NCBI GenBank assembly: GCA_037200005.1
Contig: JBBCGY010000001.1
Coordinates: 42,416-106,415 of the forward strand
Direction of reading: 5' to 3'
Source of the DNA: Alphaproteobacteria bacterium
GTDB taxonomy: Bacteria; Pseudomonadota; Alphaproteobacteria; UBA9219; RFNS01
Length of the DNA: 64,000 nt
In this document: one piece after another, positions 1-64,000 of the stretch
Layout of the letters: every line of letters begins with the position of its first letter
How positions within the stretch are numbered: the first letter of the stretch is position 1
Notes under the pieces: model-generated
Seen by the model: the letters and a program-made list of their open reading frames with translations, nothing else
Databases searched by the model: none
Told to the model about the DNA's origin: nothing
Program-made: the position numbers and the translations under genes

Positions 1-7
1 TCACTTA

Positions 8-41
8 ACCGCGCACCGGCCTCCGATGCGCGGTTTTTCTA
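8..41 (+). terminator. Rho-independent terminator-like hairpin (stem accgcgca/tgcgcggt followed by TTTTTCT)
   Basis: GC-rich inverted repeat at 9-35 followed directly by a T-run. It probably terminates a gene upstream of the window. Confidence 0.45.
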
Positions 42-59
42 TGCCGACTGATCGCCAAT

Positions 60-545
60 TTACGTTTTGAATGGATTATCGAAAACGAGACCGACCTTGC
101 CTGAGAGCGGCCAAATACCATGCTCAGAACCGAATCCTAATTCGAGGGAGAGTTCGCGCAAGGATTTAAAGATTAGAGAAAAGATGCTCCATATCTTACA
201 TGCGATAGAGACGACGTATTCTTTGACCCGCTCGATGAATTCGATAAGCGCATCTCTGGTTCGTCGTGCATAAGTTCTAAGAGAGGCCAACACGCTAGAG
301 GCCAAAGATTTTACATGCAGGAGAAATCGCTCGGCATGCCCTTTGGTCAATTCAACTCCTCTCGCTATTCTATCTGGCATGATGTCGCAATATTCTAGAA
401 AAGCAGAAAAAAGTTCACCTTCTTCCTTTGGAAATTCTCTAGTCGCATCGGTATCTTTGGCGATCCTTATGTCCTGTTTTAGACTCACGAGGATGGCATT
501 GACGGCTGCATCGTCAGCTTTTTCAGATAGTTCTAGAATAAGCAT
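60..545 (-). CDS. hypothetical protein (161 aa), low-GC
   Basis: Longest ORF across this AT-rich stretch. The C-terminal third is hydrophobic and no recognisable motif is present. Confidence 0.4.
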   Translation of the reverse strand: MLILELSEKADDAAVNAILVSLKQDIRIAKDTDATREFPKEEGELFSAFLEYCDIMPDRIARGVELTKGHAERFLLHVKSLASSVLASLRTYARRTRDALIEFIERVKEYVVSIACKIWSIFSLIFKSLRELSLELGFGSEHGIWPLSGKVGLVFDNPFKT

Positions 546-745
546 GGGCTTGATCCTCCCCTATAGATTGCAAAGACTAAATTAAACACATCCATTCCTT
601 AGAATCCAAGCTTCTTCATACCGAACAACTGAAACATACACCGTTATGTGTCTGACCGATAAACCGTCAGCTACTGCTGCGCAGCATTTAAACGCACCCA
701 TCTCTTCAAAACAATTTCCCCCTCACCTCATAGAAAGGAAAGCAT

Positions 746-1006
746 ATGAAAACATCCATGTCCGAAATCATTGATCTTACCCTCACGCAAGCTATTGAGC
801 GTTACATGGAGATGGAGCCGGAGGCGGTTCACGATGCCATTGTCGCCGAATGGCCGGAACAACTGGCCGTCATTCTGGTGGAGTTCTTTTTCAAAACCAC
901 ATGCGGCAATTGCGACGGCTTGCCGGATTTTATCCAAATCCCAAGAGAGCAGAGCGACATTTATTACATCGTCCCGCTATGCGGCTGCGAATGGGGCGGC
1001 GAATAG
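746..1006 (+). CDS. small Cys-containing hypothetical protein (86 aa)
   Basis: Good RBS (GAAAGGAA) 8 nt upstream of the ATG. C-terminal CxxC...CxC cluster (CGNCDG...LCGCEW) suggests a zinc ribbon. Confidence 0.5.
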   Translation: MKTSMSEIIDLTLTQAIERYMEMEPEAVHDAIVAEWPEQLAVILVEFFFKTTCGNCDGLPDFIQIPREQSDIYYIVPLCGCEWGGE

Positions 1007-1091
1007 CGTCTTAACCATACTGAGGGCGTGCGCACGACTTCGCCAAAGATTTTAAGCCCCGATTATTCCAACCATAGAAAGGAACCCTATT

Positions 1092-1772
1092 ATGAAAGCC
1101 GGAAACACCCATACCACGCGCGAAAGCTGGCTGCGGTCGGCGACGAATGAATTACGCCCGTATTTCAGCAAGCTCGGCTACGAATTGCCGGAGAAGATTC
1201 GTTTTGCCATCGCGTTCACATCAACCGGCAAGCGCGGACACATGGCCGGAGAATGCTGGCATCCGGCGTCATCGGCAGACGGGCATTATGAAATCATCAT
1301 CCGCGCGGATATTGCCGATCCCGCAGAAGTCCTTGGCATTCTTGTGCACGAACTTGTGCATACGTTGTTGCCGCCCGAAGTGAAACACGGGAAAGAATTC
1401 AGAGCCATTGCGCTGCGCATCGGCCTTGAAGGCAAAATGCGCGAAACAACGCCCACGCCGATCTTGGCGGAGCGTTTAAACGCTATCGCCATCAATCTCG
1501 GCGCATTGCCTCACGCCAAACTTAATTTTTCCGAGAACGCCGATGCTCCCAAAAAACAAAAAACCCGCTGGCTGAAAGCTGAATGCGGCGCGGCTTGCGG
1601 TTATAGCGTTCAAATCACCGCTAAATGGGCGCGCGCCGGGCTTCCCATTTGTCCAATCGATACCGATCATGGCGCATTGATTTGCAATTTGCCGGATGAT
1701 GGCAAGGACGAAGAAATAACCATGGACAACAAATCGGACATGCAAACAAGCAAAGCAATTTTGCGTTCCTAA
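1092..1772 (+). CDS. SprT-like zinc metallopeptidase domain protein (226 aa)
   Basis: HExxH motif (ILVHELVHTLL) in a SprT-like context, plus a C-terminal Cys cluster (CGAACGY...CPID...HGALIC). Same CATAGAAAGGAA RBS context as the preceding ORF. Such proteins are typical of plasmid/ICE cargo. Confidence 0.55.
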   Translation: MKAGNTHTTRESWLRSATNELRPYFSKLGYELPEKIRFAIAFTSTGKRGHMAGECWHPASSADGHYEIIIRADIADPAEVLGILVHELVHTLLPPEVKHGKEFRAIALRIGLEGKMRETTPTPILAERLNAIAINLGALPHAKLNFSENADAPKKQKTRWLKAECGAACGYSVQITAKWARAGLPICPIDTDHGALICNLPDDGKDEEITMDNKSDMQTSKAILRS

Positions 1773-1825
1773 ATAACCGACATTGAGAAATTGATTTCGT
1801 CGCAGGCTCCGCAAGGTGTGGGTCG

Positions 1826-1872
1826 TGTGACGTTGTCACACGCCACCCCCTCTGTGTGACGCGTCACACAGA
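1826..1872. promoter_or_regulatory. two adjacent palindromes sharing a TGTGAC..GTCACA core (candidate operator pair)
   Basis: gtgtgacGTTgtcacac (7-bp arms) and ctgtgtgacGCgtcacacag (perfect 20-bp palindrome), 12 bp apart, between the SprT-like gene and hsdM. Confidence 0.4.
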
Positions 1873-2221
1873 GATAGCAGGGGCTTCGCCCCATGCACCC
1901 CCATATTCATTTCAGCGAGGATATTCACATGACTATTTCGCAAAAATCACGGTTATCAACCAAGTCCTTTCTCAGCATCCGCGAGAGAAAGACGGAATGC
2001 AGTATCATTCCGTCAATATTGAGTCTCCAGTGTTGCCGACGCCGATCAATGCCGCGCTATTCCAGGACAAGGAGGATGACAGCAAGTTCAACCTCATATG
2101 GAACAGGCCGGAGCAGCAGGGACTCAAGGCCGAAGCCACCCTAAGCGTCGCGGGTCAGCCCCAATCCCGCCGCTTCTCCGGCCCGCGCGCAACGCCGTAG
2201 GTAGTAACGGAGAGGACGACA

Positions 2222-2251
2222 TCCCCGCAGGACGCTCGTCCTGCGGGGATT
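2222..2251 (+). terminator. perfect 14-bp-stem hairpin (atccccgcaggacg/cgtcctgcggggat), terminator- or operator-like
   Basis: Perfect inverted repeat about 80 bp upstream of the hsdM start, with no clear T-tract after it. Confidence 0.35.
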
Positions 2252-2331
2252 AATCGGAAAATATCGAACGAATGCCCTATGGCGCAATCCAGAGGCCGCC
2301 ATTATAATGCGCGGAAACTAAGGGATAGCAT

Positions 2332-3892
2332 ATGGCGCAAGCGAAAAAGGCAAAGAAACAGGGCGGCAATGGGGCTAATTTGGGGTTTGAAGCCCAGATG
2401 TTCCAAGCCGCCGACAAAATGCGCGGCAGCATGGATGCCAGCGAATATAAGCATGTCGCCCTGGGACTGATTTTCTTGAAATATATCTCCGACGCTTTTG
2501 AAGCCAGACATGCGACTGTCAAAGCGGACGGCGAGGACCCGGAAGACCGCGATTTTTATATCGCGGAAAATGTCTTCTGGGTTCCCAAAGAGGCCCGATG
2601 GAACCATCTACAAGCGAATGCCAAGCAACCGACCATCGGTAAATTGATTGATAATGCCATGCTGGCGATTGAGTCGGCGAATGCCTCTTTGAAGGGGGTT
2701 TTGCCAAAGGATTATGCCCGCCCAGCCCCTCAACAAACAAATGCTTGGCGAGCTGATCGACCTTATCAGCGGCATCGGGATGCATGAGGGCGCAGGCAAG
2801 AGCAAAGATATTCTTGGGCGCGTTTACGAATATTTCCTCGGTGGCTTTGCCGGAGCCGAAGGCAAGCGCGGCGGTGAATTTTATACGCCGCGTTCCGTAG
2901 TCATGCTGCTGGTTGAAATGCTGGAGCCTTATAAAGGCCGCATCTATGACCCTTGCTGCGGTTCGGGCGGCATGTTCGTTCAATCGGAGAAATTCGTGCT
3001 GGCGCATGGCGGGCGCATCGGCGACATCGCCATCTATGGCCAGGAAATGAATAACACCACATGGCGCTTGGCCAAAATGAATATGGCGGTGCGCGGCATT
3101 GACACGGATATTCGCTGGAACAATGAAGGCAGCTTCCATAAAGATGAATTCAAAGACTTGAAGGCCGATTATATCCTCGCCAATCCACCGTTCAACGTAT
3201 CGGATTGGGGAGCGGATCGCCTGCGCGAAGATGTGCGGTGGAAATACGGCTTGCCGCCTGCTGGCAATGCCAACTACGGCTGGCTACAGCATATCATCCA
3301 CCATTTAGCGCCGAATGGCGTTGCCGGCGTTGTGCTGGCCAATGGCAGCATGTCTTCCAATCAGTCCGGTGAAGGCGAAATCCGCAAGGCTATGATTGAA
3401 AAGGATTTGGTCGATTGCATGGTGGCCTTGCCAGGGCAGCTATTCTATTCAACCCAGATTCCGGCCTGCCTGTGGTTCTTGGCGCGGAACAAAAAAACAT
3501 CGCATCCGCGCAATCGCAGCGGCGAAGTCTTGTTCATTGATGCCCGGAAAATGGGTGTCATGATTGACCGCACCCGCCGTGAGTTAACGGAAGATGACGT
3601 TAAGAAGATCGGCGCTCTCTATCATGCCTGGCGCGGTGAAAAAGACGCCGGGAAATATGCCGACATTCCTGGTCTTTGCAAGGCGGCAAAGTTGGATGAA
3701 GTCTCCGGTCATGGCTTTGTCCTCACCCCTGGCCGCTATGTCGGCAGCGAAGCGGTGGAAGATGACGATGAACCGTTTGAGGTGAAATTTCCCCGACTGG
3801 TTGTTGAGTTGGAAAACCAGTTTGAAGAAAGCGATAAACTCACTGCCCAAATTCGGCGGAATCTGACTTTGTTGGGAGGGTCGCAAAAATGA
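2332..3892 (+). pseudogene. hsdM: Type I restriction-modification methyltransferase subunit HsdM, interrupted by a frameshift near 2725-2740
   Basis: The HsdM N-terminal domain is in one frame (2332-2787). The AdoMet-MTase core ([15 protein letters not shown]) continues in another frame (2714-3892). The junction reads ...LPKDYARPA / [15 protein letters not shown] within a C-rich run. Confidence 0.8.
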
Positions 3893-4380
3893 CGCTCAAC
3901 CACAAATACATCAAACAGATATTGATTTCCTTGCGGGACAATCCAGCTCCCAGCATGGACAGTTATGATCTGGCAAAAATTTGTGGCGTTGATATGAACC
4001 ATATTGATGAATTGGCGTTTGGTAAGTTTGTGACCCAACTGCGCCTGCTAAAGGATATGGCATGCATAGACTGTCCCGTGGACAATCTCGGCTTTAGCCA
4101 GAACATCAATCGCCACTGGATAATTTGTCGCACCACCTATCGGCTCTCCAGCCAGGGGCACAGTTTTCTGGACACAGAAAACAAAAATACCCTGTTCAAT
4201 AAGGGAAAGGCGTTCTTCTTTTCAGCCTTTACGGAAGCTGGAAAGCGTTTTCTGATTCAGGCAATAACGGCAATTTTTATTGTTGTGCTGGCTACCGTTG
4301 CCGCAAACGCTGGTCTTTTCAAAATTTCGAGTTCGCATGGCCTAGCTAATCTCAAAAATCCAAAAGAGCGAGGGCTATGA
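3889..4380 (+). CDS. hypothetical membrane-anchored protein (163 aa) embedded between hsdM and hsdS
   Basis: Overlaps ATGA with the hsdM stop and again with the hsdS start. It has a soluble, possibly winged-helix-like N-terminal ~100 aa and one C-terminal TM helix ([20 protein letters not shown]). GC is low. Confidence 0.55.
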
Positions 4381-5696
4381 TGTCTCTTTCGGAATGGCAA
4401 ATATTATCATTTAAAGAAGCTGGTGTTCAGTTGATTGATTGCGATCACAAAACACCCCCGGCATCTTCTTATGGGTATCCATATGTTACGATCCCTCAAA
4501 TCAAAAATGGGCGCATAGATGTGTCTGAAGCAAGGCGGATTACCGCAGAACATTTCAAAGAGTGGACAAGGAAGGCCAATCCAAAGCCCTTTGACGTTGT
4601 CTTATCTCGTAGATGCAACCCAGGAGAAACTGCCCATGTCCCTGCGGGGCTAGAGTTCGCTCTTGGACAAAATCTCGTTTTGTTGCGTGCAAATGGTGAA
4701 AAGGTATTTCCGCGATATTTACGATGGCTTACGCGGGGAGTGTTATGGTGGGAACAGATATCAAAGTTTATTAATGTGGGCGCCGTTTTCGATAGTTTGA
4801 GATGTGCGGACGTTCCAAATTTTCAATTTCCAATACCAGCACTGCATGAACAAAAAGCAATTGCTTCAATATTGACCGCACTGGACGATAAGATCGAACT
4901 GAACCGCCGGATGAATGCGAACCTGGAGGCGATGGCGCGGGCGGTGTTCAAAAGTTGGTTTGTCGATTTCGACCCCGTCCGCGCCAAAATGGCAGGCCGC
5001 CAACCCTTCGGTATGAGCGCGGCTACCGCTGCCTTGTTCCCCTCGCGCCTCGCCCCCTCCGAACTCGGCGATATTCCGGAGGGGTGGTCGGTCGATCAAA
5101 TCGGGAACGCGGTCACCGCCGTTGGCGGCAGCACCCCCAGCACCGAAAATCTAGAATATTGGACTGATGGGCAGTATGCCTGGGTAACGCCAAAAGACCT
5201 CTCTGCACTGAAATCGCCTGTTTTGTTCACAACGGAACGCAGGATAACAGATGCAGGAATCCGTGTTATCAGTTCCGGACTTCTGCCGTCGGGTACTGTT
5301 TTGATGTCTTCCCGTGCGCCAATCGGCTATATCGCAATCGCCGAAACGTCCGTTGCCATCAATCAAGGCTTCATAGCCATCGTTTGTGACAAAGAGCTTC
5401 CCAATTTATACGTCTGGCAATGGCTGCACGCCAATCTTGACATGATCAAAAGCCATGCAAACGGCTCAACCTTTCAGGAAATCAGCAAAGGCAGTTTCCG
5501 GCCTCTCCCCTGCATCATTCCATCAGCAAAGGTTCTCGAAAAATTTCAGGCAATCGTTTTGCCTATCTGGCAAAAACTCGTTGCGAATGAAAAAGAGTGT
5601 CTGGGGCTAGAAAAAACGCGCGACTACCTTCTTCCCAAACTAATCTCCGGCGACATCCGCATCCGCGACGCCGAGAAATTTATGGAGGCTGCATAA
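4377..5696 (+). CDS. hsdS: Type I restriction-modification specificity subunit HsdS (two target-recognition domains)
   Basis: Two low-GC variable domains flank a conserved high-GC central repeat (LDDKIELNRRMNANLEAMARAVFKSWFVDFDP). A similar C-terminal conserved helix follows (LPKLISGDIRI). Confidence 0.9.
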   Translation: MMSLSEWQILSFKEAGVQLIDCDHKTPPASSYGYPYVTIPQIKNGRIDVSEARRITAEHFKEWTRKANPKPFDVVLSRRCNPGETAHVPAGLEFALGQNLVLLRANGEKVFPRYLRWLTRGVLWWEQISKFINVGAVFDSLRCADVPNFQFPIPALHEQKAIASILTALDDKIELNRRMNANLEAMARAVFKSWFVDFDPVRAKMAGRQPFGMSAATAALFPSRLAPSELGDIPEGWSVDQIGNAVTAVGGSTPSTENLEYWTDGQYAWVTPKDLSALKSPVLFTTERRITDAGIRVISSGLLPSGTVLMSSRAPIGYIAIAETSVAINQGFIAIVCDKELPNLYVWQWLHANLDMIKSHANGSTFQEISKGSFRPLPCIIPSAKVLEKFQAIVLPIWQKLVANEKECLGLEKTRDYLLPKLISGDIRIRDAEKFMEAA

Positions 5697-7150
5697 TGAA
5701 TCGCTGGGTAAATTCGTTCCAGAACCATCCTTTCCAAAAGCCATGGAAAGATATTGTGGAGCTTTCAGAAAAGATTGCTCTTCAAGATGAGACTGTCGCA
5801 ACTGACGTCCAAGAGCTTGCGCGTCTAAAAAAGGTTATAACCTATGTTGGCCAGTTAATAGGTGCAGCTGATCCGGAATTGATTCCATTAAGCATATGGA
5901 GTTCTTTTCAGGACCAGGCCACGCAGTGTGCAGATCAAATCAATCAGTACAACAGCAATAAGAACATTACTCACCTCAGCAACGCTAATAGCAATCTAGA
6001 TAATTTATTGACATATGTTCGCCCTTATGTGGTTTCTGCAGAGGGGGCGGCTCAGGCGGCAATGTCTGCGTTCATAGTGTATTCCGACACCATCAATACA
6101 CAGACCGATCTGATACAATCAAAAACCCAAGCCTCTGTTAACGGTACGCAGGCGAACAAAGAAAAGTCTGATGAAATATACAAAGAAATAGAGCAGTCAA
6201 AGCACAACATTCAACAATTGGAACAAAAATTTTTGATCGGCGATAGCAATGAGAAGAGCCTCCAGGAAAGAATGCAGATTCTTCTTGGGGAAGCCCAGGA
6301 GTGGAATAAAATAATTGGTGAGTTTCACAAACGGCTGACAAGCGGCAATGAACAAGAAAGCGCAATTTCGCTACAAATCGAAGAAGCAAAAAATAAAGCT
6401 ACTAAGGATAAGGAGGCTATAGAAAGTGCCCTTCAATTATCTGAAAATTTAATCAAAGACCTCAAAGAGTTTTATGAGCGAGTTTTTGGCAAAGAAGGCA
6501 GTGACGGAAACGTCATGGTCGGTCTAAAGCAAGAATTGGATAACCGCATTAAAGAGCTTGATAATTTTAAAATTAATCAAGGAACAGCCTACAATACCTT
6601 ATTTCAAAAAATTGAATCTCTACTGCCCGGAGCAACAAGCACTGGTCTTGCCAGTGCGTATAGAGAATTAAGAGACTCTTTTGCTGCGCCCATCAATATC
6701 TATACGCTAGTGTTTTGCTTCACCCTAGCAGTGATGTTTTTTGTTGGCTTGTGGGGTGTTGACTTCGGTGATGATGTGGGATTGAACAAGATGCTCGGCA
6801 GTCTCTATCACAAACTCCCACTTTTACTGCCCATCCTGTGGCTGGCAATTTTTGCTTCCAGACGAAGAAGCGAAAGTCAAAGGTTGCAACAAGAATATGC
6901 CCATAAAGAGGCGCTCGCAAAATCATTTCAAAGCTTCAAAAAACAAATTGATGCATTGCAGGAGAAGGACGAGGTCCTTACCAAGAAACTCCTGGATGCT
7001 ATGATCGGTGCCGTGTCCCATAATGCATCACAAACACTGGATGGAAAACATGGAGATAAAATTCCAACGCAAGAACTTCTAGAGGGAGTTATCAAGAAAT
7101 TTCCTGCGCAAAGCTTTTTTGAAAAATTAGTCGATAAAATCCTTAAATAG
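5696..7150 (+). CDS. coiled-coil protein with two C-proximal TM helices (485 aa), unknown function, embedded in the RM operon
   Basis: The ATG overlaps the hsdS stop (TAATG). Long heptad-like K/E/Q-rich segments are followed by two hydrophobic helices (IYTLVFCFTLAVMFFVGLWGV; LPLLLPILWLAIFA) and a ~100-aa tail. GC is very low (~40%). Confidence 0.6.
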   Translation: MNRWVNSFQNHPFQKPWKDIVELSEKIALQDETVATDVQELARLKKVITYVGQLIGAADPELIPLSIWSSFQDQATQCADQINQYNSNKNITHLSNANSNLDNLLTYVRPYVVSAEGAAQAAMSAFIVYSDTINTQTDLIQSKTQASVNGTQANKEKSDEIYKEIEQSKHNIQQLEQKFLIGDSNEKSLQERMQILLGEAQEWNKIIGEFHKRLTSGNEQESAISLQIEEAKNKATKDKEAIESALQLSENLIKDLKEFYERVFGKEGSDGNVMVGLKQELDNRIKELDNFKINQGTAYNTLFQKIESLLPGATSTGLASAYRELRDSFAAPINIYTLVFCFTLAVMFFVGLWGVDFGDDVGLNKMLGSLYHKLPLLLPILWLAIFASRRRSESQRLQQEYAHKEALAKSFQSFKKQIDALQEKDEVLTKKLLDAMIGAVSHNASQTLDGKHGDKIPTQELLEGVIKKFPAQSFFEKLVDKILK

Positions 7151-7233
7151 GGAACAATGTGAATGGTCTGTTAGGGGCAAAAAACTCGTCACATCCAACT
7201 TATCAAGTACGTTCCTCGGAAAGAGCTACTCAC

Positions 7234-8319
7234 ATGACCTTTGACCGCAACACACCCTACAACGATCTTCCGCTTTTGCCACCGGCGCAGATCGACCTGG
7301 AAACAAAGCCTATTCTCAAAAAGGCGATCACGGCGAATATCGCGCTTGCCAAGCTGTTCGACGCGGGAAAGTTGATTCCCAATCAGGCGCTTCTGGTTCA
7401 GGCGATTGGGTTGCAGGAAGCCAAGCTGTCCAGTGAAATCGAGAATATCGTCACGACCAATGACGATCTTTACCGCGCTTTCGCGGATGAGGGCGTGCAT
7501 TCCAGCCCCGCAGCCAAAGAGGTTCTGTTTTACAAGGACGCGCTCTGGAAAGGCTATAACGCGATCAAACTGGAAAAGCGCCCGCTCTCCACGCGCCTTT
7601 TTGAAGATACGTTCCGCATTATCAAGCAATCCTCTGACGGCATCCGGCGTTTGCCGGGCACGAAATTATCGAACCCGGCAGGCGAGATTATCTACACGCC
7701 GCCCGAAGGCGAAAATCTTTTGCGTGACAAGCTCTCCAATCTCGAAAAATTTCTTTACGCCGAAGACGGGCTTGATCCTTTGATCAAAATGGCCGTCATG
7801 CACTATCAATTCGAGGCTATTCATCCCTTCACCGACGGCAATGGGCGCACGGGGCGCATTCTCAATCTTTTATATTTGATCGAGTGCGGGTTGCTGGAGA
7901 TTCCGGTTTTGTATCTATCCCGCTACATCATCGAACACAAAACGGATTATTATCTGGGACTGCGCGGCGTAACCGAGGGGCAAAATTGGGAATCGTGGAT
8001 TCTCTATATTCTCGATGCGATTGAAGTGACGGCGCAGATGACCAGAGATCGGATTCTTCGCATTCATTCTTTAATGGACAAGACGGCGGAGGCGGTCAAA
8101 GCCCAGGCTCCCAAAATCTATTCCAAAGACCTTATTGAGGTGATTTTCCGCCAACCCTACTGTAAAATTCGCTTTTTGGAGGAGGCAGGGATTGCCCAAA
8201 GGCAGACCGCCTCCACTTATCTCTCCAAATTAGAGGCTTTGGGTATTTTGGAGTCCGTAAAGGCTGGACGCGAGAAATATTATATTAATCCGGCATTCTT
8301 TAACCTTTTGGCAGAATGA
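7234..8319 (+). CDS. Fic family protein (class II with SxxxEN inhibitory helix motif), C-terminal winged HTH
   Basis: Fic active-site motif HPFTDGNGRTGR. The N-terminal helix carries SSEIEN, matching the (S/T)xxxE(G/N) auto-inhibition motif. The typical start is M-x-FDRNTPY..LPxLPP. Confidence 0.85.
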   Translation: MTFDRNTPYNDLPLLPPAQIDLETKPILKKAITANIALAKLFDAGKLIPNQALLVQAIGLQEAKLSSEIENIVTTNDDLYRAFADEGVHSSPAAKEVLFYKDALWKGYNAIKLEKRPLSTRLFEDTFRIIKQSSDGIRRLPGTKLSNPAGEIIYTPPEGENLLRDKLSNLEKFLYAEDGLDPLIKMAVMHYQFEAIHPFTDGNGRTGRILNLLYLIECGLLEIPVLYLSRYIIEHKTDYYLGLRGVTEGQNWESWILYILDAIEVTAQMTRDRILRIHSLMDKTAEAVKAQAPKIYSKDLIEVIFRQPYCKIRFLEEAGIAQRQTASTYLSKLEALGILESVKAGREKYYINPAFFNLLAE

Positions 8320-8503
8320 CATGGTTATTTTCTGCATGTTTATGAAGTGCTTAGGTGATATGTTGTTTTGATCGACACATCGTTCCAACATGTCGAAAAA
8401 ATCAGAAAATTTCGACATGTTGAGGCTTGTGCCCTTGTTGGTTCTAAAATGCGCTTAACCGAGGCCAAACAGGCAACGGCATCGCAGTCCAAAGAGAAAA
8501 TCG

Positions 8504-11500
8504 ATGGTCGCTGACATTCAATACACCCAGCCGGAACCGAATTATGACGGATTCCGCGAAGCGCATGTTGAAGAAGCAACTTTCGATTGGCTCTCTGGGC
8601 TTGGCTGGACACTCGCGCATGGGCCGGATTTGGCACCGGAAGGCAAAGCCCCGGAGCGGGCCAGTTATGGCGACGTGCTGTTGTTGGGGCGGTTGAGGAC
8701 AGCCTTGGCCGCGATCAACCCGCAACTCCCCGCCGATGCGATTGACGACGTGGTGCGTAAGATTATCGCAGTCGAAATGCCGTCTTTGGTCGAAGAAAAC
8801 CGGCGCTTGCATAAACTGATGGTCGATGGCGTGGCTGTGCAATACATGCAGGCCGACGGCACGATCAAAAACGACATCGCGTGGCTGATCGACTGGGAAA
8901 ACAAAAAGAACGATTGGCTGGCCGTCAATCAATTCACGGTCATCGAAGAACGCAACAATCGCCGCCCCGACGTGGTGATGTTTATCAACGGTTTGCCCCT
9001 TGCCGTTATTGAATTGAAGAACGCGGGAGACGAAAACGCGACAATCGAAGGCGCGTTCCGCCAGACGCAAGCTTACAAGCAATTGATCCCTTCTCTGTTT
9101 CGCACGAACGGCATACTGATTATTTCCGACGGACTGAAAGCCCGCATCGGCAGCCTGACCGCAGATTATGAGCGTTTCATGCCATGGCGCACGGTGGATG
9201 GGGCCGGTGTCGCGGCCAAAGGAACGCCCGAATTACACACAATGATTCACGGCGTTTTTGAGCAAGGGCGTTTTCTGGAGTTATTGCGCCGGTTCACCGT
9301 GTTTCAAAGCAACGGCAAAGATATTTTCAAAATCGTAGCAGGATATCACCAGTTCCACGCCGTAAAGCTCGCCGTTGCCAGCACCATCGACGCAACGGCC
9401 AGTGAAGGAAATCGCAAAGTCGGCGTCATCTGGCATACGCAAGGATCGGGCAAAAGCCTGTTGATGGCATTTTATGCGGGCAGCGTGATTGCCAATCCTG
9501 CGATGGCCAATCCGACTCTGGTTGTGCTGACCGACCGGAATGATCTGGACGACCAGCTTTTTTAACACTTTCAGCCTATCTCGTGATCTTATCCGCCAGA
9601 CGCCCGCGCAAGCGGGAGATCGCGATGAATTGCGGAAGCTTCTGGCGGTATCATCTGGCGGCGTTATCTTTACGACCATTCAAAAATTTCTGCCCGCTGA
9701 TAGTGAAAAAACTTTCCCGCTGTTGACTGACCGCAAGAATGTCATCGTCATCGCCGATGAAGCGCACCGCAGCCAATATGGCTTCAAGGCCAAGTTGGAT
9801 AAAAAGTCGGGCGAATTAGCTTATGGTTTTGCGAAACACCTGCGCGATGCGCTGCCGAATGCGTCCTTCATTGGCTTTACAGGAACGCCTATTGAGAAAG
9901 CAGATGTCAATACGCCCGCCGTATTCGGCGATTATATTGATGTCTATGATATTCAACGCGCGGTCGAAGACGGCGCGACGGTGCCAATCTATTACGAAAG
10001 CCGCCTAGCCAAACTCCAGCTTGACGAAGAGGAAGTCAAAAATCTTGATGCTGAGGTCGAAGAACTGACCGAAGACGAAGAATCCAGCGAGCGCGAGCGT
10101 AAGAAAAGCAAATGGTCGCGCGTTGAAGCCCTGTGGGAGCCGAAACACGCTTGGCTCAAGTAGCCGCCGATATTGTTCAGCATTTTGAGAACCGTATCAG
10201 CGCCTTAGACGGCAAAGGCATGACCGTATGCATGAGTCGCCGTATTTGCGTGGCGCTCTATAACGAGATTATTAAATTACGGCCCGCATGGCATTCAGAC
10301 GATGACGCGCAAGGCGCTATCAAGATTGTGATGACGGGCAATATCGCCAACGATCCGCCTGAATGGTTGAAACATACGGGCAGCAAGGCGCGCCGTGATT
10401 TCCTGGCAAAGCGGGCGCGCGACGCTAAAGACCCGCTAAAACTTGTTATCGTTCGTGATATGTGGCTTACGGGCTTTGATGCGCCCTGCATGCACACGAT
10501 GTATGTCGATAAGCCGATGCATGGTCATGGCTTGATGCAGGCCATTGCCCGTGTAAATCGCGTATTCCGCGACAAGCCAGGCGGCTTGATCGTTGATTAT
10601 ATCGGGATTGCCCATAATCTGAAACAAGCTCTCTCTATTTATTCCCCCGGCGACCGCGAAGAAGTCGGCATTGACGAGCAGCAAGCCGTCGCAGAGATGA
10701 TGCGCCGCTATGAAATCGTCCGGGATATGTTTTATGGATTCGATTATATGCGCGCGCTGCACGGCACACCGGCTGAACGCTTAGTGCTGATGGCCGAGGC
10801 TCTGGAGTGGATTCTCGATTTGCAGCAACGTGAAGCTGCAAAAGAACAGACCGAACAAGCCAGGAAAGAGGTGCGCCGCAAATTCTCAGACGCCGTTGTT
10901 GGCTTATCGCGCGCCTATGCGCTGGCCGCAACCTCGCCAGAAGCGGGGAAAATTCGTGATGAAGTCGGTTTCTTCCAGGCTATTCGTGCAGCCCTGGCAA
11001 AAAATGAGCCGGGCAAAGGTAGCACACAGGCGGAAATCGATGTGGCCGTCCAACAAATGGTCAGTCGTGCCGTGGTGTCAACGGAGATTGTCGATATTCT
11101 GGCGGCGGCAGGCATTAGAACCCCGGATATATCCATCCTCTCAGATGAATTTCTGGCAGAAATTCAAGGCATGAAGAAGCGTAACCTTGCATTGGAAGCC
11201 TTACAGAAACTCATCAATGGAGAAATAAAATCCCGCATCAAATCGAACGTGGTGCAATCTAAGAAATTCAGCGAACGACTGGAAGCCGCCGTCCGGCGCT
11301 ATCATAACAACGCTATAACTGCCGCGCAGCTTTTGGAGGAGCTGATTGCCATCGCAAAGGATATTAAAGCTGACCGCGAACGAGGAGAAGAACAAGGACT
11401 TAGCGAAGAGGAAATCGCTTTTTATGATGCTCTGGCTGAAAATGAAAGCGCATTGCAGTTGTTGGGCGATGAGAAATTACGAGTGATTGCTACTGAACTG

Positions 11501-11680
11501 GTTGTCTCCGTTCGCAATAATGTGTCTGTTGACTGGATGCACCGCGATAGCGCCCGCGCCAAGTTGCGCATCGAAGTCAAAAAGATTCTCAAGAAATATG
11601 GCTATCCGCCAGATTTACAGGATGCAGCGGTGCAACTGGTGTTGCAGCAGGCCGAAGTTTTGGCCCCACTCTGGGCATAA
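8504..11680 (+). pseudogene. hsdR: Type I restriction endonuclease subunit HsdR, split into three ORFs by two frameshifts (~9560 and ~10140)
   Basis: Three successive overlapping ORFs (8504-9565, 9540-10163, 10133-11680) together cover a ~1058-aa HsdR: N-terminal nuclease region, DEAD-box helicase motifs ([12 protein letters not shown]) and C-terminal domain. The first shift is in a T7 homopolymer (DQLFF|NTFS). Confidence 0.85.
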
Positions 11681-11772
11681 CAATCGCTGACGGCGATCTT
11701 TGGAATTCTATGTAAGAGGCTGCAACAGGTAAGGCCAGATTATGACCGAGAGGAACGAAGATTCTTAAACAA

Positions 11773-12903
11773 TCAAAGCGCCAGCCGGGGCCGGATTAGC
11801 GACAAAGGCCGGGCAGTGGAAAGCTGGAGGCCAACAGCTTCGTTTGGAACATTGGAAAAATCGGTAATAAGCGGCAGCATGGCGTTAGGGCCAAGGGCGC
11901 GTGGTGAGGCACCTAGTTCTTTAAGAGCGGAAACAATTTCCGGTTCATTTAGCGCATGAATGCGCATAAGGGGTTGCGTAGTGTCAGGAATCCATTTCCT
12001 GCGCGAGACTTCATCGCGGCCCGTCGAGATAAGTGCCGCGACCACGTCCTTGAGTTTGTCGCCTTTCGGCAGATTGCCGTTGCTGGTGATTTGAGCGCGG
12101 ACAATCGGCTCGCCCAGGAAGGTCGAAATGGCTTCCGTAAAACTGGCGGCGATTTTCTGATTGCCGTCCTCACTTTGCCAATTCGCCAGGAACACATTTG
12201 GCAAGCTGGAGTCTTTGCCGGGTTTCGCGGCGAAGTCCGCGAGCTGGATTGCAACTCGTGAGCGGCCCGTTTCAATGGGCGCATCGCCGATAAATTCCAG
12301 AACGGCGCTATCGTCCGGCGCTCCCATCGTCGCACCGAGTTTCTTGAAGATGCCGGTCATGGCCGCATTGCCGCCCGCATATTCGCCGACGCGGCCGCGC
12401 GAGACGAGGCCATAGGGCGAATAGCCTTGTTCGCGGCTGACGGATCGCCGGATTTTCTCGTAGATAAAATGCGAGCCAAGTCCAATGCCATTCGGGTATT
12501 CCGCGCTTTTTGTGCGATTACGGAATTCCTGGGATAGTTCCGGCGACACATAGGTATCTTCGCCATAGATAGCAGGATAATGGCGGAAATCCCGGCCATT
12601 GCGTTCCGTGAGAACGGTCGGAAACTCGATTGAGCCACCGGCGAGTTTGGGGCTGCAATTTTCCCACTCCACGATGGCGAAATAAGCCTGAATTTTATTT
12701 TTCTTGATGGCCTCGATAACTTTGCCGAATTTGGCGTTATCAGCGGACGCTCCATGCGTCACGGCTTCACTTTCGACGATTCTATAAAGAATCTCATCAA
12801 GCGCCATATGATGAACGACGTCCGTACCGTTCATGCGCACGATGCTGGCTTTGGCGTTTCCCGGCAGCAGACCGGGCATATTATCGAGCGCAACGGAAGA
12901 CAT
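11773..12903 (-). CDS. uncharacterized conserved protein (376 aa), paralogue of 24000-25298
   Basis: Shares HYPAIYGEDT, YPNG(I/L)GLG, GxVSxGRVxEYxG and KxGAT motifs with the 24000-25298 ORF. It overlaps the upstream XRE regulator gene by 4 bp, so the two are co-transcribed. Confidence 0.6.
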   Translation of the reverse strand: MSSVALDNMPGLLPGNAKASIVRMNGTDVVHHMALDEILYRIVESEAVTHGASADNAKFGKVIEAIKKNKIQAYFAIVEWENCSPKLAGGSIEFPTVLTERNGRDFRHYPAIYGEDTYVSPELSQEFRNRTKSAEYPNGIGLGSHFIYEKIRRSVSREQGYSPYGLVSRGRVGEYAGGNAAMTGIFKKLGATMGAPDDSAVLEFIGDAPIETGRSRVAIQLADFAAKPGKDSSLPNVFLANWQSEDGNQKIAASFTEAISTFLGEPIVRAQITSNGNLPKGDKLKDVVAALISTGRDEVSRRKWIPDTTQPLMRIHALNEPEIVSALKELGASPRALGPNAMLPLITDFSNVPNEAVGLQLSTARPLSLIRPRLAL

Positions 12904-12905
12904 GA

Positions 12906-13556
12906 TTATATTTTCCCCTTGTCGTCGGGGATCGAAGCATTTTCCCAGAATGATTCAAATTGCTCGACATATCTTTCGGCCAAGGGCTTGGAGTGTATCG
13001 AAACGACTTCGACATTATGATCGCTGCGATGCACCGCCTGGGCGATATAGTCATTATAGACGTAATAGGGAATGAGGATTTTCGTCGTCTTATCCAGCCA
13101 GCGATATTCGCAATAGCTGGCGGAGAAATTATAGTCGCCATCCAGGATAAGAACGCGGGCGTCAAGATTCGGAAGCTTGCTCATTCTTTCCATATGCTCG
13201 GTCGCATAATCTTGCGCATAGGAAAGGGTCTTGCCGTCGCTGGAATTAAACTGGCGAATGCGTCCACCGTCTTTCAGCGTTTCGTATATATGATCGAGGA
13301 ATTGTCGGTATCCGGCTTTGCCCGAAAAAACCCTGACTTGGTTTCTCCGCATCCGAACGCCCTCGTCATCCAGGAATTCGACGCCGTGCCGGTCGAAAGC
13401 ATTGGTTATGCTGGCGATGGTCTTCTCATGCGGTTGTACCGTATCGGCCTCGATTTTGCTCACGGTCACGCGGGTAAGCCCGGCCTCCCTAGCCAAGTCT
13501 TCCGCTTTCCATTCCAGTAAGCTGCGCGCTGCGCGAATTTGACGCCCGGTAATCAT
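12906..13556 (-). CDS. XRE-family HTH transcriptional regulator with ~150-aa C-terminal domain
   Basis: N-terminal HTH_XRE (IRAARSLLEWKAEDLAREAGLTRVTVSKIE). It is the first gene of a two-gene minus-strand operon. Confidence 0.7.
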   Translation of the reverse strand: MITGRQIRAARSLLEWKAEDLAREAGLTRVTVSKIEADTVQPHEKTIASITNAFDRHGVEFLDDEGVRMRRNQVRVFSGKAGYRQFLDHIYETLKDGGRIRQFNSSDGKTLSYAQDYATEHMERMSKLPNLDARVLILDGDYNFSASYCEYRWLDKTTKILIPYYVYNDYIAQAVHRSDHNVEVVSIHSKPLAERYVEQFESFWENASIPDDKGKI

Positions 13557-13827
13557 AAAGTTAGCACTAGCATATGGTTTAGTTAAAAATAGATAACAAT
13601 CGAGATAACTAAAATTGGCAATAACATATTAATATTTGTAAAAACATGCCCTGTCAATTCAGAAACATTAGTTTCATGTAAAATTTACTGATACCATAAG
13701 TATATTCTTCTTGATTCCCAGTCGGCTTTGCATTTATGTTCCCAAATATTGGTAATGCCTAATGGTTGAAATTAGCTCGATTAAGCCATTTAAAGCGATT
13801 TTCAAGGGGAATTTCAGATGACCAATT
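13557..13827. promoter_or_regulatory. AT-rich (~30% GC) divergent promoter region between the XRE operon and the rhs regulatory cassette
   Basis: A 270-bp non-coding stretch with strongly depressed GC, flanked by divergently transcribed operons. GAAGGGGA lies ahead of the first small ORF. Confidence 0.5.
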
Positions 13828-13991
13828 CATTTAACGCTTATGTCATGCGCCAGGGCGAACCGGCCATTACCGCCATCATCGAAAATTGGGAAAGGCTTGT
13901 CGGCTTGCGGGCCGAGGCCGAAACGCCGCTTGAGCAGCGCTGGGCGGCGATGATGCATGGTTATGAGCCACAGGCAATGGCAGTCGCATGA
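13828..13991 (+). CDS. small ORF (54 aa), first of four translationally coupled genes
   Basis: Not in the ORF track because it is under 60 aa. RBS AAGGGGA. Its stop overlaps the next start as ATGA. Confidence 0.35.
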
Positions 13992-14278
13992 GCCGGAAAG
14001 CCGAAAAACCTTTCAGCCCGGTTGACGAGATGCAGCTTTCTCAGCCGATGGGCAATCGAACCGCCGAACATTTCCGCGATGCCCTGGATGATTTGGAGCA
14101 TGAGGCGACCGCGCAGGACGCAAAAATAAAGCAATTGCGCCAAGCTATTCTGCAACGCGCACAAGAACTCGACACTACCGTTTGCCAATCCTGGCTGGAT
14201 TCAGAAATCGAAAAAGCGGACCACCTCGCGTTGGAAGCGCGGCTGGAAAAACTCATCAAGTTCCTATCGGAAAAATGA
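13988..14278 (+). CDS. small hypothetical protein (96 aa), helical/charged
   Basis: ATGA-coupled to both neighbours. Confidence 0.5.
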   Translation: MSRKAEKPFSPVDEMQLSQPMGNRTAEHFRDALDDLEHEATAQDAKIKQLRQAILQRAQELDTTVCQSWLDSEIEKADHLALEARLEKLIKFLSEK

Positions 14279-14493
14279 TGATGGCGAATTTTCATGAACG
14301 CCCCATGACATATAAAAAGCTCGTCGCTCGTTACGGCCATGACATGGCTTTCGATTTACTCGTCACTATCGAGAGCCTTGCGAAGATTAAGCACGACATC
14401 ATCGAGATCAACGAAGAAATTCGTCTGCAACGCGCGCTGGAAGTTTTGGACGAGGCGGAATTCGGACAGGCAGATAAAGGCGGGGTCAAATGA
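14275..14493 (+). CDS. small hypothetical protein (72 aa)
   Basis: Starts MMMANF. ATGA-coupled on both sides. Confidence 0.5.
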   Translation: MMMANFHERPMTYKKLVARYGHDMAFDLLVTIESLAKIKHDIIEINEEIRLQRALEVLDEAEFGQADKGGVK

Positions 14494-14738
14494 TTTCCGG
14501 TAATAACATACCCAATAAAAAGCTTGCGCCGCGTGAAATCGAAGTCATGACCTTAACGGCGCGTGGCAAGACGACCACCGAAATTGCAATGCTTCTCTCG
14601 ATTGCCGAGGATACAGTTAAGACTCACATCAAACGATCCTGCCAGAAATTGAACGCGGCCAATAAAACACACGCCGTTGCTCTCGTTATGGCTCGCGGCA
14701 TAATAGAATGTTCCTGTTGTCACCCGAAAGGGGGATAG
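14490..14738 (+). CDS. stand-alone LuxR/GerE-type HTH transcriptional regulator (82 aa)
   Basis: LuxR-type HTH signature (LAPREIEVMTLTARGKTTTEIAMLLSIAEDTVKTHIKRSCQKL). It lies directly upstream of rhs. Confidence 0.7.
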   Translation: MISGNNIPNKKLAPREIEVMTLTARGKTTTEIAMLLSIAEDTVKTHIKRSCQKLNAANKTHAVALVMARGIIECSCCHPKGG

Positions 14739-14820
14739 AACTGCATTTTTATTTGCGCTACATAGTTGCGGCGCATTGGCGATGAAGTTAGAGTAAATTT
14801 TCGCGAAGGGGAGAACGGCG

Positions 14821-17800
14821 ATGGTGGCACCTGCGAAGAAATTTCACGAAGCGAACGGCGAACTCACCAATGAGGCAGGGGCAACGCGACCGCCGCTCTC
14901 GAGGAACAGCCTCTGGCGGACACTGCGCCCCGGGATCTCGGTGGGAGTAAGCCTCGCGGCAGTCGTCGCTTGCGAAAGCGGCGAACCCAACGCTTCAAAT
15001 GACAACATCGTTTCGATTTCCCAAGCGATAGGCTCTGCGACAATCTATAGCTTGCCTACCAATGTTTTGATGCCCAATGCCATCAATAATCAAAATCTCA
15101 TTGTGGGCCAGGGTCTGCCTTCGATCTATGATGCCAACACGGGAACATTTAGTAGCCTTGAAGTAAACCAGCCTTCGGGGGCGGTCACTTCCTATGCAAT
15201 TAGCAATGCCGGTCACGTTGTCGGCAATTCATTCAATGTTGGGCCGGTTTCCAATTCGGCGTTCATTTCACAGGGCGGACATTTGTCCGATCTATACGCC
15301 GGCAACAACAACGGGGTGACCAGCGTCGCTTACGGCGTCAACAATTATGGCCAAGTCGTCGGCACGATGCCGGTGACGGTCAACGATGCGAACAATAGTC
15401 CACATCCTTTCACGCATGCGTTCTCGTGGCAGGGCAGCGTTACAGACCTTACACCGAACTACTATGGAAATTCAGCCGCCTATGGCATCAACGATGCTGG
15501 GCAGATCGTGGGAACGATAGGAACTGCGGGGGTCAAGTGGCAGGGCGGATCGTCAAGCACGCTGCCGAGCGGCACCAGCACGCCCGCCATGATCAACAAT
15601 GTCGGTCAGATCGTCGGGACATATAGTTCAGGCGGTTCGTCGCACGCTTTCCTTGTGCAGAGCGGCACCCTGACCGATCTCGGAGCCATACAGGGAAGCA
15701 CACCTGTGAGGATCAACAACAAAGGACAAGTTACGGGCGGCTTCTACAACACGGGTGCCGGACAATATTACCCGAGCGTCTGGCAGAATGGCGTCGTGGT
15801 TACGATTCCCACTCTGTCGGGCATTCCCGCAGGCTGGTCTATCACGTCGATAAACGGCATCAATGACAGCGGAACCGTCGTAGGGCAAGGCACGCTTTCG
15901 GGTTCTTCACGGGGTTTTTACCTAACTTCGCCGCAGCTTCTGAACTACGCCATTGCCGGAAAGCCCTACGATCCGAAAGCGAATGGTGGTGAGGATTCGG
16001 CGTCAACCCCGACAGACGATCTATGTGGAACTCATGGCATGTGTGTGCCCAACGCGCAATTGCTGTCGGCCAGCTTGAATTTGAACGATACGCCGATTGG
16101 GTATCAGCCGCCCAAAGGGCCACCAGCCTATATCCGGCTTACATATAATCATCGTGACAGTGTCGCGCCCAGCAGCACTTCCTCGCATGTTGGGCCAAAC
16201 TGGACTCTGAATGTCATTTCTTACATTCAGGATGATCCGGCCAGCCCGGGCCAGAGCGTCACGCGCAACGTGGCGGGCGGCGGTATCGTCGACTACACTT
16301 TTGAGGCAGGGCAGTTCAATACCACCACGGGTGCATTCGGGCCGGAGAAGCAAACCGGGGCGATCTTGAAACGGACTCCCGCGACAGGGTTCAGCGCCAG
16401 TGCTTCCTATGAGCTTTCCTTTCCCGATGGGGCCAAGCAAATATTCTCCTACCCGGATGGAAGCTTCAATTATCCGCGCCGCGCATTCCTGACGGATATC
16501 GTTGATGCCTCAGGCCAGGGCCTGCATTTTGGCTACAATTATCTTCAAGGAACTTTCGGCGCGATCAATTGCACGCCGGGATGTCCGCAACTGCAATCAG
16601 TTTCTGATGCTAATTTCCGTGCAACAAACTTCGTCTACGGTGACGCATCTAATGTCTTGCGCGTGACGCGGATTAATGACCCGTTCGGGCGTCACGCCGA
16701 TTTAGCTTATGATGGCAGCGGACGGCTTTCGTCAATCACGGATGTGATCGGCATTCAATCGTCTTTCACCTATGACACCACCGACCCTACTTTCATCAAA
16801 AAGCTAACGACACCCTATGGCGATAGCAATTTCGTCTTTGGGCAAGATACGGCGACGGATCGTCGTTGGCTCACACTCTCCGATGCCGTGGGCAATACGG
16901 AAAAAGTGGAATACCGGGGCAGCAGCGCCAGCGGCATAGCGGCGTGCGACAAAAACACGAGCGATGCGTCGTGCAGTGTCTCGACCTCCGTGCCGACAGG
17001 CATGCCTAACGGCATCAATAACGCCGATCTCGACAAGCGCAACACCTTTGTCTGGAACAAATGGATGTATGCGAATGGCTATGGCAGCGATTACACGCAG
17101 GCGAATGTTACCCATTGGCTCAAGGACGGTGCGGGCAATCCCGTGGGGATTCCGGAAAGCGTCAAGCCGCTGTACGAATCCCGCATTTGGTATAATTATC
17201 CCGGCCAGAACGATCCTAGCACCCCAGGAACCCTGTCTGTGCCGAGGGCGACGGGCCGCGTGATCACCGATCCGCTTTACGGGCAAGCGCCGCAGAATCA
17301 GGTTTACCAAAGTCAATATAACAGCCTCGGCAAGCCCACCTTGACCGTCGATCCCTACAAGGTTTCAGGCAACAACAATGAAGGCCGAACTACACGCATG
17401 ACCTATGATGCCTCCGGCGTCGATCTTTTGACGGTGGAACAGAAAACCGGCAGCGGAACGCCGGGGACATGGGCGACGATTGCTTCCTACGTCTATACCG
17501 ATCCGACAGAACAGCCCACATCGATCCACAAACCGATCCGCTATACCGACGCGGCGGGGCAAACTTATAAATTCAAATACAATGGCGACGGCCAATTGAT
17601 CTATGCCGCCAATCCCTACAACGATACGACGTATAATGAATATCATCCGTCCGGCAAGCTCCTGCGGACGACCATGCCTGTGCCGAGCGTAAACTGGAAT
17701 ACCATCGATTATGGAACCGATATTAACGGCGCGCCGACGGGGGCGAGCAACAGCAGCGCCCTAAGGGACACCGCCATTACCTACGACTCCGCCGATCGTC

Positions 17801-20202
17801 CGTATGACGTGACCGACCGGATGGGTCTGGTGAAGCGTTTCGGCTACGACAATCTCGACCGGGTAACGCGGGTGGATTACGCCCCCGGCACGGCGGGCAC
17901 GACCTATGAGACGAACACCTATACCAACCTCGACCTGACATCGCACCGCGACCGGCTTGGCCGGGTTAGCACCGATGTTTACACGGCGAACCGGCAGCTG
18001 TGGCTGAGCTTCAATGCTTCGGGAACGCGGCGGGGCTTCACCTATTACCCGAACGGCGCGCTACAAGGCTACTACGACGAGAACGACCATCCTACAATCT
18101 ACGGCATCGACGGCCAGGGACGCGCCAACGCCGTCGTCTATCCCAATGGCAACCAGACGAATTACTACTACGATGATGGCGGGCGGATGCGCACCATTGT
18201 CGATCTCGACGGCTCGAACCAGCGCTGGCGGAACATTAAATATAACGTCGATAATAGCGTCCATATCCGCGACTATACCAACCCGGCAAATCCGTCCGAT
18301 CCCGTGGTTCTGGCGACGACAACCGCGACCTTCACCTACGATCCATGGTTCCCCGGACAAATGACTTCAATGGCCGATGCCAGCGGAACGACCAACTATA
18401 CATACAAAACCGTAGGCACCGTCGGCGCCTTACAACTCGCGACCGAAAATCCGCCGACGGTAAGCGGCGACGCGGATAAAATCACCTACACCTATGACCA
18501 GAAGGGACGGCTCGCCTCGCGCCAGATCGGTATCGGCACGGCGAGCGTGCTGCCGCAGGAAAGCTGGGTGCGCGACACCTATGGCCGCATTAACAGGCAC
18601 ATCATTCCCGACGGCAACCTGTTCTATTACGACTTCAACGGCGCGAGCAATCAGGTGACAATGCGCGCGTTTCGCAATCAGGCGCTGACGGAGATCGACC
18701 CGCTGAATACGCGCACGATGATGAGCTACGACACGGCGGCGAACGACTCGCGGCTGCTGACGATCAACAACCCGCCCTACGACAACAGCGCGCCCGGCGC
18801 GCGGGACTTCACCCTCAATTGGGGATCGTCGCCCGCCAATCCGTACGTTCCGGCGACGATCACCGACTCCGCTGGAGGCCCCGGCGGGGCGTGGGGACAG
18901 CGGGTGTGGACGATGGGCTATGACGCGCGCGACCGGCTGACCTCGGCGGTCGCCGCCGACCGCAGCTATTCGTTTACCCTGGACGCGCCGGGCAACGCGA
19001 CGAGCTTCACCAGCACGCACTATCCGAGCGGCGGGCTGTATAGCTTTAACTCGACCTACAACACGTCGAACCAGATGACGGTGGCGAACGGCAACGCGCT
19101 GATCTACGACCCCTACGGCAACCTCGTCACCCACACGAACTACCGCAGCTTCAAGTACGACGCCGAGAACCGCCTGATCGAGGTCGACTTCCCCGCCGCG
19201 CCCGCCGACAAGGTTGAGATGCAATATGACGGTCTTGGTCGCCGCACGCAGATCAAATCCACCATCGGCGGCGTCGTCACGACGCGGAACCTGCAATGGT
19301 GCGCCCAGACGACCTCGCCGCCGTTCCAGGGCGCGGCGGAAGAGATATGCGTCGAGCGCGACGCATCGGGCGGCATGCAGCGCATGGTCTATCCCGAGGG
19401 CGAATATCGCGCCAACGGCGGCCGGTACTTTTATGAACGCGACCAGACCGGCAACATCCGCGACGTGATGAAGATGGCGGCGGGATTGACGACCGCCGCG
19501 CGCGATAGCTCCTTCAACTACACGCCTTATGGCGGCGTCGACGGCAAAGACGGCACTGCCGAGCCGCTGCAGCAGTTCGCGGGACTGCTGTATGAGAAGA
19601 ACAGCAACCTGTTCCTCTCCCGCACCCGCGCCTATGCCCCATGGATCGGCAGATGGCTCCAGCGCGATCCGATTGGGCAGAATGGGGGGAGTAATGTTTA
19701 TGAGTATGCGGGGGCGAGTCCGATTAACAAGATTGATCCGAGCGGGTTGCAGGGGGTGCGACCTGGGTTAATAGAAACGATGCGACCTACAATAGGAGTG
19801 CCACCAGCAGCGGGGATCAACGAGGGGGCAGGAAATTACGCCGATTATCTTCAAGAAAATGGAGAAATGATGGGTGATCTAGCCACCCTTTATAGGGCCA
19901 CTAGCGCGGCGGTTGCCGGTGCGAGCAACCAATCAATGCGAGAGGATATTGAAAAAGCAAAAGTATGCACATCGTTTGGAAACAGCATGTCGGCGGATCA
20001 GCCGTTATGGTGCGGGCCTGGCGGATGCGCGGATAGCGTCAGGCAGCAGTGGCTGGATGCGACCGGCGGCTTAGTGTATCCACAAATCATCGAGTCTTTC
20101 AAAAAGAGGTTTGAACCGGCTCCCTCGCGGCTTGTGTCGACGCCGATGCGTGGCAATGACTTCGGTAATTCGGTTTTATTCCCTAATGTGGGCCCAGGTT
20201 AG
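14821..20202 (+). CDS. Rhs-family polymorphic toxin (1793 aa): N-terminal HAF repeats, RHS/YD repeats, RHS core, DPxGL cleavage motif, ~150-aa C-terminal toxin domain
   Basis: Repeated NxxGQ(V/I)VG and HAF motifs in the first ~350 aa. Many YDxxGR(L/R) repeats. RHS core YFYERDQTGNIRDVM. IDPSGLQ (PxxxxDPxGL) at ~19740, followed by a unique tail. A lipobox-like VVAC lies near the N-terminus. Confidence 0.9.
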   Translation: MVAPAKKFHEANGELTNEAGATRPPLSRNSLWRTLRPGISVGVSLAAVVACESGEPNASNDNIVSISQAIGSATIYSLPTNVLMPNAINNQNLIVGQGLPSIYDANTGTFSSLEVNQPSGAVTSYAISNAGHVVGNSFNVGPVSNSAFISQGGHLSDLYAGNNNGVTSVAYGVNNYGQVVGTMPVTVNDANNSPHPFTHAFSWQGSVTDLTPNYYGNSAAYGINDAGQIVGTIGTAGVKWQGGSSSTLPSGTSTPAMINNVGQIVGTYSSGGSSHAFLVQSGTLTDLGAIQGSTPVRINNKGQVTGGFYNTGAGQYYPSVWQNGVVVTIPTLSGIPAGWSITSINGINDSGTVVGQGTLSGSSRGFYLTSPQLLNYAIAGKPYDPKANGGEDSASTPTDDLCGTHGMCVPNAQLLSASLNLNDTPIGYQPPKGPPAYIRLTYNHRDSVAPSSTSSHVGPNWTLNVISYIQDDPASPGQSVTRNVAGGGIVDYTFEAGQFNTTTGAFGPEKQTGAILKRTPATGFSASASYELSFPDGAKQIFSYPDGSFNYPRRAFLTDIVDASGQGLHFGYNYLQGTFGAINCTPGCPQLQSVSDANFRATNFVYGDASNVLRVTRINDPFGRHADLAYDGSGRLSSITDVIGIQSSFTYDTTDPTFIKKLTTPYGDSNFVFGQDTATDRRWLTLSDAVGNTEKVEYRGSSASGIAACDKNTSDASCSVSTSVPTGMPNGINNADLDKRNTFVWNKWMYANGYGSDYTQANVTHWLKDGAGNPVGIPESVKPLYESRIWYNYPGQNDPSTPGTLSVPRATGRVITDPLYGQAPQNQVYQSQYNSLGKPTLTVDPYKVSGNNNEGRTTRMTYDASGVDLLTVEQKTGSGTPGTWATIASYVYTDPTEQPTSIHKPIRYTDAAGQTYKFKYNGDGQLIYAANPYNDTTYNEYHPSGKLLRTTMPVPSVNWNTIDYGTDINGAPTGASNSSALRDTAITYDSADRPYDVTDRMGLVKRFGYDNLDRVTRVDYAPGTAGTTYETNTYTNLDLTSHRDRLGRVSTDVYTANRQLWLSFNASGTRRGFTYYPNGALQGYYDENDHPTIYGIDGQGRANAVVYPNGNQTNYYYDDGGRMRTIVDLDGSNQRWRNIKYNVDNSVHIRDYTNPANPSDPVVLATTTATFTYDPWFPGQMTSMADASGTTNYTYKTVGTVGALQLATENPPTVSGDADKITYTYDQKGRLASRQIGIGTASVLPQESWVRDTYGRINRHIIPDGNLFYYDFNGASNQVTMRAFRNQALTEIDPLNTRTMMSYDTAANDSRLLTINNPPYDNSAPGARDFTLNWGSSPANPYVPATITDSAGGPGGAWGQRVWTMGYDARDRLTSAVAADRSYSFTLDAPGNATSFTSTHYPSGGLYSFNSTYNTSNQMTVANGNALIYDPYGNLVTHTNYRSFKYDAENRLIEVDFPAAPADKVEMQYDGLGRRTQIKSTIGGVVTTRNLQWCAQTTSPPFQGAAEEICVERDASGGMQRMVYPEGEYRANGGRYFYERDQTGNIRDVMKMAAGLTTAARDSSFNYTPYGGVDGKDGTAEPLQQFAGLLYEKNSNLFLSRTRAYAPWIGRWLQRDPIGQNGGSNVYEYAGASPINKIDPSGLQGVRPGLIETMRPTIGVPPAAGINEGAGNYADYLQENGEMMGDLATLYRATSAAVAGASNQSMREDIEKAKVCTSFGNSMSADQPLWCGPGGCADSVRQQWLDATGGLVYPQIIESFKKRFEPAPSRLVSTPMRGNDFGNSVLFPNVGPG
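18996..19750. repeat. direct repeat copy 1 (~755 bp, ~98% identical to 21505-22258): rhs core-end segment
   Basis: Near-identical nucleotide and protein sequence (GNATSFTSTHYPSGGLYSF...PINKIDPSGL) in both copies. The antisense ORF-track entries are duplicated too (19140-19385 = 21651-21896). Confidence 0.85.
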
Positions 20203-20207
20203 TCCTA

Positions 20208-21478
20208 TGAAAAAGTTTACTCTATTGCTTGTCGCGCTTTGTAGTCTGACAATGTTACCGGCTCATGCCGCTGACCAAGACTCCAAACCACCCGTCATTG
20301 ATATTCCTGCCACGCGAAAAGAGGCGGAGTCTGGAGATGCTCGGGCTCAATATAATCTGGGCATAGCTTATCTCAACGGTTACGGGGTGAAGAAAAATAA
20401 AGATGAAGCTATTGAATGGATTTACAAAGCAGGGAAGAACAATGATGCCCTCGCAATATATTTCTTGGGCAGCGCATATCATGATGGCGACCTTTTGCCA
20501 CAAGACTACGCCAAGGCTATGAAGTGGTATCACAGGTCCGATGAATTATACGGCAGTCCCCTTGCGCAGAATATGCTTGGCGTGATGCACGAAAACGGTC
20601 AGGGGGCTCCACAGAATTATGAAGAAGCGGCTAGGTGGTATCGCAAAGCTGCCGAGAATATTTACGCACCGGCTCAATCCCATCTTGGATTCCTATACTA
20701 CGCTGGACGCGGCGTTCCTAAGGACGATCAAAAGGCTCTATATTGGCTTAAGAAAGCAGCCATACAAAACGATGCGCCAGCAAAGCTTATGCTAGGCATT
20801 ATGCACTATAAAGGCGAAGGAGTGGAAAAGAATTACGTTAAAGCTGTCAGCTATTTTCGCGAAGCCGCAGACGTCGGAATATCGATAGCTGAACGATATT
20901 TGGGAAATATGTATTACCACGGCGAAGGCGTTTCCAAGGATGAAGCCCAGGCTGTGTCTTGGTGGCGCAAAGCCGCCGAACAAGGGGATAGGGAGTCGGA
21001 AAAGATCATAGGTGGTATGTACTATTATGGCACAGGAGTGTCGAAGGATTTTTCCCAAGCCGTTTTATGGTGGCAAAAAGCTGCGGAAAAGGGTGATGTC
21101 GATGCTCAATGCAACTTGGCGAAAGCTTACTATCATGGAGAAGGTATAGGAAAAGATGAAACTCAAGCTGTGTTATGGTGGCGGAGGGCCGCGGCACAAG
21201 GACATGGAGAATCCCTCCTTTATTTAGGACAAGCGTATTTTAGTAGCATAGGCGTATCGCAAGATGATGTGCAGGCTTATATATGGCTAAGCTTGGCGGC
21301 TACAAGAAATCAGTCGTCAGCGGTTGCAACACTCACGGAACTCGAAAAGTCCATGACGCCGGAACAAATCGCTGAAGCCAGAAAACGCGTGGCAGAATGG
21401 AAACCCAAGCCTGAGCCAAAGCCTGCCCCAATAGGGCCAATACCCGAAATTCTAAAAGAAGTCCGTGAAGATTTATGA
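20208..21478 (+). CDS. Sel1-repeat protein with signal peptide (candidate periplasmic immunity protein for Rhs-CT1)
   Basis: Signal peptide MKKFTLLLVALCSLTMLPAHA. At least 9 Sel1 repeats (AQYNLGIAYLNGYGVKKNKDEAIEWIYKAG...). Sits immediately downstream of the rhs toxin tip. GC ~45% versus ~62% for the rhs body. Confidence 0.8.
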
Positions 21479-22668
21479 TCTCGACTTCGAGGATGCATTT
21501 GGGCAATGCGACGAGCTTCACCAGCACGCACTATCCGAGCGGCGGGCTGTATAGCTTTAACTCGACCTACAACACGTCGAACCAGATGACGGTGGCGAAC
21601 GGCAACGCGCTGATCTACGACCCCTACGGCAACCTCGTCACCCACACGAACTACCGCAGCTTCAAGTACGACGCCGAGAATCGCCTGATCGAGGTCGACT
21701 TCCCCGCCGCGCCCGCCGACAAGGTTGAGATGCAATATGACGGTCTTGGCCGCCGCACGCAGATCAAATCCACCATCGGGGGCGTCGTCACGACGCGGAA
21801 TCTGCAATGGTGCGCCCAGACGACCTCGCCGCCGTTCCAGGGCGCGGCGGAAGAGATATGCGTCGAGCGCGACGCATCGGGCGGCATGCAGCGCATGGTC
21901 TATCCCGAGGGCGAATATCGCGCCAACGGCGACCGGTACTTTTATGAACGCGACCAGACCGGCAACATCCGCGACGTGATGAAGATGGCGGCGGGATTGA
22001 CGACCGCCGCGCGCGACAGCTCCTTCAACTACACGCCTTATGGCGGCGTCGACGGCAGAGACGGCACCGCCGAGCCGCTGCAGCAGTTCGCGGGACTGCT
22101 GTATGAGAAGAACAGCAACCTGTTCCTCTCCCGCACCCGCGCCTACGCCCCATGGATCGGCAGATGGCTCCAGCGCGATCCGATTGGGCAGAATGGCGGC
22201 GCGAATGTTTATGAATATGCGGGGGCGAGTCCGATTAACAAGATTGATCCGAGCGGGCTTCAAAGCATCCAGAATGCGGATGACTGGATAAAACAGAGAA
22301 ATGCCCCTGCTCAGCCGTCAAATAGTATTTGGAGTGAGATCCTAGATAAAATCAGAGAACCTGTGTCTAGAAATGAAGCCATTAGTGAGATTACAAATTT
22401 CCGTCAATCTGGAGAGGCCCAAACTGAAGCACAGATAGCTAGAATGCTCATGGGTTTACCCGTCGAACCTGATTTTTCTGTTGCTATAGGAGGGGCTGAA
22501 GGTGAGCAAGATCTTGGCAGAGCGATTATGTCGGTAGCGCGCGAGATTTTGCGCCGCCCTGCGGAGCAGTCGTGCCCAATAGTTCAGAGAAAAGTCTTCG
22601 GTCAATCCTTGCCACCAAGTGATTTTGGTGACAAGAATCTCCCACTGCCATCTATATTAACCCTTTAA
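21475..22668 (+). CDS. orphan rhs C-terminal cassette: duplicated core-end plus an alternative 136-aa CT toxin domain
   Basis: The first 260 aa match Rhs residues ~1390-1650, including DPSGLQ. A different tail follows. Its start overlaps the Sel1 gene stop (ATGA), and it lacks the N-terminal 1400 aa. Confidence 0.8.
   Translation: MISTSRMHLGNATSFTSTHYPSGGLYSFNSTYNTSNQMTVANGNALIYDPYGNLVTHTNYRSFKYDAENRLIEVDFPAAPADKVEMQYDGLGRRTQIKSTIGGVVTTRNLQWCAQTTSPPFQGAAEEICVERDASGGMQRMVYPEGEYRANGDRYFYERDQTGNIRDVMKMAAGLTTAARDSSFNYTPYGGVDGRDGTAEPLQQFAGLLYEKNSNLFLSRTRAYAPWIGRWLQRDPIGQNGGANVYEYAGASPINKIDPSGLQSIQNADDWIKQRNAPAQPSNSIWSEILDKIREPVSRNEAISEITNFRQSGEAQTEAQIARMLMGLPVEPDFSVAIGGAEGEQDLGRAIMSVAREILRRPAEQSCPIVQRKVFGQSLPPSDFGDKNLPLPSILTL
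21505..22258. repeat. direct repeat copy 2 of the rhs core-end segment
   Basis: See copy 1. The offset between copies is 2509 bp. Confidence 0.85.
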
Positions 22669-22700
22669 AGAATATGAGTGGAATTGAGGGAGTTAATGCA

Positions 22701-23489
22701 ATGAAGAAGATAATTATTATTACGGCATTTGCTTTGATGGTCGCATCAGTTCAAGCTTATGCTGCCGTCCAGGATGAAAAAGCCGACAGTTTGTTAGGGC
22801 ATCGCCTGTCCGAACAATTACGGAAAACAGAAGCGCAGACAACTCTTGCTGCGGGAAAAGAGCTATTTAAAACAGGCGAAGGTCTTTCTAAGGATAATGT
22901 CGATGCAGTAAAGCTATTTCGCGTAGCTGCCAATCTTGGCTCGATGGAGGCACAAACAATTCTCGGCGCTGCATACCTTAGTGGCGATGGAGTGCAAAAA
23001 GATATTCCTGAAGCTTTAAAATGGATACAAAAATCTGCCGCCCAAGGAGACGCCAAGGCTCAACATTTATTGGGTGTATTGTATCATGAAGGATCAGACG
23101 TAAAAAAAGACAATGTGAAATCGTTAAAATGGATACGGAAAGCAGCGGAGCAAGGTTTGCCATCGGCACAATTTAGTCTTGGCACTATGCTTTCTAAAGG
23201 ATATGGAACACACCGAGATGAAACTTCAGCGATGGAATGGTTTCATAAATCCGCAAACCAAGGCTATGCTAAGGCCCAAATTATGCTCGGAATTGCATAT
23301 CACCTAGGTAAAGATATATCTAAAGACGATATTCTAGCTGATCAATGGCTGATATTGGCCGGGGAAAAAGAGGCACGTGATGATTTGGAAAAATCCATGA
23401 CCCCCGAACAAATCGCCGAAGCTATAAACCGCGCGGCGGAATGGAAGCCGAAACCACCAACCAAGCCCGATCCTGAATCCAAACCGTAG
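22701..23489 (+). CDS. Sel1-repeat protein with signal peptide (candidate immunity for orphan CT2)
   Basis: RBS GAGGGAG. Signal peptide MKKIIIITAFALMVASVQAYA. About 5 Sel1 repeats. The C-terminal KSMTPEQIAEA...EWKPKP tail is shared with the first Sel1 protein. Confidence 0.8.
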   Translation: MKKIIIITAFALMVASVQAYAAVQDEKADSLLGHRLSEQLRKTEAQTTLAAGKELFKTGEGLSKDNVDAVKLFRVAANLGSMEAQTILGAAYLSGDGVQKDIPEALKWIQKSAAQGDAKAQHLLGVLYHEGSDVKKDNVKSLKWIRKAAEQGLPSAQFSLGTMLSKGYGTHRDETSAMEWFHKSANQGYAKAQIMLGIAYHLGKDISKDDILADQWLILAGEKEARDDLEKSMTPEQIAEAINRAAEWKPKPPTKPDPESKP

Positions 23490-23513
23490 CGTCTAATTTC
23501 AAGGCAAGAAGCG

Positions 23514-23882
23514 ATGAAATTTATCCGATTTTATGTCGTTGCATCTCTTGTTCTTGGAGTTTTGCAGATTGCTGACGGCATCGTTCTTGTTTCGTATGGC
23601 ACAATAGCAATTAGTAATATTTTCTCTTTGCTCGAAGCTATATGGGTTGTTGTCTCGATGATAGCGCTTTGGTTTTTCATAAAAAGCAAATTTCCAATAT
23701 TCATTCCGACGACATATATTTTATACAATGTTGCTGGCTGGGGATACGGGGCCTATTTGTTTTCACAATTGCAAAATTCTGACCAAATAATCGACGTTCC
23801 TCTTTGGTTTAAAATTGCGGGTATTTGTTTTGGCATCTATTTTGCCTGCGTAAATTTCATATTGTATAAACGAAAACTGTGA
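23514..23882 (+). CDS. small 4-TM membrane protein (122 aa), possible orphan immunity protein
   Basis: Four hydrophobic helices. Very AT-rich. It is the last gene of the rhs immunity array. Confidence 0.5.
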   Translation: MKFIRFYVVASLVLGVLQIADGIVLVSYGTIAISNIFSLLEAIWVVVSMIALWFFIKSKFPIFIPTTYILYNVAGWGYGAYLFSQLQNSDQIIDVPLWFKIAGICFGIYFACVNFILYKRKL

Positions 23883-23999
23883 ATCATCTTCCAGCAAGCT
23901 GGGTAGCGCACTGACTTTGGCGATGAAACTAAATTGATTGATTGCCCCATGCTGGCATTAAATTGTATATTCTGAGGTACATTTTAGGGCGGCATATTT

Positions 24000-25298
24000 A
24001 TGAATCAGGCATTTAACTCCGATCCCTATAAGCGCCTGCCCGGCGGCATCCGGGCGGCGGTTTTGCCGATGCAGGGGGCCGACCTTGTGCATCAAGCCAC
24101 GCTCGGCGCGGCGCTTGAGCATATCATCGGTCATGAGGCTGCGGTTCATGAAGCGGCTTTCCAAAGCCAGCATTTTCACAAGATTTTGAAGGCAAGCGAG
24201 AAAGGCGAAATCAACGTCCTTTTTCTTATGGCCGCGATGCATACATGTTTGCCGAAATTGGCGGGCGCGGCGATTGAACTTCCGACCGTCATTACGAAAT
24301 GGCAAGGCAACGAGTTTAAGCACTATCCCGCCATCTATGGCGAAGATACATGCGTTCTGCCGGAATTCTCCAAAACCTTCCGCGAAAAGACGGCGGGCGC
24401 GCTTTATCCTAATGGCCTGGGCCTTGGCACATGGTTCGCCAAAGAACGGATCGAAGGATCGGTATCGGGCCGCTCTGGGTTCGCGCCTCTCGGCATGGTG
24501 TCCCAAGGCCGTGTTTGTGAATATTCCGGGCATAACGGGCCGATGATTGGACTCTTGAACAAATTCGGTGCAACGACTGCGCCGGACGCGAGCGCAGTCC
24601 TCGAACTCGACGGCCTCACTCCCACGATGAAAAGCCGCTGGCAAGTGCCGGTCGATACTGAAGCCTTGGCCGATCAGAACGGCAAGCCCCTCGACAATAT
24701 TTTCGTAACGAGATGGTCAGGCGAAAGCGGCAAGCAACAAATCGCCGCAAGCTTTACGAAAACCATCTCCACCTTTACCGGCGATCCTATTGTGCGCGTT
24801 CAGCTAACGAGCAACGGCAATCTTCCGAATGGCGATATGCTGCAAAATGTACTATCTTCACTGCTGGCTGCCGGTCACGACGAAATCCGCGAGCGGAAAT
24901 GGGCCATAGCAGGCGAATTAAAAAGTGTTGCTAGCAACCGAAGCCCGATCATCCCGCTCCTTGCTTCCCGGCAGCAGCAAATGGCTGCGCTTCTGTCCGC
25001 AGGGCGAGATGAAATTCTATCCCGGCGTATCGGCATGGATGATTTAAGCCATATTTTCGGCGGCGCGGTTCCGACAATGCGGATTCATGCGCTCAGGAAG
25101 CCGGAAATAGTCGCGGCCTTGAAAGACTTAGGTGCACAACCCCGTATTCTCGGCCCCCACGTCATGCTGCCCGCGATTATGGACTTCGCCAATATGCCGC
25201 AGGAGGCGCTTAATTTCGATCTGCCCCCGGCGAGGCCGCTGAATACGGTCAATCATAGAGGCGCAACCAGCACGCCGCTTTTCTCTCTGGCGGCATAA
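24000..25298 (+). CDS. uncharacterized conserved protein (432 aa), paralogue of 11773-12903 with an internal duplication/insert
   Basis: About 55% identity to the 376-aa protein over the shared core (HYPAIYGEDTCVLPEF...YPNGLGLG...GMVSQGRVCEYSG). Two similar segments (LLAAGHDEIRERKWA / LLSAGRDEILSRRIG) indicate an internal repeat. Confidence 0.6.
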   Translation: MNQAFNSDPYKRLPGGIRAAVLPMQGADLVHQATLGAALEHIIGHEAAVHEAAFQSQHFHKILKASEKGEINVLFLMAAMHTCLPKLAGAAIELPTVITKWQGNEFKHYPAIYGEDTCVLPEFSKTFREKTAGALYPNGLGLGTWFAKERIEGSVSGRSGFAPLGMVSQGRVCEYSGHNGPMIGLLNKFGATTAPDASAVLELDGLTPTMKSRWQVPVDTEALADQNGKPLDNIFVTRWSGESGKQQIAASFTKTISTFTGDPIVRVQLTSNGNLPNGDMLQNVLSSLLAAGHDEIRERKWAIAGELKSVASNRSPIIPLLASRQQQMAALLSAGRDEILSRRIGMDDLSHIFGGAVPTMRIHALRKPEIVAALKDLGAQPRILGPHVMLPAIMDFANMPQEALNFDLPPARPLNTVNHRGATSTPLFSLAA

Positions 25299-25526
25299 CC
25301 ACCTCTTGATCTAAATTCCAACAATAGATCGACTTTCCGCGAGGGCGCGGAAAGCGGTTCCCGCCGCCGTTCTGCCGCGTAAAGAACGCGGCGCGGTGGC
25401 TCGCTACGCGCTGCGCCGACAAGAGCGGCTTACGCTTTCGCGCCCCCAAGCGGGCGCATTTGCTTACCGGCATGAGTGAGCGCGGCCAGCACCACTCTCT
25501 ATTTCCAACCGCCTTTTTCTAACCCC

Positions 25527-25553
25527 CTCTTTCGCCGAAAGAGGGTTTTTTCA
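25527..25553 (+). terminator. Rho-independent terminator (ccctcttt-cgccg-aaagaggg + TTTTTT)
   Basis: Perfect 8-bp GC-rich stem, 5-nt loop and a T6 tail. It sits at the 3' end of a ~230-nt GC-rich non-coding stretch. Confidence 0.65.
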
Positions 25554-25584
25554 TTTCAACCACAGCATAACAAGGGAGGAAGAT

Positions 25585-25776
25585 ATGAGCCAGGAAGCAT
25601 ATCGCGTGAAAGAATTCTGCAACCGCTACGCCATTTCAAAAGCCAGCTTCTACCGGGAAACAGCGGCGAAGCGGCTGCATATCCTAAAACGTGGCCGTAC
25701 AACGCTCGTTGCCCGCACCGAAGCCGAACGCTGGTTTGAAAGCCTTGGCCAAGGCCAGCCGCAGCAATCAGCCTGA
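25585..25776 (+). CDS. AlpA/Xis-like phage-type transcriptional regulator (63 aa)
   Basis: RBS AAGGGAGGAAG. AlpA-like HTH (FCNRYAISKASFYRETAAKRLHILKRGRTTLVARTEAERW). Immediately upstream of the integrase. Confidence 0.7.
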   Translation: MSQEAYRVKEFCNRYAISKASFYRETAAKRLHILKRGRTTLVARTEAERWFESLGQGQPQQSA

Positions 25777-25843
25777 TCGCATTCAATATCCCGAATATTT
25801 CCAAAGCCATTTTTCGTCAATCTTATTCTCATGGAGGCATGTC

Positions 25844-27031
25844 ATGCGCCATACGGGACATATTCGCCAGCGTTCAGAAGGGAGTTTCGAGCTTCGCTAT
25901 AGCATCGGCACCGATCCGGTCACGGGAAAATGGAAAGTCAAAACCGTCACCGTTAAGGGAACGCGCAAAGCTGCCGAGAAAGAATTGCGCCGCATACTCG
26001 ATGCAATCGATGACAATGATTATGTCGAACCCAATAAAATCACTACCCGTGATTTTTTGACACAATGGCTTGAAACAATGCGTTCCCAGATAACCCCCAA
26101 ATCCTATGAAAGCTACGCTGAAATAGTCGATAACTTCCTTATCCCAACTCTTGGCGGTCATATTCTGGCGAAACTTGCTCCGGCTGTTATCCAAAAAGCC
26201 TACAATGGATGGGAAGCTGGTGGCCGCAGGGATAAAAAGGCGGGCGGGCTGGCGGCGCGTTCCCGTCTCTATATCCACCGCATCCTTAAATCGGCACTCA
26301 AACATGCCGTGCAAATACAGCTAATCGCCCGCAATCCCGCCGACGCGGTTAAAGCGCCGCGCGTCAAGAAAGCCGCCATAACTACATTGACCGTGGATCA
26401 ATCGGCGGCGCTGCTCGATGCCCTGTCCGGCAAGCCGCTTTATTGGCCTGTGTTGCTTGCCCTAACAACGGGCATGCGCCGGGGTGAAATTCTGGCGCTT
26501 CGCTGGAAGAATATCGACTTTGAAAAGAAAACTGTTCGCGTCGTCGAAAGTCTAGAGCAAACCAACACAGGCATTCGCTTCAAGGCTCCGAAAACGGAAC
26601 GGAGTCGTGCCGTCATGTTGCCGGATTATGCCGTTGAAGAACTGCGGAGACTGAAAAAAGAACAGGAGAAAAAATTGTCGGAATCAGGAATCGGCCAAAC
26701 CACTGAAACGCTGGTTTGCGGTCGCTATGACGGCGAACCGCTATGGCCTACCTCACTTACGCATGAATTCGTGAAGGCCATGAAGAAACTGCCGAAACTG
26801 CCGCGCGCCAGATTCCATGATTTGCGCCATTCCCATGCCACGCAACTCCTGACAGCAGGAATCCATCCCAAAATCGCGCAAGAACGGCTGGGACATACCA
26901 CGATTACGACAACCCTAGACCTCTATTCCCATGCGACGGACACCATGCAAGACGAGGCTGCATCAAAGCTCGACAATGCCTTCCGTTCTGCTATAAAGGC
27001 CCGTTCCGACCAAGCGCCACGACTAGGATAA
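25844..27031 (+). CDS. tyrosine-type site-specific recombinase/integrase (phage integrase family)
   Basis: Catalytic region RFHDLRHSHATQLLTAGIHPKIAQERLGHTTITTTLDLYSH (R...HxxR...Y). The most likely start is MRHTGHIRQRSEG rather than the extended ORF from 25691. Confidence 0.9.
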   Translation: MRHTGHIRQRSEGSFELRYSIGTDPVTGKWKVKTVTVKGTRKAAEKELRRILDAIDDNDYVEPNKITTRDFLTQWLETMRSQITPKSYESYAEIVDNFLIPTLGGHILAKLAPAVIQKAYNGWEAGGRRDKKAGGLAARSRLYIHRILKSALKHAVQIQLIARNPADAVKAPRVKKAAITTLTVDQSAALLDALSGKPLYWPVLLALTTGMRRGEILALRWKNIDFEKKTVRVVESLEQTNTGIRFKAPKTERSRAVMLPDYAVEELRRLKKEQEKKLSESGIGQTTETLVCGRYDGEPLWPTSLTHEFVKAMKKLPKLPRARFHDLRHSHATQLLTAGIHPKIAQERLGHTTITTTLDLYSHATDTMQDEAASKLDNAFRSAIKARSDQAPRLG

Positions 27032-27111
27032 ATTGGTTCTGTAGCAATTTCTGTAGCAAAATCGATTTTGCTTCCGGTAGGAATACTCTAAGTGTATGTT
27101 TTTGCTGATGT

Positions 27112-27187
27112 GACCTTGTAGCTCAGCCGGTAGAGCATCTGACTTTTAATCAGGGGGTCGCGGGTTCGAACCCCGCCGAGGTCACCA
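27112..27187 (+). tRNA. tRNA-Lys (anticodon UUU) with encoded CCA
   Basis: Cloverleaf: acceptor gaccttg/cgaggtc; D-arm gctc-agccggta-gagc; anticodon arm tctga-cTTTTaa-tcagg; T-arm gcggg-ttcgaac-cccgc; discriminator a; CCA. Confidence 0.9.
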
Positions 27188-27189
27188 GC

Positions 27190-27250
27190 TATAAACGGAC
27201 TTTTAAGTCCGTTTATAGCTGGTTATGAAGTTGGGTTCGAACCCGCGACA
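27190..27250. repeat. perfect 16-bp-stem hairpin (agctataaacggactt/aagtccgtttatagct) followed by an inverted 17-nt copy of the tRNA T-arm (gtcgcgggttcgaaccc)
   Basis: The revcomp of 27221-27250 contains gtcgcgggttcgaaccc, identical to tRNA positions 48-64. This is a possible att remnant or degenerate tRNA fragment. Confidence 0.45.
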
Positions 27251-27360
27251 AAATAACAGTCGGGTTCACTTCCTGCCCAAGAGGCAGGAAGCCACGCGGC
27301 AAAAAATCCAATAAAACACTTCGCGTACAACCCCGCCACAGCGCCGCCATACACGAGGCT

Positions 27361-28557
27361 CTAACCCCGCCCATAACCCGCGCAGAATTCGACGAGCGAT
27401 TCCAAATTCATCGGCCTGGCGATAAAATATCCCTGAGCGAGATCGCATCCCATGCCCTTCACGGTCTCCCAGTCTTTCTCAGTTTCGATTCCTTCCGCGA
27501 CGCATTGGATCTCCAGCTGATGCGCCATCTCAATGCTGGATTTTACGATGATGCCCAATGCGTTGTTGTCGGCGCAGTCTCTGATGAAGGACTGGTCGAT
27601 TTTCAGTTCTCTGAAATCGATGCGCATCATCTGCTGGATATTGGAAAATCCCGTGCCGTAATCGTCGATGGAAAGCGGAAAGCCGTGCATCCTCAGCCTG
27701 GCCAGATTTTCCAGGGAATGCGCGACATTCAGCATGGCCGCGGACTCGGTGATCTCGAACATGACGAGATTCGGATTGATGCCCGCATCGCGCACGACCC
27801 GCAGGATTTTATCCGCGAGATCGGGATTGTCCAGGAGACTGGGGGATAGATTGACGGAGACGGAAAGCGGATGGCCGTTGTCGTGCAGAAGCCGGCAAGC
27901 GGCGATGGATTTTTCCATAATGAGGTAGGTCAGCTTCTCGATATTATCGCTTTTCTCGAGCGGCTCGATGAAGGCGTAGGGGGAGATGACGCCATGTTCG
28001 GGGTGAATCCACCGGGCGAGCGCCTCCGCGCCATGCACGATGCCGGTCTTAAACCCGACCTTGGGCTGATAGAAAGGCTCGAACTGCTTCTGCTCTATGC
28101 CGTTCAGAATATCCTCGATGGTAAAATCAGGCGTCGCCGCCTGCCTGGACGTCCTGGACTGGAGGGCGCGATGCCGTGAAATAAAGGCTTCGATATGCAA
28201 CGGCGAAAGAGGCTTCTGTATCGCTCCCAGCAGCCTGACATTATAGGCGGCGGCCATTTTCTTCACCGTCCCGATGAGGGCGCCGTCGTGCGAGCTTATG
28301 ATGACGACGGAAACGTCCGGATGATTCTTCCCCAAATGGCGGAGAAATTCCATGCCGTCCATTCCGGGCATATTGAGATCGCAAAGAACGATATCGATCG
28401 AATTTCCGTCCTGGCGCCGGAGTATCTCCAGCGCCATTTTGCCGTCGGATGCTTCCAATACCGGCTTGGAGCTATGCGGGCGCAGCATATTCGCCGTCGT
28501 CAGCCGCAAGAAATCGTCATCGTCCAGCACCAGGAAATTCAACTCATCTTTGCTCAT
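27361..28557 (-). CDS. response regulator with EAL (c-di-GMP phosphodiesterase) domain
   Basis: N-terminal REC (LVLDDDDFLR...DLNMPGMDG). EAL signature EITESAAM...IDDYGTGFSN...KIDQSFI. Confidence 0.85.
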   Translation of the reverse strand: MSKDELNFLVLDDDDFLRLTTANMLRPHSSKPVLEASDGKMALEILRRQDGNSIDIVLCDLNMPGMDGMEFLRHLGKNHPDVSVVIISSHDGALIGTVKKMAAAYNVRLLGAIQKPLSPLHIEAFISRHRALQSRTSRQAATPDFTIEDILNGIEQKQFEPFYQPKVGFKTGIVHGAEALARWIHPEHGVISPYAFIEPLEKSDNIEKLTYLIMEKSIAACRLLHDNGHPLSVSVNLSPSLLDNPDLADKILRVVRDAGINPNLVMFEITESAAMLNVAHSLENLARLRMHGFPLSIDDYGTGFSNIQQMMRIDFRELKIDQSFIRDCADNNALGIIVKSSIEMAHQLEIQCVAEGIETEKDWETVKGMGCDLAQGYFIARPMNLESLVEFCAGYGRG

Positions 28558-29338
28558 GGGCCGCCTTCCTATGCATCACGGTCGGACAGTTGGTATAGTA
28601 ATATTCGAGCTTCTCGGGAGAAAAATTCTTGGCGACGAAGCCCTTGGCGCCGAGATTCTTAGCGGTCAGGACATTATCCTTCACGCTGTCGCTGCTGATA
28701 ATAATAACATAAGCGCTGGGGTCGAAGCTAAGAATCTCGGATAACGCTTCCATGCCCGAGCCTCCAGGCAGATGAATATCGAGAAAAAGTATGTCGGGGA
28801 GCATACTTAAGTATGTTTCCACGAGGCCGTCGATGCCGCCCACTTCGACGACATGTATTTTGGGATGGAAAACCCTGGCGATCAGCGACCTGACGAACAT
28901 ATCGTCCTCGACCACCATGACGATGTCGCGCGCCCTTTCCATTCTCGCCGTGAGCAAAGGAGGCGTGTCCGATTTTTCCTTCATGGCGTCCTGAAGCCGA
29001 AGCTGGAGCCTGGGCAGCCCTCCCATGGCGGCGGGCATCGCCTCGACGGAACAGCTATATTGCGGCATTGTCTTTTCAATATCCGAGCACAGGCCGTCAG
29101 GATCCGTTTGCGGCCCCATATTGACGAGCGCCAGAATCTCCCGGCCGGCGCATACGAAAATAACCCCATCGATGCCGCGAAAGTACTCGCGCAACTTCCA
29201 TGCTATATGGGGCGCGTTATGCGTGGTCTTCCCTGTCAGGGAGACGGCGACGAATTGCCACGCGTTTATATCTTTTTTGACTTTGGCGGCGAATTGTAAG
29301 AGCTTCGCATGATCATAGGAAGGCAGAAACTCCATCAT
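28544..29338 (-). CDS. response regulator receiver protein with uncharacterized ~130-aa N-terminal domain
   Basis: C-terminal REC domain (IVMVVEDDMFVRS...LFLDIHLPGGSG...AKGFVAKNF). Overlaps the EAL gene by 14 bp. Confidence 0.7.
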   Translation of the reverse strand: MMEFLPSYDHAKLLQFAAKVKKDINAWQFVAVSLTGKTTHNAPHIAWKLREYFRGIDGVIFVCAGREILALVNMGPQTDPDGLCSDIEKTMPQYSCSVEAMPAAMGGLPRLQLRLQDAMKEKSDTPPLLTARMERARDIVMVVEDDMFVRSLIARVFHPKIHVVEVGGIDGLVETYLSMLPDILFLDIHLPGGSGMEALSEILSFDPSAYVIIISSDSVKDNVLTAKNLGAKGFVAKNFSPEKLEYYYTNCPTVMHRKAAHEQR

Positions 29339-29346
29339 CTTCTCCC

Positions 29347-31860
29347 ATGCCGCATAAGGTGGCCTTATGCATAAGGAATGAAACCGTGGCCGAGCCGTAT
29401 AATGAACAATTTTTGACTAAACTCCACCTGTTTGTCAAAGCCGCAAGCGTAGCCATTATTCTGGGCGGCTGCGCCTCTATTGCCGGGTGGCAATTCGATA
29501 TTGCCGCGCTGCGGAGCCTCGGGCCGGGCTTCACGGCGATGAATCCCGGCTCGACGGCGATCGGCTTTTTGCTGACGGGCTGGGCGCTATGGGGCCGGCA
29601 GGCGGGAGTGCCTCACCGTCTAAAATATCAGGCTCATATATGCGCTTTCGGCATTCTGGCGATCGCTATCTGCTGGATCGTCGTCCGATGGCTCGGCTGC
29701 GATTGCGGCATGGACCAGATGCTGTATCGGGATAAGCTTCACATGGAAGCTCTGCTCACCGGCCGTCCCAACCGCATGGCGCCGAACACGGCGGCGACGT
29801 TTCTTCTTGCCGGGCTTGCGCTGCTGTTTCTCGACGTCAAATACCGCCGCATACGCATATGGCCGGCGCAGTTTCTCGCCGTAGGCGTCATATTAAGCTC
29901 CCTGCTGACACTTATCGGCTATTTATACAACTCGATCTCCTTGATCGGCTTCAAGAATTTTACGCCCATGGCGCCCAATACGGCCACCTTGTTCCTGCTG
30001 ACGGGCGGCGCGATTCTATGCCTGCGTCCCAAACGCGGCCTGATGGCCATTATAAGCGGCGCAGGCGCGGGCGGCATGCAAGCGCGCCGCCTGCTGCCTT
30101 TGATCGTCGCGATCCCCGCCAGCGTCGGCTTGATAGAAGAACACGCCCAGTCGGCGGGCCTGCTGGATCAAGCCCTCCTGCTGCCGGTTTTCGCGCTGAC
30201 CAATATCGTCGCCCTTGCGGCATTGATCTGGTGGGGCTCGGCTTCCGTAGGAAAATTGGATCGCCAGAGGCGGCACGCCGAGGAGGATCTGCAAAAAGAA
30301 AAAGCCGCTTCCGACAAAGCCAATCAGGCCAAATCCGAATTCCTGGCCAATATGTCGCATGAGCTGAGAACGCCGCTCAACAGCATCATCGGCCTGAACC
30401 GGATGCTTTACGAAGATAAAACCCTCGATGCCGAGCATAAGGAAATGGTCGGCATTTCCTTCCGGGCGGCCACCAATCTGCTGAACATCGTCAATGATAT
30501 TCTCGATTTATCGAAGATCGAGGCCGGAGCCCTGGAACTCGAAAAGATCATCTTCTCGCCGGAAGAAGTGGCCAACAACATCATGGAGGTATTCCTTCCT
30601 CTATGCAGTCAGAAGGGCCTGGCGCTGACGTGCGATTTCGCCACCGGCACCGCGCCTTATCTCGTCGGCGATCCGCTCCGGCTGGGGCGCATCATGCTCA
30701 ACCTGGTCAGCAATGCCGTCAAATACACCGAGAAGGGATCGATCAAGATCGATATCTCGTTTTCTCCCGCCGGTCCGGATTACCTGACGATGGATTGCGG
30801 CGTCACGGACACGGGTATCGGGATACCGGCGGACAGGCTGGACCGCATCTTCGACAAATTCATGCAGGCGGATTCTTCCATCACGCGCAAATATGGCGGC
30901 ACCGGGCTTGGCCTGAATATCGCCCAGCATTTGACCGCGCAGATGGGAGGGCAGATGGGCGTGGAGAGCGCCGAAGGCGTAGGGTCGCGTTTTTGGTTCA
31001 GAATTCCGTTCCCGACTTCGGAAATCAGGCCCATGCTCGATAAAAGAATCTTCCAGGGCCAGCATCCGGACAGGCTGCCCGAAGAACGGCGGAAAAGAAT
31101 GGAGGATATCAGCATTCTGGTCGGGGAGGACCATCTGCTGAATCAGGAATATGTGACAAGGCTTCTGGCCAGAATGGGCCTCGGCAACCATCATATCGTG
31201 GACAGCGGGAAAATGATCCTGGAGGCCCTGGACCGGAAATCATACGATCTCATCCTGATGGATTGCCACATGCCCCTCCTGAGCGGATATGAGGCGACGA
31301 AGGCGATCCGGCTCAAGGAAAAAGAAACCGAGAACCATGTTCCCATCATCGCCATGACGGCGGACGCCATGCCCGGAACGCGGGAACGGTGCCTGATCTC
31401 GGGCATGGATGATTATATCAGCAAGCCGATCAATCCCGACGAACTGCGTCATATCATGAGCCGGTGGGTGACGTTCGCGGACGATGATAGCGCGGACGGC
31501 CCCCATGAAGCCGCGGCGGCGCTCGGCGGCGCATTCGGTCTTCCCACCTTGATGGCTTTCGCGAAAAGCGACGACGATCTGCGGCGGCTGCAGGAAGTGT
31601 TCGTGCGGCAGTCGGAGCACACCCTCGAAGGCTTGCGCAATAATCGCAGCGACGGAGAGAATGCGGCATGGGTCGAAGCGGCGCATAAATTAATGGGAAG
31701 CGCGACGGCGGCAAAGGCGGAAAAACTAAGGGCCGCGTGCGAACGGGCGCAAGAAATGGCAAACGCCGCCGCCATTCAGCGCCAGGCGATCTTCGATGAG
31801 ATTTGCGCGGCCTATGACGAAGTCAAGAAAATCCTTCTGGAAGAAAAATGGCATGGCTGA
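29347..31860 (+). CDS. hybrid sensor histidine kinase (multi-TM sensor, HisKA, HATPase_c, REC, C-terminal HPt-like)
   Basis: H-box MSHELRTPLNSIIGL. G-box GGTGLGLNIAQ. Receiver DLILMDCHMPLLSGY. At least 8 N-terminal TM helices. The true start may lie downstream of 29347. Confidence 0.85.
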   Translation: MPHKVALCIRNETVAEPYNEQFLTKLHLFVKAASVAIILGGCASIAGWQFDIAALRSLGPGFTAMNPGSTAIGFLLTGWALWGRQAGVPHRLKYQAHICAFGILAIAICWIVVRWLGCDCGMDQMLYRDKLHMEALLTGRPNRMAPNTAATFLLAGLALLFLDVKYRRIRIWPAQFLAVGVILSSLLTLIGYLYNSISLIGFKNFTPMAPNTATLFLLTGGAILCLRPKRGLMAIISGAGAGGMQARRLLPLIVAIPASVGLIEEHAQSAGLLDQALLLPVFALTNIVALAALIWWGSASVGKLDRQRRHAEEDLQKEKAASDKANQAKSEFLANMSHELRTPLNSIIGLNRMLYEDKTLDAEHKEMVGISFRAATNLLNIVNDILDLSKIEAGALELEKIIFSPEEVANNIMEVFLPLCSQKGLALTCDFATGTAPYLVGDPLRLGRIMLNLVSNAVKYTEKGSIKIDISFSPAGPDYLTMDCGVTDTGIGIPADRLDRIFDKFMQADSSITRKYGGTGLGLNIAQHLTAQMGGQMGVESAEGVGSRFWFRIPFPTSEIRPMLDKRIFQGQHPDRLPEERRKRMEDISILVGEDHLLNQEYVTRLLARMGLGNHHIVDSGKMILEALDRKSYDLILMDCHMPLLSGYEATKAIRLKEKETENHVPIIAMTADAMPGTRERCLISGMDDYISKPINPDELRHIMSRWVTFADDDSADGPHEAAAALGGAFGLPTLMAFAKSDDDLRRLQEVFVRQSEHTLEGLRNNRSDGENAAWVEAAHKLMGSATAAKAEKLRAACERAQEMANAAAIQRQAIFDEICAAYDEVKKILLEEKWHG

Positions 31861-31961
31861 TGACGGCCCGCGGAAAGTCGCGGCCGGGCGCATCGCCGTC
31901 TTGAATTCTTCACAATTCCATGCGTCAATGATGGCATCATTTTTTTCAGACGGGGTGCGTC

Positions 31962-32405
31962 ATGATGCGTCATTTATTCTTGGGACTTGGCCTTATGCTG
32001 CTCTCGGACTGCGCGGCGGCCGATACGATGGCTGAGGGGATGGCCAATGGGATGGAAAGCCCATCCTGGCAGGGAGCGATAGCGGCGCATGCGGATGTGT
32101 CCGATTTCGCCGTCGCCATAGACGAAAATTCATGGCGGGAATTATGGCAGCGGATCGGACAGCCCGCCCCTTCTCCCTTGCCGGAAGGCCAAATGGCGGT
32201 CGCGGTTTTCCTGGGACAGAAGCGAAGCGGGGGCTATAAAGCCGAAATCGTCGGGGTGCAGGAGCATGAGAGCAACCTGACCGTTTCTTACCGCGAGCAT
32301 CGCCCCCGCCTCGGCGCCATGGTGACGCAGGTGATCACGTCGCCCTATGCGGTGACGCTTCTGCCGCTCACGACACTGCCGGTCAAATTCGAAAAGGCCG
32401 ATTAG
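31962..32405 (+). CDS. secreted hypothetical protein (147 aa)
   Basis: Signal peptide MMRHLFLGLGLMLLSDCAAA. No confident family assignment. Confidence 0.5.
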   Translation: MMRHLFLGLGLMLLSDCAAADTMAEGMANGMESPSWQGAIAAHADVSDFAVAIDENSWRELWQRIGQPAPSPLPEGQMAVAVFLGQKRSGGYKAEIVGVQEHESNLTVSYREHRPRLGAMVTQVITSPYAVTLLPLTTLPVKFEKAD

Positions 32406-33733
32406 CCGGCAGCGGCAGGGGCCTCAGGGGCTTCTTTCCGCGCCATGATCGCCGTGAAGAATCCGTCCGTGCCGTGCTGGGCCGGGGTCAGACGCATGAC
32501 ATCCCCTTCGCACGGCGGCGGCGCCGAGGCGACTTCGCGCCAGACCTCGCTATAGGGCATAAGCGTGAAATCCTCATGCGCGGCGAGAAATGTTTCCACC
32601 TGCTGCTGATTTTCTTCCGCGAGTAATGAGCATGTCGCATAAATCAGCCGCCCGCCCGGCTTGACCAGCCGCGCGGCGCTGGCGAGAATCCGCGCCTGAA
32701 GCGGCAGAAGCTCGGCAAGTCCTGGGCCTAGCTTTTTCCAGCGCGCGTCGGGATTGCGCCGCCAGGTGCCCGTGCCGGAACAGGGCGCGTCGGCCAGCAC
32801 GCGGTCGAACGCGCCTTTCTGCCGCTTGACCCAAGGATCGGATTCCGCCGCCAGAGTCCGGGTTTCGATATTATGCAGCCCGGCGCGGCGGAACCGTTCT
32901 GTCGCCCGTTCCAGGCGCTTGCCGAGAACGTCGCAGGCCGAGACGCGCCCCTTATTCGCCATCGCCGCCGCCATGGCCAGGGTTTTGCCGCCCGCTCCGG
33001 CGCAGAAATCGGCGACGCGCATGCCCGGACGGGCGTCGGCCAGCAGCGCGGCGAGCTGCGAGCCTTCATCCTGAATCTCCACCCTGCCTTCCTTGAAGGC
33101 CGCGAGCGTCGGCAGCGCGGCGCGCGCGCCGAGCCGCAGCCCGTAAGGCGCATAGCGGCTTGGCTTGGCCGAAAGCCCGGCTTCCGCAAGCTCGCGGATA
33201 ACGTCGTCGCGGTTTGCCTTGACCTGATTGACCCGCAGGTCGAACGGCGCGGGCGCGCATAGCGCCTCGAGCTCTTCTTCGCATCGCGCGCCGAACTGCG
33301 CCTCGAACAGCGGCCATAAATCTTCGGGACATTCCACGCGGACATGGACGGGCATGCGGGGATGCAGAAGGTCATGCCCCTTGAGCTTGCCGAGAAATTT
33401 TTCCTCCTCCATGCCGAGCATGTCGGGCGCGAATCGCGCGCCGGAAAAATAGGCGGCGGTCGGCGCTTCCTTCTCGTCCAGCACCAATCGCAGATACGCA
33501 ATCGTCAGCAGGCGCGGCGACGGCGAAGCCCCGTAATGCCCGCACCACCAGGAAAGCCGCGCCCTGTGGCGCAGGATGCCGTAAGCGGTCTCCGCGACCG
33601 AGGTGCGGTCTTTCGCGCCGATATAGCGATGGCCGCGGAAATACGCGGATATCAGCGCGTCGGCGGGCCGCGCCTCCTGCTCGATCATGCCGAGAATATC
33701 GATGACGGCTTGCAGCCGCGCGGCGGGGCTCAT
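32402..33733 (-). CDS. rsmB: 16S rRNA (cytosine-C5)-methyltransferase RsmB/Sun family
   Basis: AdoMet motif DFCAGAGGKT. Catalytic DAPCSGTGTWRRNPD. N-terminal NusB-like region. Confidence 0.85.
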   Translation of the reverse strand: MSPAARLQAVIDILGMIEQEARPADALISAYFRGHRYIGAKDRTSVAETAYGILRHRARLSWWCGHYGASPSPRLLTIAYLRLVLDEKEAPTAAYFSGARFAPDMLGMEEEKFLGKLKGHDLLHPRMPVHVRVECPEDLWPLFEAQFGARCEEELEALCAPAPFDLRVNQVKANRDDVIRELAEAGLSAKPSRYAPYGLRLGARAALPTLAAFKEGRVEIQDEGSQLAALLADARPGMRVADFCAGAGGKTLAMAAAMANKGRVSACDVLGKRLERATERFRRAGLHNIETRTLAAESDPWVKRQKGAFDRVLADAPCSGTGTWRRNPDARWKKLGPGLAELLPLQARILASAARLVKPGGRLIYATCSLLAEENQQQVETFLAAHEDFTLMPYSEVWREVASAPPPCEGDVMRLTPAQHGTDGFFTAIMARKEAPEAPAAAG

Positions 33734-34959
33734 GGCTCACCTATAAGACGCCGCGCCTCGGCCAGGCAAGCATCGCGCTCCGCCTTGAAACCGCCCGCGA
33801 TCCACCAATCCTCGATCTCGCGCATCATGACGCCGAGGCGCGGCGACGACGCAAGACCAAGCTTCAAGAAATCCTCGCCGGTCAGAGGAAAGCGCGGCGC
33901 GTTCCACGCAGCGGCAGCCGCCAGCAATTCCGGCAATAGGGGCGGCAGGCCGTCCGCTGCCGCCTGCAGCAGCAGCCGCGCCTTGCCGTAAGGTGCGCCG
34001 TAACGGTACAGCGCCTTGTTAAACGCCTTGCGGTCGGGCGCGGCGGCGCGCGCCGGATCGAGCAGATCGAGAATATCGCGCATCTCGCGGTTCGGCAGGC
34101 GCAGCGCGGCATGCAGCACCGGCTCGAGCTGCCTGTCCTCGCGCAGCAGCGCCGCGAAACGCAGTGCGAAACCGGCATCGGGCGCAAGGGACAGCAAGCG
34201 CCCCAGCCGCTCAAGATCGAGATCGAGCGGCAGGACTTCCGCCAGCACGCCGTGTTTTTTCATCAAGGCGAGCGCGGACGCGGGATCGGGCGCGAGCAAC
34301 AATTTCCGCCATTCCTGCGTGATCCGTTCGCGCGAAAGCTGGACCATGCCGCCCGCAGCTTCGGCGCAGGCGGCAAGCGCCGCCTCATCGGCTTTGGCGC
34401 GCCCGTACCAGGCATGAAAGCGGAAGAACCTTAAAATCCGCAGATAATCCTCGGCGATTCTTTCCTCGGCACGGCCGATGAACCGCACGCGCCCGGCGCG
34501 CAAATCCTCCAGCCCGCAATGATAGTCATAAACGCGGCCCTCGGAATCGGCATAAAGCGCGTTCATCGTAAAATCGCGCCGCGCCGCGTCTTCGGCCCAT
34601 TCGTCGGTATAGGCGACTTCGGCATGGCGGCCGTCGGTTTCCACGTCGCGGCGCAGGCTGGTGATCTCGTAGCCCCTGCCCTTGACCACCGCCGTGACGG
34701 TGCCGTGCGCGAAGCCGGTGCGGACCACCTTGATCCCCGCCTGCAGCAAAAGCGCCTCGGCGATTTCGGGCGGACGGTTTACGGCGAGATCGACCTCCCC
34801 CACCAGCCTGCCCAGAAACATATCCCGCACCGCGCCGCCGACGGCCCGCGCCTCGGCTCCCGCCGCCGCGAAGATGGTGAAAATCGCGCGCAGGCTTTTA
34901 TCGCGCAGCCATGGTTGCTGCGCGGCGTCGATGGCCGTCGCGGGTTGTCCTGTATTCAT
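33730..34959 (-). CDS. cca: CCA tRNA nucleotidyltransferase / poly(A) polymerase family
   Basis: GGAVRD and RRDFTMNA motifs of class II nucleotidyltransferases. The 4-bp overlap with rsmB makes this an operon. Confidence 0.8.
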   Translation of the reverse strand: MNTGQPATAIDAAQQPWLRDKSLRAIFTIFAAAGAEARAVGGAVRDMFLGRLVGEVDLAVNRPPEIAEALLLQAGIKVVRTGFAHGTVTAVVKGRGYEITSLRRDVETDGRHAEVAYTDEWAEDAARRDFTMNALYADSEGRVYDYHCGLEDLRAGRVRFIGRAEERIAEDYLRILRFFRFHAWYGRAKADEAALAACAEAAGGMVQLSRERITQEWRKLLLAPDPASALALMKKHGVLAEVLPLDLDLERLGRLLSLAPDAGFALRFAALLREDRQLEPVLHAALRLPNREMRDILDLLDPARAAAPDRKAFNKALYRYGAPYGKARLLLQAAADGLPPLLPELLAAAAAWNAPRFPLTGEDFLKLGLASSPRLGVMMREIEDWWIAGGFKAERDACLAEARRLIGEP

Positions 34960-35007
34960 GTGACGAGGGTTATAGAACAGATTGCGCGGCGGGGGAACTT
35001 CCGAAAA

Positions 35008-35682
35008 TTACATGGTTCCGAACATGCGGTCCCCGGCATCGCCGATGCCGGGAACGATATAGGCGTTCTCGTTGAGCCGGTCGTCGAGGGCGGCGCAATA
35101 GACCCTGATCGCGGGATGCTTGGCGAAAAAGGCGCGCAGGCCTTCCGGCGCGGCGATCAAGGCCATGACGCGGATTTTTTCCGGCGCGATGCCCTGCTTG
35201 AGGACGAGATCGCAGGCATGAATCAGCGAGTTGCCGGTCGCCAGCATCGGGTCGACGACGAAAAACATCTGCCCCCTGTCCTTGGGCAGACGCACCAGAT
35301 ATTCGACGGGCATTTTGGTGTCGTGGTCGCGATACACGCCGATATGCCCCACCTGAGCGGTCGGCATCAGGTCGAGCAGGCTTTCCGCCATGACGAGGCC
35401 GGCGCGCAGCACCGGCACGATGCAGGGTGGCGGCCCGGCCAGCGCCGGCGCCATCATCTCGGCGAGCGGCGTTTTGATGGGACGCTTGGTGGTCTCGAGG
35501 CCGCGCGTCACTTCATAGCCGACCAAAAGCGAGATTTCGCGCAATAAGGTGCGGAAGCCGTAAGCCTCGCGCGACACTTCGCGCATCTGCGTCAGTTTAT
35601 GCTGGATAAGGGGATGATCGACGATGAAGAAATTGGGGTACTCGCTGACCTTTTGCATCGCTTCTATTCCCCAAAGACCCAA
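35008..35682 (-). CDS. upp: uracil phosphoribosyltransferase
   Basis: Typical Upp length (224 aa) and start (NFFIVDHPLIQHKLTQMR), with a C-terminal PRPP-binding region (YIVPGIGDAGDRMFGT). Confidence 0.9.
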   Translation of the reverse strand: MGLWGIEAMQKVSEYPNFFIVDHPLIQHKLTQMREVSREAYGFRTLLREISLLVGYEVTRGLETTKRPIKTPLAEMMAPALAGPPPCIVPVLRAGLVMAESLLDLMPTAQVGHIGVYRDHDTKMPVEYLVRLPKDRGQMFFVVDPMLATGNSLIHACDLVLKQGIAPEKIRVMALIAAPEGLRAFFAKHPAIRVYCAALDDRLNENAYIVPGIGDAGDRMFGTM

Positions 35683-36284
35683 TCGACCGGTATATAGACA
35701 TTCGCGGATAGAATCTCGGTGCCTGGATTAAGATAGGTCAGCCCGGCATTCGATATATGCCCGAAGGAAGCGGCGATCCGCATATCGTTATCGAAGCGCC
35801 AGCCCACCTCCATGGTGGAGCGGAACTCGACGAAAGAGCCAAGCCTCTTGCCGTTGCCGCGGTAATAAACGCCGACGACCTCGTTGGGAGCTATGAAGAA
35901 ATTCCTGCCGAAAGGAAAAATATCGAACATGAAGCCGCCATAGCCGTACAGCGCCCCCGAACTGGTGCCCTCGATTCCGGTCATGGGACGAATCTGAAAA
36001 TATTTATCCCAGCTCTTGAAACTATCCGACACGATCGGCAGCAGCGACGTGCCCCAGCGATATTCGGCGCGGAAATCCACCGCCTGATGGCGGGGATTAT
36101 TCTGGTCGACGTCATAATAGCCAACGCTGAAGCCCAGAAGATCGGGCTGCTTCCACCACAGCAAATTCCTGTCCTCGGCGGACGCGTCCTGCGACCGCAC
36201 ATAGGTCAAGGGCGGCTCGGCAGCGTGGGCCAGGCCGGCGATCAGGCATGAAAGAACGAGCGCGGCGCAGAACTTCATGGGCAT
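35664..36284 (-). CDS. outer-membrane PagL-like lipid A deacylase / acyloxyacyl hydrolase family protein
   Basis: Signal peptide MPMKFCAALVLSCLIAGLAHA. The beta-barrel-like sequence ends in ...HISNAGL.....NVYIPVDWVF. The start is taken at MPMKF, not the extended ORF. Confidence 0.5.
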   Translation of the reverse strand: MPMKFCAALVLSCLIAGLAHAAEPPLTYVRSQDASAEDRNLLWWKQPDLLGFSVGYYDVDQNNPRHQAVDFRAEYRWGTSLLPIVSDSFKSWDKYFQIRPMTGIEGTSSGALYGYGGFMFDIFPFGRNFFIAPNEVVGVYYRGNGKRLGSFVEFRSTMEVGWRFDNDMRIAASFGHISNAGLTYLNPGTEILSANVYIPVDWVFGE

Positions 36285-36351
36285 GGGAGAACCTTCGGAA
36301 AGAGCGATCTTCGGAGACGGAGCCGGATTCTGCGCAGAGGCGGGAATTTTA

Positions 36352-39054
36352 TCAAGGACGTTTTGCTTGCCGCCCCGGCGAGGCGAGGGATTTCGTGACG
36401 ATTTCATAGCTATTGGTCGAAAGGCCCCTGACCGCCTGCAATTCCTTAAGCGCCGCCTGCATCAATTTCTGCCGCGCGGGATCGAAGCTCCGCCAGCGGT
36501 CGAACGCCCCGGCAAGCCGGGCGGCCATCTGCGGATTGAGCTTATCGACCTTGCTGATTTCCTCCACCAGCAAACGATAGCCCGCGCCCGACGCCGCGTG
36601 AAAGGCGAACAGATTGCCGGCAAAGCCGCCGATCAGCGAACGCAGCTTGTTGGGATTGGCGCGGTCGAAGTCCGGATGTTTCAATAGTTCCCTAACCCGC
36701 CGCACCGTATCGCCGCGCCCTGCCGACGCTTGCACCGCGAACCATTTATTAATGACGAGCTCGTCCTCGCGCCAGCGGGCATAGAAATCCATCAGCGCGC
36801 GGATTCTGAGCTTGTCGCCGCTTTGCACGAGCACGCCGAGCGCGGCGGCCTGATCGGTCATGTTGGGCGACTGCCGCACTTGCGCCGCCGCCGCGGCCAA
36901 AGCCTTCCCATCGCCGCTCAGTCCCAGATAGCCAAGGCACAGGTTTTTCAAGGCGCGCGCGCCCATCGCCTTGCCGTCCACCCCATAGGGATCGGGCGCG
37001 AGATCGCGCCAGCGCGCCCAGAACAAATCGCGATGCTCGCGGGCGATCGCGCGGCGCAAGGCATCGCGCGCCTTCTGCACGGCGGCCGGATCGACGGTCT
37101 TGCCCGCCGCCGCGAGCAACAGCGCGATTTCATGCTCGCCGGGTATTTGCAAAAGCAGCGCGGCGAAGGCCGGATCGAGCGTCTTGTCGGCCAGAACCGC
37201 GCCCAGCGCCGCGATGAATTTTTCCGGCATCGCCGGTTTGCGCCCGGCCTTGAAAGCGGCGACGAGGCGCAGCAATATGCGGTTGAACAATGTCTGTCCG
37301 GCATCGAAACGGCTGAAGGAATCTGTATCGTGCGCCAGCAGAAAAAGCAGTTCCGATTCCCGCCAGGCGTAATCAACCCGCACCGGCGCCGAGAAATTCC
37401 GCAACAGAGAGGGGATCGGCTCGGATTCGATATTCTTGAACGTGAAATTCTCGACCGGCTTGCGCAGCTGCAAAATCTCGGTGCCGATAAGATCGCGCCC
37501 GCTTTTATCCAGAAGGCCGATAGCGAAAGGAATATGCAGCGGGCGCTTCTTCGGCTGCCCCGGCGTCGGCGGGCAGGATTGCCTGACCTGCAGGGCATAA
37601 GTCTGTTTCTTCTTGTTATAGCGCGACGTCACCTTGAGCAGCGGCGTGCCCGCCTGGCTGTACCACAGCTTGAATTGATCGAGATCGACGCGGTTGGCAT
37701 CGCTCATCGCGGCGACGAAATCGTCGCAGGTCGCGGCGCTGCCGTCATGCCGCTTGACATAGAGCTTCATCCCGCGCTGCCAGCCGGTTTCGCCGAGCAT
37801 GAGATGGAGCATATGGCATAATTCCGCGCCCTTCTGGTAAATCGTCGACGTATAGAAATTGTCGATGGTGAGATAGCTTTCGGGACGGACGGGGTGCGCG
37901 TTCGGCCCGGAATCTTCGGCGAATTGCTGAATTCGCAGCCCGCGCACTTCACGTACCCGCTCGACGGCGGGCGAATTCATCGCCTCGACGAATTGCCGCT
38001 CGCGGAATACCGTCAGCCCTTCTTTCAAACTCAGCTGAAACCAGTCGCGGCAGGTGATGCGGTTGCCGGTCCAGTTATGGAAATATTCATGGCCGACGAC
38101 GCGCTCGACGAAGGAAATATCGCCGTCGGTCGCGGTTTCCGGGCGCGCCAGCACGCAATCGGAATTAAAGATATTGAGTCCCTTATTCTCCATCGCGCCC
38201 ATATTGAAGAAGCGCGTGGCGACGATCATGAACCGGTCGAGATCGTATTCGAGGCCGTAGGCCTCTTCGTCCCAGCGCATCGAATTCTTGAGCGCGCGCA
38301 GCGCGATGGCCGTCTGGCTTCCGTTGCCCGGCTCGACATAGATTTCGAGCAGCACCTTGCGCCCGGATTGGGTGACGAATTTGTCCGGCACGCGGTCAAG
38401 CTTGCCCGCGACCATGGCGAACAGATAACAGGGTTTCGGAAACGGGTCTTCCCACGACACCCAATGCCTTCCACGGAGCCGTCCGCCGGCAATCCTGCCC
38501 TTGCCGATGAGATTGCCGTTCGAGAGCAGCACCGGATATCGCGCCGCGTCCGCTTCGATCCGCACGCGAAACCGCGCCAGCACGTCGGGCCGGTCGGGAT
38601 AATAGGTGATGCGGCGAAATCCTTCGGCCTCGCATTGGGTGCAAAGCATGTCGCCGGACTGATAAAAACCGGACAGCGCGGTATTTTTATGCGGCTCGTG
38701 CGTGCTGACGATCTCGAGCGTAAAGGGCTTGCCGCCATCCGGCACGAGCTTTTTCAGGACGATAAGATGCTCCGGCGTGACCTCATATTCCGCCGCCGCG
38801 AGCTTGCGGCCATCGAGGCGGACTTCCTTCAAATCCTGCGCTTCGCCGTTCAGGGTCAGCGCGCCGCCCGCGGACGCGGCGGGATTGCGCTTCATGCGCA
38901 GCGTCGCGTGGACCCGCGTATGATCGTCATGAATTTGCACATCGAGCGCCGTATCCGTAACCAGAAACGGCGGGGGCGAATAATCGGCCCGCAGCACGGG
39001 CATGGGCTTGGGCGGCGTGGGCGCGTCATAGGGGAATTTAGAAAATTTAGACAC
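36352..39054 (-). CDS. pepN: aminopeptidase N (M1 family)
   Basis: GAMEN motif (GAMENKGLNIFN). Zinc site HEYFHNWTGNRITCRDWFQLSLKEGLTVFRE (HExxH-18-E). 900 aa. Confidence 0.9.
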   Translation of the reverse strand: MSKFSKFPYDAPTPPKPMPVLRADYSPPPFLVTDTALDVQIHDDHTRVHATLRMKRNPAASAGGALTLNGEAQDLKEVRLDGRKLAAAEYEVTPEHLIVLKKLVPDGGKPFTLEIVSTHEPHKNTALSGFYQSGDMLCTQCEAEGFRRITYYPDRPDVLARFRVRIEADAARYPVLLSNGNLIGKGRIAGGRLRGRHWVSWEDPFPKPCYLFAMVAGKLDRVPDKFVTQSGRKVLLEIYVEPGNGSQTAIALRALKNSMRWDEEAYGLEYDLDRFMIVATRFFNMGAMENKGLNIFNSDCVLARPETATDGDISFVERVVGHEYFHNWTGNRITCRDWFQLSLKEGLTVFRERQFVEAMNSPAVERVREVRGLRIQQFAEDSGPNAHPVRPESYLTIDNFYTSTIYQKGAELCHMLHLMLGETGWQRGMKLYVKRHDGSAATCDDFVAAMSDANRVDLDQFKLWYSQAGTPLLKVTSRYNKKKQTYALQVRQSCPPTPGQPKKRPLHIPFAIGLLDKSGRDLIGTEILQLRKPVENFTFKNIESEPIPSLLRNFSAPVRVDYAWRESELLFLLAHDTDSFSRFDAGQTLFNRILLRLVAAFKAGRKPAMPEKFIAALGAVLADKTLDPAFAALLLQIPGEHEIALLLAAAGKTVDPAAVQKARDALRRAIAREHRDLFWARWRDLAPDPYGVDGKAMGARALKNLCLGYLGLSGDGKALAAAAAQVRQSPNMTDQAAALGVLVQSGDKLRIRALMDFYARWREDELVINKWFAVQASAGRGDTVRRVRELLKHPDFDRANPNKLRSLIGGFAGNLFAFHAASGAGYRLLVEEISKVDKLNPQMAARLAGAFDRWRSFDPARQKLMQAALKELQAVRGLSTNSYEIVTKSLASPGRQAKRP

Positions 39055-39133
39055 GGGCTGATCTCCGACGGAACCATATAGACATCAGAGAAGCTTGCGG
39101 CAAAAGTCAATCGGACTCAAGCGCCGTCCGGCA

Positions 39134-39805
39134 TTAGGCCTCCAGCGCGGTCTTCTGGAACGTACGGCGCAGCATCGTCTGGTCTATATTATAGCGCTGT
39201 TCCGCATCATAGCCGAGCACGGGCATATTGCCCGGCGTCGCCCCTTCGCGCGGCTTCAGCGCGCCGAGATAAAGGAAACCGACCTGCCCAAGAATCATGT
39301 TCCGCATCACGAAAGGCAGATAGCCCGGACGGGGCCAGCCGTCGGCGATGCCGCGCGGCTTGTCGTAATCGGGATAGCCGAAAATCTCCGCGCCGCGCAT
39401 GGTGCGAAAACCGCCCGCGCCGCCGCCCGTCTTGCCGCCGGTCTCTCCGCCGCTTTTTTCGCCGGAATTTTTCTTTTCACCGTCGTCATTGGCGGCAAAG
39501 CCGCCGCGCCAGTCGTCATGCAGCAAATCCTGCAGCGTTTTCGAAGTATCCGGCAATTCGCGCAGGAACCGCCTGTAGACCATCGCGTAATTATGCCGGT
39601 AAAGATCGCCATGCTCCCGGTCGCGCTGCGTTTTCAGCCAAAGCGCTTTCAGCTCTGACCGGTAGTACCGGAAAAAGTCGGCCTCTTTTTCCCTGTCATG
39701 CTCGGCGAGGGTATATTGGATGACGCCCATCTGGTCATAGACGATGTCGCTCCATTCCCACCAGAAACGCATGGGGATCTTTTTTTGCGGTACGAGTAGA
39801 GTCAT
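39134..39805 (-). CDS. hypothetical protein with Gly-rich low-complexity insert
   Basis: 223-aa ORF with a GEKKNSGEKSGGETGGKTGGGAGG segment. Confidence 0.5.
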   Translation of the reverse strand: MTLLVPQKKIPMRFWWEWSDIVYDQMGVIQYTLAEHDREKEADFFRYYRSELKALWLKTQRDREHGDLYRHNYAMVYRRFLRELPDTSKTLQDLLHDDWRGGFAANDDGEKKNSGEKSGGETGGKTGGGAGGFRTMRGAEIFGYPDYDKPRGIADGWPRPGYLPFVMRNMILGQVGFLYLGALKPREGATPGNMPVLGYDAEQRYNIDQTMLRRTFQKTALEA

Positions 39806-39915
39806 GGCCGGATTATTGCTCCTTCCCGTTGCAAAAGTAAATTCCTGTTTTTAGGCAAGTCATGAGTATATATCTTGTATGAACCGGTCTTGCGTTAACT
39901 ATAATAAACTCCGCC

Positions 39916-41109
39916 ATGAATGATCCTGCCGCCGATTCTCGCCCCTTGCTCCTTTATCTCGTCACCGAGGATTGGGCCTTTATGTCCCATCGGCTTCCGG
40001 TGGCGCGGGGGGCCGAAGAAGCCGGGATGCGCGTCGGCGTCATGACGCGCGTCGGACGGCATGGCGGGGACATTCAGGCGCTCGGCTATGATTTATATCC
40101 CCTTCAATGGGTCAGGCGCAGCCTTAACCCGCTCAGGATTCTGCGCGATCTTACGCAGATTATCGCGCTATATCGCCGCCTTCGCCCGCGCATCGCGCAG
40201 CATGTGGCCCTCAAGGCCGTTCTCATAGGAGGCCTCGCGGCGCGGTTCGCCGATATCCCGGCGCAAATCGCCGCGATCAACGGCGTGGGTTTCGTCTTTA
40301 CCGATCCGGGGCTGAAGGCGCGCCTCATGCGCCTCGCTTTCGTGCCCATGCTGCGTTTTGTCCTGCGCCGCGAGCATGTCATGGCATGGTTCCAGAATGC
40401 GGACGACCGCGATTTATTCATCAGGCTCGGCATCGTCGTGCCGGAACAAACCGTCATCCTGCGCGGCGCGGGCGTCGATACCGATATATTGCAGCCGGCG
40501 CCGGAAGCGGCCGGCCCCATCACATGCGCTTATGCCGGACGGATGCTGCGCTCGAAAGGCGTGGACGCGCTGGTCGAGGCCGTGCGGCGATGCAGGGCCG
40601 AAGGCATGGATCTTCGCCTTCTTCTGGCCGGATCGGCCGACGACAATCCGACCAGTTTCTCGCAGCAACAGCTCGAAGCCTGGAATCGCATGGAAGGGAT
40701 CGAGCATCTTGGCCACATTTCGGACATCGGCGATCTGTGGAGACGGGCGCATATCGCCGTCCTGCCCTGCCGCGTGCGCGAGGGAATGCCGAAAACCCTG
40801 CTCGACGCGGCGGCATGCGGGCGGCCCATCGTGGCCAGCGACCTCGAAGGCGTGCGGGAAGTCGCGCGGCACGGGCATAACGCCATCCTCGTTCCGCCTG
40901 GCGATACGAATGCGCTCGCGGCGGCGCTCGCGGCGCTGACGAAAGACGCGGCGCGGCGGCAAAATATGGGGCGCGAAAGCCGCGCCATGGTCATGGGAGA
41001 AATGTCGGCAGCCGCCATTCAGGCAGGCGCGGCGGCGATTTACCGCCGGATCATAGCGTCTTCCCGATCAGCGCCGGATTCCCTTCGGCGTCGCGGGCCC
41101 GCATCGTGA
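39916..41109 (+). CDS. glycosyltransferase family 4 (GT1-fold)
   Basis: C-terminal GT1 motif (EGMPKTLLDAAACGRPIVASDLEGVREV...ILVPPGD). Confidence 0.8.
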   Translation: MNDPAADSRPLLLYLVTEDWAFMSHRLPVARGAEEAGMRVGVMTRVGRHGGDIQALGYDLYPLQWVRRSLNPLRILRDLTQIIALYRRLRPRIAQHVALKAVLIGGLAARFADIPAQIAAINGVGFVFTDPGLKARLMRLAFVPMLRFVLRREHVMAWFQNADDRDLFIRLGIVVPEQTVILRGAGVDTDILQPAPEAAGPITCAYAGRMLRSKGVDALVEAVRRCRAEGMDLRLLLAGSADDNPTSFSQQQLEAWNRMEGIEHLGHISDIGDLWRRAHIAVLPCRVREGMPKTLLDAAACGRPIVASDLEGVREVARHGHNAILVPPGDTNALAAALAALTKDAARRQNMGRESRAMVMGEMSAAAIQAGAAAIYRRIIASSRSAPDSLRRRGPAS

Positions 41110-41803
41110 ACGTGCCGCGCGCGCAAAGCCGCCGCGCGCCGGTCAGAAAATTTTCGGCGGTCATGGCGACCGAAACCGTGACGTCGCTTCCGGAAACGGC
41201 CGTGGGATGAGCGACCAGATCGATCAATTCGCCCTGATAAGAGGGCAAATGGAAGTCGATCTCCCCTGACGCGATCATGATCATGGACTGACGGCAAAAG
41301 CGCGACGCCGCCACGAAGGCGGCCTTGCCCATCAACCCGAGCGCCGCGCCATGATCGAGTTCGCCATGATGATCGGTGGAGTCGGGAAAGATCATTTCCA
41401 TCATATGCGCCGCGTGAGGCGGCAAGGGCCGGTCGTCGCCGGGCGCCGCGCGGATCGGCTCCTTGCCGTCCACCGCCACGAGAACGAAGCTGCCGCGCGC
41501 GCAAAGCTTGCGCGTTCCCGCGATCAGGTCTTCGGCATAGAGTTCGACTCCGGCGGCGAGCGATGTGTTGCCGACTCGCTCGATGCTGCCGGCAAGTTCG
41601 ACAAGCTGACCCTGGCGCGCCGGAGCGAGGAAATCGATCTGAGCCGCGGAGGCCGTGACGAAATTGCGCCGCGCATAGCGGCTCCCGGTCAGGAAGGCCG
41701 TCTTATCCATCAGTGCCAGCGCCGTGCCGCCGTAAAGCGTGCCGTGATGATTGGCCTGCTTCGGCACGACGAGTTCGACGATCTTGGTGACGGCGAGAGG
41801 CAT
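41051..41803 (-). CDS. acyl-CoA thioesterase with tandem hotdog domains
   Basis: Two repeats of the hotdog motif (NHHGTLYGGTALALMD / DHHGELDHGAALGLMG). Confidence 0.75.
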   Translation of the reverse strand: MPLAVTKIVELVVPKQANHHGTLYGGTALALMDKTAFLTGSRYARRNFVTASAAQIDFLAPARQGQLVELAGSIERVGNTSLAAGVELYAEDLIAGTRKLCARGSFVLVAVDGKEPIRAAPGDDRPLPPHAAHMMEMIFPDSTDHHGELDHGAALGLMGKAAFVAASRFCRQSMIMIASGEIDFHLPSYQGELIDLVAHPTAVSGSDVTVSVAMTAENFLTGARRLCARGTFTMRARDAEGNPALIGKTL

Positions 41804-41806
41804 GCT

Positions 41807-42673
41807 TTATCCTGCGCGGGATTTCGGGAACATGAAAGCGAGCGGCAGCGCCAAAGTCTGCATGATGAGAATCAGCACCCGGAAGCTCAGAGCGTAAAGC
41901 GCCGCCACGCCCTTAGCGTCGCCCCACAGCATCAGCGAGAAAACCCAGCCCCATTCGGCGAGGCCGAGATTGCCCGGCGTCAGCGGGACCAGCACCGTCA
42001 AAGTGGCGAACGGCAGGGCGTAGGCGATATGGGCGGGCGCAAGCGCCAGATTGAACGCCATCGCTCCCAAGAGCAGACGCAGCGTCATGAACAGGATGCG
42101 CAGGAACGACCACATCAAGGCTTCGGGAAAGACCAGGCGCGGAAAAATTTTAACGCCTGCCGCGCCGCCCAGCACAGCGACCCCAAGCCCGCATATCAGC
42201 CAGGCCGGGAAGCTGATATCCATCCATAGCTGCAGCAGGCTGCCGGGCATGAACGCCATGACGATGAACAATTCCCCCAGCTGGTCGACCATCGCATTCT
42301 TGAAACCACGCTTCCAGTTGCGCTCTCCGCCGCCATGCGTCGCCAGCGCGCGTCCGGCGATCAACGCCACGGTCGAGGGCAGGATTTGCGCGAGCCAGCT
42401 TTGCCAGACGAAATGCCGCCAGTAATAACCGGTGGCGTGCGGCGCATGATGATCGAGGGCGCGGTCGAGAAACGCCCATTTGCGCGCGCCCGTCCACAGC
42501 ATCAGGAATGTCAGCGCGACGACCCCGATCAAGGCCTGAATATTGATATTCTCGAGAAGCTGCCGCCGGTCGTCGCCGGTCAACGCCGTCTGCCGCACGA
42601 GATAAATGCAAAGCCCCAGGCCGAGCGCGAGGCCCGCCGCGGCCTGAAGAGCCAGAGGAATACGTTTTTTCAT
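41807..42673 (-). CDS. multi-TM membrane protein of the lysyl-PG-synthase-TM/flippase-like (UPF0104) type
   Basis: About 8 TM helices. The start is taken at MKKRIPLAL. Sits between two glycosyltransferase genes. Confidence 0.55.
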   Translation of the reverse strand: MKKRIPLALQAAAGLALGLGLCIYLVRQTALTGDDRRQLLENINIQALIGVVALTFLMLWTGARKWAFLDRALDHHAPHATGYYWRHFVWQSWLAQILPSTVALIAGRALATHGGGERNWKRGFKNAMVDQLGELFIVMAFMPGSLLQLWMDISFPAWLICGLGVAVLGGAAGVKIFPRLVFPEALMWSFLRILFMTLRLLLGAMAFNLALAPAHIAYALPFATLTVLVPLTPGNLGLAEWGWVFSLMLWGDAKGVAALYALSFRVLILIMQTLALPLAFMFPKSRAG

Positions 42674-43824
42674 GGGATCAGCCCGCGAAAAATCGCCGCG
42701 TAATTCTCGACGGCGTCCGGCCACGACCAGTTGGACAATGCGAAGGCTGCCAGCTCGGCGCGCCGCGTCTCCAGTTTTTCCGGATCGGCCAGAACAGCCT
42801 TGATTCTTTCCGCCCAGCGCGCCGCCGTCGCCTCGGGATCGGCGGAATCGACGGTTTCCGTAAACAATATCTCCGGCAGGCGCGCGTCGGCTCCCGCGAT
42901 CTCGGCGCCGCAAAGAATCGGAAGACCGCAGGCGGCGGCTTCCTGAACCACCAGCGGAAAGCCCTCGCCGCTGCTGGGCAAAACCAGAAGATCGGCGGCC
43001 TGATAAAGTTCGGCGACGCCCGCGCCATTGCGATCCCGCACCGCCATGCAATTGCGCAATCCCCACAGCGCGGGATCGAGCGGGCCGCGCCCGGCGAACA
43101 TCCAGTCATATTCCGGCAGCGAAGCCGCGAGGCGCTTCAGCGCCGGCAATCCCTTTTTCTCGACGAAGCGCCCCACGAACAGCATGGCGGGCTGTTCGTC
43201 CAGGCCGAATTTCTGCCGCAGCACATGGCGCCGGTCGGACGTGACCGGCTTGAAAACGCTGGTCAGCACGCCGTTGGGAATTAATTGCGGCGCGTGCTTC
43301 CATTTGCCGATCAGGCCGGAGAAATAATCCTGCACCTGCGCGGCGATGAACACCGTCTGGTCGGCATGCTGGAGCATCTTCGCGGCGATCCAGCGATTCC
43401 CGTGACGCATAAGGTCGCGCAGCAGGCGGTTTTGATAAGGCACCGCGCCGATATGCTGGGTAATCACCACCGGCCTTTTAAAGACTTTCGCGAACAGATA
43501 CGCGGCGATATTGCCGGAATAAAGCGTATCATGCAGCCACAGCGCGTCATGCTCGCGCACCGCTCTCGCCAGCTTCATCAGCGCCCGCGGCGACCAGACC
43601 GGCATCGGCACGCCGTATTTCCGCTCGATGATGTTGGTGCCTCCCATCGGCAGATAGGTCACGCCCGGCAGCTCGACCACCGGATCGCAGGCCGTTGCCG
43701 CCCAGGTGAAATCGATGCCCGGCGCGACCTGGCGCATCGTCAGCAGCAATTGCCGCGCGACCAGCTCAATCCCGCCGCCATGAGCGGGGTAATAATGCGT
43801 GACGACCAGAACCTTCATAACCAC
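42670..43824 (-). CDS. glycosyltransferase family 4 (GT1-fold)
   Basis: GT1 motif GEGFPLVVQEAAACGLPILCG. Confidence 0.8.
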   Translation of the reverse strand: MVMKVLVVTHYYPAHGGGIELVARQLLLTMRQVAPGIDFTWAATACDPVVELPGVTYLPMGGTNIIERKYGVPMPVWSPRALMKLARAVREHDALWLHDTLYSGNIAAYLFAKVFKRPVVITQHIGAVPYQNRLLRDLMRHGNRWIAAKMLQHADQTVFIAAQVQDYFSGLIGKWKHAPQLIPNGVLTSVFKPVTSDRRHVLRQKFGLDEQPAMLFVGRFVEKKGLPALKRLAASLPEYDWMFAGRGPLDPALWGLRNCMAVRDRNGAGVAELYQAADLLVLPSSGEGFPLVVQEAAACGLPILCGAEIAGADARLPEILFTETVDSADPEATAARWAERIKAVLADPEKLETRRAELAAFALSNWSWPDAVENYAAIFRGLIP

Positions 43825-44849
43825 CGCACCTGCCCGGCAGCCTGCTGCTGCAGATCCAGCACCGCCATCGCATCCGCCGCGTCGATGCCTTGCGGCTTGG
43901 CGCCGGACGTCATGGCATCGGAGAAACGGCGGAACACTTCGTCATTGCCGTAATCTAGGCGTCCGCGAAGATAGGCGATGCCGTTCGGAACATATTGCGC
44001 CATATGCCAGGCGCAGGCGCGCAGACTCGTCCCCACGATCTGCGGCAGTTCATGCGCGCCGTCCTGCGGCAGGCGGATATAGAAATCGCGGAAGATATCG
44101 ACGATGCCCAGCGCCTTCTCGCCGCCGACGGTGAGCGTCCATTCGCTCAGCGGGCTGACAAAGTTGCAGCCTATCGTCACCGGAATATCGCGCTCGCCCT
44201 GATAGACGAGGCGGATTTCGTCCGGAGTATTGTCCTTCCCCTTCCGCCACGCCACCGCGTCGCGCAGCCGCATGCCGCCCGCGAGCCGCCGCAGCAGATA
44301 GAAGAAATGCGGACTTTCGTCATAAAACAGTCCAAGCGGCAATTGCTGATACCATACCGGCAGGCGGCGGCGCGGATTGCCGAGTTGCTGCGCCGCGATC
44401 CATTTCACCGCGCCCAGCCGCCCAGCCGCGATATCGCGCTCCAGCCGGGCGAAAGCGCGGGAGAACTGAAAATTATGCACGACCGCCAGAATCTTTCCCG
44501 AATCCGCCGAGGCTTTAAGCATGGCCCTGCCTTCGTCCCCGCTCATGGCGAAAGGCTTTTCGGTCAGCACATGCTTGCCCATGCCGAGCGCCTCGCGCGC
44601 AAGCTCCGCATGCGCAAAGGGCGGCGCGGCGATCGTCATTGCTTCGATTTCATCGCGCCACGGCGCATCGGCCAGGCTCATGCCGGCCGCGTGATAGGGA
44701 ATGCCGAACCGCTCGGCGACCATTTTAGCTTTGTCGGCATGCCGGTCGATGACTCCGGCAAGCTCGAGGCCGCCGCAGCGCATGATCGAGGGAATGTGCC
44801 GCGCCTGCGCGACCCAGCCCAGGCCGATGACGGCAACCTTACGCGCCAT
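43815..44849 (-). CDS. Gfo/Idh/MocA family NAD(P)-dependent oxidoreductase
   Basis: N-terminal Rossmann motif VAVIGLGWVAQARHIPS. Length 344 aa. Confidence 0.8.
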   Translation of the reverse strand: MARKVAVIGLGWVAQARHIPSIMRCGGLELAGVIDRHADKAKMVAERFGIPYHAAGMSLADAPWRDEIEAMTIAAPPFAHAELAREALGMGKHVLTEKPFAMSGDEGRAMLKASADSGKILAVVHNFQFSRAFARLERDIAAGRLGAVKWIAAQQLGNPRRRLPVWYQQLPLGLFYDESPHFFYLLRRLAGGMRLRDAVAWRKGKDNTPDEIRLVYQGERDIPVTIGCNFVSPLSEWTLTVGGEKALGIVDIFRDFYIRLPQDGAHELPQIVGTSLRACAWHMAQYVPNGIAYLRGRLDYGNDEVFRRFSDAMTSGAKPQGIDAADAMAVLDLQQQAAGQVRWL

Positions 44850-45976
44850 GGCGGGACGATCGCTTGGAAGTCAGGAACAGCACCATGTAACCCATCACGG
44901 CGGCAAGGAACGATCCGGTCATAATGGCAAGCCGCGTCCTATCGATCAAGGCTCCATCCTGAAAGCTGAGGCTGCCGATGAACAGGGCCATAGTGAAGCC
45001 GACGCCGCCCAGAATGCTCATGCCATAGACCTGCGCCCAGCCGGCATGCGGCGGCAGGCGCGAGATTCCCGATTTCACCGCCACCGCGATCGCGGAGAAA
45101 ATGCCGATCTGCTTGCCGAGAAACATGCCCAGCACGATGCCCCAGAAGACCGGATGATCGAGGGATTCAATCGTCATGCCTTTCAGCGTCACCCCCGCAT
45201 TGGCGAAGGCGAACACCGGAAGAATGGCGAAAGCCACCCATGCATGCAGCGCCGACAATACCTTCTTGCCGCTGGCGCGCGGCAGCGCGAAAGCCAGAAT
45301 CACGCCCGCGATGGTGGCGTGGATGCCGCTGTGATGCACGCAGTACCATAGCGGCACGCTCAGCAGCAGATACGGCCAAGCCCTGTCGATTTTCAGGCGG
45401 CGCAGTCCCCACATGGCGCCGACGATGGCAAGCGCATTGCCGACATACAGCGCGTCGAGCTGCCCGGCGTAAAATAATCCGATGATGAGGATCGAGCCGA
45501 GATCGTCCACGATGGCGAGCGTCAGCATGAAGACGCGCAGGCTGGGGGGCAGGCGCTTGGCCAGCAGTGCCATGATTCCCACGGCGAAAGCGATATCGGT
45601 CGCCGCCGGGACCGCCCAGCCGCGATAAAACTCCGGATGGCCTGCTACACAGATGAAATAGACGATGGCGGGTGCCACCATGCCGCCGAGCGCAGCGATG
45701 ATCGGCAGGCTGGCGCGCCGCCAATCGGAAAGCGAGCCGTGGGAACCCATTTCGCGTTTGATTTCCAGCCCGACGACCAGATAAAAAACCGGGATCAGCG
45801 CGTCGTTGATCCAGCCGGCATAATGGATGCCGAGAAACTCGACGCGCCAGAAAGCGTGATAGAAATCGGCCAGCGGCGTATTGGCCAAAATCAGCCCCGC
45901 CGATCCCGCCAGCAGCAGCACGATCCCGGACGCGGCTTCGTCGCGCAGAATTTTATGCAGCCATGATTTGGGCACG
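44839..45976 (-). CDS. nhaA: Na+/H+ antiporter NhaA
   Basis: Collinear with NhaA (WINDALMAVFFLVVGLEIKRE; AIPAATDIAFAVG; DDLGSILIIGLFY). The start is probably a GTG (VPKSWLHKIL), not the extended ORF. Confidence 0.85.
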
Positions 45977-46024
45977 GAAACTCCTGGAAACAACGGATGG
46001 ATTCGCGAGGATGGAATTATAGAA

Positions 46025-46639
46025 TCAGTCAGCGCGCAAACGATAGCCGAAACGCACCTTCGCCGTCGCGTTTTCGGAACATTGCCCGGCGGCGGTGCCG
46101 ATGATCGCGGTCGGGTTGGGCGGCAAAGCGGTGATTGGGGCGTCATTGATCGAAGCCGCGGCAAGTCCGCGGGAAATTTCGCCCGGTGCTGTCGCTTTCA
46201 AGACCAGCGCGGCGCAGGCGGCAGGCGGCAGATTCAGGTAATCGACGGTGTATTGGAACGCTTCGGGCGCATCGCATCCCGCCGCGCCGGTTCCCGCCAC
46301 CGTTCCGCGCGTTACCGTCACCGCCGTGCCCCAGGGGCTGGAGATGTTATTCGCCTGCAGCATTTCGCGCGGGATGAGGGGCGGATTGATCGCCGTCAGC
46401 GTCGCCGTCAAATCGCCGGTCGCGGCGATGCAGGGCCGCTCCTGGTAATAAGTGCGGATATTCTTGTTGATAACGAGGAGTTGCTCGCCGGTCTGCTGAA
46501 GTTTTACCGAATCGCGCGTGCTGACGATCACCAGCCATACGCCGCCGAGAATTACGCCCGCGACCCCGAACACGATGGCAAGCTCGATGAGCGTCACCCC
46601 GGCGCAGAACTTTCTGGCTCTTAATCGATGCTGTTTCAT
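46025..46639 (-). CDS. type IVb (pseudo)pilin, paralogue 3
   Basis: Prepilin leader followed by VTLIELAIVFGVAGVILGG (class III signal). ATGA-coupled to the upstream pilin gene. Confidence 0.7.
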   Translation of the reverse strand: MKQHRLRARKFCAGVTLIELAIVFGVAGVILGGVWLVIVSTRDSVKLQQTGEQLLVINKNIRTYYQERPCIAATGDLTATLTAINPPLIPREMLQANNISSPWGTAVTVTRGTVAGTGAAGCDAPEAFQYTVDYLNLPPAACAALVLKATAPGEISRGLAAASINDAPITALPPNPTAIIGTAAGQCSENATAKVRFGYRLRAD

Positions 46640-47304
46640 GACGGATTCAGCCTGAAGGCAAAATAAAGACGGTTGGCATTGGCGCTGGTGCAACTGGCGG
46701 CGAGCCAGGTAGGCGTAGGCGGCATAGGAGTGGCAATCGCGCCGGGAATGGCGGCGTCTCCCGTATCGACGCCGATACCGACCAAACCGACCTGATCCAT
46801 GACCCCCAACAATTTAGTGCCCAGATCGATGCATGCGGCTTGCGGCAGATTGCGCAGCATAATCGTAATGCCATAGCGGGGATTCACGTTGCCGAAGGCA
46901 TTGGCGACGGGGGAAGCGGACACGCAAATCGTACCGTCGCCGCAAATCGATCCCGCGCCGTCGGAACTCCAGGGATGGGCGAAATAGCAGGGCGCTCCCA
47001 GACCGCAAGTCTTCGGATCGGCATCGGGCGTCAATTTGGTTTCGGCGGGAAATACATCTTTCCTCGCGACCCTTTGCGTGAAAAGAATATAGTCCTCATC
47101 CGGCAAGATCGCCGCATTCGTATAAGCGTCGCGGACATTTTCCACGATCTGCTGCAATTGATCGACGGCGCGGTTGATGTTGTGATGATGGGCCACGGCG
47201 CGCGCGCCGAGCCATATGGCGCCCGCCAGCATGCCCGCCACGCCCAGCACGATCGCAAGCTCGATAAGGTTGAACCCGCGCTGTCGATGCGGCATGCGGC
47301 GCAT
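46636..47304 (-). CDS. type IVb pilin, paralogue 2
   Basis: Leader MRRMPHRQRG|FNLIELAIVLGVAGMLAG. Shared NLPxxAC motif. Confidence 0.75.
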   Translation of the reverse strand: MRRMPHRQRGFNLIELAIVLGVAGMLAGAIWLGARAVAHHHNINRAVDQLQQIVENVRDAYTNAAILPDEDYILFTQRVARKDVFPAETKLTPDADPKTCGLGAPCYFAHPWSSDGAGSICGDGTICVSASPVANAFGNVNPRYGITIMLRNLPQAACIDLGTKLLGVMDQVGLVGIGVDTGDAAIPGAIATPMPPTPTWLAASCTSANANRLYFAFRLNPS

Positions 47305-47325
47305 TGTCCGTTCTCCATTCCCTGA

Positions 47326-48003
47326 TTACCGCAGCATAAACGCCCATTCCAGCGTCACCAGACCGCCCGCCGCCGCATTCTGGCATTCCGTGACCGCCTG
47401 CGTCGGATTAACCGGCAGGCTGGTCCCATTCGCCCACACCGTTCCCGCCGCCGTATAGGCCGTCCCGGCAGGGCCGCCGAATAGAACCGCCCGCAGCATC
47501 ATTTTCTGATCCGGCGCGGAGATGCGCGACGCGAGCGCGATACAAACGTCAACCGGCAAATTGGCATAACGCACGCCAAAACTTGTTTCGCCCGGCGCGG
47601 CGGCGGCGGCCGTATTCAGATCCTTGTCCATCGGCTCGACGACAACCGCTCCCCAATCATTGGCGGGCGGAGTGCCGGGCACGCCGCCGATCATGTCGCT
47701 CGGAAAAGCGCCCTGGCAGCTCAATTTGGCCGTCAAATCCGCAGGATTGCAGCCGCCAATCGGGCTGTTGTCATGATAAATTCCCCGCTGGCTGGTATAA
47801 ATGCCGCGCACATTGGCGACAATTTCGAACAGCTGTTCGCCCGCCTTGTTGATGGAAGTGGAGCGGCTCACCCGGCCCGCCGCGAACATAATCCCGGCGA
47901 CGACCATTCCAGCGACGCCCAGCACGATGGCGGCCTCGACCAAAGAGAAGCCGGAGAATGAGCGGCCCCGCCTTCTGTTTTTTTCTCTCCGGCTAAAATC
48001 CAC
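47326..48003 (-). CDS. type IVb pilin, paralogue 1
   Basis: Long leader ...RGRSFSG|FSLVEAAIVLGVAGMVVAG. Confidence 0.7.
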   Translation of the reverse strand: MDFSRREKNRRRGRSFSGFSLVEAAIVLGVAGMVVAGIMFAAGRVSRSTSINKAGEQLFEIVANVRGIYTSQRGIYHDNSPIGGCNPADLTAKLSCQGAFPSDMIGGVPGTPPANDWGAVVVEPMDKDLNTAAAAAPGETSFGVRYANLPVDVCIALASRISAPDQKMMLRAVLFGGPAGTAYTAAGTVWANGTSLPVNPTQAVTECQNAAAGGLVTLEWAFMLR

Positions 48004-49093
48004 TGCCGCCGCCCTTGCTCGAGTCGCTGATGACCACGGTGATATGCAGGATCGAGCTCATGGCGAAGGCGATGACGGTGCCGACCACGGCGAGGCCGAT
48101 ATTCCGCACCACCACCGACTGCGCCTTAAGCTCGTCGATCTGCTCCCTGATCCATTCCTGGGTCACTTCCTCGATCACCGAGCCGATATCGCCGCGCTCG
48201 GAGAGAATTTCCATGTCGAGCGCGACCTGCGGATCGGGGAAACCGTAATTGCCCTGGCGCAGCGCCTCGCCGAGATTCTTGCCCTGCAGCACCGCTTCGA
48301 CTGCCGACGCGATCCGCTCCTTGATCCAGGGATTGCCCTGCTGTTCCAGGATTTCCAGCGCGCGGCGCAGCGGCACCTGCGCGCCCATGAGCGCCGAAAG
48401 GCCGAGCATGAAGCCGCTGCCCTGCCAGATGCGGAACCACGACCAGGGCGGATATTTATCGAACTTCGCCCGCGTCTTGCCCCTCCAGAACGGCATCGTG
48501 ACCGAAGTGATGACGGCGAGCGTGCCGATCGACAAAAGAATGGCGATGCCCCATTTCATGATGAAATCCGACACGTCGGCGAGCGGCCCGATCGATTCCA
48601 GCACCGCTTTCGGCGCGTTCTTGCGCATATTCTGGATCAGGTTGACGCCGAACATCCACAAGACGCCAGAAATCAGGATGATCATGAAGGCGGGATAGGT
48701 GATCGCCTGCATGACGGCGGTGCGCATTTCCTTGGCGCTCTCGCCCATCATCATGATGGAACGCAGCGACTTCGCCACGGTGCCCGATTCTTCCCCGGCG
48801 CGGAGCATGTATAATTCCGCCGACGGCACCCATCCGGCCATCGCCTGCGAAAGCGAATCTCCCGCCCGGTCGCGCTGCAGCCATTCGCGCAGCGCCATCG
48901 CCGCGGGGCGATTCGGGTATTTGCCCATCTCGCTGGAATTGTACCAAAGCCGCTCCAAGGCGCGCGACAGCGCCTCGTTCATCGCCAGCATGCCCTGAAG
49001 CTTGCGATAGACGCGAAAGCGCATCTTCGTGTTGCTGCGGAATTTCCACATGGCGTAGGAGCGTGAGAACTCTGCGCTATTCATCGCCATACA
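47993..49093 (-). CDS. type IV pilus assembly inner-membrane platform protein (GspF/PilC/R64 PilR-like)
   Basis: GspF-like topology of two repeated domains with three TM helices. The start is set at MAMNSAEF. Confidence 0.75.
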   Translation of the reverse strand, partial: CMAMNSAEFSRSYAMWKFRSNTKMRFRVYRKLQGMLAMNEALSRALERLWYNSSEMGKYPNRPAAMALREWLQRDRAGDSLSQAMAGWVPSAELYMLRAGEESGTVAKSLRSIMMMGESAKEMRTAVMQAITYPAFMIILISGVLWMFGVNLIQNMRKNAPKAVLESIGPLADVSDFIMKWGIAILLSIGTLAVITSVTMPFWRGKTRAKFDKYPPWSWFRIWQGSGFMLGLSALMGAQVPLRRALEILEQQGNPWIKERIASAVEAVLQGKNLGEALRQGNYGFPDPQVALDMEILSERGDIGSVIEEVTQEWIREQIDELKAQSVVVRNIGLAVVGTVIAFAMSSILHITVVISDSSKGGGSGF

Positions 49094-51009
49094 CCGAGGC
49101 GCTGCTCGACTTCGGCGATCTCGCGTTCGCGGGCGAGCGGCCCGACCTCGACTTCGGCGTCGGCGGGAGAAACTTCGCCGCGGCGGATTTTTTCGAGAGC
49201 GTGCCAGGCCATCGTGATGCCATTCAGCCCATGGGGCGAAAGCCAGTATTCCTCGGCCTCGATGATCTTGCCCTCCTGGAGCAGATTCATCAGCTTGATA
49301 TCGGTTTCCGCTACCTCGGCGCAAACTGTGCGCCCGCTGCGCCCCTTGAAGCATTTCGGGCAGCCGTCGGGATTGGCGACGTAAATCTGGCTCATGTCAG
49401 GCTCCTCGATCCGGTCGAGGGCGGGCTGTCCCGGATCGGCCTTCATGCGGCGCGCGATCATCAGCGCGAGGCCGGTCCGCACCCGGCGCGCGAGGTCTTC
49501 GTAATCCGGCCCGAACTGCTTGGGCGCTTCCTTGATCGGAACGCGGCAAGAGGGGCACAGGCCCTTGAGCAGCCTTTGGCAGAACATGCCGCACAGCAGA
49601 TGCGGATCATAAATCAGATAAGGCTCGATGCCGAGATCGAGCAGGCGGCGCGGCACGGCGATCGCCGAATAGACGTGCAGCGTCGTGTAAATCTGCCGCC
49701 CGGAAAGCGCCAGGCGGAAGGCGAATTTGGCGGTCTGGATGTCGCGGATTTCGCCGAGCATGACGATGTCGGGATCGAGGCGCAGGGCGCTGCGCATCAC
49801 TTCCGAAAAGCTTTTCTCGCGCTGCTCTTCCTTGACTGACGCGGACACGCCGATCTGGCTCGCGCCCATCACGCCGCCTTCCGGCGGGTCTTCGATCAGA
49901 TAGCATTTGCGGTCGAAATTGGTTTCCACCATGCGCCGGTTGAGCATCACGCGCAGCGTCGTGGTCTTGCCTTGGTTCACCGGGCCGGAAAATATCCGCA
50001 TGCCGCCGGGCAGGCTGCGCAGGAAGCGCACCGTCTTGAGCTGTTCCTGGGAAAAGCCGATCGAATCGACATCCGCCATGGCGAAATTCTCGCCGAACAG
50101 ATGCGCCGAGTCATATTGCAGGCGCATATTGAGATAGCGCCCCCCGTCCGACAGCGGCACCCACTGGCAGCGCATCGACGGCACGCCGATCGGAAGCTGG
50201 ACGGATTCCTGACCGCCGGTTCCGGCCAGCATCGCCGCCTGCGGCTCGAGCCAGTTGGCGGTCGCGCCCGACTGGCCGATCGAATGCGAATAGACGGCGG
50301 ACAGAACCTGCTCGCCTTCGCGCTGAGTCCAGGTTTCCCACAGGCGCAGCGCGCCATCGACGCGGAACTCCACCTTGGCGCGGCCGCCCGCCGCCTCGAT
50401 GTGAATGTCGTTGGCGCCCATGTCGGCGGCCTGCTGGATCATCTCGACGATCTTGCGCCTGACGGCATTGTCGTCGAGGCGAACCATCGCCGCCTGGCGC
50501 TCGGCATAGGCATAGGCCTGCTGCACGATATTCGGGGTGACGTAATGCGGCTCGTCGACTTTATAGCCTTGCCGCCGCGCCTGCAGCGCCACCGAAGTGA
50601 CGAGCGGCGAATTGCGGTGCGCGGCGCTGACCAGCCACATGCCGTTATCGAACAGCGCGCAGAAATTGCGCGACTCGGCAGTGATTTTGAGCGTGCTGCC
50701 CTCGACGGTCAGCACCAGGCCGGTGAATTTCAGCGCCCCGGACAGCGCCATCGAGCGCTCGTCAACGATCTTGATCTGCTGCTGCGCCGCAATGGCGGTT
50801 TTGGCCGCGTTATCCGCGCCCGAGGACGCCGCCTTGCCCTGCGCGGACGGCGCTTGATCGGGGGATGGCGGGGCTTCCGGCGGAGGGGACGGCGGCGCAA
50901 CGGCTCCCTTGGCCGGCGCGGTCAGCTCTCCGGACTTCGGCGCTGGTTTCGACGCCTCCGGTGCCTTATTGATAAGTTTGCGGGTGCGGTCGGCGAGATC
51001 GGACAGCAT
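49081..51009 (-). CDS. type II/IV secretion ATPase (GspE/PilB/R64 PilQ-like) with A/P-rich N-terminus and C-terminal tetracysteine
   Basis: Walker A GPVNQGKTTT. Asp/His boxes. C-terminal CPSC...CPKC. Confidence 0.8.
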   Translation of the reverse strand: MLSDLADRTRKLINKAPEASKPAPKSGELTAPAKGAVAPPSPPPEAPPSPDQAPSAQGKAASSGADNAAKTAIAAQQQIKIVDERSMALSGALKFTGLVLTVEGSTLKITAESRNFCALFDNGMWLVSAAHRNSPLVTSVALQARRQGYKVDEPHYVTPNIVQQAYAYAERQAAMVRLDDNAVRRKIVEMIQQAADMGANDIHIEAAGGRAKVEFRVDGALRLWETWTQREGEQVLSAVYSHSIGQSGATANWLEPQAAMLAGTGGQESVQLPIGVPSMRCQWVPLSDGGRYLNMRLQYDSAHLFGENFAMADVDSIGFSQEQLKTVRFLRSLPGGMRIFSGPVNQGKTTTLRVMLNRRMVETNFDRKCYLIEDPPEGGVMGASQIGVSASVKEEQREKSFSEVMRSALRLDPDIVMLGEIRDIQTAKFAFRLALSGRQIYTTLHVYSAIAVPRRLLDLGIEPYLIYDPHLLCGMFCQRLLKGLCPSCRVPIKEAPKQFGPDYEDLARRVRTGLALMIARRMKADPGQPALDRIEEPDMSQIYVANPDGCPKCFKGRSGRTVCAEVAETDIKLMNLLQEGKIIEAEEYWLSPHGLNGITMAWHALEKIRRGEVSPADAEVEVGPLAREREIAEVEQRLGVWR

Positions 51010-51015
51010 AATATC

Positions 51016-51855
51016 TCACGGCGCCCCGCGCCCATGGCTTAAAGCGCCGGCATTGTCGATGCGAAGGCTGTGCTCGTTTTTATCGCCCGGAGATTTAAGT
51101 TGAACCGTCGTGGCGTCGATGAGCTGGACTTCGGTGCCATCGGCGAGCTTGTCGCCGGCGCGCACATTGATCGTCTTGCCGTCCTGCGCAGAATCCAGAT
51201 CGGCGCTGTATCTTCCGCCGGCGCCGACGATCTTGTGCACTTCATAATCCGCGGGCGAAACGGCCGATGGCGTCCGGCGCGGCGCGGAAGCCGAGGCAAG
51301 CTCGGTCACCGGCACGGCCAGAGAGGCCTTTTGCATTCCCCTGGGCATTTTCGTGACGCCGGAGGGCAGCATGGCGCCGACTTCGCTCGCCATGTCGTCC
51401 CCGCCCTCGCGCTTGGCGCGAGCTTTTTCGAGATCATGCATTTTCTGCTCGAGTTCCAGCAGAAGATCGAGGCGCGCCAGCGCTGCGCGCGCCTGATTCA
51501 TGTCTTCGAGGCTGAGATCGATTTTTCCCGTCTCGAGCTTTTTCATCACGCTTTTAACCTGATCGGGAATTTCCTTGTCTTCGCCGGTCCCATCAGTCGC
51601 ACTAGCCGAAGCGGCTTTGGTTTCCTCGGTCGTCCCTACTCCCGGGCCGCCGGGAGGATGGGCGAGATTGATTCCGCCGCCGGGCTGTCCCGCCTGCGCG
51701 GGGATCGATGGCGCGGCCGATGATGCGGCGCCCGTCATGGCAGCGGTATGGGCGACGGCGAGATCGGTTACGGTCGTTTGGGCAAAAGCCATGGAAGACG
51801 CGGCGCCGAGGGCCAGCACAAAGGCCGGAAACCAAGATCTAAAGGCAATTCTCAT
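51016..51855 (-). CDS. secreted pilus-assembly-associated protein (R64 PilP-position), coiled-coil
   Basis: RBS GAAGGAG. Signal peptide MRIAFRSWFPAFVLALGAASSMAFA. Confidence 0.45.
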   Translation of the reverse strand: MRIAFRSWFPAFVLALGAASSMAFAQTTVTDLAVAHTAAMTGAASSAAPSIPAQAGQPGGGINLAHPPGGPGVGTTEETKAASASATDGTGEDKEIPDQVKSVMKKLETGKIDLSLEDMNQARAALARLDLLLELEQKMHDLEKARAKREGGDDMASEVGAMLPSGVTKMPRGMQKASLAVPVTELASASAPRRTPSAVSPADYEVHKIVGAGGRYSADLDSAQDGKTINVRAGDKLADGTEVQLIDATTVQLKSPGDKNEHSLRIDNAGALSHGRGAP

Positions 51856-52129
51856 CCTACACTCCTTCGACCAGCCAGGGATCGTCCGATCGGTCAAACT
51901 TCTGATAAAGCCCCCAGGATCGGAGGCCCCATACCTAATCTGGGAAGTCGGTTCATCATCGGCGAATAGGGTTAAGTTCCCGTAAACATAGGCTTTATGA
52001 ACCTCGTGCCATTAACGAATGGTTATCGCCCTGCGGCAAGGCGTCAGTTTTGAAATCGGGCATGGAGGGGGATTGGCCTTCATGTCGGCCTAGACGCGGC
52101 GCGGCGCGGCGGCAGGGCGACAAAAAGCG

Positions 52130-53386
52130 TTATTTTCTGTTTTCGTAGATCACGCCGCTGATCTGCCAGCTTCCGCTCTGCGAGACGATGCTGTTGATGA
52201 TAACGCCGGGAACGCCGCCGAAATATTGCGGCAATTCGCCTGGTAAATCGGTAACCTTCAGCGTGAATCCGCGCTTGATCCAGGGCGTAGGCGGCGGATT
52301 CCAGTCTTCCGGCCGCACATTTTCCGGTTTCGGCGGCGGCGGATCGTCAGGCAGGCGCGAAATCGTGCCGTTCCAGTTCTGCGCCAGATAGCGTTTGGTG
52401 ATTTCCGCCGGATCGATCAAATCCTGGGGGCCGCGATTTTTCAGGCCCTCGATCGGCACGCCGCGCGAAGCGTTCGACCCCGATGGATCGATGGAGGCAT
52501 CGGCAAGGGGCTGAGTGTAGCCGACGATGCGGGTCCATGACAGCGACAGGCCGCCCTTCGCGCAACTTAATGTGCTAAGATTCCATCCCAGCCTCGCCTG
52601 CGGCACCTTGTCCAGCGCGACGCGGCACGCCTCTATCAATTCCAGAGGATGAGGCTCATCCTCCCAGAACCGCTTCGGCGGCGGATACGCGATCTGAATC
52701 GGACCGCCGAGACCCGCCGCTTTCATTTCGATCGCACGCTTCTGGGCCTCGATCCTGATCAATTCCCTTTGCGCTTCCTGCGCTTTTTCTTCCTGGTATT
52801 GGTAATACCAGAATCCCGCGATACCCAATACGACGACGAGCGCCGTGACGGCCACGCCGATAAGGATCGCGCGCGGTATCTTGACCGGCTGCAAGGGGCA
52901 GTCGCCGCGATTTTGCAGCACGAAGGGAAGCGCGACCGTTTCCGAAGCGGGAATCGACCATGCTTCAGGAGCATAGATGCGCTGCAGGCCGCCAAGCGTG
53001 ACTTCCTGGATAAGACGGTCGCGGGCGCTGGCGTCATCGAGATATATCTGGTCACCGTCCGGCGCGATCAAATCGTCGCGCACCACGATGACCACGATGC
53101 CTTCGCTTAACTTGAAGGCGCCCGCCCATGAACCCGGCAGCCGGTTGGCAAGCGACGCGGCCAAGGTCGCCATGCCGAGCTTGTGGCCGGATTGCTGAAG
53201 CCCCAGACCGAACTGGGCGACGCGGCCGCCCTTGACGCCGGGACGCACCGCAAAAAAGTCGGCGTGCTGGCCCGGCTGGCGCGCCGCCTCTTTAGCCGCT
53301 TGCGCGACACGGCCGCTCGGCGAAGGCTGCCAATAGAGGCCGACCGCGTATTTGCGCCGTCCGACTGTCGCGACGCCAGATCCCAT
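52130..53386 (-). CDS. bitopic membrane protein, R64 PilO-like type IVb pilus biogenesis protein
   Basis: Single central TM (ILIGVAVTALVVVLGIAGFW). Position and architecture are as in IncI thin-pilus loci. Confidence 0.5.
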   Translation of the reverse strand: MGSGVATVGRRKYAVGLYWQPSPSGRVAQAAKEAARQPGQHADFFAVRPGVKGGRVAQFGLGLQQSGHKLGMATLAASLANRLPGSWAGAFKLSEGIVVIVVRDDLIAPDGDQIYLDDASARDRLIQEVTLGGLQRIYAPEAWSIPASETVALPFVLQNRGDCPLQPVKIPRAILIGVAVTALVVVLGIAGFWYYQYQEEKAQEAQRELIRIEAQKRAIEMKAAGLGGPIQIAYPPPKRFWEDEPHPLELIEACRVALDKVPQARLGWNLSTLSCAKGGLSLSWTRIVGYTQPLADASIDPSGSNASRGVPIEGLKNRGPQDLIDPAEITKRYLAQNWNGTISRLPDDPPPPKPENVRPEDWNPPPTPWIKRGFTLKVTDLPGELPQYFGGVPGVIINSIVSQSGSWQISGVIYENRK

Positions 53387-53654
53387 TAGGGTCCAACCTT
53401 AATTAGAATGGGGTTTCGCGCAGGCGAAAAAGCCGCCCGGCTACGAAAAGACAGAAGCAGGTATCGGCGACTACCTGCGAGGTCTTTGAGAACGCCGGTC
53501 GGCTTTTTCGCCGCGCCCCTTGGGTATGCAAAAGAAGGCCGATCTGCGTTGTCGGCTTCGCTCGCCGTAGATTGACTACGGCTTCGCTCGCCTCCTAGCA
53601 TCTCAGCCTTCTTTTGCATACGAAACTCCCATTCTAATTAAGGTTGGACCCTAG
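53386..53654. mobile_element. MITE-like ~265-bp element with 33-bp terminal inverted repeats and two nested internal inverted repeats
   Basis: Terminal IRs tagggtccaaccttaattagaatgggg(t)ttcg at 53386-53417 and 53621-53654 (1 mismatch). Nested IRs gcgaaaaagccg/cggctttttcgc and gtatgcaaaagaaggc/gccttcttttgcatac. The element fills the space between the secretin stop and the pilO-like start. Confidence 0.6.
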
Positions 53655-55219
53655 GGCTGCTCCGCCGAGGGAACGTCCAGCTCCTGCGGCGTAATGGCGA
53701 TAAGGAGAAGCTGTTTCGTCTTGGAATTGCCGATGCCGCCGCCGAGGAGATAATTATAGGGATTGATGGTTCCCGAGGCCGCTTGGCTGGTTTGATCCTG
53801 GCCGTAACCGGCAAGCACGAGCGTGGAACCGCTGCGCAGCAGGGATTGCTGCACGAAAACCCGGCTCGTGGTTTCCGGCAGCTGCACGCTGCTGGTCCCG
53901 GAGGTGAAGGCGGTGATTCGGACCAGATCGATCAGGTTCAGCGAATATTGCATGAGCACGCGTCCGTCGGCCAGCAGGCGCGGCGTCAGCTGGATCGAAA
54001 AACCTTCGCGCAGCGTGCCGGGCGTCAGCGTCGTGGTCGTCGTGCCGCTGGTTCCGGTCGTCGTCGTGGAGGACGAAGCCAGATAGGCGATATCGCGTCC
54101 GACCCGGCGCGTAATGGTGCGCCCGTTCAGCGTCGTCATCGGGAATTGCGCGACCCGCACATTATGCGAGATCTTCGATATCGCCCGCAGAACCGAGTCC
54201 GCCGACACATTGGCGTTGTCGATGATGCCGATGGTCAGATTGCTGAAATCCGCCACGTTGGTCGCGAAAGCGGGCGCGGCGACGCCGGCGAAGGTGAAGG
54301 GCTTGATGGTCTTCAGCGCCGCCGTGAGCTGGTTGTTGAAATCGTCCTCGTTATCGATCTCGGCGGTGTAAATTTCGACATTGATGGCAAGCTGGCGGAC
54401 AAGCCGCTTGTTTTCCTCGGCGACATAATGCGCTATGCTCTTCATGATTTCAGGCGTCGTCGTCACGGTGATGGTGCCGACCGCGGGCGAAATCACCGCC
54501 GTGCCGGTGCCGCCGAGAATGGAATTCACGGTATTGCCGATCTCGGCCCACATATCGATATCGGCCTTCATTTCGATTTCTTGCTTCAGGCTGTTCGAGC
54601 CGGCTTCCGTGGGGATGGAATCCTCAAATTTGCCCTTGCCGGCCATGACCTCGACCAGAAATACGCGCGTCTCGTAACGGCTGAAAAGAATCGCGCTGCC
54701 GTCATAGCGCCAGTCGACGCCGAACCGCGAACTGGCGTGATCCAGAAGCCCGGAAAGCGGCCCCTCATAAGCGACGCTCATCGTATCGCCGGCATCGGCC
54801 ACGGGAGCGCCCGCGCCGCGGGCGACGACGGGCACTGCCGCGGAAGCGGAAGGGCCGGCCGGAACGCCGGGTCCCAGACGGACCGGAATGCCGGTTTGGC
54901 TGGAAAGCGTCGAGGCGATATCGCCCAGCGACTGCGGCGTGCGCGCGACGAACGTCACGCCCTTCGCCGTCTCATATTTTTCGGGAAGCGGCAGCCCTCT
55001 ATGCAAGCGCACCGCCTGGCTTCCCACCCAAAGCCGGTCGGTCACGACGAGCGGATTGCTTTTGAAGGGAGGCAGGGGCTGCTGGGCGCGGACGAGATTT
55101 TGTTCGACTTGCTGCGCCTTCTGTTCGATTTCCTCGCGTACCGCGCCCGTATCACAAGCGGCGACGGCACAAACAACCGCTACTAAGAACAGGTTCCGCA
55201 GTTTCATCATTCTTTCCAT
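53651..55219 (-). CDS. lipoprotein secretin of type IVb pilus (R64 PilN / TcpC-like)
   Basis: Lipobox LVAVVCAVAAC. C-terminal secretin-like region (STLVLAGYGQD...LLGGGIGNSKTKQLLLIAITPQEL). Confidence 0.6.
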   Translation of the reverse strand: MERMMKLRNLFLVAVVCAVAACDTGAVREEIEQKAQQVEQNLVRAQQPLPPFKSNPLVVTDRLWVGSQAVRLHRGLPLPEKYETAKGVTFVARTPQSLGDIASTLSSQTGIPVRLGPGVPAGPSASAAVPVVARGAGAPVADAGDTMSVAYEGPLSGLLDHASSRFGVDWRYDGSAILFSRYETRVFLVEVMAGKGKFEDSIPTEAGSNSLKQEIEMKADIDMWAEIGNTVNSILGGTGTAVISPAVGTITVTTTPEIMKSIAHYVAEENKRLVRQLAINVEIYTAEIDNEDDFNNQLTAALKTIKPFTFAGVAAPAFATNVADFSNLTIGIIDNANVSADSVLRAISKISHNVRVAQFPMTTLNGRTITRRVGRDIAYLASSSTTTTGTSGTTTTTLTPGTLREGFSIQLTPRLLADGRVLMQYSLNLIDLVRITAFTSGTSSVQLPETTSRVFVQQSLLRSGSTLVLAGYGQDQTSQAASGTINPYNYLLGGGIGNSKTKQLLLIAITPQELDVPSAEQP

Positions 55220-55270
55220 CCAAGGCTAATTGAGGCGCGAACCTTATGACTTAATTGTTAACATTGGCTT

Positions 55271-56713
55271 TCATTCTCCGCCGCTGTTGCCGCGCGTTTC
55301 GATCACCAGAATTCTCTGCCCCGCGGTCGGATTATCATGCAAGCGCCCGAAAGGCTGCGGCTTGGCGTCGACAAAACCGCTAAGCAGATTGCGCACGGCG
55401 TCTTCGAACGAGCCGGAGAAATTCACGCTGGCCTGAATCGGATAGTCATATTCGGTCGCCCATACCAGTTCGACATTGGCGCGCTCGCTCCACTTTTTGA
55501 TGACGGCGCGCAGCTGATCACCCGGTTCGGCTTTCCACGCTTCCGCCGGAGCGGCTTGCGTCGCAGGCGTGAGGGGACTCGGTGTCACGACGGAGCCCGT
55601 TACCGGCGGCGCATCGGACGGCGGCGCGGCGGTAATAGGCTGAACCGCATCCACCGCATCTTTCGCGGGAGGCACGGAAGCCGGCGCGGGCTCAACCGGC
55701 GGCAAGGGTGGCGGGGCATCGGCGGCAAGCGCGGGCGCGGCGGCCGCGGCAATCATCGAATCATCCACGACCGGCGGCAGCGCGGCAGCCGTAGCCGGCG
55801 TTTCCAGCGGCGGCAGAGGCACCATCATGGCCTCGGGGGGAGCACCCGCCACAGGCGCGGGCATATCGGAGCCGGCCGGCGTTGCGGCAGCGGCCGCCGA
55901 AGGAACAGGCGGCGCCTCGGTGGGCAACTCGGCTACCGGCAAAGGCGCGGGAACTTCCAGCGGAGCGGCGGACGCTGCATGCACCCCTGTTTTACCGCCC
56001 AGACCCGCGCGGGCAATTTTGACGATTTTACCCTCTTCCTGGGCCGACAGCCCCGCGCCCGTCAGAGCATCATTCAGCACCGTCCGCCAAGGCTTGCCGC
56101 CCTGCCAGTCGACCGACGTGGAATTGTCTATTCCCTGCTCCAGCGCAAAACCGTAATCCGGCGGCAAAATCTGTTTGAGCGCGACCGTAAGCGGAATCTT
56201 CTTGCCAAATCCCACAATGGCCGGCCCTTGGTCAACCGGAAGAGGAGGCGGGACATCGGCGGCAAGCGTGGGCGCCAATTCCGGCGGCGGGACGGATAGC
56301 GGCGCAGACGGCTCTATCGGCGACGGCTCTATCGGCGGCAAGGGCACCGGAGAAGCAACGGCAGCCATAGGCTCAAGCGGCAATGGCTCCATCGGCGCCA
56401 AGGCTTGCGGCGACGATGCCACAGGAGAGGCGGCCGCCGGGGGGCTTACTTCCGGCAATTGCATGGGAGCGGGCAAAGCGGCCTGATCGGCAGGCGCTGG
56501 CGCAAGCGGAACTGCCGGCACATCCTCGACAGGAGCGGGAACGGGCGCGGGTGCAAGCGGAACCGCGGCAGGAGCCTCTTCAAGCGGCGTGACCCACTGA
56601 AACCCGGCCTGGGCGGTGCCGCACATAAGCGTAACGCCGATGATGCCTAATGCGAGACTGAGCAAGAGACGATGTTGTCGGGCAAACCAGGCCATGAGCG
56701 AACACTTCCGCAT
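55271..56713 (-). CDS. TcpQ-domain protein (R64 PilL-like), Pro/Ala-rich
   Basis: Signal peptide, long PAPxP low-complexity region and C-terminal TcpQ-like domain (WKAEPGDQLRAVIKKWSERANVELVW). Confidence 0.55.
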   Translation of the reverse strand: MRKCSLMAWFARQHRLLLSLALGIIGVTLMCGTAQAGFQWVTPLEEAPAAVPLAPAPVPAPVEDVPAVPLAPAPADQAALPAPMQLPEVSPPAAASPVASSPQALAPMEPLPLEPMAAVASPVPLPPIEPSPIEPSAPLSVPPPELAPTLAADVPPPLPVDQGPAIVGFGKKIPLTVALKQILPPDYGFALEQGIDNSTSVDWQGGKPWRTVLNDALTGAGLSAQEEGKIVKIARAGLGGKTGVHAASAAPLEVPAPLPVAELPTEAPPVPSAAAAATPAGSDMPAPVAGAPPEAMMVPLPPLETPATAAALPPVVDDSMIAAAAAPALAADAPPPLPPVEPAPASVPPAKDAVDAVQPITAAPPSDAPPVTGSVVTPSPLTPATQAAPAEAWKAEPGDQLRAVIKKWSERANVELVWATEYDYPIQASVNFSGSFEDAVRNLLSGFVDAKPQPFGRLHDNPTAGQRILVIETRGNSGGE

Positions 56714-56759
56714 AGGAGGGATAAAACCGATTCGTGATTCATACTACGTTATAGTCAGT

Positions 56760-56960
56760 CCGCTTGAAAACCCGAAAAAACTCCGTCGCGCCTACCCCGT
56801 CATTAAGGAGGAAACCCATCGCGAGCGCGACATAGATTTTTCGGATTTTTAGGCGGACGTCATCCACATCACTTGAAAACCCAAAAAATATTCTGTCGCA
56901 TCCGCATGGCTTTACTGCTTGGGGGAGAACGATGGCGACGGAATATTTTTTGGGTTTTCA
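56760..56960. promoter_or_regulatory. three copies of a CTTGAAAACCC(A/G)AAAAA...GTCGC motif (two direct, one inverted) in the pilL-icmT intergenic region
   Basis: Copies at 56765-56792 and 56869-56900 (direct) and 56926-56958 (inverted; a 28-bp near-perfect IR with a ~30-bp spacer). Confidence 0.45.
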
Positions 56961-57115
56961 AGCCAAGTAACTATAGGAAATAGCCGGAAAAGCGCCATGA
57001 GAAAACAACAATTTTCGACTTTTCCCCAGAAGCAGGCGTGACATGGGTGCAACGGACGGTGAACAACAAAGATTAACGGATAGATAAGCGGGAAACAAAC
57101 CGCTCGATAGCGGCT

Positions 57116-57427
57116 TTATGAAGCGGTTTCGTCGCTCTCTTCCTGCGCCCGGGCATCTGCGGCGCCATAATCGGTCATGCGCCGCCGCAAAAGACGGATT
57201 GTTGCCGGACGCTCTTGGCCAAGAACCCAGCAGCGCAGGGCGCGCAGCGCCGACTCGAAGCTCAAGCCGCGCTGCTCGACGGCCCAGAAGATCAAAATCG
57301 TGATGACGGTCAGCGTCAAGGTCCAAAGCTGGATATACATCAAGCAGGCCAGAACCACGAAAAAAAGCCGCGCGTCAAAGATAAAGAAGCGGGCGATTTT
57401 CTGACTATTGCGCCAATGATCATCCAT
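57116..57427 (-). CDS. IcmT/TraK-family small membrane protein of type IVB secretion systems
   Basis: MDDHWRNSQKIARFFIFDARLFFVVLACLMYIQLWT matches the IcmT/TraK signature (HWRdS..pArFF.fDAR...hIrLWT). 103 aa. Confidence 0.6.
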   Translation of the reverse strand: MDDHWRNSQKIARFFIFDARLFFVVLACLMYIQLWTLTLTVITILIFWAVEQRGLSFESALRALRCWVLGQERPATIRLLRRRMTDYGAADARAQEESDETAS

Positions 57428-57513
57428 AATTCAGACTCCAGATGTCGGTGATCGGAAAGGGCAACGCGCGCCCTATCCGCCGGTTTCGGATAACTGGCAA
57501 CCGGTATTCGACT

Positions 57514-58743
57514 TTATACGTCCGTCGTTACGGTATCGTTAACGGCTTGCGTCGCCAAAGGCTCGAAATTCTGGTCTTCCCGTTCGTCGCCGGAGAAGCC
57601 CTTGGTAAGCAGCAGATACCAGCGGCGATCGATCAGCCCCGCCTTGAACGCCGATGTCGCCGATTGTTCCATGGTCTTGCCGTAGCGCACGAGCAAACGC
57701 TGGGCCTCGCTGGTCCAGCGCTCGATCGGCATATCAAGCAGAATTTCGCGGACATTCTCGTCAAAGATCATGAATTCGCGCAATCCCATGCGGCCGCCGC
57801 CGACTTTAGGCACGAGCGCCTGCGTGACGATCATGCGCAGCGTTTCCATCAGGGCGAAAGCGCGCTCGGAACGCTCGGAGGGCTCAAACACGCTGACCAT
57901 GCGTCGAATGGTGGCCGCCACCCCGGTCGTATGGGCCGTGGAATAGACCGCGTGGCCGGTTTGCCCTGCCTCAATGGAGGCCGAGACCGTTTCGCGATCG
58001 CGCGATTCGCCGACCAGGATAATGTTGGGCTTGCGGCGCAGCGCGTTGCGCACCCCGGCCGCGAAATTAGGCAAATGCTTTGGGATTTCCGATTGCGAAA
58101 CCAGCGACCGCTCGCCGACGATCGAATCGTACACATATTCGATCGGGGCTTCATAGGTCAGCATCTTGCCGCAGCCCTGAGCCCGCTCGATCAGCATCCG
58201 GTTGCCCGCGGCAAGCAATGTCGATTTGCCGCTGCCGGTCGGTCCCGTCACCAGGATCAGCCCCTGGCGCGGCGCCCAATTATCGATGATTTTTTCCTCG
58301 ATCCCCAGTTCGTGCATCGTCGGGGGAAGATTGGGCAGCGACCGCATGGTGATCTGCACCCCGTCCCGCCCTCTGCTCAGCATGGCCGTGATGTTGACGC
58401 GAAAACGGTAACGCGTGTTGCGATCGGGCCTAACCTCGTAGGACAAATCGAGATCGACGCCCGACGCAAGCTTGGCGATAGCGTCCTGGCCGTAAATTTT
58501 GGCCAGGACATTGGCCATATCCGCCGAATCGATCGATCGCCTGGTTATCGGAAACAGGACGCCGTCGACTTCGATATAAACCGGGCGGTCGGTTTGAATG
58601 CTGACGTCGGTGGTGCGCCGCTCGACGCACCACATCAGCAGGCCGTCGACATGCTCTTCGCGAATGCGCAAAGGCTCATCGGTCCAGGTTCCAAGCTCTT
58701 CGCTTTTGCGCCTGGCATCCGCTAGCGTAGCGTCGACTGCCAC
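57514..58743 (-). CDS. PilT-like hexameric ATPase, DotB/TraJ family
   Basis: Walker A LVTGPTGSGKST. Walker B/His box NIILVGESRD...HAVYSTAHT. PilT-type N-terminal domain. Confidence 0.8.
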   Translation of the reverse strand: MAVDATLADARRKSEELGTWTDEPLRIREEHVDGLLMWCVERRTTDVSIQTDRPVYIEVDGVLFPITRRSIDSADMANVLAKIYGQDAIAKLASGVDLDLSYEVRPDRNTRYRFRVNITAMLSRGRDGVQITMRSLPNLPPTMHELGIEEKIIDNWAPRQGLILVTGPTGSGKSTLLAAGNRMLIERAQGCGKMLTYEAPIEYVYDSIVGERSLVSQSEIPKHLPNFAAGVRNALRRKPNIILVGESRDRETVSASIEAGQTGHAVYSTAHTTGVAATIRRMVSVFEPSERSERAFALMETLRMIVTQALVPKVGGGRMGLREFMIFDENVREILLDMPIERWTSEAQRLLVRYGKTMEQSATSAFKAGLIDRRWYLLLTKGFSGDEREDQNFEPLATQAVNDTVTTDV

Positions 58744-59618
58744 TGTTCGCTCCGCGGAATAAGCGTGGATTGGCCGGTGATGGTAACGCCCCGGTCGCCG
58801 ATGCGCATTTCGGCGCCTCCGCCCGTGATGCCGCGATCCTCGTGAATCGCGAAGGGCGGAGAAATCATCCCCTGCGCCAGCAATTCACGGTAATGCACCA
58901 TGCCGACGAAATCGCTCGTCATGCGATCGAGATCGGCCTCGAAAGTATCGTCCGCCTGAATCACGCCGGCGTCCCACCCTTCCTTGACCCATTTGCGCCA
59001 ATCGGCGCGCTCTTCCTTGGTCTTGGGCACCAGGAGGCCCGGCGGCGGCTCCACTTTGCCCCAATCGCGCTCCAGATACAGGCGCCAGTCGCGCGAGGCC
59101 GTGACGATGCGGGCGATGCGATTGATGCGGATAATCCGGTCGGCAACGGCAGCCTTTTGACCGCCGCCGGTCACGATCACGGCGCGCTGGGCGTCCGAGA
59201 CGATCGGCGGCTCGATCAAAAGCCCCGAAGGAGCGTTAATGAGCAGCCTTTTGAAATCGAAAGTTTTGCTGAGGGTCGCTTCCTGTTCGGCAAGACGGCG
59301 CTGGATTTCAAAAGTGCGGTGGGCAAGGCCGCCGCGAGCGCCGTATGAAAGGGCCGCTTCGCGCAGCGCGTCATGACGGATTTGAAGCCCCATATTCTCG
59401 CTGGGCTTGGCGTTGACGCCTTCCGTCTGTTCCTGCAGCTGCCACAGATCGGGAGGCGGTTCGAGCGGCCCGACTGGCGTGCTGTCGGCCCACGCCGGCA
59501 TTGCCGCCAACAACAGCAGTCCGATCACGATAGCGGAAAGCCTGCGCATTTCAGATTTTACCGTCGGTTGGAGCATAACGCAATTGCACCGCGCCGGCCT
59601 TGGCATCGACCGCGACAT
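58722..59618 (-). CDS. periplasmic T4BSS component, DotC/TraI-like (tentative)
   Basis: Signal peptide. Size (~298 aa) and position next to the DotB and DotD homologues. No strong motif, so the assignment is tentative. Confidence 0.4.
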   Translation of the reverse strand: MSRSMPRPARCNCVMLQPTVKSEMRRLSAIVIGLLLLAAMPAWADSTPVGPLEPPPDLWQLQEQTEGVNAKPSENMGLQIRHDALREAALSYGARGGLAHRTFEIQRRLAEQEATLSKTFDFKRLLINAPSGLLIEPPIVSDAQRAVIVTGGGQKAAVADRIIRINRIARIVTASRDWRLYLERDWGKVEPPPGLLVPKTKEERADWRKWVKEGWDAGVIQADDTFEADLDRMTSDFVGMVHYRELLAQGMISPPFAIHEDRGITGGGAEMRIGDRGVTITGQSTLIPRSEQWQSTLR

Positions 59619-60070
59619 CGGCCCGGTTGCCCAGCTGCAGCCCGATATCGCGCAAGATATCGATCAGCGGCCGCTCGTAAACATCGACCGCGACCGTAAG
59701 GGGGACGGGCGTAGGCATACCCGCCGTCCGATAGGCGTAACCGGCCTTGGCCGCCAGAGTCTGCACCAACTGCTCCGCCGGTCCGTTCCAGGTTATGGTC
59801 ACGGGCTGCGAGAGGGCGTGCGGCGCGCCCATGAAATCTTCCATCGGCGGCAGCGGATTGCGATATTGCTCGATCCCAGCGACGGTATTGAGCGCTTTAG
59901 CCGCCTTTTCCGAAGCCTGGGCAATACGAAAAGCAACCGGATCGTTTTCAGCGACGAGAGGAGACACCGTTGGATTCGGCTCCTGACATGCCGCGAGCGG
60001 CATCAGCAGGATGAGAAATAAAGCGCCCGTGAAAGCGCCGGCGCAAGTAAGTGTAAATTTGGGCATGAAC
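59551..60070 (-). CDS. small lipoprotein, DotD/TraH-like (tentative)
   Basis: Lipobox LLMPLAAC after MFMPKFTLTCAGAFTGALF. ~170 aa, following the DotC-like gene as in IncI/Dot-Icm loci. Confidence 0.4.
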
Positions 60071-60217
60071 ATCGATCCCTGTCGATATCGGAAGTCAAGG
60101 GGCGATTCTGTTTTAAGCACAAGCACAGCCAAAAACCAAGCCCTAAACCGACATAGAGCGCGATCATTCCTCAGTGAAGTGTGTCTGCGCGTCCATGGGG
60201 ATGATCGCGCTCTAGCT

Positions 60218-60517
60218 CTAAGTCCTGAAGCGCATGAAGAACATCGCGTAGCCGAACAGCGCTCCGGCAAGAAGCAGAAGCAGAAGGCCGTTGAGCCACA
60301 CGCCGTTAATAAGAAAATAAAGCCCGAGCGCCGCGATCACGGCGGACGCTATGCCGTAAATCACCGTCGCATTCGGCATGGCGCCCTGCTTGGGCGGCGG
60401 GCTGGCCGGCCCCGACGGCACATAGGGAGAAACCGTCTGCCCGTTTCCCGGGGCCTGCAACGATTTGCCGCCGCCTATGGCGGGAACGGCGGGCGGCTTC
60501 TCTGAATCACGGGCCAT
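60218..60517 (-). CDS. small Pro-rich membrane protein (99 aa)
   Basis: Two C-terminal TM helices (VIYGIASAVIAALGLYFLINGVWLNGLLLLLLAGALFGYAMFF). Confidence 0.4.
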   Translation of the reverse strand: MARDSEKPPAVPAIGGGKSLQAPGNGQTVSPYVPSGPASPPPKQGAMPNATVIYGIASAVIAALGLYFLINGVWLNGLLLLLLAGALFGYAMFFMRFRT

Positions 60518-60549
60518 GGATCACCTCTTCCCCGCATTGCCGATGATCG

Positions 60550-61536
60550 TCATGGCGACAGATCCGACAGGATGGTGGCGACCTTGTCAGGCTTCCCGAG
60601 CACGACTTTGATCTTGCCGTCCTTGCCGCGATAAACAATGTAGGGCGTCGCGGAAATTTTCCATTCCTTGGTCATCTCCATGGTCGCCCGCACCGCCGTA
60701 ATATCGGCGGTGGGCGGCACGCCGGCAAGAGCGTTGGCATCGCCATCCACGAACTGGCTCCAAGCCTTGAAAGGCTCGGCCACGCGCAGGAATATTGCAG
60801 ACTGGCGCTCGTCTTCGCTGTCAGGCGCGCCGATGGGCAGTAATTTGACGCGCAGCTCTCCCTTGTCGACATGATCCTTGAGTTCTTTCCATGTCGCCTT
60901 GCAGAAGGGGCAATGGGGCTCGACCAGCATTACCACGAGCGGCTTGTCGCCTTGGCCCATGGTCACGCCCACCGCTCCCTGGAAATCCTGATAGAGTCGC
61001 TCGCCGGGCGACAGGGACACGAGTTCCGGCGGTCCACTTTTCGACGCAGGCTGCGGGTCACTGCCGCCACCGCCGCCCACCTTTTGAATTTCTTCCTGTT
61101 TTTCTGCCGCCGAAGTCAGCAGCGCCTTGATCTGGGGTATCTGCATGCCGACCGTATTCATTTGCTCGGCGGTAATATTGGTGCCCTCGGCCGAGAACAT
61201 CGCGCCGAAAAGCAATGACTGGCGATCGGGAGCGATATAGAAAAACTGAAGCTGCCCGTCTTTCTGCAGCATGAAGCCGGGCATGCCGGAACGCTCGCCC
61301 ATATAATAAAGCTCGGCGCCTTGCTGCAGCATCGTACGCAACACCGGTATCCTCTTGATATCCACATCGGTCGCAGGCATCTGCTGCGCCTTGGCGATCT
61401 CCGCCGGATCGGCCTTGAGCAGGGCGCCCACCGGTATTTGCGAGGATTTCTGGGCCGCCGCTGGAAACGCAAAAAGCGCAACCGCCAGAGTCAAAGGAAA
61501 AAGCCGCTTTGTCAGGGATTTCATCGTCATGGTCAT
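60550..61536 (-). CDS. DsbC/DsbG-like thiol:disulfide interchange protein (conjugative TrbB-like)
   Basis: Signal peptide. Thioredoxin-fold active site VEPHCPFCK. Dimerisation-type N-terminal domain. Confidence 0.7.
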   Translation of the reverse strand: MTMTMKSLTKRLFPLTLAVALFAFPAAAQKSSQIPVGALLKADPAEIAKAQQMPATDVDIKRIPVLRTMLQQGAELYYMGERSGMPGFMLQKDGQLQFFYIAPDRQSLLFGAMFSAEGTNITAEQMNTVGMQIPQIKALLTSAAEKQEEIQKVGGGGGSDPQPASKSGPPELVSLSPGERLYQDFQGAVGVTMGQGDKPLVVMLVEPHCPFCKATWKELKDHVDKGELRVKLLPIGAPDSEDERQSAIFLRVAEPFKAWSQFVDGDANALAGVPPTADITAVRATMEMTKEWKISATPYIVYRGKDGKIKVVLGKPDKVATILSDLSP

Positions 61537-62021
61537 TCGTCCACCTTGGCTATTTTAACGTTCCGATTCTCGGCTCCCGCCGCTGATTTCGGCGGCGGAT
61601 TTGCGGCGTATAACTCGTGCGCCACCAGCCCCTTATGCTCCATCACATCGATGACTTTGCCAGCATATCGCCCGCCGCGCCAGGGGGTAGCGGAATGATA
61701 ACGCGCGATACCGCCGCGCAAATAACCCGCTTCATCGATTTTCTGCCGCAGAATCCAGGCGGAAACATAAACATTGACGCAGCCGTTATCGCGCACCCAT
61801 TGCCGCGCGGTGCCGCCATCCACGCCCCACAGCCGCGCCAATTGCGGCATCCATACCGTGTTGACTTGCATCGGGCCTAAATCGTAGCTGCCATTGGTAT
61901 TATGGACTTCCTGGCCCACGCGGCCGCCCTCGACATGCATCATGGCAATCATCACCGCCGGCGGTACATGATAGGTTTGAGCGGCGAGCAGCAGGCATGC
62001 TGCGATCATTTGCGAAGTCAT
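61533..62021 (-). CDS. lytic transglycosylase (SLT domain; R64 PilT / VirB1-like)
   Basis: SLT catalytic region AMMHVEGG...SYDLGPMQVN. 4-bp overlap with the trbB-like gene. Confidence 0.8.
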   Translation of the reverse strand: MTSQMIAACLLLAAQTYHVPPAVMIAMMHVEGGRVGQEVHNTNGSYDLGPMQVNTVWMPQLARLWGVDGGTARQWVRDNGCVNVYVSAWILRQKIDEAGYLRGGIARYHSATPWRGGRYAGKVIDVMEHKGLVAHELYAANPPPKSAAGAENRNVKIAKVDE

Positions 62022-62025
62022 GGCG

Positions 62026-62907
62026 TTAGCTCCATCCTTCTTCTTCCAGCTTGGCGGCAGACGGCACCTCTAGATAAGTGCCCAGCGTCGCAAGCAGCGC
62101 CATGCGCTGGTTGAATTCTTGCCATACTTGGGCCATCGGCACAACATTGCCGTGCTTGGCGAAATAGGCCGCGCGATCATCAGGATTCATGTAAAGCAGC
62201 CGGTCCGCCTCGGCATAATGGCTATCGGCATAAATCTGCCCCGCGGATTTCAGAACCGCCCAGCACAGCAGCCGCCATTGCTCCGGGCTGGCCCCGGCCG
62301 GCGCCAGCGAACGCGTAATCTGATCGGCGGTTTTGACGAGCCGCTCCGCCACCTCGGCAAGCAAACCGTGCTCGCCGCGCCCGAAAGAATATTGCGAGAT
62401 GGCGCCAACCACGGGCACCAGCGTCTCCAGCATTTTGGCGCGAAAAGTCGCCACTTGATTGGGGACAGGCTCGATGCCGCCGGTCACAAGGTTCTTGAAT
62501 TTTTCCGGCAGCGCGCCAATGACCGCGAGAATCGGCTCGGCCGCGCCCGCATCAAGCATATGTCCCGTTGCCCGGTAATTGGCCGCGACCAATTGACAGG
62601 CGGCGCCGATAGCGCCCCAGCGCAGAGCGGCGGGGGCGGCCGCGCCCTCCATTTTATCCGCCATCTGGCGCGCTAAATTGGCGGCATTTTCGATCAGAAG
62701 CGGAAATGCCTCAAAATTCGCTTTACGGGTTGCGCCGGCGCCGGCCGCGTTGCGGTCTTGCTGGCCGGCTTCCAGCAACGCCGTCAATAAGGGCGTTCCG
62801 ACAAGACGCAGCGCCGCCGCCAGCGTTTGCATGCGCTGACCGGCGTCAATTTCGCTCTGTGCTCCCGCACTATCCATGAATAAAATCCAACCGGCATCGC
62901 CAGCCAT
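62026..62907 (-). CDS. hypothetical protein (293 aa), Ala-rich, T4BSS-associated by position
   Basis: An ORF with consistent codon usage. No recognisable motif. Confidence 0.45.
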   Translation of the reverse strand: MAGDAGWILFMDSAGAQSEIDAGQRMQTLAAALRLVGTPLLTALLEAGQQDRNAAGAGATRKANFEAFPLLIENAANLARQMADKMEGAAAPAALRWGAIGAACQLVAANYRATGHMLDAGAAEPILAVIGALPEKFKNLVTGGIEPVPNQVATFRAKMLETLVPVVGAISQYSFGRGEHGLLAEVAERLVKTADQITRSLAPAGASPEQWRLLCWAVLKSAGQIYADSHYAEADRLLYMNPDDRAAYFAKHGNVVPMAQVWQEFNQRMALLATLGTYLEVPSAAKLEEEGWS

Positions 62908-62996
62908 CCTGGGATGAACACGCCATAGCTTTCACGAAAACGGTTAACACTTGCCTTATGCCATGACAAGAAGTCATTAAGAAAACTAAAAGCGCC

Positions 62997-63971
62997 TTAC
63001 ATGCCCTTGGATTTCGACGCGGGGCCGGGGACGGTATATTTCACCCGCCGCGGGCCGGACTCGTTTTCGACCTTGATCGGACTGGCGACGCCCTCCGTAA
63101 AGTCCTTGCTGATACTGTCAACGCCGATGACAAACTGATTGAAAGTCGCCCGATAGGTTTCGTCCCGCTGTTCGGCTATGCTTTTAAGCTGGTTGCATTG
63201 CGCCAAAACGGCGGTTTTGACTGAGTCGGGACCGGTATCGGCCTCGAAGCTGTGATTGTTTTTGCAAAAAACAATATCGCGGTAATGCTGCAAGAGGGCT
63301 TGGCTCACATATGTTCTCGGATCGGGAGTGCCATCGCCGTCGATATCTTCACCCACCACCGCGTTACCGTTGCTGTCATAAGCCTGGAATATCTTCTGGT
63401 CATAGCCCGACTTGACCATATTATAGCCGATACGGATGCCATTCTCGCCGATGGAATTGGCTTTCATCAGCGGGTCGCCGACGGCGAGCTTCGTGCCGTC
63501 GGCAAGCTTGCCGTCGGGATCGGGAGCGGTGCGCCGCGCAATTTCATCGTAACAGGTGCGAATAAGCGTGCTGACCTTATCGAGCGTGCTGAAATTCTTC
63601 ATGATCACATGCACATTTTTCGGATCCATCGCCCTATCGCCGGTGATCGTATTCGGCTGGATCGCTTGAAGCTCGATATTTTGGCAAAAACGCACGGCCG
63701 ACACATACAGTTTCTGCTTGTCCGTCATGGAGTCCCACGCGCCCTTGGCCGAACCGGTCCACTTCGTGCAGGGAGAGTTGGGAATGGTGCTATCATAAGC
63801 ATCGGGACTATCGAGGCAGGTCATCTGCTCCGCGCTCGGCTGAACCATAACCAAATTGGCGAGAATGGTCGAAGGCTTGACGAAAGCGTGGGCAAAAGCA
63901 GGGTCCTCGAAGCAGGGATTGGCGGCGCTTCCCATGGCATTCCACCACTTCATGCCGAAATCGCCCTTCAA
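62997..63971 (-). CDS. hypothetical protein (324 aa), Cys-containing, possibly secreted
   Basis: Long ORF at the window edge. Several Cys residues and Asp/Gly-rich segments. No family assignment. Confidence 0.45.
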   Translation of the reverse strand: MKGDFGMKWWNAMGSAANPCFEDPAFAHAFVKPSTILANLVMVQPSAEQMTCLDSPDAYDSTIPNSPCTKWTGSAKGAWDSMTDKQKLYVSAVRFCQNIELQAIQPNTITGDRAMDPKNVHVIMKNFSTLDKVSTLIRTCYDEIARRTAPDPDGKLADGTKLAVGDPLMKANSIGENGIRIGYNMVKSGYDQKIFQAYDSNGNAVVGEDIDGDGTPDPRTYVSQALLQHYRDIVFCKNNHSFEADTGPDSVKTAVLAQCNQLKSIAEQRDETYRATFNQFVIGVDSISKDFTEGVASPIKVENESGPRRVKYTVPGPASKSKGM

Positions 63972-64000
63972 AAACTGTCCGTTCTTGCATAGCCTCTGCA

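Follow-up and report, generated by a model that had tools for sequence, protein, structure and literature searches.

The window analysed here, a 64,000-nucleotide stretch of contig JBBCGY010000001.1 (assembly GCA_037200005.1), carries a Type I restriction-modification (R-M) operon with three nested non-R-M genes, in the order hsdM, DUF2513-TM gene, hsdS, 484-aa membrane protein gene, SoFic and hsdR. The open reading frames fall as the initial annotation had described them, with hsdM in two pieces, hsdR in three, and hsdS and the three nested genes full length. The operon appears to belong to a genomic island associated with tRNA-Lys, in an uncultured alphaproteobacterium from deadwood, and a tyrosine integrase together with tRNA-Lys (25691..27187) marks the right end of the island bearing the locus. 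The features are as follows, L002 being a contig of a second assembly (Logan).

2332..2787, + strand: hsdM N-terminal fragment, 151 aa, final 14 aa out of frame (Pfam HsdM_N, 1.4e-25; PADLOC MTase_I positions 4-126)
2714..3892, + strand: hsdM C-terminal fragment, 392 aa, with the N6_Mtase catalytic domain (Pfam N6_Mtase, 3.3e-108; PADLOC MTase_I positions 123-500)
2726..2729, + strand: hsdM frameshift site, a C4 run with one C more than the C3 of intact orthologues (orthologue alignment; same in L002)
3889..4380, + strand: nested gene 1, a divergent DUF2513-like protein of 163 aa (weak DUF2513 match; hydropathy)
4377..5696, + strand: hsdS, full length, two target-recognition domains (PADLOC Specificity_I, 1.9e-119; Pfam Methylase_S)
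5696..7150, + strand: nested gene 2, an all-helical protein of 484 aa with a C-terminal membrane hairpin (homologue alignment; AF2 model)
7234..8319, + strand: nested gene 3, a SoFic-type Fic protein of 361 aa (PADLOC SoFic, 2.4e-115; Pfam Fic_N, Fic, SoFic-like_C)
8504..11680, + strand: hsdR, in three frames in the window, one 1058-aa ORF in Logan (PADLOC REase_I; L002 translation)
9558..9563, + strand: first hsdR indel, T6 in the window and T5 in L002 (assembly discrepancy)
10131..10133, + strand: second hsdR indel, one T missing in the window, CCCTGTG against CCCTTGTG in L002 (assembly discrepancy)
25691..27031, + strand: tyrosine integrase (Pfam Phage_integrase on the called gene)
27112..27187, + strand: tRNA-Lys, adjoining the integrase (ARAGORN)

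All three R-M subunits are recognisable. HsdS was rightly called full length: it matches the Specificity_I profile nearly end to end (positions 25-455 of 458) and Methylase_S in two stretches, with the two target-recognition domains of a Type I specificity subunit. The hsdM pieces supply the HsdM_N domain, the N6-adenine methyltransferase domain and the catalytic motifs of a Type I HsdM in an ORF interrupted by the extra C, and both DPCCGSGG and NPPF are intact in the C-terminal fragment. The three hsdR pieces (8504-9565, 9540-10163 and 10133-11680) correspond to REase_I positions 5-336, 335-520 and 526-1022. Because the fragments of each gene tile contiguous positions of a single PADLOC profile, each break amounts to a simple one-base indel. 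HsdR contains HSDR_N, SWI2_SNF2/ResIII, T1R_D3-like and T1RH-like_C domains, and its PD-(D/E)xK nuclease (D156..E170xK), GSGKS and DEAH motifs are intact; the N-terminal nuclease, SF2 helicase motor and C-terminal helical domain of a Type I HsdR lie in a single ORF in L002.

The nested genes are tightly packed among these. The start of the first overlaps the hsdM stop (ATGA), and its 163-aa product has a hydrophobic C-terminal anchor at about residues 120-148 by hydropathy. Its match to DUF2513 (PF10711) is 19.7 bits, under the Pfam cutoff of 29.6, and 19 of its 23 aligned relatives match the same model (best E-value 1.1e-11); the family is small, with 32 representatives. The third gene, most likely starting at 7234, encodes a protein that covers positions 11-359 of the 361 in the PADLOC SoFic profile. 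The catalytic Fic motif HPFTDGNGRTGR at residue 197 fits HxFx(D/E)GNGRxxR, and the inhibitory-helix motif SSEIEN fits [ST]xxxE[GN]. With the profile matched end to end and the active site kept, the Fic gene is full length, as had been stated.

The second nested gene, whose start overlaps the hsdS stop (TAATG), is also full length, although its product has 484 aa and not the 485 first given to the coiled-coil/2-TM protein. Its GC content is 41.5%, against 52-54% in the hsd genes. The protein matches no Pfam or PADLOC model, and fold searches return only generic helical bundles, yet it has at least 947 homologues, which form a family without a name; the SKRRSE..RLQQEYAHKE motif is invariant in the alignment. 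In about 15 of 80 other homologous loci, from different proteobacterial classes, the gene lies within an R-M operon, where it follows hsdM and hsdS, and 0-3 variable genes separate it from hsdR. The remaining loci (about 65 of 80) have no detectable hsd neighbour and carry the gene alone in mobile or defence islands, so the protein does not depend on an R-M partner, and an obligate tie of the family to Type I R-M was rejected. Elsewhere the family adjoins known or candidate defence genes (PD-T7-3, TIR, PDC-S50).

Deadwood metagenomes sequenced with PacBio HiFi are the source of the window: their hifiasm-meta co-assembly, which is unpolished (JBBCBH; PMC11613949), contains it in contig JBBCBH010010965.1. 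Four HiFi runs, from as many samples, were pooled, and the published method describes no polishing step. The window was compared, contig against contig, with Logan de Bruijn contigs from one of the pooled read sets, SRR28211700, so that the two assemblies share overlapping reads. The Logan contigs cover window positions 1-13375, 22228-27138, 27141-38062 and 38047-43174. Across these 34,320 bp there are no substitutions and two indels, both inside hsdR, 570 bp apart, and the Logan versions put hsdR back in frame. L002, which corresponds to window 1-13375, has no mismatches and differs by these two indels only. As the Logan graph keeps k-mers occurring at least twice, both in-frame alleles of hsdR, and C4 in hsdM, have at least two-fold read support each. 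Of the Logan runs, SRR28211700 is the only one with a record of the identical cargo protein and of the truncated fragments, from which it seems that the population was assembled essentially from one sample.

At hsdM the two assemblies agree. The frameshift placed near 2730 by the initial annotation is the C4 run at 2726-2729, and the 151-aa fragment it produces is recorded in both GenBank and Logan. The comparison with orthologous loci that had been proposed bears it out: the orthologues have C3 and an intact reading frame. Alignment with an intact orthologue (contig L009, positions 5541-7094; 79% nucleotide identity), which has no C-run at the site (CCATCTCTC), shows one 1-base gap, at 2726-2729, and the sequence ARPALNKQML spans the junction in homologues that are 90% identical. 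Among the best 120 HsdM homologues listed (73-90% identity), nearly all are single polypeptides of about 511-530 aa, the few exceptions being truncated fragments or chains of up to 622 aa. A collection of 5.8 billion proteins holds no intact allele of the window hsdM, the best match being 90% identical. The damage is confined to the single extra C, and the frameshift, judged from assembled sequence, is probably real.

The hsdR frameshifts, by contrast with that in hsdM, are specific to the co-assembly. The first, described as a T7 homopolymer at about 9560, is a T6 tract at 9558-9563 that is T5 and in frame in L002. The second was taken for a homopolymer shift at about 10140; what is found there is the loss of one T, at about 10132 and outside any homopolymer (GCCCTGTGGG in the window, GCCCTTGTGGG in the Logan assembly), and L002 does not have it. 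Positions 8855-12031 of that contig translate without a stop into a single 1058-aa HsdR, and the 353-aa frameshifted HsdR fragment is recorded in the GenBank co-assembly only. Errors left in HiFi assemblies are chiefly indels at homopolymers and tandem repeats and can produce false frameshifts (PMC12212083). The hsdR changes look like such uncorrected errors because they are indels only, free of substitutions and 570 bp apart, and we infer that they are errors rather than a minor variant. The intact long ORFs elsewhere had been cited as an argument against sequencing error. Those genes are indeed intact (in ten further cases of overlapping ORFs the two partners have separate and complete Pfam matches) and the error rate is low where compared; the argument was reasonable but wrong here, for both errors in 34 kb hit hsdR.

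We therefore consider it likely, though not certain, that the locus is an R-M operon with accessory cassettes in which the hsdM lesion is genuine and the hsdR shifts are HiFi errors. That both discrepancies fall in one gene counts against this account, as a real minor haplotype with a decayed hsdR, from another pooled sample, could explain it. Could all three shifts be real, in different sub-populations? The hsdM lesion would have come first and become fixed; the two hsdR shifts would then have arisen in a sub-lineage that perhaps dominated a different sample of the four in the pool, and the co-assembly would by chance have followed that haplotype. The operon would then truly be decaying. With hsdM broken, hsdR would be free of selection and further lesions are expected; moreover, the discrepancies cluster within 570 bp of hsdR and are not scattered over the whole 34 kb. 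With errors distributed uniformly, p comes to about 0.009 for two hits in hsdR and about 0.03 for a spacing within 570 bp; the clustering looks stronger than it is because the region was chosen for study for its frameshifts. However, a lineage that had diverged by two indels but by not one SNP in 34,320 bp would be unlikely, HiFi errors being mostly indels, and the recording of the exact cargo protein and fragments in one Logan run only also speaks against a second population. We regard this scenario as unlikely.

At the other extreme, all three shifts could be sequencing or assembly artefacts and the R-M system fully intact and active. Two of the three have already proved non-reproducible, hsdM is otherwise undamaged with its catalytic motifs in place, and HiFi chemistry is common to both assemblies, so that a systematic error could be shared; given the shared read sets, a recurrent error at the hsdM C-run is formally possible. 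Yet C4 is found both by hifiasm-meta and in the Logan graph, C3 is too short for typical systematic HiFi error, for which the literature names long homopolymers (PMC12212083), and the lack of an intact allele among 5.8 billion proteins also weighs against it. We hold a fully artefactual origin to be quite improbable. The initial annotation had further suggested that the homopolymers are switchable, making the indels contingency switches of restriction by slipped-strand mispairing. Phase variation of hsd genes has been described in Haemophilus, Neisseria and Helicobacter. Homopolymers that act as contingency tracts generally run to 7-8 bases or more, and other such tracts consist of several longer repeat units. 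The window resembles the phase-variable hsd genes of host-adapted pathogens in having frameshifts in short runs of hsdM and hsdR, and the T5 and T6 of the contigs compared at 9558-9563 do come from two assemblies of the same community, a pattern that fits HiFi error. But tracts of C4, T5/T6 and T1/T2 are far too short, at the third site there is no repeat tract, L009 lacks the C-run, two of the three shifts are non-reproducible, and the window contains 227 homopolymer runs of at least 5 bases, so these sites are not special. Phase variation is thus very improbable indeed.

The reading of the locus as a decaying operon accordingly survives in part: the R-M operon with full-length nested genes is there and its hsdM lesion is reproducible, while both hsdR lesions are absent from the Logan assembly. 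Multiple decay of the operon is not supported, and what remains of it is one recent lesion in hsdM. Under the account we favour, the three nested genes would be independently acquired accessory cassettes, probably defence genes, in slots where this R-M family appears commonly to carry nested genes. The one genuine lesion would be a recent +1 C insertion in hsdM (C3 to C4). HsdM is required for both methylation and restriction, in M2S and R2M2S complexes, so the lesion would be inactivating and abolish both, and the system is most likely recently off (r- m-), a non-lethal state. The intact hsdS, hsdR and nested genes would reflect the little time elapsed since the loss of hsdM. SoFic, and possibly the 484-aa protein too, may function independently of the R-M enzyme. 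The hsdR shifts would be PacBio HiFi indel errors from a low-coverage stretch that the unpolished hifiasm-meta co-assembly took over uncorrected.

The main lesson is one of caution: of the three "pseudogenising" frameshifts in this defence operon, two go back to an unpolished HiFi metagenome co-assembly, and they could be exposed without raw reads, by setting it against a public assembly made independently from the same run. The biology left is ordinary: on a mobile island, a cargo-carrying Type I R-M operon has recently had its hsdM broken and is otherwise intact. The sole real lead from the locus is the 484-aa family, which is well delimited, widespread and unnamed, and a reasonable candidate for a guilt-by-embedding catalogue of defence genes. 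A tentative model, with the odds against it, makes the protein one of an undescribed family of effectors that act as single genes, against phage or in abortive infection. In the slot that PrrC takes in Type I R-M operons it could serve as a second line of defence, triggered once the R-M complex is disabled, and it may act by membrane disruption through its conserved C-terminal hairpin and the SKRRSE..RLQQEYAHKE motif. If so, this protein would be what still counts in the locus now that hsdM is lost.

Known systems offer three comparisons. The window Fic protein shares the Fic_N, Fic and SoFic-like_C architecture, the catalytic motif HPFxDGNGRxxR and the inhibitory motif of the single-gene SoFic defence system (PDLC03963; NF046030, protein adenylyltransferase SoFic); at 484.3 bits it falls below the NCBIfam equivalog cutoff of 550, which makes it a family member rather than a strict orthologue, with putative defence activity. 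The EcoprrI locus, which encodes the anticodon nuclease PrrC, has the gene order hsdM-hsdS-prrC-hsdR, and the 484-aa gene occupies the same slot as prrC, directly after hsdS and before hsdR, with its start overlapping the hsdS stop. According to Payne et al. (10.1101/2024.01.29.577857), PrrC occurs almost only within Type I R-M loci. In contrast, no enzymatic domain can be recognised in the 484-aa protein, a helical membrane protein without similarity to PrrC/RloC in sequence or fold (Pfam, PADLOC, fold searches); as it has no ABC-ATPase-like or anticodon nuclease match, homology to PrrC/RloC was rejected.

Nor is the arrangement the unusual state for a defence locus that it was first taken for. 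Type I R-M operons commonly carry nested genes, and these have already been surveyed (Payne, Hughes, Fineran and Jackson 2024, 10.1101/2024.01.29.577857), one example of nested defence genes being TgvAB in the VPI-2 T1RM of Vibrio cholerae (PMC11411939). The window differs from such operons in its frameshifted host hsdM, and two of its three cargo genes (DUF2513-TM and 484-aa) match no PADLOC v2 model, the survey's PDC candidates included. Like them, it carries co-oriented accessory genes between the hsd genes, its cargo varies among related loci, whose slots elsewhere hold RhuM, RhuM-Fic, KAP NTPase, Abi_2, PDC-S42 and PDC-S50, and one of its cargo genes, SoFic, is a recognised defence gene.

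The Type I R-M locus is one co-oriented string of genes on the + strand at 2332-11680, in which hsdS is full length and each of the three nested genes is one uninterrupted ORF, as the initial annotation had it. Its coordinates for the operon are right apart from small corrections, among them the length of the coiled-coil protein (484 aa, previously given as 485).

Genes of the Type I R-M locus
2332-2787, + strand, hsdM fragment with HsdM_N, 151 aa (Pfam, PADLOC, NCBIfam)
2714-3892, + strand, hsdM fragment with N6_Mtase, 392 aa, overlapping the first fragment in another frame
3889-4380, + strand, ORF of 163 aa
4377-5696, + strand, hsdS (Pfam, PADLOC, NCBIfam)
5696-7150, + strand, ORF of 484 aa
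7234-8319, + strand, Fic gene (SoFic type)
8504-9565, 9540-10163 and 10133-11680, + strand, hsdR in three frames

In PADLOC, the pieces of each broken gene fall on consecutive positions of a single profile (MTase_I 4-126 then 123-500 for hsdM; REase_I 5-336, 335-520 and 526-1022 for hsdR), so each break is a one-base indel and rearrangement is ruled out. The C-rich run reported near 2730 in hsdM is correctly located and is more precisely a C4 run at 2726-2729. The hsdR tract described as T7 at ~9560 is actually T6 (9558-9563), and the second hsdR site, given as ~10140, is no homopolymer: one T is absent at ~10132. Across 1800-12000, promoter and terminator scans were uninformative, at shuffle level only, and direct and inverted repeat searches gave short chance-level matches, with no cassette-flanking repeats found; a megablast comparison of 2000-12000 with every complete E. 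coli genome gave zero matches.

Do these breaks belong to the genome or to its assembly? A GenBank protein with 100% identity to the 484-aa protein is encoded on JBBCBH010010965.1 (1.83 Mb), a contig of the hifiasm-meta co-assembly of four PacBio HiFi runs from a deadwood metagenome study whose description includes no polishing step (PMC11613949). One of those read sets, SRR28211700, is also represented in Logan by a de Bruijn-graph contig of 13,726 bp, L002, which matches window 1-13375 with 0 mismatches and exactly two indels: T6 in the window vs T5 in L002 at 9558-9563, and a T missing from the window at ~10132 (GCCCTGTGGG in the window vs GCCCTTGTGGG in L002). These coincide precisely with the two hsdR frameshifts, and hsdR in L002 is a single 1058-aa ORF with PD-(D/E)xK, GSGKS and DEAH motifs. 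Since Logan drops k-mers that occur once per accession (PMC12424806), the in-frame hsdR alleles are backed at least twice in the reads. Three more Logan contigs of this run match 22228-27138, 27141-38062 and 38047-43174 with 100% identity, which leaves 13376-22227 and 43175-64000 outside the comparison; over the 34,320 bp compared there are zero substitutions and two indels. The first of the uncovered stretches, from the end of L002 at 13375, is the RHS region with its flanks, where repeats or lower coverage may account for the gap. Look-ups of the proteins at 29347-31860, 21475-22668 and 55271-56713 matched the GenBank contig only.

Residual errors in HiFi assemblies are mostly of indel type and able to produce false frameshifts (PMC12212083), and the indel-only differences fit this error mode. 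The 570 bp between the two indels suggests one badly corrected read stretch. Alternatively, the indels could be a real minor haplotype from another of the pooled samples; their clustering in one gene agrees with this (p ~ 0.009 under a uniform model, a value inflated by the choice of the region for its frameshifts), but the complete lack of SNPs between the assemblies speaks against it. Because the frameshifts are absent from L002, the differences are indels only and the frameshifted 353-aa HsdR fragment is recorded in the co-assembly only, we judge that the two hsdR lesions of the initial annotation are likely assembly artefacts.

The hsdM frameshift is reproduced in the second assembly: L002 equals the window at the site, and the 151-aa fragment is recorded in both. 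Recurrent HiFi error is unlikely at a C3 run, a poor candidate site for it, and with the lesion common to both assemblies the sequence data indicate that it is probably real. Alignment with the closest intact hsdM orthologue, in the closest orthologous R-M locus, L009, from a Danish soil alphaproteobacterial MAG (JBAVWC010000136.1; hsdM 79% identical in nucleotides, 87% in amino acids), places one extra base in the window gene (CCAGCCCCTC vs CCATCTC-TC), and deleting one C in silico restores ARPALNKQML, exactly as in homologues at 90% identity. That is also the identity of the best match in the search for an intact same-strain hsdM allele, which, with members of the two top clusters checked, turned up none. 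The lesion must be recent, since hsdM is otherwise undamaged and retains its catalytic motifs. Restriction requires two HsdR, two HsdM and one HsdS (PMC11411939); HsdM being needed for methylation as well as restriction, the predicted state of the system is r- m-, which is viable.

Two ways of rescuing HsdM can be envisaged. Programmed +1 ribosomal frameshifting over the C4 run is rejected as unsupported, since the surrounding 0-frame codons CCA GCC CCT CAA give no cognate +1 re-pairing. A functional split HsdM started at ATG 2714 seems unlikely, with AAGGA just 2 nt upstream and nearly all of the best 120 homologues listed being single chains of ~511-530 aa (a few are longer or truncated). 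Phase variation, raised initially as switchable homopolymer shifts, is likewise unsupported: the tracts at the three sites (C4, T5/T6 and T1/T2) are far below contingency tract size, the window holds 227 homopolymer runs of at least 5 bases, and the hsdM C-run is absent from L009. Split genes are uncommon in the window, because in each of ten other overlapping same-strand ORF pairs the two members match different Pfam families over the full profiles, which bears out the earlier view that genes elsewhere are intact. What had been read as a decaying operon is probably one real frameshift, in hsdM, together with two assembly errors in hsdR.

Among the nested genes, the Fic protein is assigned by sequence to the SoFic type: it matches PADLOC SoFic over the whole profile (2.4e-115), has the architecture Fic_N, Fic, SoFic-like_C, and its catalytic and inhibitory motifs read HPFTDGNGRTGR and SSEIEN, respectively. 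In NCBIfam it scores 484 bits, under the equivalog cutoff of 550. The 163-aa protein is sub-threshold for PF10711, which 19 of 23 relatives match, and on this similarity is classed as a divergent DUF2513 member; it has an extra C-terminal hydrophobic anchor and a very small family (32 representatives among 1.84 billion proteins). The 484-aa protein belongs to a well conserved, unnamed family of ~480-500 aa with at least 947 matches and an invariant motif C-terminal to the membrane hairpin. Pfam and PADLOC gave no match to it; its AlphaFold model is all-helical (mean pLDDT 69, ~85 for residues 1-210), and Foldseek against the PDB gave no match with an E-value below 0.07. The window protein lacks 9 residues (~350-360, in the first transmembrane segment or loop; alignment columns 359-367) that are present in 21 of 21 aligned homologues, and its hairpin may be shortened.

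A context survey limited to one genome for each species yielded 80 loci. About 15, spanning Alpha-, Beta-, Gamma- and Epsilonproteobacteria, have the order hsdM, hsdS, 484-aa gene, 0-3 variable genes, hsdR, the start of the 484-aa gene usually abutting or overlapping the hsdS stop; in about 65 it stands alone in varied contexts with no conserved neighbour. Sampled neighbours include TIR, an SMC-like ATPase, integrases, a transposase, a WYL regulator, PD-T7-3, PDC-S66 and PDC-M04A, and the variable slots of related R-M operons hold RhuM, a RhuM-Fic fusion, KAP NTPase, Abi_2, HTH-M78 peptidase, DUF4268/PD-(D/E)xK, PDC-S42 and PDC-S50. Neither SoFic nor the 163-aa gene was found beside the 484-aa gene elsewhere in the survey, so the three cargo genes are independent acquisitions rather than a module, which fits the lower GC of two of them (45.1% for the 163-aa gene and 41.5% for the 484-aa gene vs 52-54% for hsdM/hsdR). 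L009 carries the hsdR 5' end (residues ~13-55) twice at 11437-13000, flanking an inserted 376-aa PDC-S50 gene with a KAP-NTPase-like gene next, which suggests recombination at the hsdR 5' end as the entry route of cargo cassettes, with duplicated stubs left behind; in the window, none were found. Directly after the window's hsdR, convergent on the - strand at 11773-13556, lie two genes: a 376-aa ORF that matches neither Pfam nor PADLOC and is unrelated to the L009 gene of equal length, and one for a 216-aa HTH_3 protein weakly resembling R-M control proteins and RmrA N-termini.

Features beyond the R-M locus
25691-27031, tyrosine integrase, abutting tRNA-Lys(ttt)
27112-27187, tRNA-Lys
46025-46693, - strand, PilS-like gene
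47993-49354, - strand, T2SSF
49081-51009, - strand, T2SSE
57514-58743, - strand, T2SSE-like ATPase
58722-59618, - strand, TraI
59551-60270, - strand, DotD

Since the integrase abuts tRNA-Lys, the R-M locus appears to lie on a tRNA-Lys genomic island. This island would take in all that lies left of the integrase, including an RHS toxin (14821-20202), three downstream ORFs (one Sel1-repeat), a DUF736 gene and several genes of HTH type; a search for att-like repeats matching the tRNA-Lys region over 14 nt or more found none in the window or the 4.3 kb upstream. A type IVb thin-pilus cluster within 43800-62100 on the - strand, further including secretin, TcpQ and PilO-like genes, adjoins Dot/Icm-type T4SS parts, among them IcmT. 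Together these resemble an IncI-like conjugation module or ICE, and the housekeeping genes pepN, rsmB and pcnB lie between them and the R-M island.

The initial annotation considered this an unusual state for a defence locus. Payne et al. (10.1101/2024.01.29.577857) report genes nested within BREX, DISARM and Type I R-M systems by the thousand, and for Type I R-M one tested case is TgvAB of V. cholerae (PMC11411939); the locus is another instance of this documented, common architecture. The family of the 484-aa protein is a modest lead, worth experiment. Its gene sits in the classic slot of PrrC, the anticodon nuclease encoded between hsdS and hsdR of the EcoprrI locus, but the protein resembles PrrC in neither sequence nor fold, and its R-M link is not obligate. 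It is outside the PrrC family and may act like a stand-alone or R-M-associated effector.

Follow-up and report, generated by a model that had tools for sequence, protein, structure and literature searches.

The hsd operon and its embedded gene

The window (the whole 64,000-nt stretch analyzed here, from the 1.83-Mb contig JBBCGY010000001.1 of a metagenome-assembled alphaproteobacterium) carries a Type I restriction-modification operon, in which a small gene, here called X, lies in the junction between hsdM and hsdS. The genes and signals of the operon are as follows:

2332–3892, forward strand: hsdM, split into two frames by an extra C in the C-run at 2726–2729, with the Pfam domains HsdM_N and N6_Mtase in the two ORFs
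3874–3880, forward strand: Shine-Dalgarno-like GGGAGGG before X, read from the sequence
3889–4380, forward strand: X coding sequence, 163 aa with an ATG start, a divergent DUF2513 member (NCBI tag WDO70_00275)
4380–5696 (alternative ATG at 4377), forward strand: hsdS, with the Pfam domain Methylase_S, coupled to the stop codon of X
5696–7150, forward strand: p485, encoding a 484-aa (484/485-aa) coiled-coil membrane protein, independent cargo with a TAATG overlap with the hsdS stop
7159–8319, forward strand: SoFic-type Fic protein, independent cargo (Pfam Fic_N, Fic, and SoFic-like_C; PADLOC SoFic, E 2.7e-115)
8504–11680, forward strand: hsdR, in three frames in the window, with two single-base indels

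The stop codon of hsdM (TGA, 3890–3892) overlaps the start codon of X (ATG, 3889–3891) to give an ATGA, as the preliminary description of this DNA had stated, and the GGAGG of the Shine-Dalgarno-like stretch lies 9 nt 5′ of this ATG. At the other end, the stop codon of X (TGA, 4378–4380) overlaps two candidate hsdS starts, an ATG at 4377 (ATGA overlap) and an ATG at 4380 (TGATG, a 1-nt overlap). The second ATGA that had been claimed for this junction is possible with the former; however, the latter is better spaced from a GAGGG at 4370–4374 and is used by the gene calls of both public assemblies (L035 and L036). Judged by these overlapping codons, X and hsdS are tightly coupled whichever hsdS start holds. 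The hsdS stop and the p485 start likewise overlap by one base (TAATG), and, because of these successive stop/start overlaps, hsdM, X, hsdS, and p485 can be regarded as a translationally coupled chain.

The GC content of X (0.451) agrees with its earlier description as low, like that of the other embedded cargo: the p485 gene stands at 0.414, compared to 0.52–0.54 in hsdM, 0.51–0.54 in hsdR, and 0.569 in the whole window. The low-GC block was also seen to extend from X into the first target-recognition domain of hsdS. The locus as a whole is situated on a lower-GC island (about 0.50 versus 0.62), the end of which is formed by an integrase gene (25691–27031) next to a tRNA-Lys gene (27112–27187). 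No paralogue of X was found in the window, and no Rfam families were found on either strand at positions 1–14000.

Two of the core genes are interrupted in the window. Removing one C at 2726–2729 restores a 519-aa HsdM collinear with that of a homologous operon (L040). The NCBI assembly shares this frameshift with the Logan assembly of run SRR28211700, which was made separately, so the operon may be in decay in this organism. Neither of the two indels in hsdR (an extra T at 9558 and a missing T at 10132) occurs in the Logan contig, where HsdR is intact at 1058 aa; assembly errors or minor variants are the probable explanation. The notion of a dead hsdR, based on the three fragments, was rejected given the intact gene in this second assembly.

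Family membership, fold, and membrane span of X

By profile comparison, X is a divergent member of the uncharacterized DUF2513 family (PF10711), homologous across its whole ~130-residue core. The direct Pfam match of X (aa 3–109, E 1.1e-3) is below the gathering cut-off (19.7 vs. 29.6 bits). A phmmer search from X alone reaches a protein named as DUF2513 by NCBI (P0030), and 95 of the 100 aligned X relatives match PF10711. Comparison of the X clade with the PF10711-positive relatives using hhalign returned a probability of 100% (E 1.7e-42) over 129 columns, which include the C-terminal helix. X also matches phrog_585 in PHROGs (E 4.4e-9), where no function is assigned to that group. No match for X was found in NCBIfam, nor among the PADLOC-DB v2 models at E ≤ 0.1. 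None of the literature searched mentions DUF2513 or PF10711, and the family profile had no significant sequence match in the PDB (E 0.5 or worse), with a PadR chain appearing only at E 0.58.

In our alignments, DUF2513 relatives are about 125–140 aa in length and comprise a conserved core followed by a C-terminal helix (TxFNKIKxFAxSxAxExGKxLL). While X shares this 130-residue core, including the C-terminal helix, it is ~30 residues longer than a typical DUF2513 protein and carries a true hydrophobic span, which just 4 of 100 relatives have. With a pI of 6.9, the X domain is close to neutral; in the family it is acidic (median pI 5.1 and net charge around −5; pI above 7.5 in 2 of 100). Two other leads were dropped. 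P0032, an apparent 239-aa fusion, seems to be partial or chimeric as called and was left out, and a metal site at the CxxC-like CIDC of X was rejected on account of the poor conservation of these cysteines among relatives.

HMMER, run exhaustively against 1.8 billion cluster representatives, recovered 32 X relatives at E ≤ 1e-3, and a profile search recovered 77. When close relatives were sought, a scan of representative genomes (GTDB, 185,579 species) found none, and a scan of JGI metagenomes returned only one contig, which was already known. Using tblastn, no X relative was matched in phage records, and the plasmid search gave one weak match, on an Aeromonas plasmid. Between X and its closest homologue, in L001 (65–69% amino acid identity), dN/dS was 0.095, with synonymous sites near saturation. 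On this measure, X is a real gene under strong purifying selection (dN/dS about 0.1).

Along its length, X can be divided as follows:

3889–4188, forward strand: X residues 1–100, modeled winged helix-turn-helix domain (helices at 5–17, 25–31, and 41–56, a three-stranded wing at 69–86, and a helix at 88–98)
4195–4248, forward strand: X residues 103–120, start of the conserved family C-terminal helix (TxFNKxKxFxxSxxxEAGK), from alignments A1 and A5, hhalign columns 101–131, and a low-confidence modeled helix
4249–4323, forward strand: X residues 121–145, uncharged hydrophobic span, predicted by Kyte–Doolittle analysis to be a single transmembrane anchor
4324–4377, forward strand: X residues 146–163, short, polar, positively charged C-terminal tail, from the sequence (pLDDT below 50)

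A single-sequence AlphaFold2 model of X reached a pLDDT of 46, and a usable model was obtained from the 100-sequence alignment. In the latter, most of residues 1–100 have a pLDDT above 90 and form a three-helix core followed by a β-hairpin wing (three-stranded in the model) and a fourth helix, the order of elements that characterizes a winged helix; a long, less confident helix spans residues 103–140. Structural comparison ranked MarR and PadR repressors highest, including some solved on operator DNA; a viral fold library returned generic winged helices only. As modeled, X residues 1–100 fold as a MarR/PadR-like winged helix, bearing out the earlier suggestion of a small helical, possibly winged-helix, N-terminal domain of ~100 aa. 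The alignments show a conserved YRLT-x-x-G-x-x-FL motif in the wing. The connection between the second and third helices (H2–H3) is long and variable in length in both the alignment and the model, which is unusual for a classical helix-turn-helix (HTH).

The single membrane anchor that had been proposed to follow this domain corresponds to the only hydrophobic span found, the uncharged residues 121–145, with a 19-residue Kyte–Doolittle mean of 2.52 at residues 121–139. Four of the 100 family members exceed a mean of 1.6 in the same window length (X, P0003, P0002/L001, and P0005), and the other relatives end in a moderately hydrophobic, amphipathic helix (median 0.83). The hhalign comparison places the span as a continuation of the family C-terminal helix, which in this small clade is lengthened to form the 25-residue hydrophobic stretch. 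With a folded polar N-terminus, no N-terminal signal, a single C-terminal span, and an 18-residue tail, X has the sequence features of a tail-anchored protein; nevertheless, the span could instead be a buried oligomerization helix.

Genomic contexts of DUF2513 relatives

About 24 distinct loci with X relatives were recovered. In nine distinct Type I loci, including that in the window, the relative is located directly 5′ of hsdS (the downstream gene is unconfirmed in one, L009), and, in those with an hsdS start set by a gene call, the two genes overlap by 4–11 nt. These loci follow two layouts. The order hsdM, X, hsdS is seen in the window, L001, L009, and L010. The order hsdR, X, hsdS, hsdM, with cargo between hsdR and X and between hsdS and hsdM, is seen in L006/L023, L016, L021, L022, and L033, five loci from cyanobacteria-related (Gastranaerophilales) and other gut lineages, with an hsdM 23% identical to that of the window. 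In L009, an hsdM 79% identical to that of the window precedes a 44%-identical X relative with ATGA overlaps on both sides, and the gene 3′ of this relative is a 56-aa fragment that represents a putative hsdS only; in L001 and L010, the relative is followed by hsdS. Since relatives fill the same hsdM–hsdS slot in these related loci, X is not a random insertion, an outcome that the preliminary description had left possible.

The slot before hsdS is not the only setting. In four genomes, an MmeI-type enzyme is encoded 10–14 nt 5′ of the relative, and one Type III-like locus has the order SNF2, Bro-N, X relative, N6_N4 methylase, a gene of unknown function, and ResIII. A solitary relative on the opposite strand lies between the endolysin and terminase genes of a prophage that is present on many contigs. 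The closest full-length relative, P0003, follows a 311-aa gene on a plasmid-like element (replication protein A (RPA), ParA, and integrase), and the relative on the Aeromonas plasmid overlaps the stop codon of a RelE/ParE toxin gene. Other relatives adjoin serine recombinases, a reverse transcriptase, a HATPase_c_3 protein, and a KAP NTPase, and one lies between housekeeping genes (cysS-like and leuA-like). By these contexts, the DUF2513 family belongs to the mobile and defense gene pool. Restriction genes are absent from half of the distinct loci (prophage, plasmids, and housekeeping neighbors). Across the recovered loci, DUF2513 relatives thus strikingly prefer the slot before hsdS, yet they can stand alone.

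A homologous operon (L040/L041) is built without X, with the order hsdM (58% identity), hsdS, p485 (50% identity), Fic/RhuM, and hsdR (46–58% identical to that of the window), and here hsdM and hsdS overlap directly. A core Type I subunit would be present in all operons of its family; from this comparison, X is dispensable for the operon type. The p485 family, for which no Pfam domain was found, has at least 947 homologues and occurs without X, including alone in a Vibrio genome (L039) and in an integrase/ArdA island (L038). Conversely, neither p485 nor Fic was found beside the relative in any of about 23 other distinct loci; the only Fic-like match near a relative is 5 kb away (L017), and the 311-aa gene 5′ of P0003 is unrelated to p485. 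As their distributions indicate, X entered this operon backbone separately from the p485–Fic pair, and the two inserts are mobile independently of each other.

Possible roles of X

Extra genes nested between the core hsd genes and co-transcribed with them are known, including PrrC, TgvAB, and DarTG2 (bioRxiv 10.1101/2024.01.29.577857; TgvAB, PMC11411939; DarTG2 with RptR, PMC12255303), and such embedded genes have been surveyed under the term guilt-by-embedding (bioRxiv 10.1101/2024.01.29.577857). The view that a gene between the M and S subunits is atypical is therefore overstated, because embedded genes in Type I operons are described there as frequent, and, since such nesting is established, the arrangement seen in the window is not categorically new. 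X shares with these genes, and with the PDC candidates of PADLOC, the position of an extra gene within an hsd operon. However, the known embedded genes encode enzymatic or toxin domains and lie mostly between hsdS and hsdR, whereas X has no catalytic domain, precedes hsdS, and matches no PADLOC model. In one part of the supplements of the guilt-by-embedding survey, DUF2513 was not found. Both the presence of DUF2513 in the slot before hsdS across distant systems and its membrane-anchored variant appear to be undescribed.

We consider it somewhat better than an even chance that X is an optional, autonomous accessory cargo gene of the DUF2513 family, encoding a winged helix co-translated with HsdS and placed between hsdM and hsdS in a Type I operon on a tRNA-Lys-integrated island. 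Under this explanation, the lengthened family helix would insert into the inner membrane in this clade, leaving X tail-anchored with its winged helix facing the cytoplasm, where the domain should stay because X has no signal peptide. X may self-associate via its C-terminal helix, by analogy with small one-domain PadR proteins, and its domain may bind a nucleic-acid or protein ligand. It would be made in step with HsdS, yet not serve as a subunit of the restriction enzyme, and would act alone as an accessory factor where host and mobile elements are in conflict, either in second-line defense or in local regulation.

A partial parallel is found in Ltp of phage TP-J34, a secreted superinfection-exclusion lipoprotein with membrane-tethered HTH-like domains outside the cell. 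Both Ltp and X combine an HTH-type domain with a membrane tether in a small mobile-element protein, and one X relative is a solitary prophage gene; the likeness is one of description. The domains of Ltp are outside the cell, whereas X lacks a signal peptide and its domain is expected in the cytoplasm.

Several observations sit less well with an autonomous cargo gene. The strict overlapping slot before hsdS, kept in two unrelated layouts, exceeds what would be expected of cargo that takes any slot and could tie X to the specificity subunit. The family-wide acidity of the winged helix weakens the nucleic-acid-binding version. The sub-threshold Pfam score of X and the lack of a PADLOC match, the alternative of a buried oligomerization helix in place of a membrane span, and the hsdM frameshift shared by both assemblies, with the possible decay of the operon, also count against it, and our literature and PDB sequence searches found no experiment or solved structure for any DUF2513 protein.

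The question of what X does has some reach, given that extra genes nested in restriction operons have repeatedly proved to have new defense or regulatory functions. That the X family keeps its overlapping position before hsdS across distant bacteria and in two layouts provides a concrete hypothesis on a winged helix and a specificity module, and the rare membrane-anchored variant makes localization work easy. Even if the link of X to the operon is one of hitch-hiking only, the result is useful in that a three-gene "sensor plus effector" module is removed from consideration.

The same position could instead mark X as a dedicated restriction-enzyme accessory, bound to the HsdS/HsdM core or, in MmeI-type or Type III enzymes, to the specificity module, with the anchored variants keeping the complex at the site of foreign DNA entry, the inner membrane. 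We regard this as unlikely. The overlapping slot 5′ of hsdS in nine Type I loci, in two layouts and alongside two distant hsdM families, argues for such a role, as do the relatives found directly after MmeI-type enzymes and before a Type III-like methylase. EcoKI is also said to associate with the membrane, reportedly in work by Holubova et al. from 2000 and 2004; our literature search on EcoKI membrane localization and the rlo genes gave nothing usable. Against this, half of the distinct loci are without any restriction genes, the homologous operon L040/L041 is built without X, and the membrane span is present in only a few relatives. A broader proposal is in our view slightly more doubtful still. 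In it, DUF2513 would be an unrecognized and optional fourth component of Type I, MmeI-type, and Type III-like restriction-modification systems, with its translation coupled to that of the specificity module; the anchored variants would station the complex at the inner membrane, the point of entry for phage or plasmid DNA, or otherwise modulate its activity.

Similarly unlikely is a role for X as a DNA-binding transcriptional controller of the hsd operon, a winged-helix counterpart of the Type II C proteins or of RptR that would set the timing or level of hsdS/hsdR expression. The structural matches to MarR/PadR repressors, some of them on operator DNA, and the conserved wing motif are consistent with such a controller, and perfect palindromes are present 5′ of hsdM (1850–1873 and 2221–2250). 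However, the hairpin at 2221–2250 is located just past the stop codon of a DUF736 gene and looks more like a terminator, a promoter/terminator scan scored no better than shuffled sequence, and no conserved operator for X was identified in the promoter and palindrome scans of the locus. The acidity of the domain across the family, the long and variable H2–H3 connection, the position of X in mid-operon rather than at a promoter, and a membrane anchor, which would be odd for an operator-binding repressor, all argue against this role.

X has no PadR or MarR Pfam match at E ≤ 0.01, and it differs from these repressors in its long, variable H2–H3 loop, mid-operon position, and membrane span, with an acidic family surface and DNA binding that is only putative. 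Small restriction-linked regulators do exist, and X resembles the Type II C proteins and RptR in being small, helix-based, and encoded in genetic linkage with restriction genes (PMC12255303). The C proteins, however, carry an Xre-type HTH and are encoded in front of the endonuclease gene, whereas X has no HTH_3 or Xre match, is predicted to be a winged helix, and precedes hsdS rather than hsdR. RptR is a 79-aa protein encoded at the island promoter, with a DNA-recognition helix (α4) that has been likened to bZIP factors (PMC12255303); X, by comparison, is a 163-aa protein with a winged helix and a membrane span and is encoded within the operon.

The preliminary description had suggested that X could be a membrane sensor or anti-sigma-like partner of the downstream membrane protein (p485) and Fic, which we now consider highly improbable. 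As such a partnership might entail, the operon holds all three as low-GC cargo, and a membrane protein is predicted for two of the three. It is nonetheless unsupported, because X relatives and the p485–Fic pair occur apart in both directions: the other distinct relative loci (about 23) lack p485 or Fic beside the relative, the homologous operon has the pair without X, and p485 also occurs alone. The upstream neighbor of P0003 is unrelated to p485, and no sigma-factor genes were found in the flanking ORFs scanned.

Finally, there is next to no likelihood that X hitch-hikes without a function or is an ORF in decay within a dying restriction locus, as the shared hsdM frameshift and the absence of X from a homologous operon might be taken to imply, when the reading frame of X is intact behind a good ribosome-binding site, its family is conserved across phyla, and its dN/dS is so low.

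Integrity of the restriction genes

The hsdM gene of the window is split into two ORFs by one extra C in the C-run at 2726–2729 (window 2700–2790), the first of 151 aa carrying HsdM_N and the second of 392 aa carrying N6_Mtase, and a 519-aa HsdM is regained on the removal of one C from this run. Given that the frameshift is common to the NCBI and Logan assemblies, the restriction system may be genuinely inactivated. The window hsdR is cut into three ORFs by two indels (an extra T within a T-run and a missing T; window 9558 and 10132). Neither was found in the Logan contig covering the same locus (L036), which, apart from these hsdR indels, is identical to the window over 13.4 kb and encodes an uninterrupted HsdR of 1058 aa. 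The hsdR indels probably arose as errors of the MAG assembly.

The membrane protein and Fic genes

Between hsdS and the Fic gene, p485 (5696–7150, forward strand) encodes a 484/485-aa coiled-coil protein with a hydrophobic span at approximately residues 330–358 and a second, weaker one at residues 373–386. Its family is large (at least 947 homologues) and displays no Pfam domain. In another Type I operon, a p485 homologue again lies between hsdS and a Fic gene; homologues are also found alone (loci compared: L038, L039, L040, and L041). The p485-Fic pair may represent an embedded module in its own right.

Settings of the DUF2513 relatives

In four Gastranaerophilales-type genomes (L025, L026, L027, and L029), a relative of the 163-aa DUF2513 protein encoded between hsdM and hsdS begins (at ~7001 or 4588) 10–14 nt past an MmeI-type restriction-modification enzyme gene. 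These enzymes comprise 918–944 aa and share 74–85% identity between genomes; this adjacency is a second conserved restriction linkage of DUF2513 relatives. The gut-lineage Type I operons bearing a relative hold further cargo (L016, 5196–8601; L021, L022, and L033). Preceding the relative are an antitoxin-like gene (HTH plus SocA/Panacea) and a partner of 126 aa, and a ~200-aa protein with no Pfam match is encoded between hsdS and hsdM.

The relative P0069, present on more than 50 contigs, is seen in a prophage (L042–L046; 6001–6384 in L042) as a solitary opposite-strand gene with the terminase large subunit on one side and an endolysin (Amidase_2) on the other, a slot typical for an accessory "moron" gene. 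On pAV1812-1, a mobilisable 5.9-kb plasmid of Aeromonas veronii (L037, 2534–3405), a RelE/ParE toxin gene comes after a TraY-domain gene and its stop is overlapped by a DUF2513 gene, hinting at a three-gene cassette.

The island and the region upstream of hsdM

The hsd locus sits in an island of lower GC (~0.50 vs. 0.62; window 1–28000). Sel1-repeat proteins are also encoded there, as is a second Rhs fragment in addition to the 1793-aa Rhs-repeat protein listed below. Two perfect palindromes lie 5′ of hsdM.

Features of the island and the hsdM upstream region (window coordinates)
1850–1873: palindrome, 24 nt, CTCTGTGTGACGCGTCACACAGAG
2221–2250: palindrome, 14-nt arms ATCCCCGCAGGACG/CGTCCTGCGGGGAT, 2-nt spacer
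14821–20202: Rhs-repeat protein, 1793 aa
25691–27031: tyrosine integrase, island boundary
27112–27187: tRNA-Lys, adjoining the integrase

The second palindrome, directly behind the DUF736 gene, may be a terminator, and either palindrome could serve as an operator.

What the first reader, a model, noticed from the sequence alone, without database searches (positions are those of the whole stretch)
5696..7150. 485-aa coiled-coil + two-TM protein embedded between hsdS and fic: candidate abortive-infection/membrane effector
Its start overlaps the hsdS stop (TAATG), so translation is coupled. GC is ~40% in a ~60% GC background. Most of the length is K/E/Q-rich heptad coiled coil. Two adjacent hydrophobic helices (res ~335-385) and a charged tail follow. 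I recognise no known enzymatic motif. Type I R-M operons are known to host anticodon nucleases (PrrC/RloC), Abi genes and Fic/Doc between hsdS and hsdR. A long coiled-coil 2-TM protein in that slot is not a described member as far as I can tell.
Basis: partly seen in the sequence, partly recalled or inferred. Interest (0 to 1): 0.75.

Follow-up and report, generated by a model that had tools for sequence, protein, structure and literature searches.

The report
Membrane coiled-coil gene inside restriction operon
A real, widely conserved but uncharacterised 484-residue membrane-anchored helical protein sits between hsdS and hsdR of a Type I restriction operon; its relatives recur in that slot and in prophage defence hotspots, making it a good untested anti-phage candidate.

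Summary
The gene is at 5696-7150 (484 aa). Its ATG overlaps the hsdS stop (TAATG). GC is 41.5% against about 57-59% in the window. A hydrophobic hairpin lies at residues 333-388.

The protein belongs to a large family of constant architecture, with at least 546 clusters at 50% identity. It matches nothing in Pfam, NCBIfam, PADLOC or the PDB.

In 14-16 of 69 evaluable genomes the gene lies in exactly the hsdM-hsdS-X-hsdR slot, usually translationally coupled to hsdS. These cases fall in at least 9 separate clades and several Type I lineages. The remaining copies are solitary, GC-poor insertions, including prophage morons.

Profile comparison shows that the C-terminal membrane module (residues ~264-484) is a divergent DUF6161-like domain. 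A sister family with that module occupies the P2 prophage gpA-gpQ (old/tin) defence hotspot in E. coli. It also occupies the Q-holin moron slot of a Providencia phage.

The N-terminal bundle is family-specific and the middle coiled coil is variable.

The best reading is a stand-alone defence protein: a cytoplasmic sensor and stalk joined to a conserved membrane-hairpin effector, possibly guarding Type I R-M in the way PrrC or Ronin do. No function has been tested. The family is uncharacterised, but the kind of element is known.

The parts
2332..3892 (+). hsdM, read in two frames (2332-2787 HsdM_N; 2714-3892 N6_Mtase). A 1-nt insertion lies in a C run near 2727.
   Evidence: Pfam HsdM_N 1.4e-25 and N6_Mtase 3.3e-108. 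Frameshift read directly from the sequence.
3889..4380 (+). Extra embedded ORF of 163 aa between hsdM and hsdS, with a hydrophobic C-terminus
   Evidence: Weak DUF2513 hit (1.1e-3, below cut-off). phrog_585 4.4e-9.
4377..5696 (+). hsdS, intact (439 aa)
   Evidence: Methylase_S 3.4e-28, two stretches.
5684..5688 (+). GGAGG ribosome-binding site inside the end of hsdS, 7 nt before the ATG
   Evidence: Read from the sequence. Comparable purine-rich sites precede the ATG in other R-M-embedded loci.
5696..7150 (+). The gene in question: a 484-aa membrane-anchored helical protein
5696..6100 (+). Residues 1-135: family-specific N-terminal helical bundle, the putative sensor or partner-binding domain
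   Evidence: pLDDT 92-97. Invariant W4, R43, K46, D59, A97, N98, D102, P110, Y129. Not covered by alignments to the sister family.
6101..6595 (+). Residues 136-300: variable coiled-coil stalk
   Evidence: Highest column entropy. Long helices H115-181, H189-216 and H221-264. Only coiled-coil-type weak hits.
6596..6691 (+). Residues 301-332: conserved pre-membrane collar (ESLLPGATSxGLAxAY)
   Evidence: Entropy 0.95 for residues 301-320. Aligned to TTSKGLAGAF / TTTGLAGSF of the DUF6161-like sister proteins.
6692..6763 (+). Residues 333-356: hydrophobic helix 1
   Evidence: Kyte-Doolittle 19-residue windows up to 2.24.
6764..6808 (+). Residues 357-371: short acidic loop, predicted periplasmic
   Evidence: Shorter here than in most homologues; the alignment shows a 9-residue deletion.
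6809..6859 (+). Residues 372-388: hydrophobic helix 2, with conserved P375, P379 and W382
6860..6955 (+). Residues 389-420: most conserved segment (RRRSExxRLQQEYAHKEALAKSFQSFKKQI), a cytoplasmic juxtamembrane helix
   Evidence: Entropy 0.84-0.90. Invariant R390, R391, R396, E400, Y401, H403, K404, E405, S410, Q417. Aligns to the DUF6161-like sister family.
6956..7147 (+). Residues 421-484: C-terminal helices carrying the conserved NASxTLDGKHGDKxP motif
7159..8319 (+). SoFic-type Fic protein, a further embedded cargo gene. The likely start is the ATG at 7234.
   Evidence: PADLOC SoFic 2.7e-115. NCBIfam SoFic 484 bits, below its 550 cut-off. Fic_N, Fic and SoFic-like_C domains.
8504..11680 (+). 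hsdR, read in three frames (8504-9565, 9540-10163, 10133-11680). Two 1-nt indels: a T6 run at about 9556, and GG to G at about 10135.
   Evidence: ORFs. Sequence. Each piece matches intact HsdR of other loci at up to 1e-148.

Best explanation
The gene encodes a stand-alone, horizontally mobile defence-type protein built from three parts.
1. A family-specific cytoplasmic N-terminal helical bundle (residues 1-135). I infer it is the sensor or partner-binding domain.
2. A fast-evolving coiled-coil stalk (~136-300). I infer it serves as spacer and oligomerisation element.
3. A conserved DUF6161-like membrane module (~264-484). It comprises a 'PGATSxGL' collar, a proline-kinked hydrophobic hairpin with both ends in the cytoplasm, and a highly conserved basic juxtamembrane helix. 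I infer it is the effector.

Proposed mechanism (inferred, not shown): in the resting state the N-terminal domain and stalk hold the membrane module inactive. A phage cue releases it. The hairpins then oligomerise and perturb the inner membrane, by depolarisation or leakage. That aborts or excludes infection.

When the gene is embedded after hsdS and co-translated with it, the cue may be interference with the HsdM/HsdS complex by anti-restriction proteins, as for PrrC and Ronin. Solitary and prophage copies must sense something else, or act in trans.

Shown here: gene reality, architecture, conservation pattern, recurrent embedding, mobility, and homology of the C-terminal module to prophage-hotspot proteins.

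Inferred: defence function, membrane perturbation, and the trigger.
For: Family and architecture:
- The family is large with constant architecture.
- The model is all-helical with a confident N-terminal bundle.
- The strongest conservation lies immediately before TM1 and after TM2.
- The N-in/C-in hairpin topology follows from 8 K/R after TM2 and conserved segments on both flanks.

Association with Type I R-M:
- 14 strict plus 2 variant of 69 evaluable genome loci have the hsdM-hsdS-X-hsdR order.
- In most of them the hsdS stop and the ATG overlap or abut, with an SD-like site upstream.
- Embedded members are scattered over at least 9 clades.
- HsdM and HsdR distances correlate at rho 0.93, but X and HsdM only at 0.41. 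X is therefore swappable cargo, not a core subunit.
- Other cargo sharing the slot is defence-typical: SoFic, Schlafen/AlbA_2, RhuM-Fic, Abi_2, KAP NTPase.

Mobility:
- GC is lower than the flanks in 72 of 77 loci, by 10.8 points on average. GC3 is also low.
- One copy is a moron between portal and terminase in a Mu-like prophage. Another lies next to an integrase and ArdA.

C-terminal module and its relatives:
- hhalign of the family alignment against E. coli P0408 gives 94.8% probability, E 4.8e-8.
- Against P0491 it gives 95.1%, E 3e-8. P0491 passes the DUF6161 gathering score.
- All 6 P0408 places lie between gpA/DinI and the portal gene gpQ of P2-like prophages. PMC9122126 describes this as the old/tin anti-phage hotspot.
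- The Providencia phage homologue lies between antiterminator Q and the holin.
- A DUF6161 family was independently flagged as a putative defence family by a protein language model (10.1101/2025.01.08.631966).

Precedents:
- Ronin is a membrane effector held by HsdMS and released by anti-restriction proteins (10.1101/2023.04.06.535777).
- Defence genes are known to be embedded in Type I R-M (PMC11411939; 10.1101/2024.01.29.577857).
Against: - No experiment on any member or on DUF6161 was found.
- About 80% of copies are solitary. Their immediate neighbours are mostly ordinary genes; only a handful of 115 neighbours hit defence models. Classical defence-island enrichment therefore looks weak.
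- TM2 is short (~16 residues, two prolines). Only TM1 passes a standard hydropathy threshold, so a monotopic or re-entrant anchor rather than a pore is possible.
- pTM is 0.42, so domain packing, and hence autoinhibition, is not supported by the model.
- The weak X-HsdM co-evolution does not favour a tight, specific HsdMS-X complex.
- There was no match in 50,697 cultured phage genomes or 72,556 plasmids with the window protein.
Confidence: 0.45

Rival explanations
1. Dedicated guard of Type I R-M (PrrC/Ronin-like). The protein is co-translated with HsdS, binds HsdM2S1 and stays latent. Phage anti-restriction proteins that attack the complex release it, and it kills or arrests the cell through the membrane.
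For: - It occupies the same slot as prrC, between hsdS and hsdR (established knowledge).
- The stop/start overlap with hsdS is conserved across distant taxa and several Type I lineages.
- Ronin shows that a membrane effector can be sequestered by HsdMS.
- In this window hsdM and hsdR carry frameshifts while hsdS and X are intact.
Against: - About 80% of copies have no R-M gene within 10 kb.
- The sister family sits in P2 hotspots, which lack Type I R-M.
- X tracks HsdM phylogeny poorly (rho 0.41, against 0.93 for HsdM-HsdR). Near-identical R-M backbones carry X alleles only 30-46% identical.
- The window's hsdM is itself frameshifted, which would remove the supposed partner.
Confidence: 0.2
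2. Non-abortive exclusion. A membrane-anchored protein that blocks phage genome entry, or an early membrane-associated step, at the inner membrane. This would be superinfection exclusion in the manner of T4 Imm or P22 SieA, without killing the cell.
For: - Relatives are prophage morons in positions typical of exclusion genes: the P2 old/tin locus, the lambdoid Q-S slot, and a Mu-like prophage.
- The most conserved surface is membrane-proximal.
- The family was found only in diderm lineages among the 80 loci.
Against: - Almost the whole protein is cytoplasmic. The exposed loop is about 15-25 residues and poorly conserved.
- Known exclusion proteins are small and lack long cytoplasmic stalks (own knowledge).
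Confidence: 0.15
3. Not a defence gene. The protein would be a mobile-element or envelope accessory, for example an addiction or toxin-like membrane protein, a lysis-timing factor, or a membrane scaffold. It merely lands in permissive, non-essential slots such as R-M operons and prophage hotspots.
For: - Neighbours of solitary copies are mostly housekeeping or MGE genes.
- PMC9122126 notes that the P2 hotspot also carries non-defence cargo such as partition systems and toxins.
- The Providencia phage copy lies directly upstream of the holin.
- Several copies are disrupted: L010, L026, L069 and L079.
Against: - Precise, repeated, translationally coupled insertion after hsdS in at least 9 clades is hard to explain by permissiveness alone.
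- Payne et al. report that curated embedded genes are largely defence-related.
- The co-embedded cargo is defence-typical.
Confidence: 0.2

Closest known systems
Pfam DUF6161 (PF19658), and the enterobacterial/phage sister family (phrog_34659 and phrog_30912; e.g. Providencia phage PSTCR8lys QPB12492.1 and E. coli P0408)
   Same: The C-terminal module is shared: a T-S/T-x-G-L collar, two hydrophobic helices, an 'LW...A-S/T-K' exit and a [E/D]Y..K....K[S/A]Y helix. hhalign gives 94.8-95.1% probability, E 3e-8 to 4.8e-8. Overall size (415-490 aa) and the preceding coiled coil also match. Members sit in variable defence or moron slots.
   Different: The window protein and its close family do not match the DUF6161 HMM even at E of 10 or less. 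The N-terminal bundle is unrelated. H403, E405 and other residues invariant in this family are not kept in the sister family. No similarity was detected to the Aliivibrio DUF6161 protein of PMC9122126 Table S6. DUF6161 has no known function.
PrrC / RloC anticodon nucleases
   Same: They occupy the same genomic slot between hsdS and hsdR of Type I R-M. RloC-like partial linkage, with some copies embedded and many solitary, resembles this family's distribution.
   Different: The target has no ABC-ATPase or nuclease domain and no sequence or profile hit. It is membrane-anchored and all-helical.
Ronin (HsdMS + RonA), from 10.1101/2023.04.06.535777
   Same: A membrane-acting effector is genetically tied to hsdM/hsdS. 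The proposed release is by anti-restriction proteins.
   Different: RonA is 61 aa with one TM helix, is always linked to hsdMS, and occurs in loci lacking hsdR. Here the protein is 484 aa with a large cytoplasmic part. hsdR is normally present and intact in embedded loci, and most copies are unlinked to R-M.
Genes embedded in Type I R-M, BREX or Hma (TgvAB; the HEC and PDC candidates of Payne et al. 2024)
   Same: The 'guilt-by-embedding' logic is the same: a non-R-M gene nested in a Type I operon, with many non-embedded homologues elsewhere.
   Different: The target matches none of the PADLOC v2 models, including PDC-S/M. TgvAB and the HECs are nucleases, ATPases or RNases, not membrane proteins.
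2-TM effectors of signalling defence systems (SLATT domains; CBASS, Pycsar and retron TM effectors)
   Same: A two-helix membrane element is the presumed killing or arrest device.
   Different: There is no SLATT hit; the only trace is SLATT_1 at E 3.9 on a sister protein, which is noise. There is no associated cyclase, SMODS or RT gene. The protein has a large fused cytoplasmic domain instead of a nucleotide sensor.

Membership tests
Pfam DUF6161 (PF19658) | Match to the Pfam HMM at or above the gathering score (27 bits) | tested here: not met
   No DUF6161 hit for the window protein, P0050 or P0062 even at E of 10 or less. None of the listed homologues carries a precomputed Pfam domain.
Pfam DUF6161 (PF19658) | Profile-level homology of the 2-TM module to a bona fide member | tested here: met
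   P0491 scores 28.6 bits against DUF6161, above the 27-bit cut-off. hhalign of the family alignment A1 against P0491 gives 95.1%, E 3e-8, 196 columns, residues 264-484. Against E. coli P0408 it gives 94.8%, E 4.8e-8.
PHROG phrog_30912 / phrog_34659 (phage proteins of unknown function) | HMM match to the PHROG profile | tested here: inconclusive
   phrog_30912 scores 1.6e-4 for the window protein, 6.5e-10 for P0050 and 1.2e-7 for P0062, covering the C-terminal half only. phrog_34659 scores 9e-3 to 4.5e-6.
PrrC / RloC anticodon nucleases | N-terminal ABC-type ATPase (Walker A/B) plus a C-terminal anticodon-nuclease domain | tested here: not met
   No ATPase or nuclease family hit in Pfam, NCBIfam or PADLOC; the only hits are coiled-coil noise far below the cut-offs. 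No P-loop is present in the sequence.
PrrC / RloC anticodon nucleases | Location between hsdS and hsdR of a Type I R-M operon | tested here: met
Ronin RonA | A ~61-aa single-TM peptide obligatorily linked to hsdM/hsdS in loci lacking hsdR | tested here: not met
   The protein is 484 aa with two hydrophobic helices. hsdR is present in the embedded loci. About 80% of copies are unlinked.
SLATT 2-TM effector domains | Match to a Pfam SLATT_1-6 model, with association to SMODS, SLOG or cyclase genes | tested here: not met
   No SLATT hit for the target. No such neighbours were found.
Pfam Abi families (Abi_2/AbiD-F, Abi_alpha, etc.) | Pfam HMM match | tested here: not met
   An Abi_2 gene does occur as separate cargo next to the homologue in L077.
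PADLOC phage-defence candidates (PDC-S/M; HEC) of Payne et al. 2024 | Match to a PADLOC-DB v2.0.0 model | tested here: not met
   Only JetC at E 0.026, which is coiled-coil noise. The sister proteins likewise show only LmuB, LeoBC or ZorA-tail coiled-coil noise.
SMC / MCP / other coiled-coil families | Score above the family cut-off, with head or signalling domains present | tested here: not met
   SMC_prok_B scores 16.9 bits against a cut-off of 567. TrlF scores 19.6 against 350. PDB profile hits are coiled-coil segments only.
Anti-phage defence system (functional class) | Experimentally shown protection against phage | not testable with these tools
   No experimental report was found for this family or for DUF6161.

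The most novel reading that the evidence does not exclude
The DUF6161-like hairpin with its conserved collar is a new, widespread membrane effector module. It is fused through a rapidly evolving coiled coil to interchangeable cytoplasmic sensor domains.

The branch found here has specialised in riding Type I R-M operons, co-translated with HsdS. There it acts as a second-line 'anti-anti-restriction' guard that converts attack on, or failure of, the R-M complex into membrane shutdown. That would be a large-protein counterpart of Ronin and PrrC, spread across Alpha-, Beta- and Gammaproteobacteria and Campylobacterota.
Probability: 0.18. Interest if true: 0.8.

Novelty: new variant of a known kind. 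Interest (0 to 1): 0.55.

Why it matters
If the family is defensive, it adds a very widespread single-gene system. The census gives at least 546 clusters at 50% identity in this branch, plus an enterobacterial sister branch present in many E. coli P2-like prophages.

It would also assign a first function to DUF6161.

Its recurrent, translationally coupled position after hsdS would give a tractable model for how Type I R-M operons recruit second-line modules. It would also allow a test of whether 'guarding' of R-M complexes (PrrC, Ronin) is a general strategy rather than two isolated cases.

The E. coli sister protein offers an immediately testable entry point in a standard host.

Tried and rejected
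Family and structure searches on the target:
- Pfam, NCBIfam, PADLOC and PHROG scans gave only coiled-coil noise, plus weak PHROG hits.
- phmmer and hmmsearch against PDB sequences gave coiled-coil noise only.
- The AFDB Foldseek library was unavailable.

Searches for relatives:
- A search with the C-terminal module alone, looking for other architectures, returned only fragments of the same family.
- tblastn against cultured phages and PLSDB plasmids gave no match for the window protein.
- blastn of the Serratia homologue against E. coli genomes gave no match.
- IMG/VR gave only 7 loci, mostly at the ends of prophage calls.

Partner genes:
- All-vs-all clustering of plus or minus 5 neighbours found only the R-M genes recurring.
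- SoFic adjacency recurs once (L063), which is too rare to call a partnership.

Other ideas dropped:
- A metal site from ExxH (E400/H403) plus DxxH (D449/H452). H403 and E405 are not conserved in the sister family.
- The promoter/terminator scan of 1800-12000 was no better than shuffles.
- ClyA-like and colicin-like pore-former folds found no support in the fold searches.
- The Campylobacter rlo gene literature yielded no usable description.
Full report
**1. The observation**

The ORF is real and lies where stated: 5696-7150 on the + strand, 485 codons with the stop, so 484 aa.

The purely mechanical ORF begins at a GTG at 5597. Three points fix the start at 5696:
- Every homologue starts MSRW/MNRW at the position of this ATG.
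- GGAGG lies 7 nt upstream.
- The ATG shares its A with the hsdS stop, giving TAATG.

Composition. GC is 0.415 and GC3 is 0.416. The window is 0.569 overall and 0.589 outside the island. The flanking R-M genes are 0.50-0.54, with GC3 of 0.51-0.64.

Hydrophobic segments are at 333-356 and 372-388.

The AlphaFold model (52-sequence alignment, mean pLDDT 76.7) is entirely helical. Residues 1-~180 are modelled at pLDDT above 90 as a compact bundle running into a long helix. Only ~140-300 is the variable, coiled-coil-like part.

The 'charged tail' is the best-conserved region of the protein.

**2. The locus**

From left to right the locus reads:
- a SprT-like gene;
- hsdM, in two frames;
- a 163-aa ORF;
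- hsdS;
- the target;
- a SoFic-type Fic gene (PADLOC SoFic, 2.7e-115);
- hsdR, in three frames.

The three frame breaks are single-base indels in short homopolymers. hsdS, the target, SoFic and a 5.4-kb RHS gene nearby are intact. The identical protein is recorded on a 1.8-Mb MAG contig. I therefore cannot decide between real decay and long-read error.

**3. The family**

The word-indexed search found more than 1,210 homologues. All listed ones are about 470-500 aa and aligned end to end. None carries a Pfam domain, and all are named 'hypothetical'.

The exhaustive profile search gave 546 clusters at 50% identity with E below 1e-30, and 2,315 below 1e-10.

Direct scans of Pfam, NCBIfam, PADLOC v2 and PDB sequences found nothing but coiled-coil noise. 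PADLOC v2 contains the PDC candidates that Payne et al. derived from embedded genes.

Conservation is bipartite:
- a moderately conserved N-terminal bundle, with invariant W4, R43, K46, D59, A97, N98, D102, P110 and Y129;
- a highly variable middle;
- two near-invariant stretches hugging the hydrophobic hairpin. These are ESLLPGATSxGLAxAY before TM1 and LWLxxFASKRRSExxRLQQEYAHKEALAKSYQSFKxQI after TM2, followed by NASxTLDGKHGDKxP.

Both flanks of the hairpin are conserved, and 8 K/R follow TM2. This argues for an N-in/C-in hairpin with a short external loop. TM2 is short and carries two conserved prolines and a tryptophan.

**4. Genomic context**

A scan of one genome per species returned 80 loci. 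They come from Alpha-, Beta- and Gammaproteobacteria, Campylobacterota, Verrucomicrobiota and Desulfobacterales.

Of the 69 loci with enough upstream sequence, 14 have the strict order hsdM-hsdS-X-hsdR and 2 more have a variant Type I context. In most of these the hsdS stop overlaps or abuts the ATG, and an SD-like site lies inside hsdS.

Embedded members fall in at least 9 separate clades of the family tree. They accompany several Type I lineages.

HsdM and HsdR distances correlate at rho 0.93, but X and HsdM only at 0.41. For example, R-M backbones with 75-87% identical HsdM carry X alleles only 32-46% identical. X is therefore a swappable or fast-evolving cassette that repeatedly occupies one precise slot. 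It is not a co-evolving core subunit.

The other cargo sharing the slot varies and is defence-typical:
- SoFic in this window;
- Schlafen/AlbA_2 and RhuM in L004;
- RhuM-Fic in L005;
- Abi_2 in L077;
- KAP NTPase plus HTH-M78 in L024;
- DUF4268/PD-(D/E)xK in L029.

The remaining ~80% of copies are solitary. All-vs-all clustering of neighbours found no recurrent partner. Their immediate neighbours are a mix of housekeeping genes, integrases, resolvases, HipA, a restriction enzyme, reverse transcriptases and PDC-S11. One copy is a moron between portal and terminase of a Mu-like prophage. Another lies beside an integrase and ArdA.

In 72 of 77 loci the gene is more than 3 GC points below its flanks, by 10.8 points on average.

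**5. Distant relatives**

PHROG scans gave weak to moderate hits of the C-terminal half to two phage families of unknown function.

A marginal tblastn hit led to Providencia phage PSTCR8lys QPB12492.1 (466 aa). It has the same layout: helical N-terminus, coiled coil, T-T-T-K-G-L collar, two hydrophobic helices, and LWFSWLATRQ...EDYEFKSSISKAYEGYRRE. It belongs to phrog_34659 (9.5e-76). It lies between the antiterminator Q gene and the holin, the classical lambdoid moron slot.

Its homologues are common in Enterobacterales. The E. coli representative P0408 was found, in all six places read, between gpA/DinI and the portal gene gpQ of P2-like prophages. Rousset et al. describe that interval as the old/tin hotspot of anti-phage systems (PMC9122126).

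Profile-profile comparison links my family alignment to these relatives:
- P0408 at 94.8% probability, E 4.8e-8, residues 303-438;
- P0491 at 95.1%, E 3e-8, residues 264-484.

P0491 passes the Pfam gathering score for DUF6161. The target's C-terminal module is thus a divergent DUF6161-like domain, although the target itself does not hit that HMM.

The N-terminal bundle is not shared. The architecture is therefore a variable head, a coiled coil and a conserved membrane module.

The literature holds two mentions of DUF6161:
- a '2TM' protein in a Vibrionaceae prophage hotspot (PMC9122126 Table S6), which shows no detectable similarity to my family;
- a Pseudomonadota family flagged by a protein language model as a putative new defence family (10.1101/2025.01.08.631966).

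I found no experiment on either.

**6. Structure searches**

**7. Mechanism**

Established here:
- a conserved, mobile accessory gene;
- a cytoplasmic helical head and stalk;
- a conserved membrane hairpin module;
- recurrent, translationally coupled embedding after hsdS;
- homologous modules in prophage defence and moron slots.

Inferred:
- The protein is a stand-alone anti-phage device.
- Its membrane module is the effector (depolarisation, leakage or blockade).
- Its head is the sensor.

Confidence in this composite explanation is 0.45. Within it, I rate defence in the broad sense at about 0.6 and membrane perturbation as the mode of action at about 0.35.

The more specific PrrC/Ronin-like guard model is attractive because of the slot, the coupling and the Ronin precedent. 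It is weakened by the solitary majority, by the P2-hotspot relatives and by the weak co-evolution with HsdM. I give it about 0.2.

Non-abortive exclusion (about 0.15) and a non-defence MGE or envelope role (about 0.2) remain open.

**8. Novelty and verdict**

The idea of defence genes nested in Type I R-M is established: PrrC, TgvAB, Ronin, and Payne et al.'s census. This family is not among the described or catalogued ones and has no assigned function. Its link to DUF6161 and to prophage hotspots has not, as far as I could find, been made.

I class it as a new variant of a known kind. It is a good, experimentally tractable candidate rather than a surprise. Interest is 0.55.

Noticed in passing
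window 2332-3892 and 8504-11680: hsdM carries one single-base indel and hsdR carries two, all in short homopolymers: a C run at about 2727, T6 at about 9556, and GG to G at about 10135. Meanwhile hsdS, the target, SoFic and a 5.4-kb RHS gene are intact. This could be real decay of the R-M enzyme with retention of its cargo, or long-read assembly error. The source contig is 1.8 Mb.
   Followed up: partly
window 3889-4380: A second embedded gene lies between hsdM and hsdS. It is 163 aa with a weak DUF2513-like N-terminus (phrog_585, 4.4e-9), a hydrophobic C-terminus and GC 0.45. The related island L004 has RhuM plus a 188-aa ORF in this position instead.
   Followed up: partly
window 7159-8319; L063 8698-9771: The SoFic-type Fic gene follows the target in this window. 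In Haemophilus parainfluenzae (L063) a SoFic homologue (1e-83) lies directly upstream of the target homologue, with no R-M present. Two adjacencies in 81 loci is too few to call a partnership, but the recurrence was not explained.
   Followed up: partly
window 14821-22668: There is a large RHS/YD-repeat toxin gene of 1,793 aa. It is followed by a Sel1-repeat protein (20111-21478) and a second ORF (21475-22668) that repeats the C-terminal RHS core nearly verbatim but ends in a different tail. This looks like an orphan or displaced toxin-tip cassette array.
   Followed up: no
window 11773-13556 (- strand): Immediately after hsdR, on the opposite strand, lie a 376-aa protein with no family hit and a 216-aa HTH_3 (XRE-type) regulator. 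They may form another small cassette at the edge of the island.
   Followed up: no
L001 7223-8001: The closest non-embedded relative (68% identity) is preceded by a 57-aa remnant matching the HsdM N-terminus (3e-9) and by a 198-aa ORF whose stop overlaps the target's start. An ArdA anti-restriction gene and an integrase lie just upstream. This looks like a decayed R-M context on a mobile element.
   Followed up: partly
L010, L026, L069, L079: Several family members are split or truncated. One example is Campylobacter concisus L079, where no intact ORF remains inside an otherwise intact hsdM-hsdS-hsdR operon. This suggests frequent loss.
   Followed up: no
L092-L097 (E. coli P2-like prophages), about 7000-7750: The small gene between DinI and the DUF6161-like protein in the P2 hotspot differs between otherwise identical prophages: 225 aa on the + strand, or 111 aa (DUF8087) or 141 aa on the - strand. 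None hits PADLOC. Whether any of them works with the membrane protein is unknown.
   Followed up: no

Follow-up and report, generated by a model that had tools for sequence, protein, structure and literature searches.

In GNAT enzymes, motif A is a Q/R-x-x-G-x-G/A loop that follows strand beta4 and binds pyrophosphate, and motif B (N..A...Y/F.K.G) lies on beta5-alpha4. The GNAT toxins TacT, AtaT, KacT and ItaT are single-domain homodimers of ~160-175 aa that come with RHH (DUF1778) antitoxins, and MshD and Fem are tandem-GNAT enzymes. In TrmB, the region that binds effectors includes a PLD-like domain. GNAT and Xre genes also form two-gene "TAS-like" modules of unproven function, for which resistance and toxin-antitoxin (TA) readings are debated (Makarova, Wolf and Koonin 2009, PMC2701414). 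C-protein-like switches, such as QseC of ICEMlSymR7A, occur between divergent promoters on alphaproteobacterial ICEs (PMC8789080). R-M controller (C) proteins and QseC are HTH-only proteins of ~80 aa, and C proteins have C-box dyad operators ahead of their own genes.

In this work, we show the operon layout and folds of a regulator-enzyme pair, the mapping of its motifs and the recurrence of the XRE-then-GNAT order on islands with relaxase, NikA and integrase genes. The enzyme belongs to a rare and previously unannotated family (about 150 clusters at 50% identity among 1.84 billion representatives), found nearly always directly behind an XRE-PLD regulator on small mobile islands of uncultured Alphaproteobacteria. 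Literature searches retrieved no earlier description of the tandem-GNAT family, nor of a regulator that joins a C-protein-like HTH to a non-catalytic PLD/TrmB-like domain. We are highly confident of the fold, of the regulator and of the identity of the pair as an island module.

Layout of the locus

The window, that is, the whole stretch of 64,000 nt that was analysed, carries the pair as a two-gene minus-strand unit, in agreement with the first-pass annotation (table 1). The 4-bp overlap reported there between the two genes is actually a gap of 2 nt (TAA at 12908-12906, "tc", ATG at 12903). A type I R-M locus adjoins the pair, as had been claimed. On the other side of the control region, the three small genes are translationally coupled through overlaps of 4 nt, and the last of them (14490-14738) encodes the LuxR/GerE-type protein (Pfam GerE 1.3e-17). 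Within the rhs module, a direct repeat of 300 nt (99%; 18990-19289 and 21501-21800) connects the main rhs gene with the orphan tip. The excisionase-like ORF, the integrase and the tRNA-Lys mark the end of the island (25585..27187). The Rfam search of the window matched tRNA alone. No relaxase was detected on the window island, a point that we count against the reading preferred below.

Table 1. Features of the locus, in window coordinates
Feature	Coordinates	Strand	Basis or remark
Tandem-GNAT acyltransferase (predicted), short form, 376 aa	11773..12903	-	ORF; AlphaFold fold
XRE-PLD regulator, 216 aa	12906..13556	-	HTH + PLD/TrmB-like fold
AT-rich divergent control region	13557..13817		between XRE operon and small-ORF/LuxR/rhs operon
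Conserved 57-aa ORF	13818..13991	+	first gene of divergent operon; gene call in source record
Three small genes: 96 aa, 72 aa, 82-aa LuxR/GerE-type HTH	13988..14738	+	source-record gene calls
rhs module	14821..23489	+	between both GNAT genes
Rhs, 1793 aa	within 14821..23489	+	
Sel1-repeat immunity-like protein	20186-21478	+	
Orphan Rhs C-terminal cassette	21475-22668	+	
Second Sel1 protein	22674-23489	+	
Tandem-GNAT acyltransferase (predicted), long form, 432 aa	24000..25298	+	BLASTP to 376-aa copy
HTH_17 excisionase-like ORF	25585-25776	+	Pfam HTH_17 1.7e-4
Tyrosine integrase	25691-27031	+	Pfam Phage_integrase 6e-29
tRNA-Lys	27112-27187	+	ARAGORN and Rfam

The paralogue that had been noticed beyond the rhs module is indeed present (BLASTP E 3e-119), but its identity to the 376-aa protein is 44% by BLASTP (411 columns) or 48% over shared MAFFT columns, rather than ~55%. 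The three motifs quoted for the two proteins were found in both (HYPAIYGEDT; YPNGIGLG / YPNGLGLG; GLVSRGRVGEYAG / GMVSQGRVCEYSG). The 432-aa copy has an insertion of ~50 aa relative to the 376-aa copy and retains every family-invariant residue. As first described, the copies bracket ~11.1 kb, facing outward around the small ORFs, the LuxR-type gene, rhs, the Sel1 immunity genes and the orphan rhs tip; this arrangement, however, is no bracketing duplication; the copies belong to two old lineages. A recent inverted duplication was considered and rejected, as there is no inverted repeat at the DNA level and the copies fall in different clades, the 376-aa one in the short-form clade and the 432-aa one in the long-form clade. 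Each is closer to proteins of other genomes (52%) than to its neighbor, the long form being 52% identical to P0004.

A tblastn search of its surroundings found no XRE gene next to the 432-aa copy. This solo gene has a promoter-like site (23942-23971) and a strong terminator-like hairpin (25525-25545), in sigma-70 and terminator scans that were at chance level overall. No operator common to the XRE promoter and the region upstream of the solo paralogue was found.

In the control region, where a sigma-70 scan did no better than chance, a TTAACTAAACCA box lies ~15-30 nt upstream of the XRE ATG (approx. 13570-13590), and a (G)GAATTAACCA-type box is conserved 20-35 nt upstream of the XRE starts of L004, L007, L012, L014, L018, L023 and L025. 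No C-box dyad was identified, only the conserved ATTAACCA-type box. According to tblastn, a homologue of the 55-aa ORF is found upstream of XRE in L001, L003, L006 and L014; this small ORF travels with XRE. The regulator would bind the AT-rich region between the divergent promoters and would control its own operon and probably also the small-ORF/LuxR/rhs operon on the opposite side, in the manner of C proteins and QseC.

Folds of the regulator and the enzyme

The regulator has the N-terminal XRE HTH (Pfam HTH_3, residues 7-58, E 1.4e-7) and the ~150-aa C-terminal extension assigned to it at first pass, and its HTH_3-type helix-turn-helix places it in the XRE/Cro-C1 family. The HTH (residues ~4-60, window 13377-13547) resembles R-M controller proteins; PADLOC returned only generic HTH models for this protein (Control_protein, RmrA N-terminus, CapH). 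The C-terminal domain (residues ~70-206, window 12939-13349) has a PLD/Nuc/TrmB-like fold, which supports the earlier proposal of a sensor-type domain, and gave no match to Pfam Regulator_TrmB. We rejected an active PLD nuclease because the HKD motif, HxK(x)4D, is missing. This non-catalytic PLD/TrmB-like domain is probably a sensor or oligomerisation domain. The regulator is more conserved (50-78% identity) than the enzyme (36-52%), a difference that none of the models considered accounts for and that we also count against the preferred reading.

Neither GNAT copy was matched by Pfam, NCBIfam, PHROGs or PADLOC, including the defence-system models of PADLOC-DB v2, and PDB sequence searches with the single protein and with a profile gave nothing useful. 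The earlier statement that the large protein cannot be assigned to any characterised enzyme is therefore correct for sequence libraries, but its fold is that of the GNAT acyl-CoA N-acyltransferase superfamily. This fold, together with the absence of any HipA or kinase signal in Pfam, NCBIfam and PADLOC, bears out the remark that the protein is not HipA-like. The AlphaFold model is confident and shows a GNAT fold, apparently with two GNAT-like halves; the core order b1-a1-a2-b2-b3-b4-a3-b5-a4-b6 is present. Curated GNAT models hit 3 of the 81 aligned members, all below threshold (Acetyltransf_1 0.025, FR47 0.11, Acetyltransf_3 0.18).

A profile bridge to a Pfam-recognized GNAT places the three motifs on strand beta4 (HYPAIYGEDT, 12553-12582 in the 376-aa copy), the CoA-binding loop (YPNGIGLG, 12475-12498) and strand beta5 (GLVSRGRVGEYAG, 12373-12411). 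In hhalign, N-G-I-G-L-G and GRVGEYAGGNAAMTGIFKKLGA align to motifs A and B of an Acetyltransf_1-positive homologue, with Gly positions that vary in the family. At motif A the family deviates: the G-x-G loop is not strictly conserved and is preceded by an extra helix. This variability is also counted against our preferred reading. Conserved acidic residues lie on beta4 (E115/D116) and beta5 (invariant E174).

According to the model, the N-terminal half of the 376-aa protein (residues ~17-200) is probably the catalytic GNAT domain, and the C-terminal half (residues ~200-376) is apparently a second GNAT-like domain. The latter call is based on model topology, the order of secondary structures and low-TM Foldseek matches (TM ~0.3), and we list this basis among the points against the preferred reading. 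An hhalign comparison of the N half with the C half gave no significant sign of internal duplication. The best full-length Foldseek matches were Eis2 and NMT (E 1.7e-6 to 1e-4, prob ~1.0, TM only ~0.3), and the GNAT toxins KacT and 7byy were also among the structural matches. Acyl-CoA-dependent acyl transfer by a tandem GNAT is the probable activity predicted from this model.

Recurrence on mobile islands

We found the XRE-then-GNAT pair in 14 of the 16 evaluable alphaproteobacterial copies located through GNAT, with genes that overlap by up to 4 nt or lie up to 88 nt apart, and the regulator also lies directly upstream of GNAT in all three close XRE loci that were found independently. A relaxase gene (PF03432) is present in 11 loci, mostly with a NikA-like gene, and an integrase or serine recombinase gene in seven. 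The family thus co-occurs with site-specific recombinase and relaxase or oriT accessory genes, as expected of an IME backbone module; in the window, of these features only the integrase and the tRNA-Lys are present. The consistent partners of the family are the XRE gene and this relaxase/NikA/integrase backbone, and the pair behaves as a near-constant feature of it, not as sporadic cargo. Searches of IMG/VR viral contigs, of 72,556 PLSDB plasmids and of INPHARED phages returned no relatives.

The neighborhood survey recovered the pair next to R-M, Rhs, Abi, Fic and TA genes on mobile islands, as the first-pass annotation had anticipated; most loci combine relaxase, NikA and integrase genes with defence or toxin cargo. 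An association with rhs is not the rule, as 4 of ~16 independent loci contain it. For this reason, we rejected an rhs-specific accessory role of the GNAT protein, such as that of a toxin-activating acyltransferase, as an account of the family at large. The contrary possibility raised at first pass, a metabolic family with no enrichment in islands, applies by half, as the family is one of enzymes but strongly island-associated.

Such a backbone position might indicate a role in the life cycle of the island, in which the target of the GNAT enzyme would be another protein, encoded by the element or by its helper (repressor, integrase, relaxase, pilus or coupling component), and its acylation would switch excision or mobilisation, in analogy to the ImmR/ImmA repressor-antirepressor pair. 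The GNAT gene is co-transcribed with a likely master regulator, lies 1-6 kb from relaxase/NikA genes in 11 loci, adjoins the integrase in the window and in L004, and is kept with its regulator in the minimal ~7.5-kb element L007. Nevertheless, the Chlorobi homologues have no mobile-element context, the window island holds two copies from different lineages, and the many unrelated enzyme partners of the regulator family have no obvious protein-modifying role. We consider this role very improbable.

The cargo around the pair (R-M, Rhs, Abi_2, RT, SoFic, ParDE) invites another interpretation. The context rich in defence, TA and toxin genes is one more point counted against the preferred reading. 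A TA or abortive-infection-like addiction/defence module is a serious rival, although we hold it to be somewhat unlikely. The tandem GNAT would then arrest growth, for example through acetylation of aminoacyl-tRNA or of some other part of the translation machinery, as with TacT, AtaT and KacT, its two fused halves mimicking the homodimer of these toxins, and the XRE-PLD protein would silence it transcriptionally and perhaps also by direct binding. Consistent with this, the HTH gene comes first in the operon, junctions run from 2 nt to -4 nt in several loci, the home of the pair is dense in such cargo, even the minimal element retains both genes, and KacT and 7byy are structural matches. GNAT-Xre pairs were flagged as TAS-like before (PMC2701414). 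Moreover, an AlaX-like tRNA-editing gene and an HD_4 hydrolase gene adjoin the family gene in L003 and L006.

Relatives of the regulator bear on the same question. They precede genes for GNATs, cyclodipeptide synthases (CDPS), EgtD-like methyltransferases (Methyltransf_33), a phosphoribosyltransferase (PRTase), a Formyl_trans_N-like protein and an MTS methyltransferase, and the same XRE subtype also heads an Rhs toxin gene (L001) and a gene for a Cys/His-rich 316-aa protein (L020). The last two cases argue against a strict pairing of product and receptor and fit a control of toxic cargo. The position ahead of overt toxins, namely Rhs, and the use of aa-tRNA by several alternative partners (CDPS, the Fmt-like protein) would suit a TA module, but EgtD-like methyltransferases are hard to see as toxins.

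The Chlorobi homologues (37-41% identity) have no XRE gene. There, the GNAT gene lies in a polyketide/ABC-export operon, that is, a biosynthetic/export one, with two SDR genes, two type III PKS-like genes, an ABC ATPase, an FtsX permease and a LolA-like gene, and with no antitoxin candidate. This operon and the intact solo copy in the very island of the window weaken a reading as a pure "addiction toxin". In addition, the would-be antitoxin is well folded, has two domains and is more conserved than the would-be toxin, in contrast to what is seen in most type II systems; neither PADLOC nor TA-family models gave a match, and the family pI is near neutral (median 6.9), unlike that of tRNA-binding toxins.

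A further reading is a regulated detoxification or resistance enzyme. The tandem GNAT would acylate and thereby inactivate an incoming toxic amine, as Eis does with aminoglycosides or the tabtoxin-resistance GNATs with their target, and the XRE protein would switch the enzyme on when it detects the compound. The Chlorobi copy could be a self-resistance gene of a biosynthetic cluster. The aminoglycoside acetyltransferase Eis2 is among the best full-length structural matches, the regulator bears a sensor-type domain, and Makarova et al. preferred resistance for GNAT-Xre pairs (PMC2701414). However, TM to Eis is only ~0.3, the other enzymes paired with the regulator family (CDPS, EgtD-like, PRTase) are biosynthetic and not detoxifying, the pair is near-constant in the island backbone, and relatives are absent from the plasmids searched, the usual route by which resistance genes spread. 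Detoxification therefore seems improbable to us.

A possible role and comparison with known systems

All in all, we tentatively favor an N-acyltransferase module that sits on mobilisable islands under the control of its own regulator and probably has a small-molecule target. The first gene would encode a transcription factor with a C-protein-like HTH and a non-catalytic PLD/TrmB-like domain, and the second a two-domain GNAT-fold N-acyltransferase, the N-terminal half of which would hold the acyl-CoA-binding and catalytic elements (the proposed ones are E115/D116 on beta4, the GxGLG pyrophosphate loop and the invariant E174 on beta5). The enzyme would use acyl-CoA to acylate the amino group of a small molecule, probably one resembling an amino acid, and the sensor domain of XRE would respond to the acylated product or to its precursor. 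On this view, the two genes would form a regulated module for a small molecule, either a signal or a metabolite, and not a classical toxin-antitoxin pair. We prefer this non-toxic reading because of the XRE-less biosynthetic operon of Chlorobi, the intact solo copy with its own promoter-like site and hairpin, the one-step biosynthetic enzymes using amino acids or aa-tRNA that XRE relatives head, the effector-binding role of the PLD-like domain in TrmB and the near-neutral pI of the family. Within it, a small-molecule target has about an even chance against a macromolecular one, and it is doubtful that XRE senses the product of the enzyme.

More speculatively, XRE-PLD regulators may define undescribed modular cassettes of mobile elements, each with one regulator and one enzyme (tandem GNAT, GNAT, cyclodipeptide synthase, EgtD-like N-methyltransferase, phosphoribosyltransferase or formyltransferase-like) that makes an amino-acid-derived molecule in a single step. 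XRE would sense the molecule via its TrmB-like domain, and Rhs or other toxic cargo, and perhaps the transfer of the island, would be gated by such LuxI/LuxR-like signalling. We regard this extension as unlikely. If the enzymes do make signals, mobile elements would carry a previously unknown family of communication systems; if they are toxins, an unusually promiscuous controller would command a novel group of TA or abortive-infection effectors. A family absent from all the sequence libraries searched now has a fold and a probable chemistry, and its regulator family stands at the head of a whole series of cassettes, each with a single enzyme, on mobile islands of Alphaproteobacteria. In both cases, the pair can serve in practice to mark small mobilisable islands with R-M, Abi, Fic and Rhs cargo in uncultured Alphaproteobacteria.

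Like TacT, AtaT, KacT and ItaT, the enzyme described here has a GNAT fold and is encoded on mobile DNA downstream of a DNA-binding partner. Nevertheless, its 376-432 aa, two domains and XRE/PLD partner differ from the architecture of GNAT type II toxins, and solo and XRE-less Chlorobi copies exist. With Eis/Eis2 and N-myristoyltransferase it would share, judging from the model, a single chain of ~320-450 aa with two GNAT-like halves and the acyl-CoA site in one of them. It differs from them in gene context, in the lack of sequence similarity and of the SCP2 domain of Eis, and, as TM is only ~0.3, in domain arrangement.

The regulator, at 216 aa and with a second domain, is unlike C proteins and QseC. 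It is also unlike TrmB/TrmBL2, as TrmB is archaeal and has a winged helix and a sugar-binding subdomain, whereas the protein described here is bacterial. The GNAT-Xre modules (PMC2701414) resemble the pair in that an Xre-family HTH gene adjoins a GNAT gene in a compact, horizontally mobile unit. In contrast to those modules, the GNAT protein is here two-domain and missed by Pfam GNAT models, the Xre protein carries an extra PLD/TrmB-like domain, and the pair belongs to one class of integrative mobilisable islands.

The regulator–enzyme unit and its paralogue

The 216-aa XRE regulator and the 376-aa protein encoded behind it clearly form a bicistronic regulator–enzyme unit, and a 432-aa paralogue of the enzyme lies farther along the window. 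The first-pass annotation had called these three reading frames; all are real, and the three motifs that it quoted were found in both enzyme copies. It had also proposed a 4-bp overlap between the XRE and 376-aa genes and about 55% identity between the paralogues. The junction (...AAA ATA TAA tc ATG) is instead a 2-nt gap, and the paralogues are 44% identical over 411 columns (BLASTP, E 3e-119) or 48% over shared MAFFT columns, with an insertion of about 50 aa in the longer copy.

The enzyme genes face outward and flank about 11.1 kb, as had been described. Their origin by local duplication was rejected, since there is no inverted repeat at the DNA level between the two genes and they fall into different clades of a neighbour-joining tree. 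The 376-aa copy clusters with short forms (52% identity to the homologue P0001, 48% to the 432-aa copy) and the 432-aa copy with long forms (52% to P0004). Judged by their sequences, the copies are two old lineages brought together in one composite island.

The regulator firmly combines a C-protein-like HTH with a PLD-like domain and is more conserved than the enzyme. Searches returned 169 homologues at E <= 0.001; among the best 120 of these, identities range from 49 to 100% and nearly all proteins measure 199–234 aa. Always beside XRE is a conserved 55–57-aa ORF (..YGExGVQAxIExxERxEGIR..LExRW..), which either precedes it on the same strand or diverges from it. Ahead of the XRE ATG, at a distance of 20–35 nt, stands a conserved (G)GAATTAACCA-type box, often with TATGGTAT after it; the box may act as an operator or may belong to the promoter of a transcript that is leaderless or has a short leader.

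Features of the window and of related loci (L-numbers denote gene loci outside the window)
Feature	Locus	Position	Strand	Remark
XRE regulator	window	12906..13556	-	216 aa
GNAT, short form	window	11773..12903	-	376 aa
GNAT, long form	window	24000..25298	+	432 aa
Tyrosine integrase	window	25691-27031		adjoins tRNA-Lys
tRNA-Lys	window	27112-27187		
SoFic-type Fic gene	window	7159-8319		within type I R-M locus
55-57-aa ORF	window	13818-13991		
55-57-aa ORF	L001	9105-9272		
55-57-aa ORF	L003	9104-9271		
55-57-aa ORF	L006	8909-9082		
(G)GAATTAACCA-type box	window	~13570-13590		just upstream of XRE start
(G)GAATTAACCA-type box	L012, L018, L023, L025, L007, L004, L014			just upstream of XRE start
Single-domain GNATs	L003, L035			behind XRE relatives
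Cyclodipeptide synthase	L015	11650-12387		directly behind XRE-PLD
Cyclodipeptide synthase	L043	6666-7463		directly behind XRE-PLD
Cyclodipeptide synthase	L045	6614-7399		directly behind XRE-PLD
EgtD-like Methyltransf_33 (histidine-type N-methyltransferase)	L032	3223-4239		directly behind XRE-PLD
EgtD-like Methyltransf_33	L037	1792-3087		directly behind XRE-PLD
Phosphoribosyltransferase	L030	2967-3596		directly behind XRE-PLD
Formyl_trans_N-like protein	L006			behind XRE relative
MTS methyltransferase	L001			behind XRE relative

A candidate tandem-GNAT family

The 376-aa protein had no match in Pfam, NCBIfam, PADLOC or PHROGs, nor in PDB sequence searches. Its family is rare: a word-indexed search of 5.8 billion proteins gave 19 members, an exhaustive profile search of 1.84 billion representatives gave 150 clusters (86 at E<=1e-30, nearly all of 380–430 aa), and only nine loci were found among 185,579 species genomes, all in alphaproteobacterial or Chlorobi MAGs. 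No relatives were found in IMG/VR, PLSDB or INPHARED.

In Foldseek the whole of the modelled protein aligned with Eis2 and N-myristoyltransferase, both of them tandem-GNAT enzymes (E 1.7e-6 to 1e-4, TM only ~0.3), which makes the GNAT fold class clear at the level of the model, whereas the domain arrangement is peculiar to our protein. Locus L029 encodes, behind a related XRE, a 407-aa protein that hhalign identifies as a remote homologue (probability 92%, E 5e-7, 292 columns) and that, unlike the window proteins, is matched by Pfam Acetyltransf_1 (2.2e-8, residues 98–154). Through this alignment HYPAIYGEDT falls on strand beta4, YPNGxGLG on the motif-A pyrophosphate loop and GxVSxGRVxEYxG...N..M...F.K.GA on strand beta5 plus motif B. 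Across 81 aligned members E174 is the sole invariant residue, and E115, D116 and W304 are conserved at >=90%. The mapped motifs, together with E174, E115 and D116, make the N-terminal half of this GNAT-fold protein the likely catalytic acyl-CoA domain. The C-terminal half has a GNAT-like order of strands and helices and a motif-B-like segment (MRIHALNEPEIVSALKELGA). As the alignment of the two halves by hhalign was not significant, we infer the tandem arrangement from the model.

Mobilisable islands and their cargo

XRE lies directly upstream of the GNAT gene in 14 of the 16 evaluable alphaproteobacterial copies found through GNAT itself, with junctions from a 4-nt overlap to an 88-nt gap. The order holds even for L022, a member that shares only about 16–27% identity with the query; it fails for the solo 432-aa copy of the window and for locus L009. 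All three close XRE loci, found independently, also have a family member next. A relaxase (PF03432), mostly with a NikA-like gene, occurs in 11 loci, a tyrosine or serine recombinase in seven, and DUF736 and ArdC in several, the backbone being a small integrative mobilisable element. The two genes are tightly linked on mobilisable islands. Cargo is variable and includes type I and MmeI-like R-M, SoFic/Fic, Abi_2, reverse transcriptase, SLATT, DUF4917, ParDE and Rhs, the last in only four independent loci. A minimal element of ~7.5 kb (L007) consists of serine recombinase, XRE, GNAT, three small genes, relaxase and NikA.

A protein identical (100%) to the XRE of the window is encoded on a 1.83-Mb contig of the alphaproteobacterial MAG GCA_037975565.1, where the 376-aa gene is also called, without a Pfam match. 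GC content changes at roughly 32 kb of the window, from about 0.50 before this point to about 0.62 after it. Just past the tRNA-Lys, beside a 40-nt hairpin (27184-27223), 17 nt of its T-arm (27157-27173) recur inverted (27233-27249) and may be an attachment-site remnant; a search of the window for a direct repeat of the tRNA 3' end found none.

To the left of the unit lies a type I R-M locus (2332-3892 and 8504-11680), inside which are the SoFic gene and an unknown 484–517-aa gene. The R-M genes appear to be degraded, with hsdM broken up into HsdM_N (151 aa) and N6_Mtase (383–392 aa) ORFs and hsdR into three (353, 207 and 486–515 aa), splits repeated in the gene calls of the source record. The island runs on for about 14 kb to the left of window position 1. 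This extension holds DUF736, a second XRE-PLD paralogue (P0229, 223 aa, 61% identity) followed by a 316-aa Cys/His-rich protein, and a short XRE (141 aa) ahead of a 422-aa protein that gives a faint TIR-like match (L020 10001-13578; L021). An identical 223-aa XRE and 316-aa unit lies about 0.9 Mb off on the same contig, beside an integrase fragment. The window and the ~14-kb extension yielded no relaxase.

The bracketed stretch starts with four small translationally coupled genes (57, 96, 72 and 82 aa, the last a LuxR/GerE protein), followed by a 1793-aa Rhs and a Sel1-repeat protein; behind these come an orphan Rhs C-terminal cassette (21475-22668), another Sel1 protein and a small membrane protein. 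A Sel1-repeat protein (20186-21478 and 22674-23489) thus stands behind each toxin tip. A 300-nt direct repeat of 99% identity (18990-19289 / 21501-21800) joins the main rhs gene to the orphan cassette and provides a substrate for recombinational toxin-tip switching. The Rhs N-terminus (14821-15000) resembles a signal or lipoprotein leader (..SLAAVVAC..), with short NNxGxVVG-type repeats next, and no PAAR, VgrG or other T6SS gene was found near rhs, suggesting Sec-dependent rather than T6SS delivery.

Possible roles of the pair

Relatives of XRE-PLD sit ahead of many other single enzymes (see table), in a modular regulator-plus-one-enzyme pattern; other partners are unknown proteins, and L001 has the Rhs gene itself in this position. 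XRE clade and partner class correlate only partially. In two Chlorobi MAGs (L010 1-7891; L013 4923-14810) a family gene 37–41% identical to the window proteins, frameshifted in L013, occurs without XRE. Its operon, with two SDRs, two type III PKS-like/KAS III-like ketosynthase genes, ABC ATPase, FtsX permease, LolA-like and outer-membrane proteins, probably serves to make and export a lipid or polyketide.

This setting, the biosynthetic nature of the alternative partners, the family's neutral pI and the intact solo 432-aa copy, which has a promoter-like site and a terminator-like hairpin of its own, favour a non-toxic small-molecule enzyme over a toxic, TA-like effector. The latter is rather unlikely; in its favour, the islands are rich in defence and toxin genes, XRE relatives precede Rhs, the pair is kept in minimal elements and GNAT-Xre pairs were earlier flagged as TAS-like (PMC2701414). 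A detoxification enzyme is improbable, and a life-cycle protein-modifier slightly more so. We tentatively regard the pair as a small-molecule module overall, with somewhat less than even confidence: the GNAT enzyme would N-acylate a small amine, and this product, or its precursor, may be what the XRE sensor domain detects. It is unlikely that the pair represents a novel type of chemical signalling system encoded by the element.

The tandem-GNAT gene has convergent neighbours, among them an AlaX-like tRNA-editing domain gene in L003 (11290-11940) and, in L006 (11315-14552), small GNAT, NUDIX hydrolase and HD_4 (RelA/SpoT-type) hydrolase genes; they may hint at a connection with the metabolism of aa-tRNA or nucleotides.

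GNAT-Xre pairs and tandem GNATs are kinds already known; new are the family itself, absent from any curated library, the XRE-PLD architecture, and the fact that this regulator leads a whole set of cassettes, each with a single enzyme, on islands of one class. In its proposed action at the divergent control region (13557..13817), XRE would resemble C proteins and QseC, which act at such regions on alphaproteobacterial ICEs (PMC8789080).
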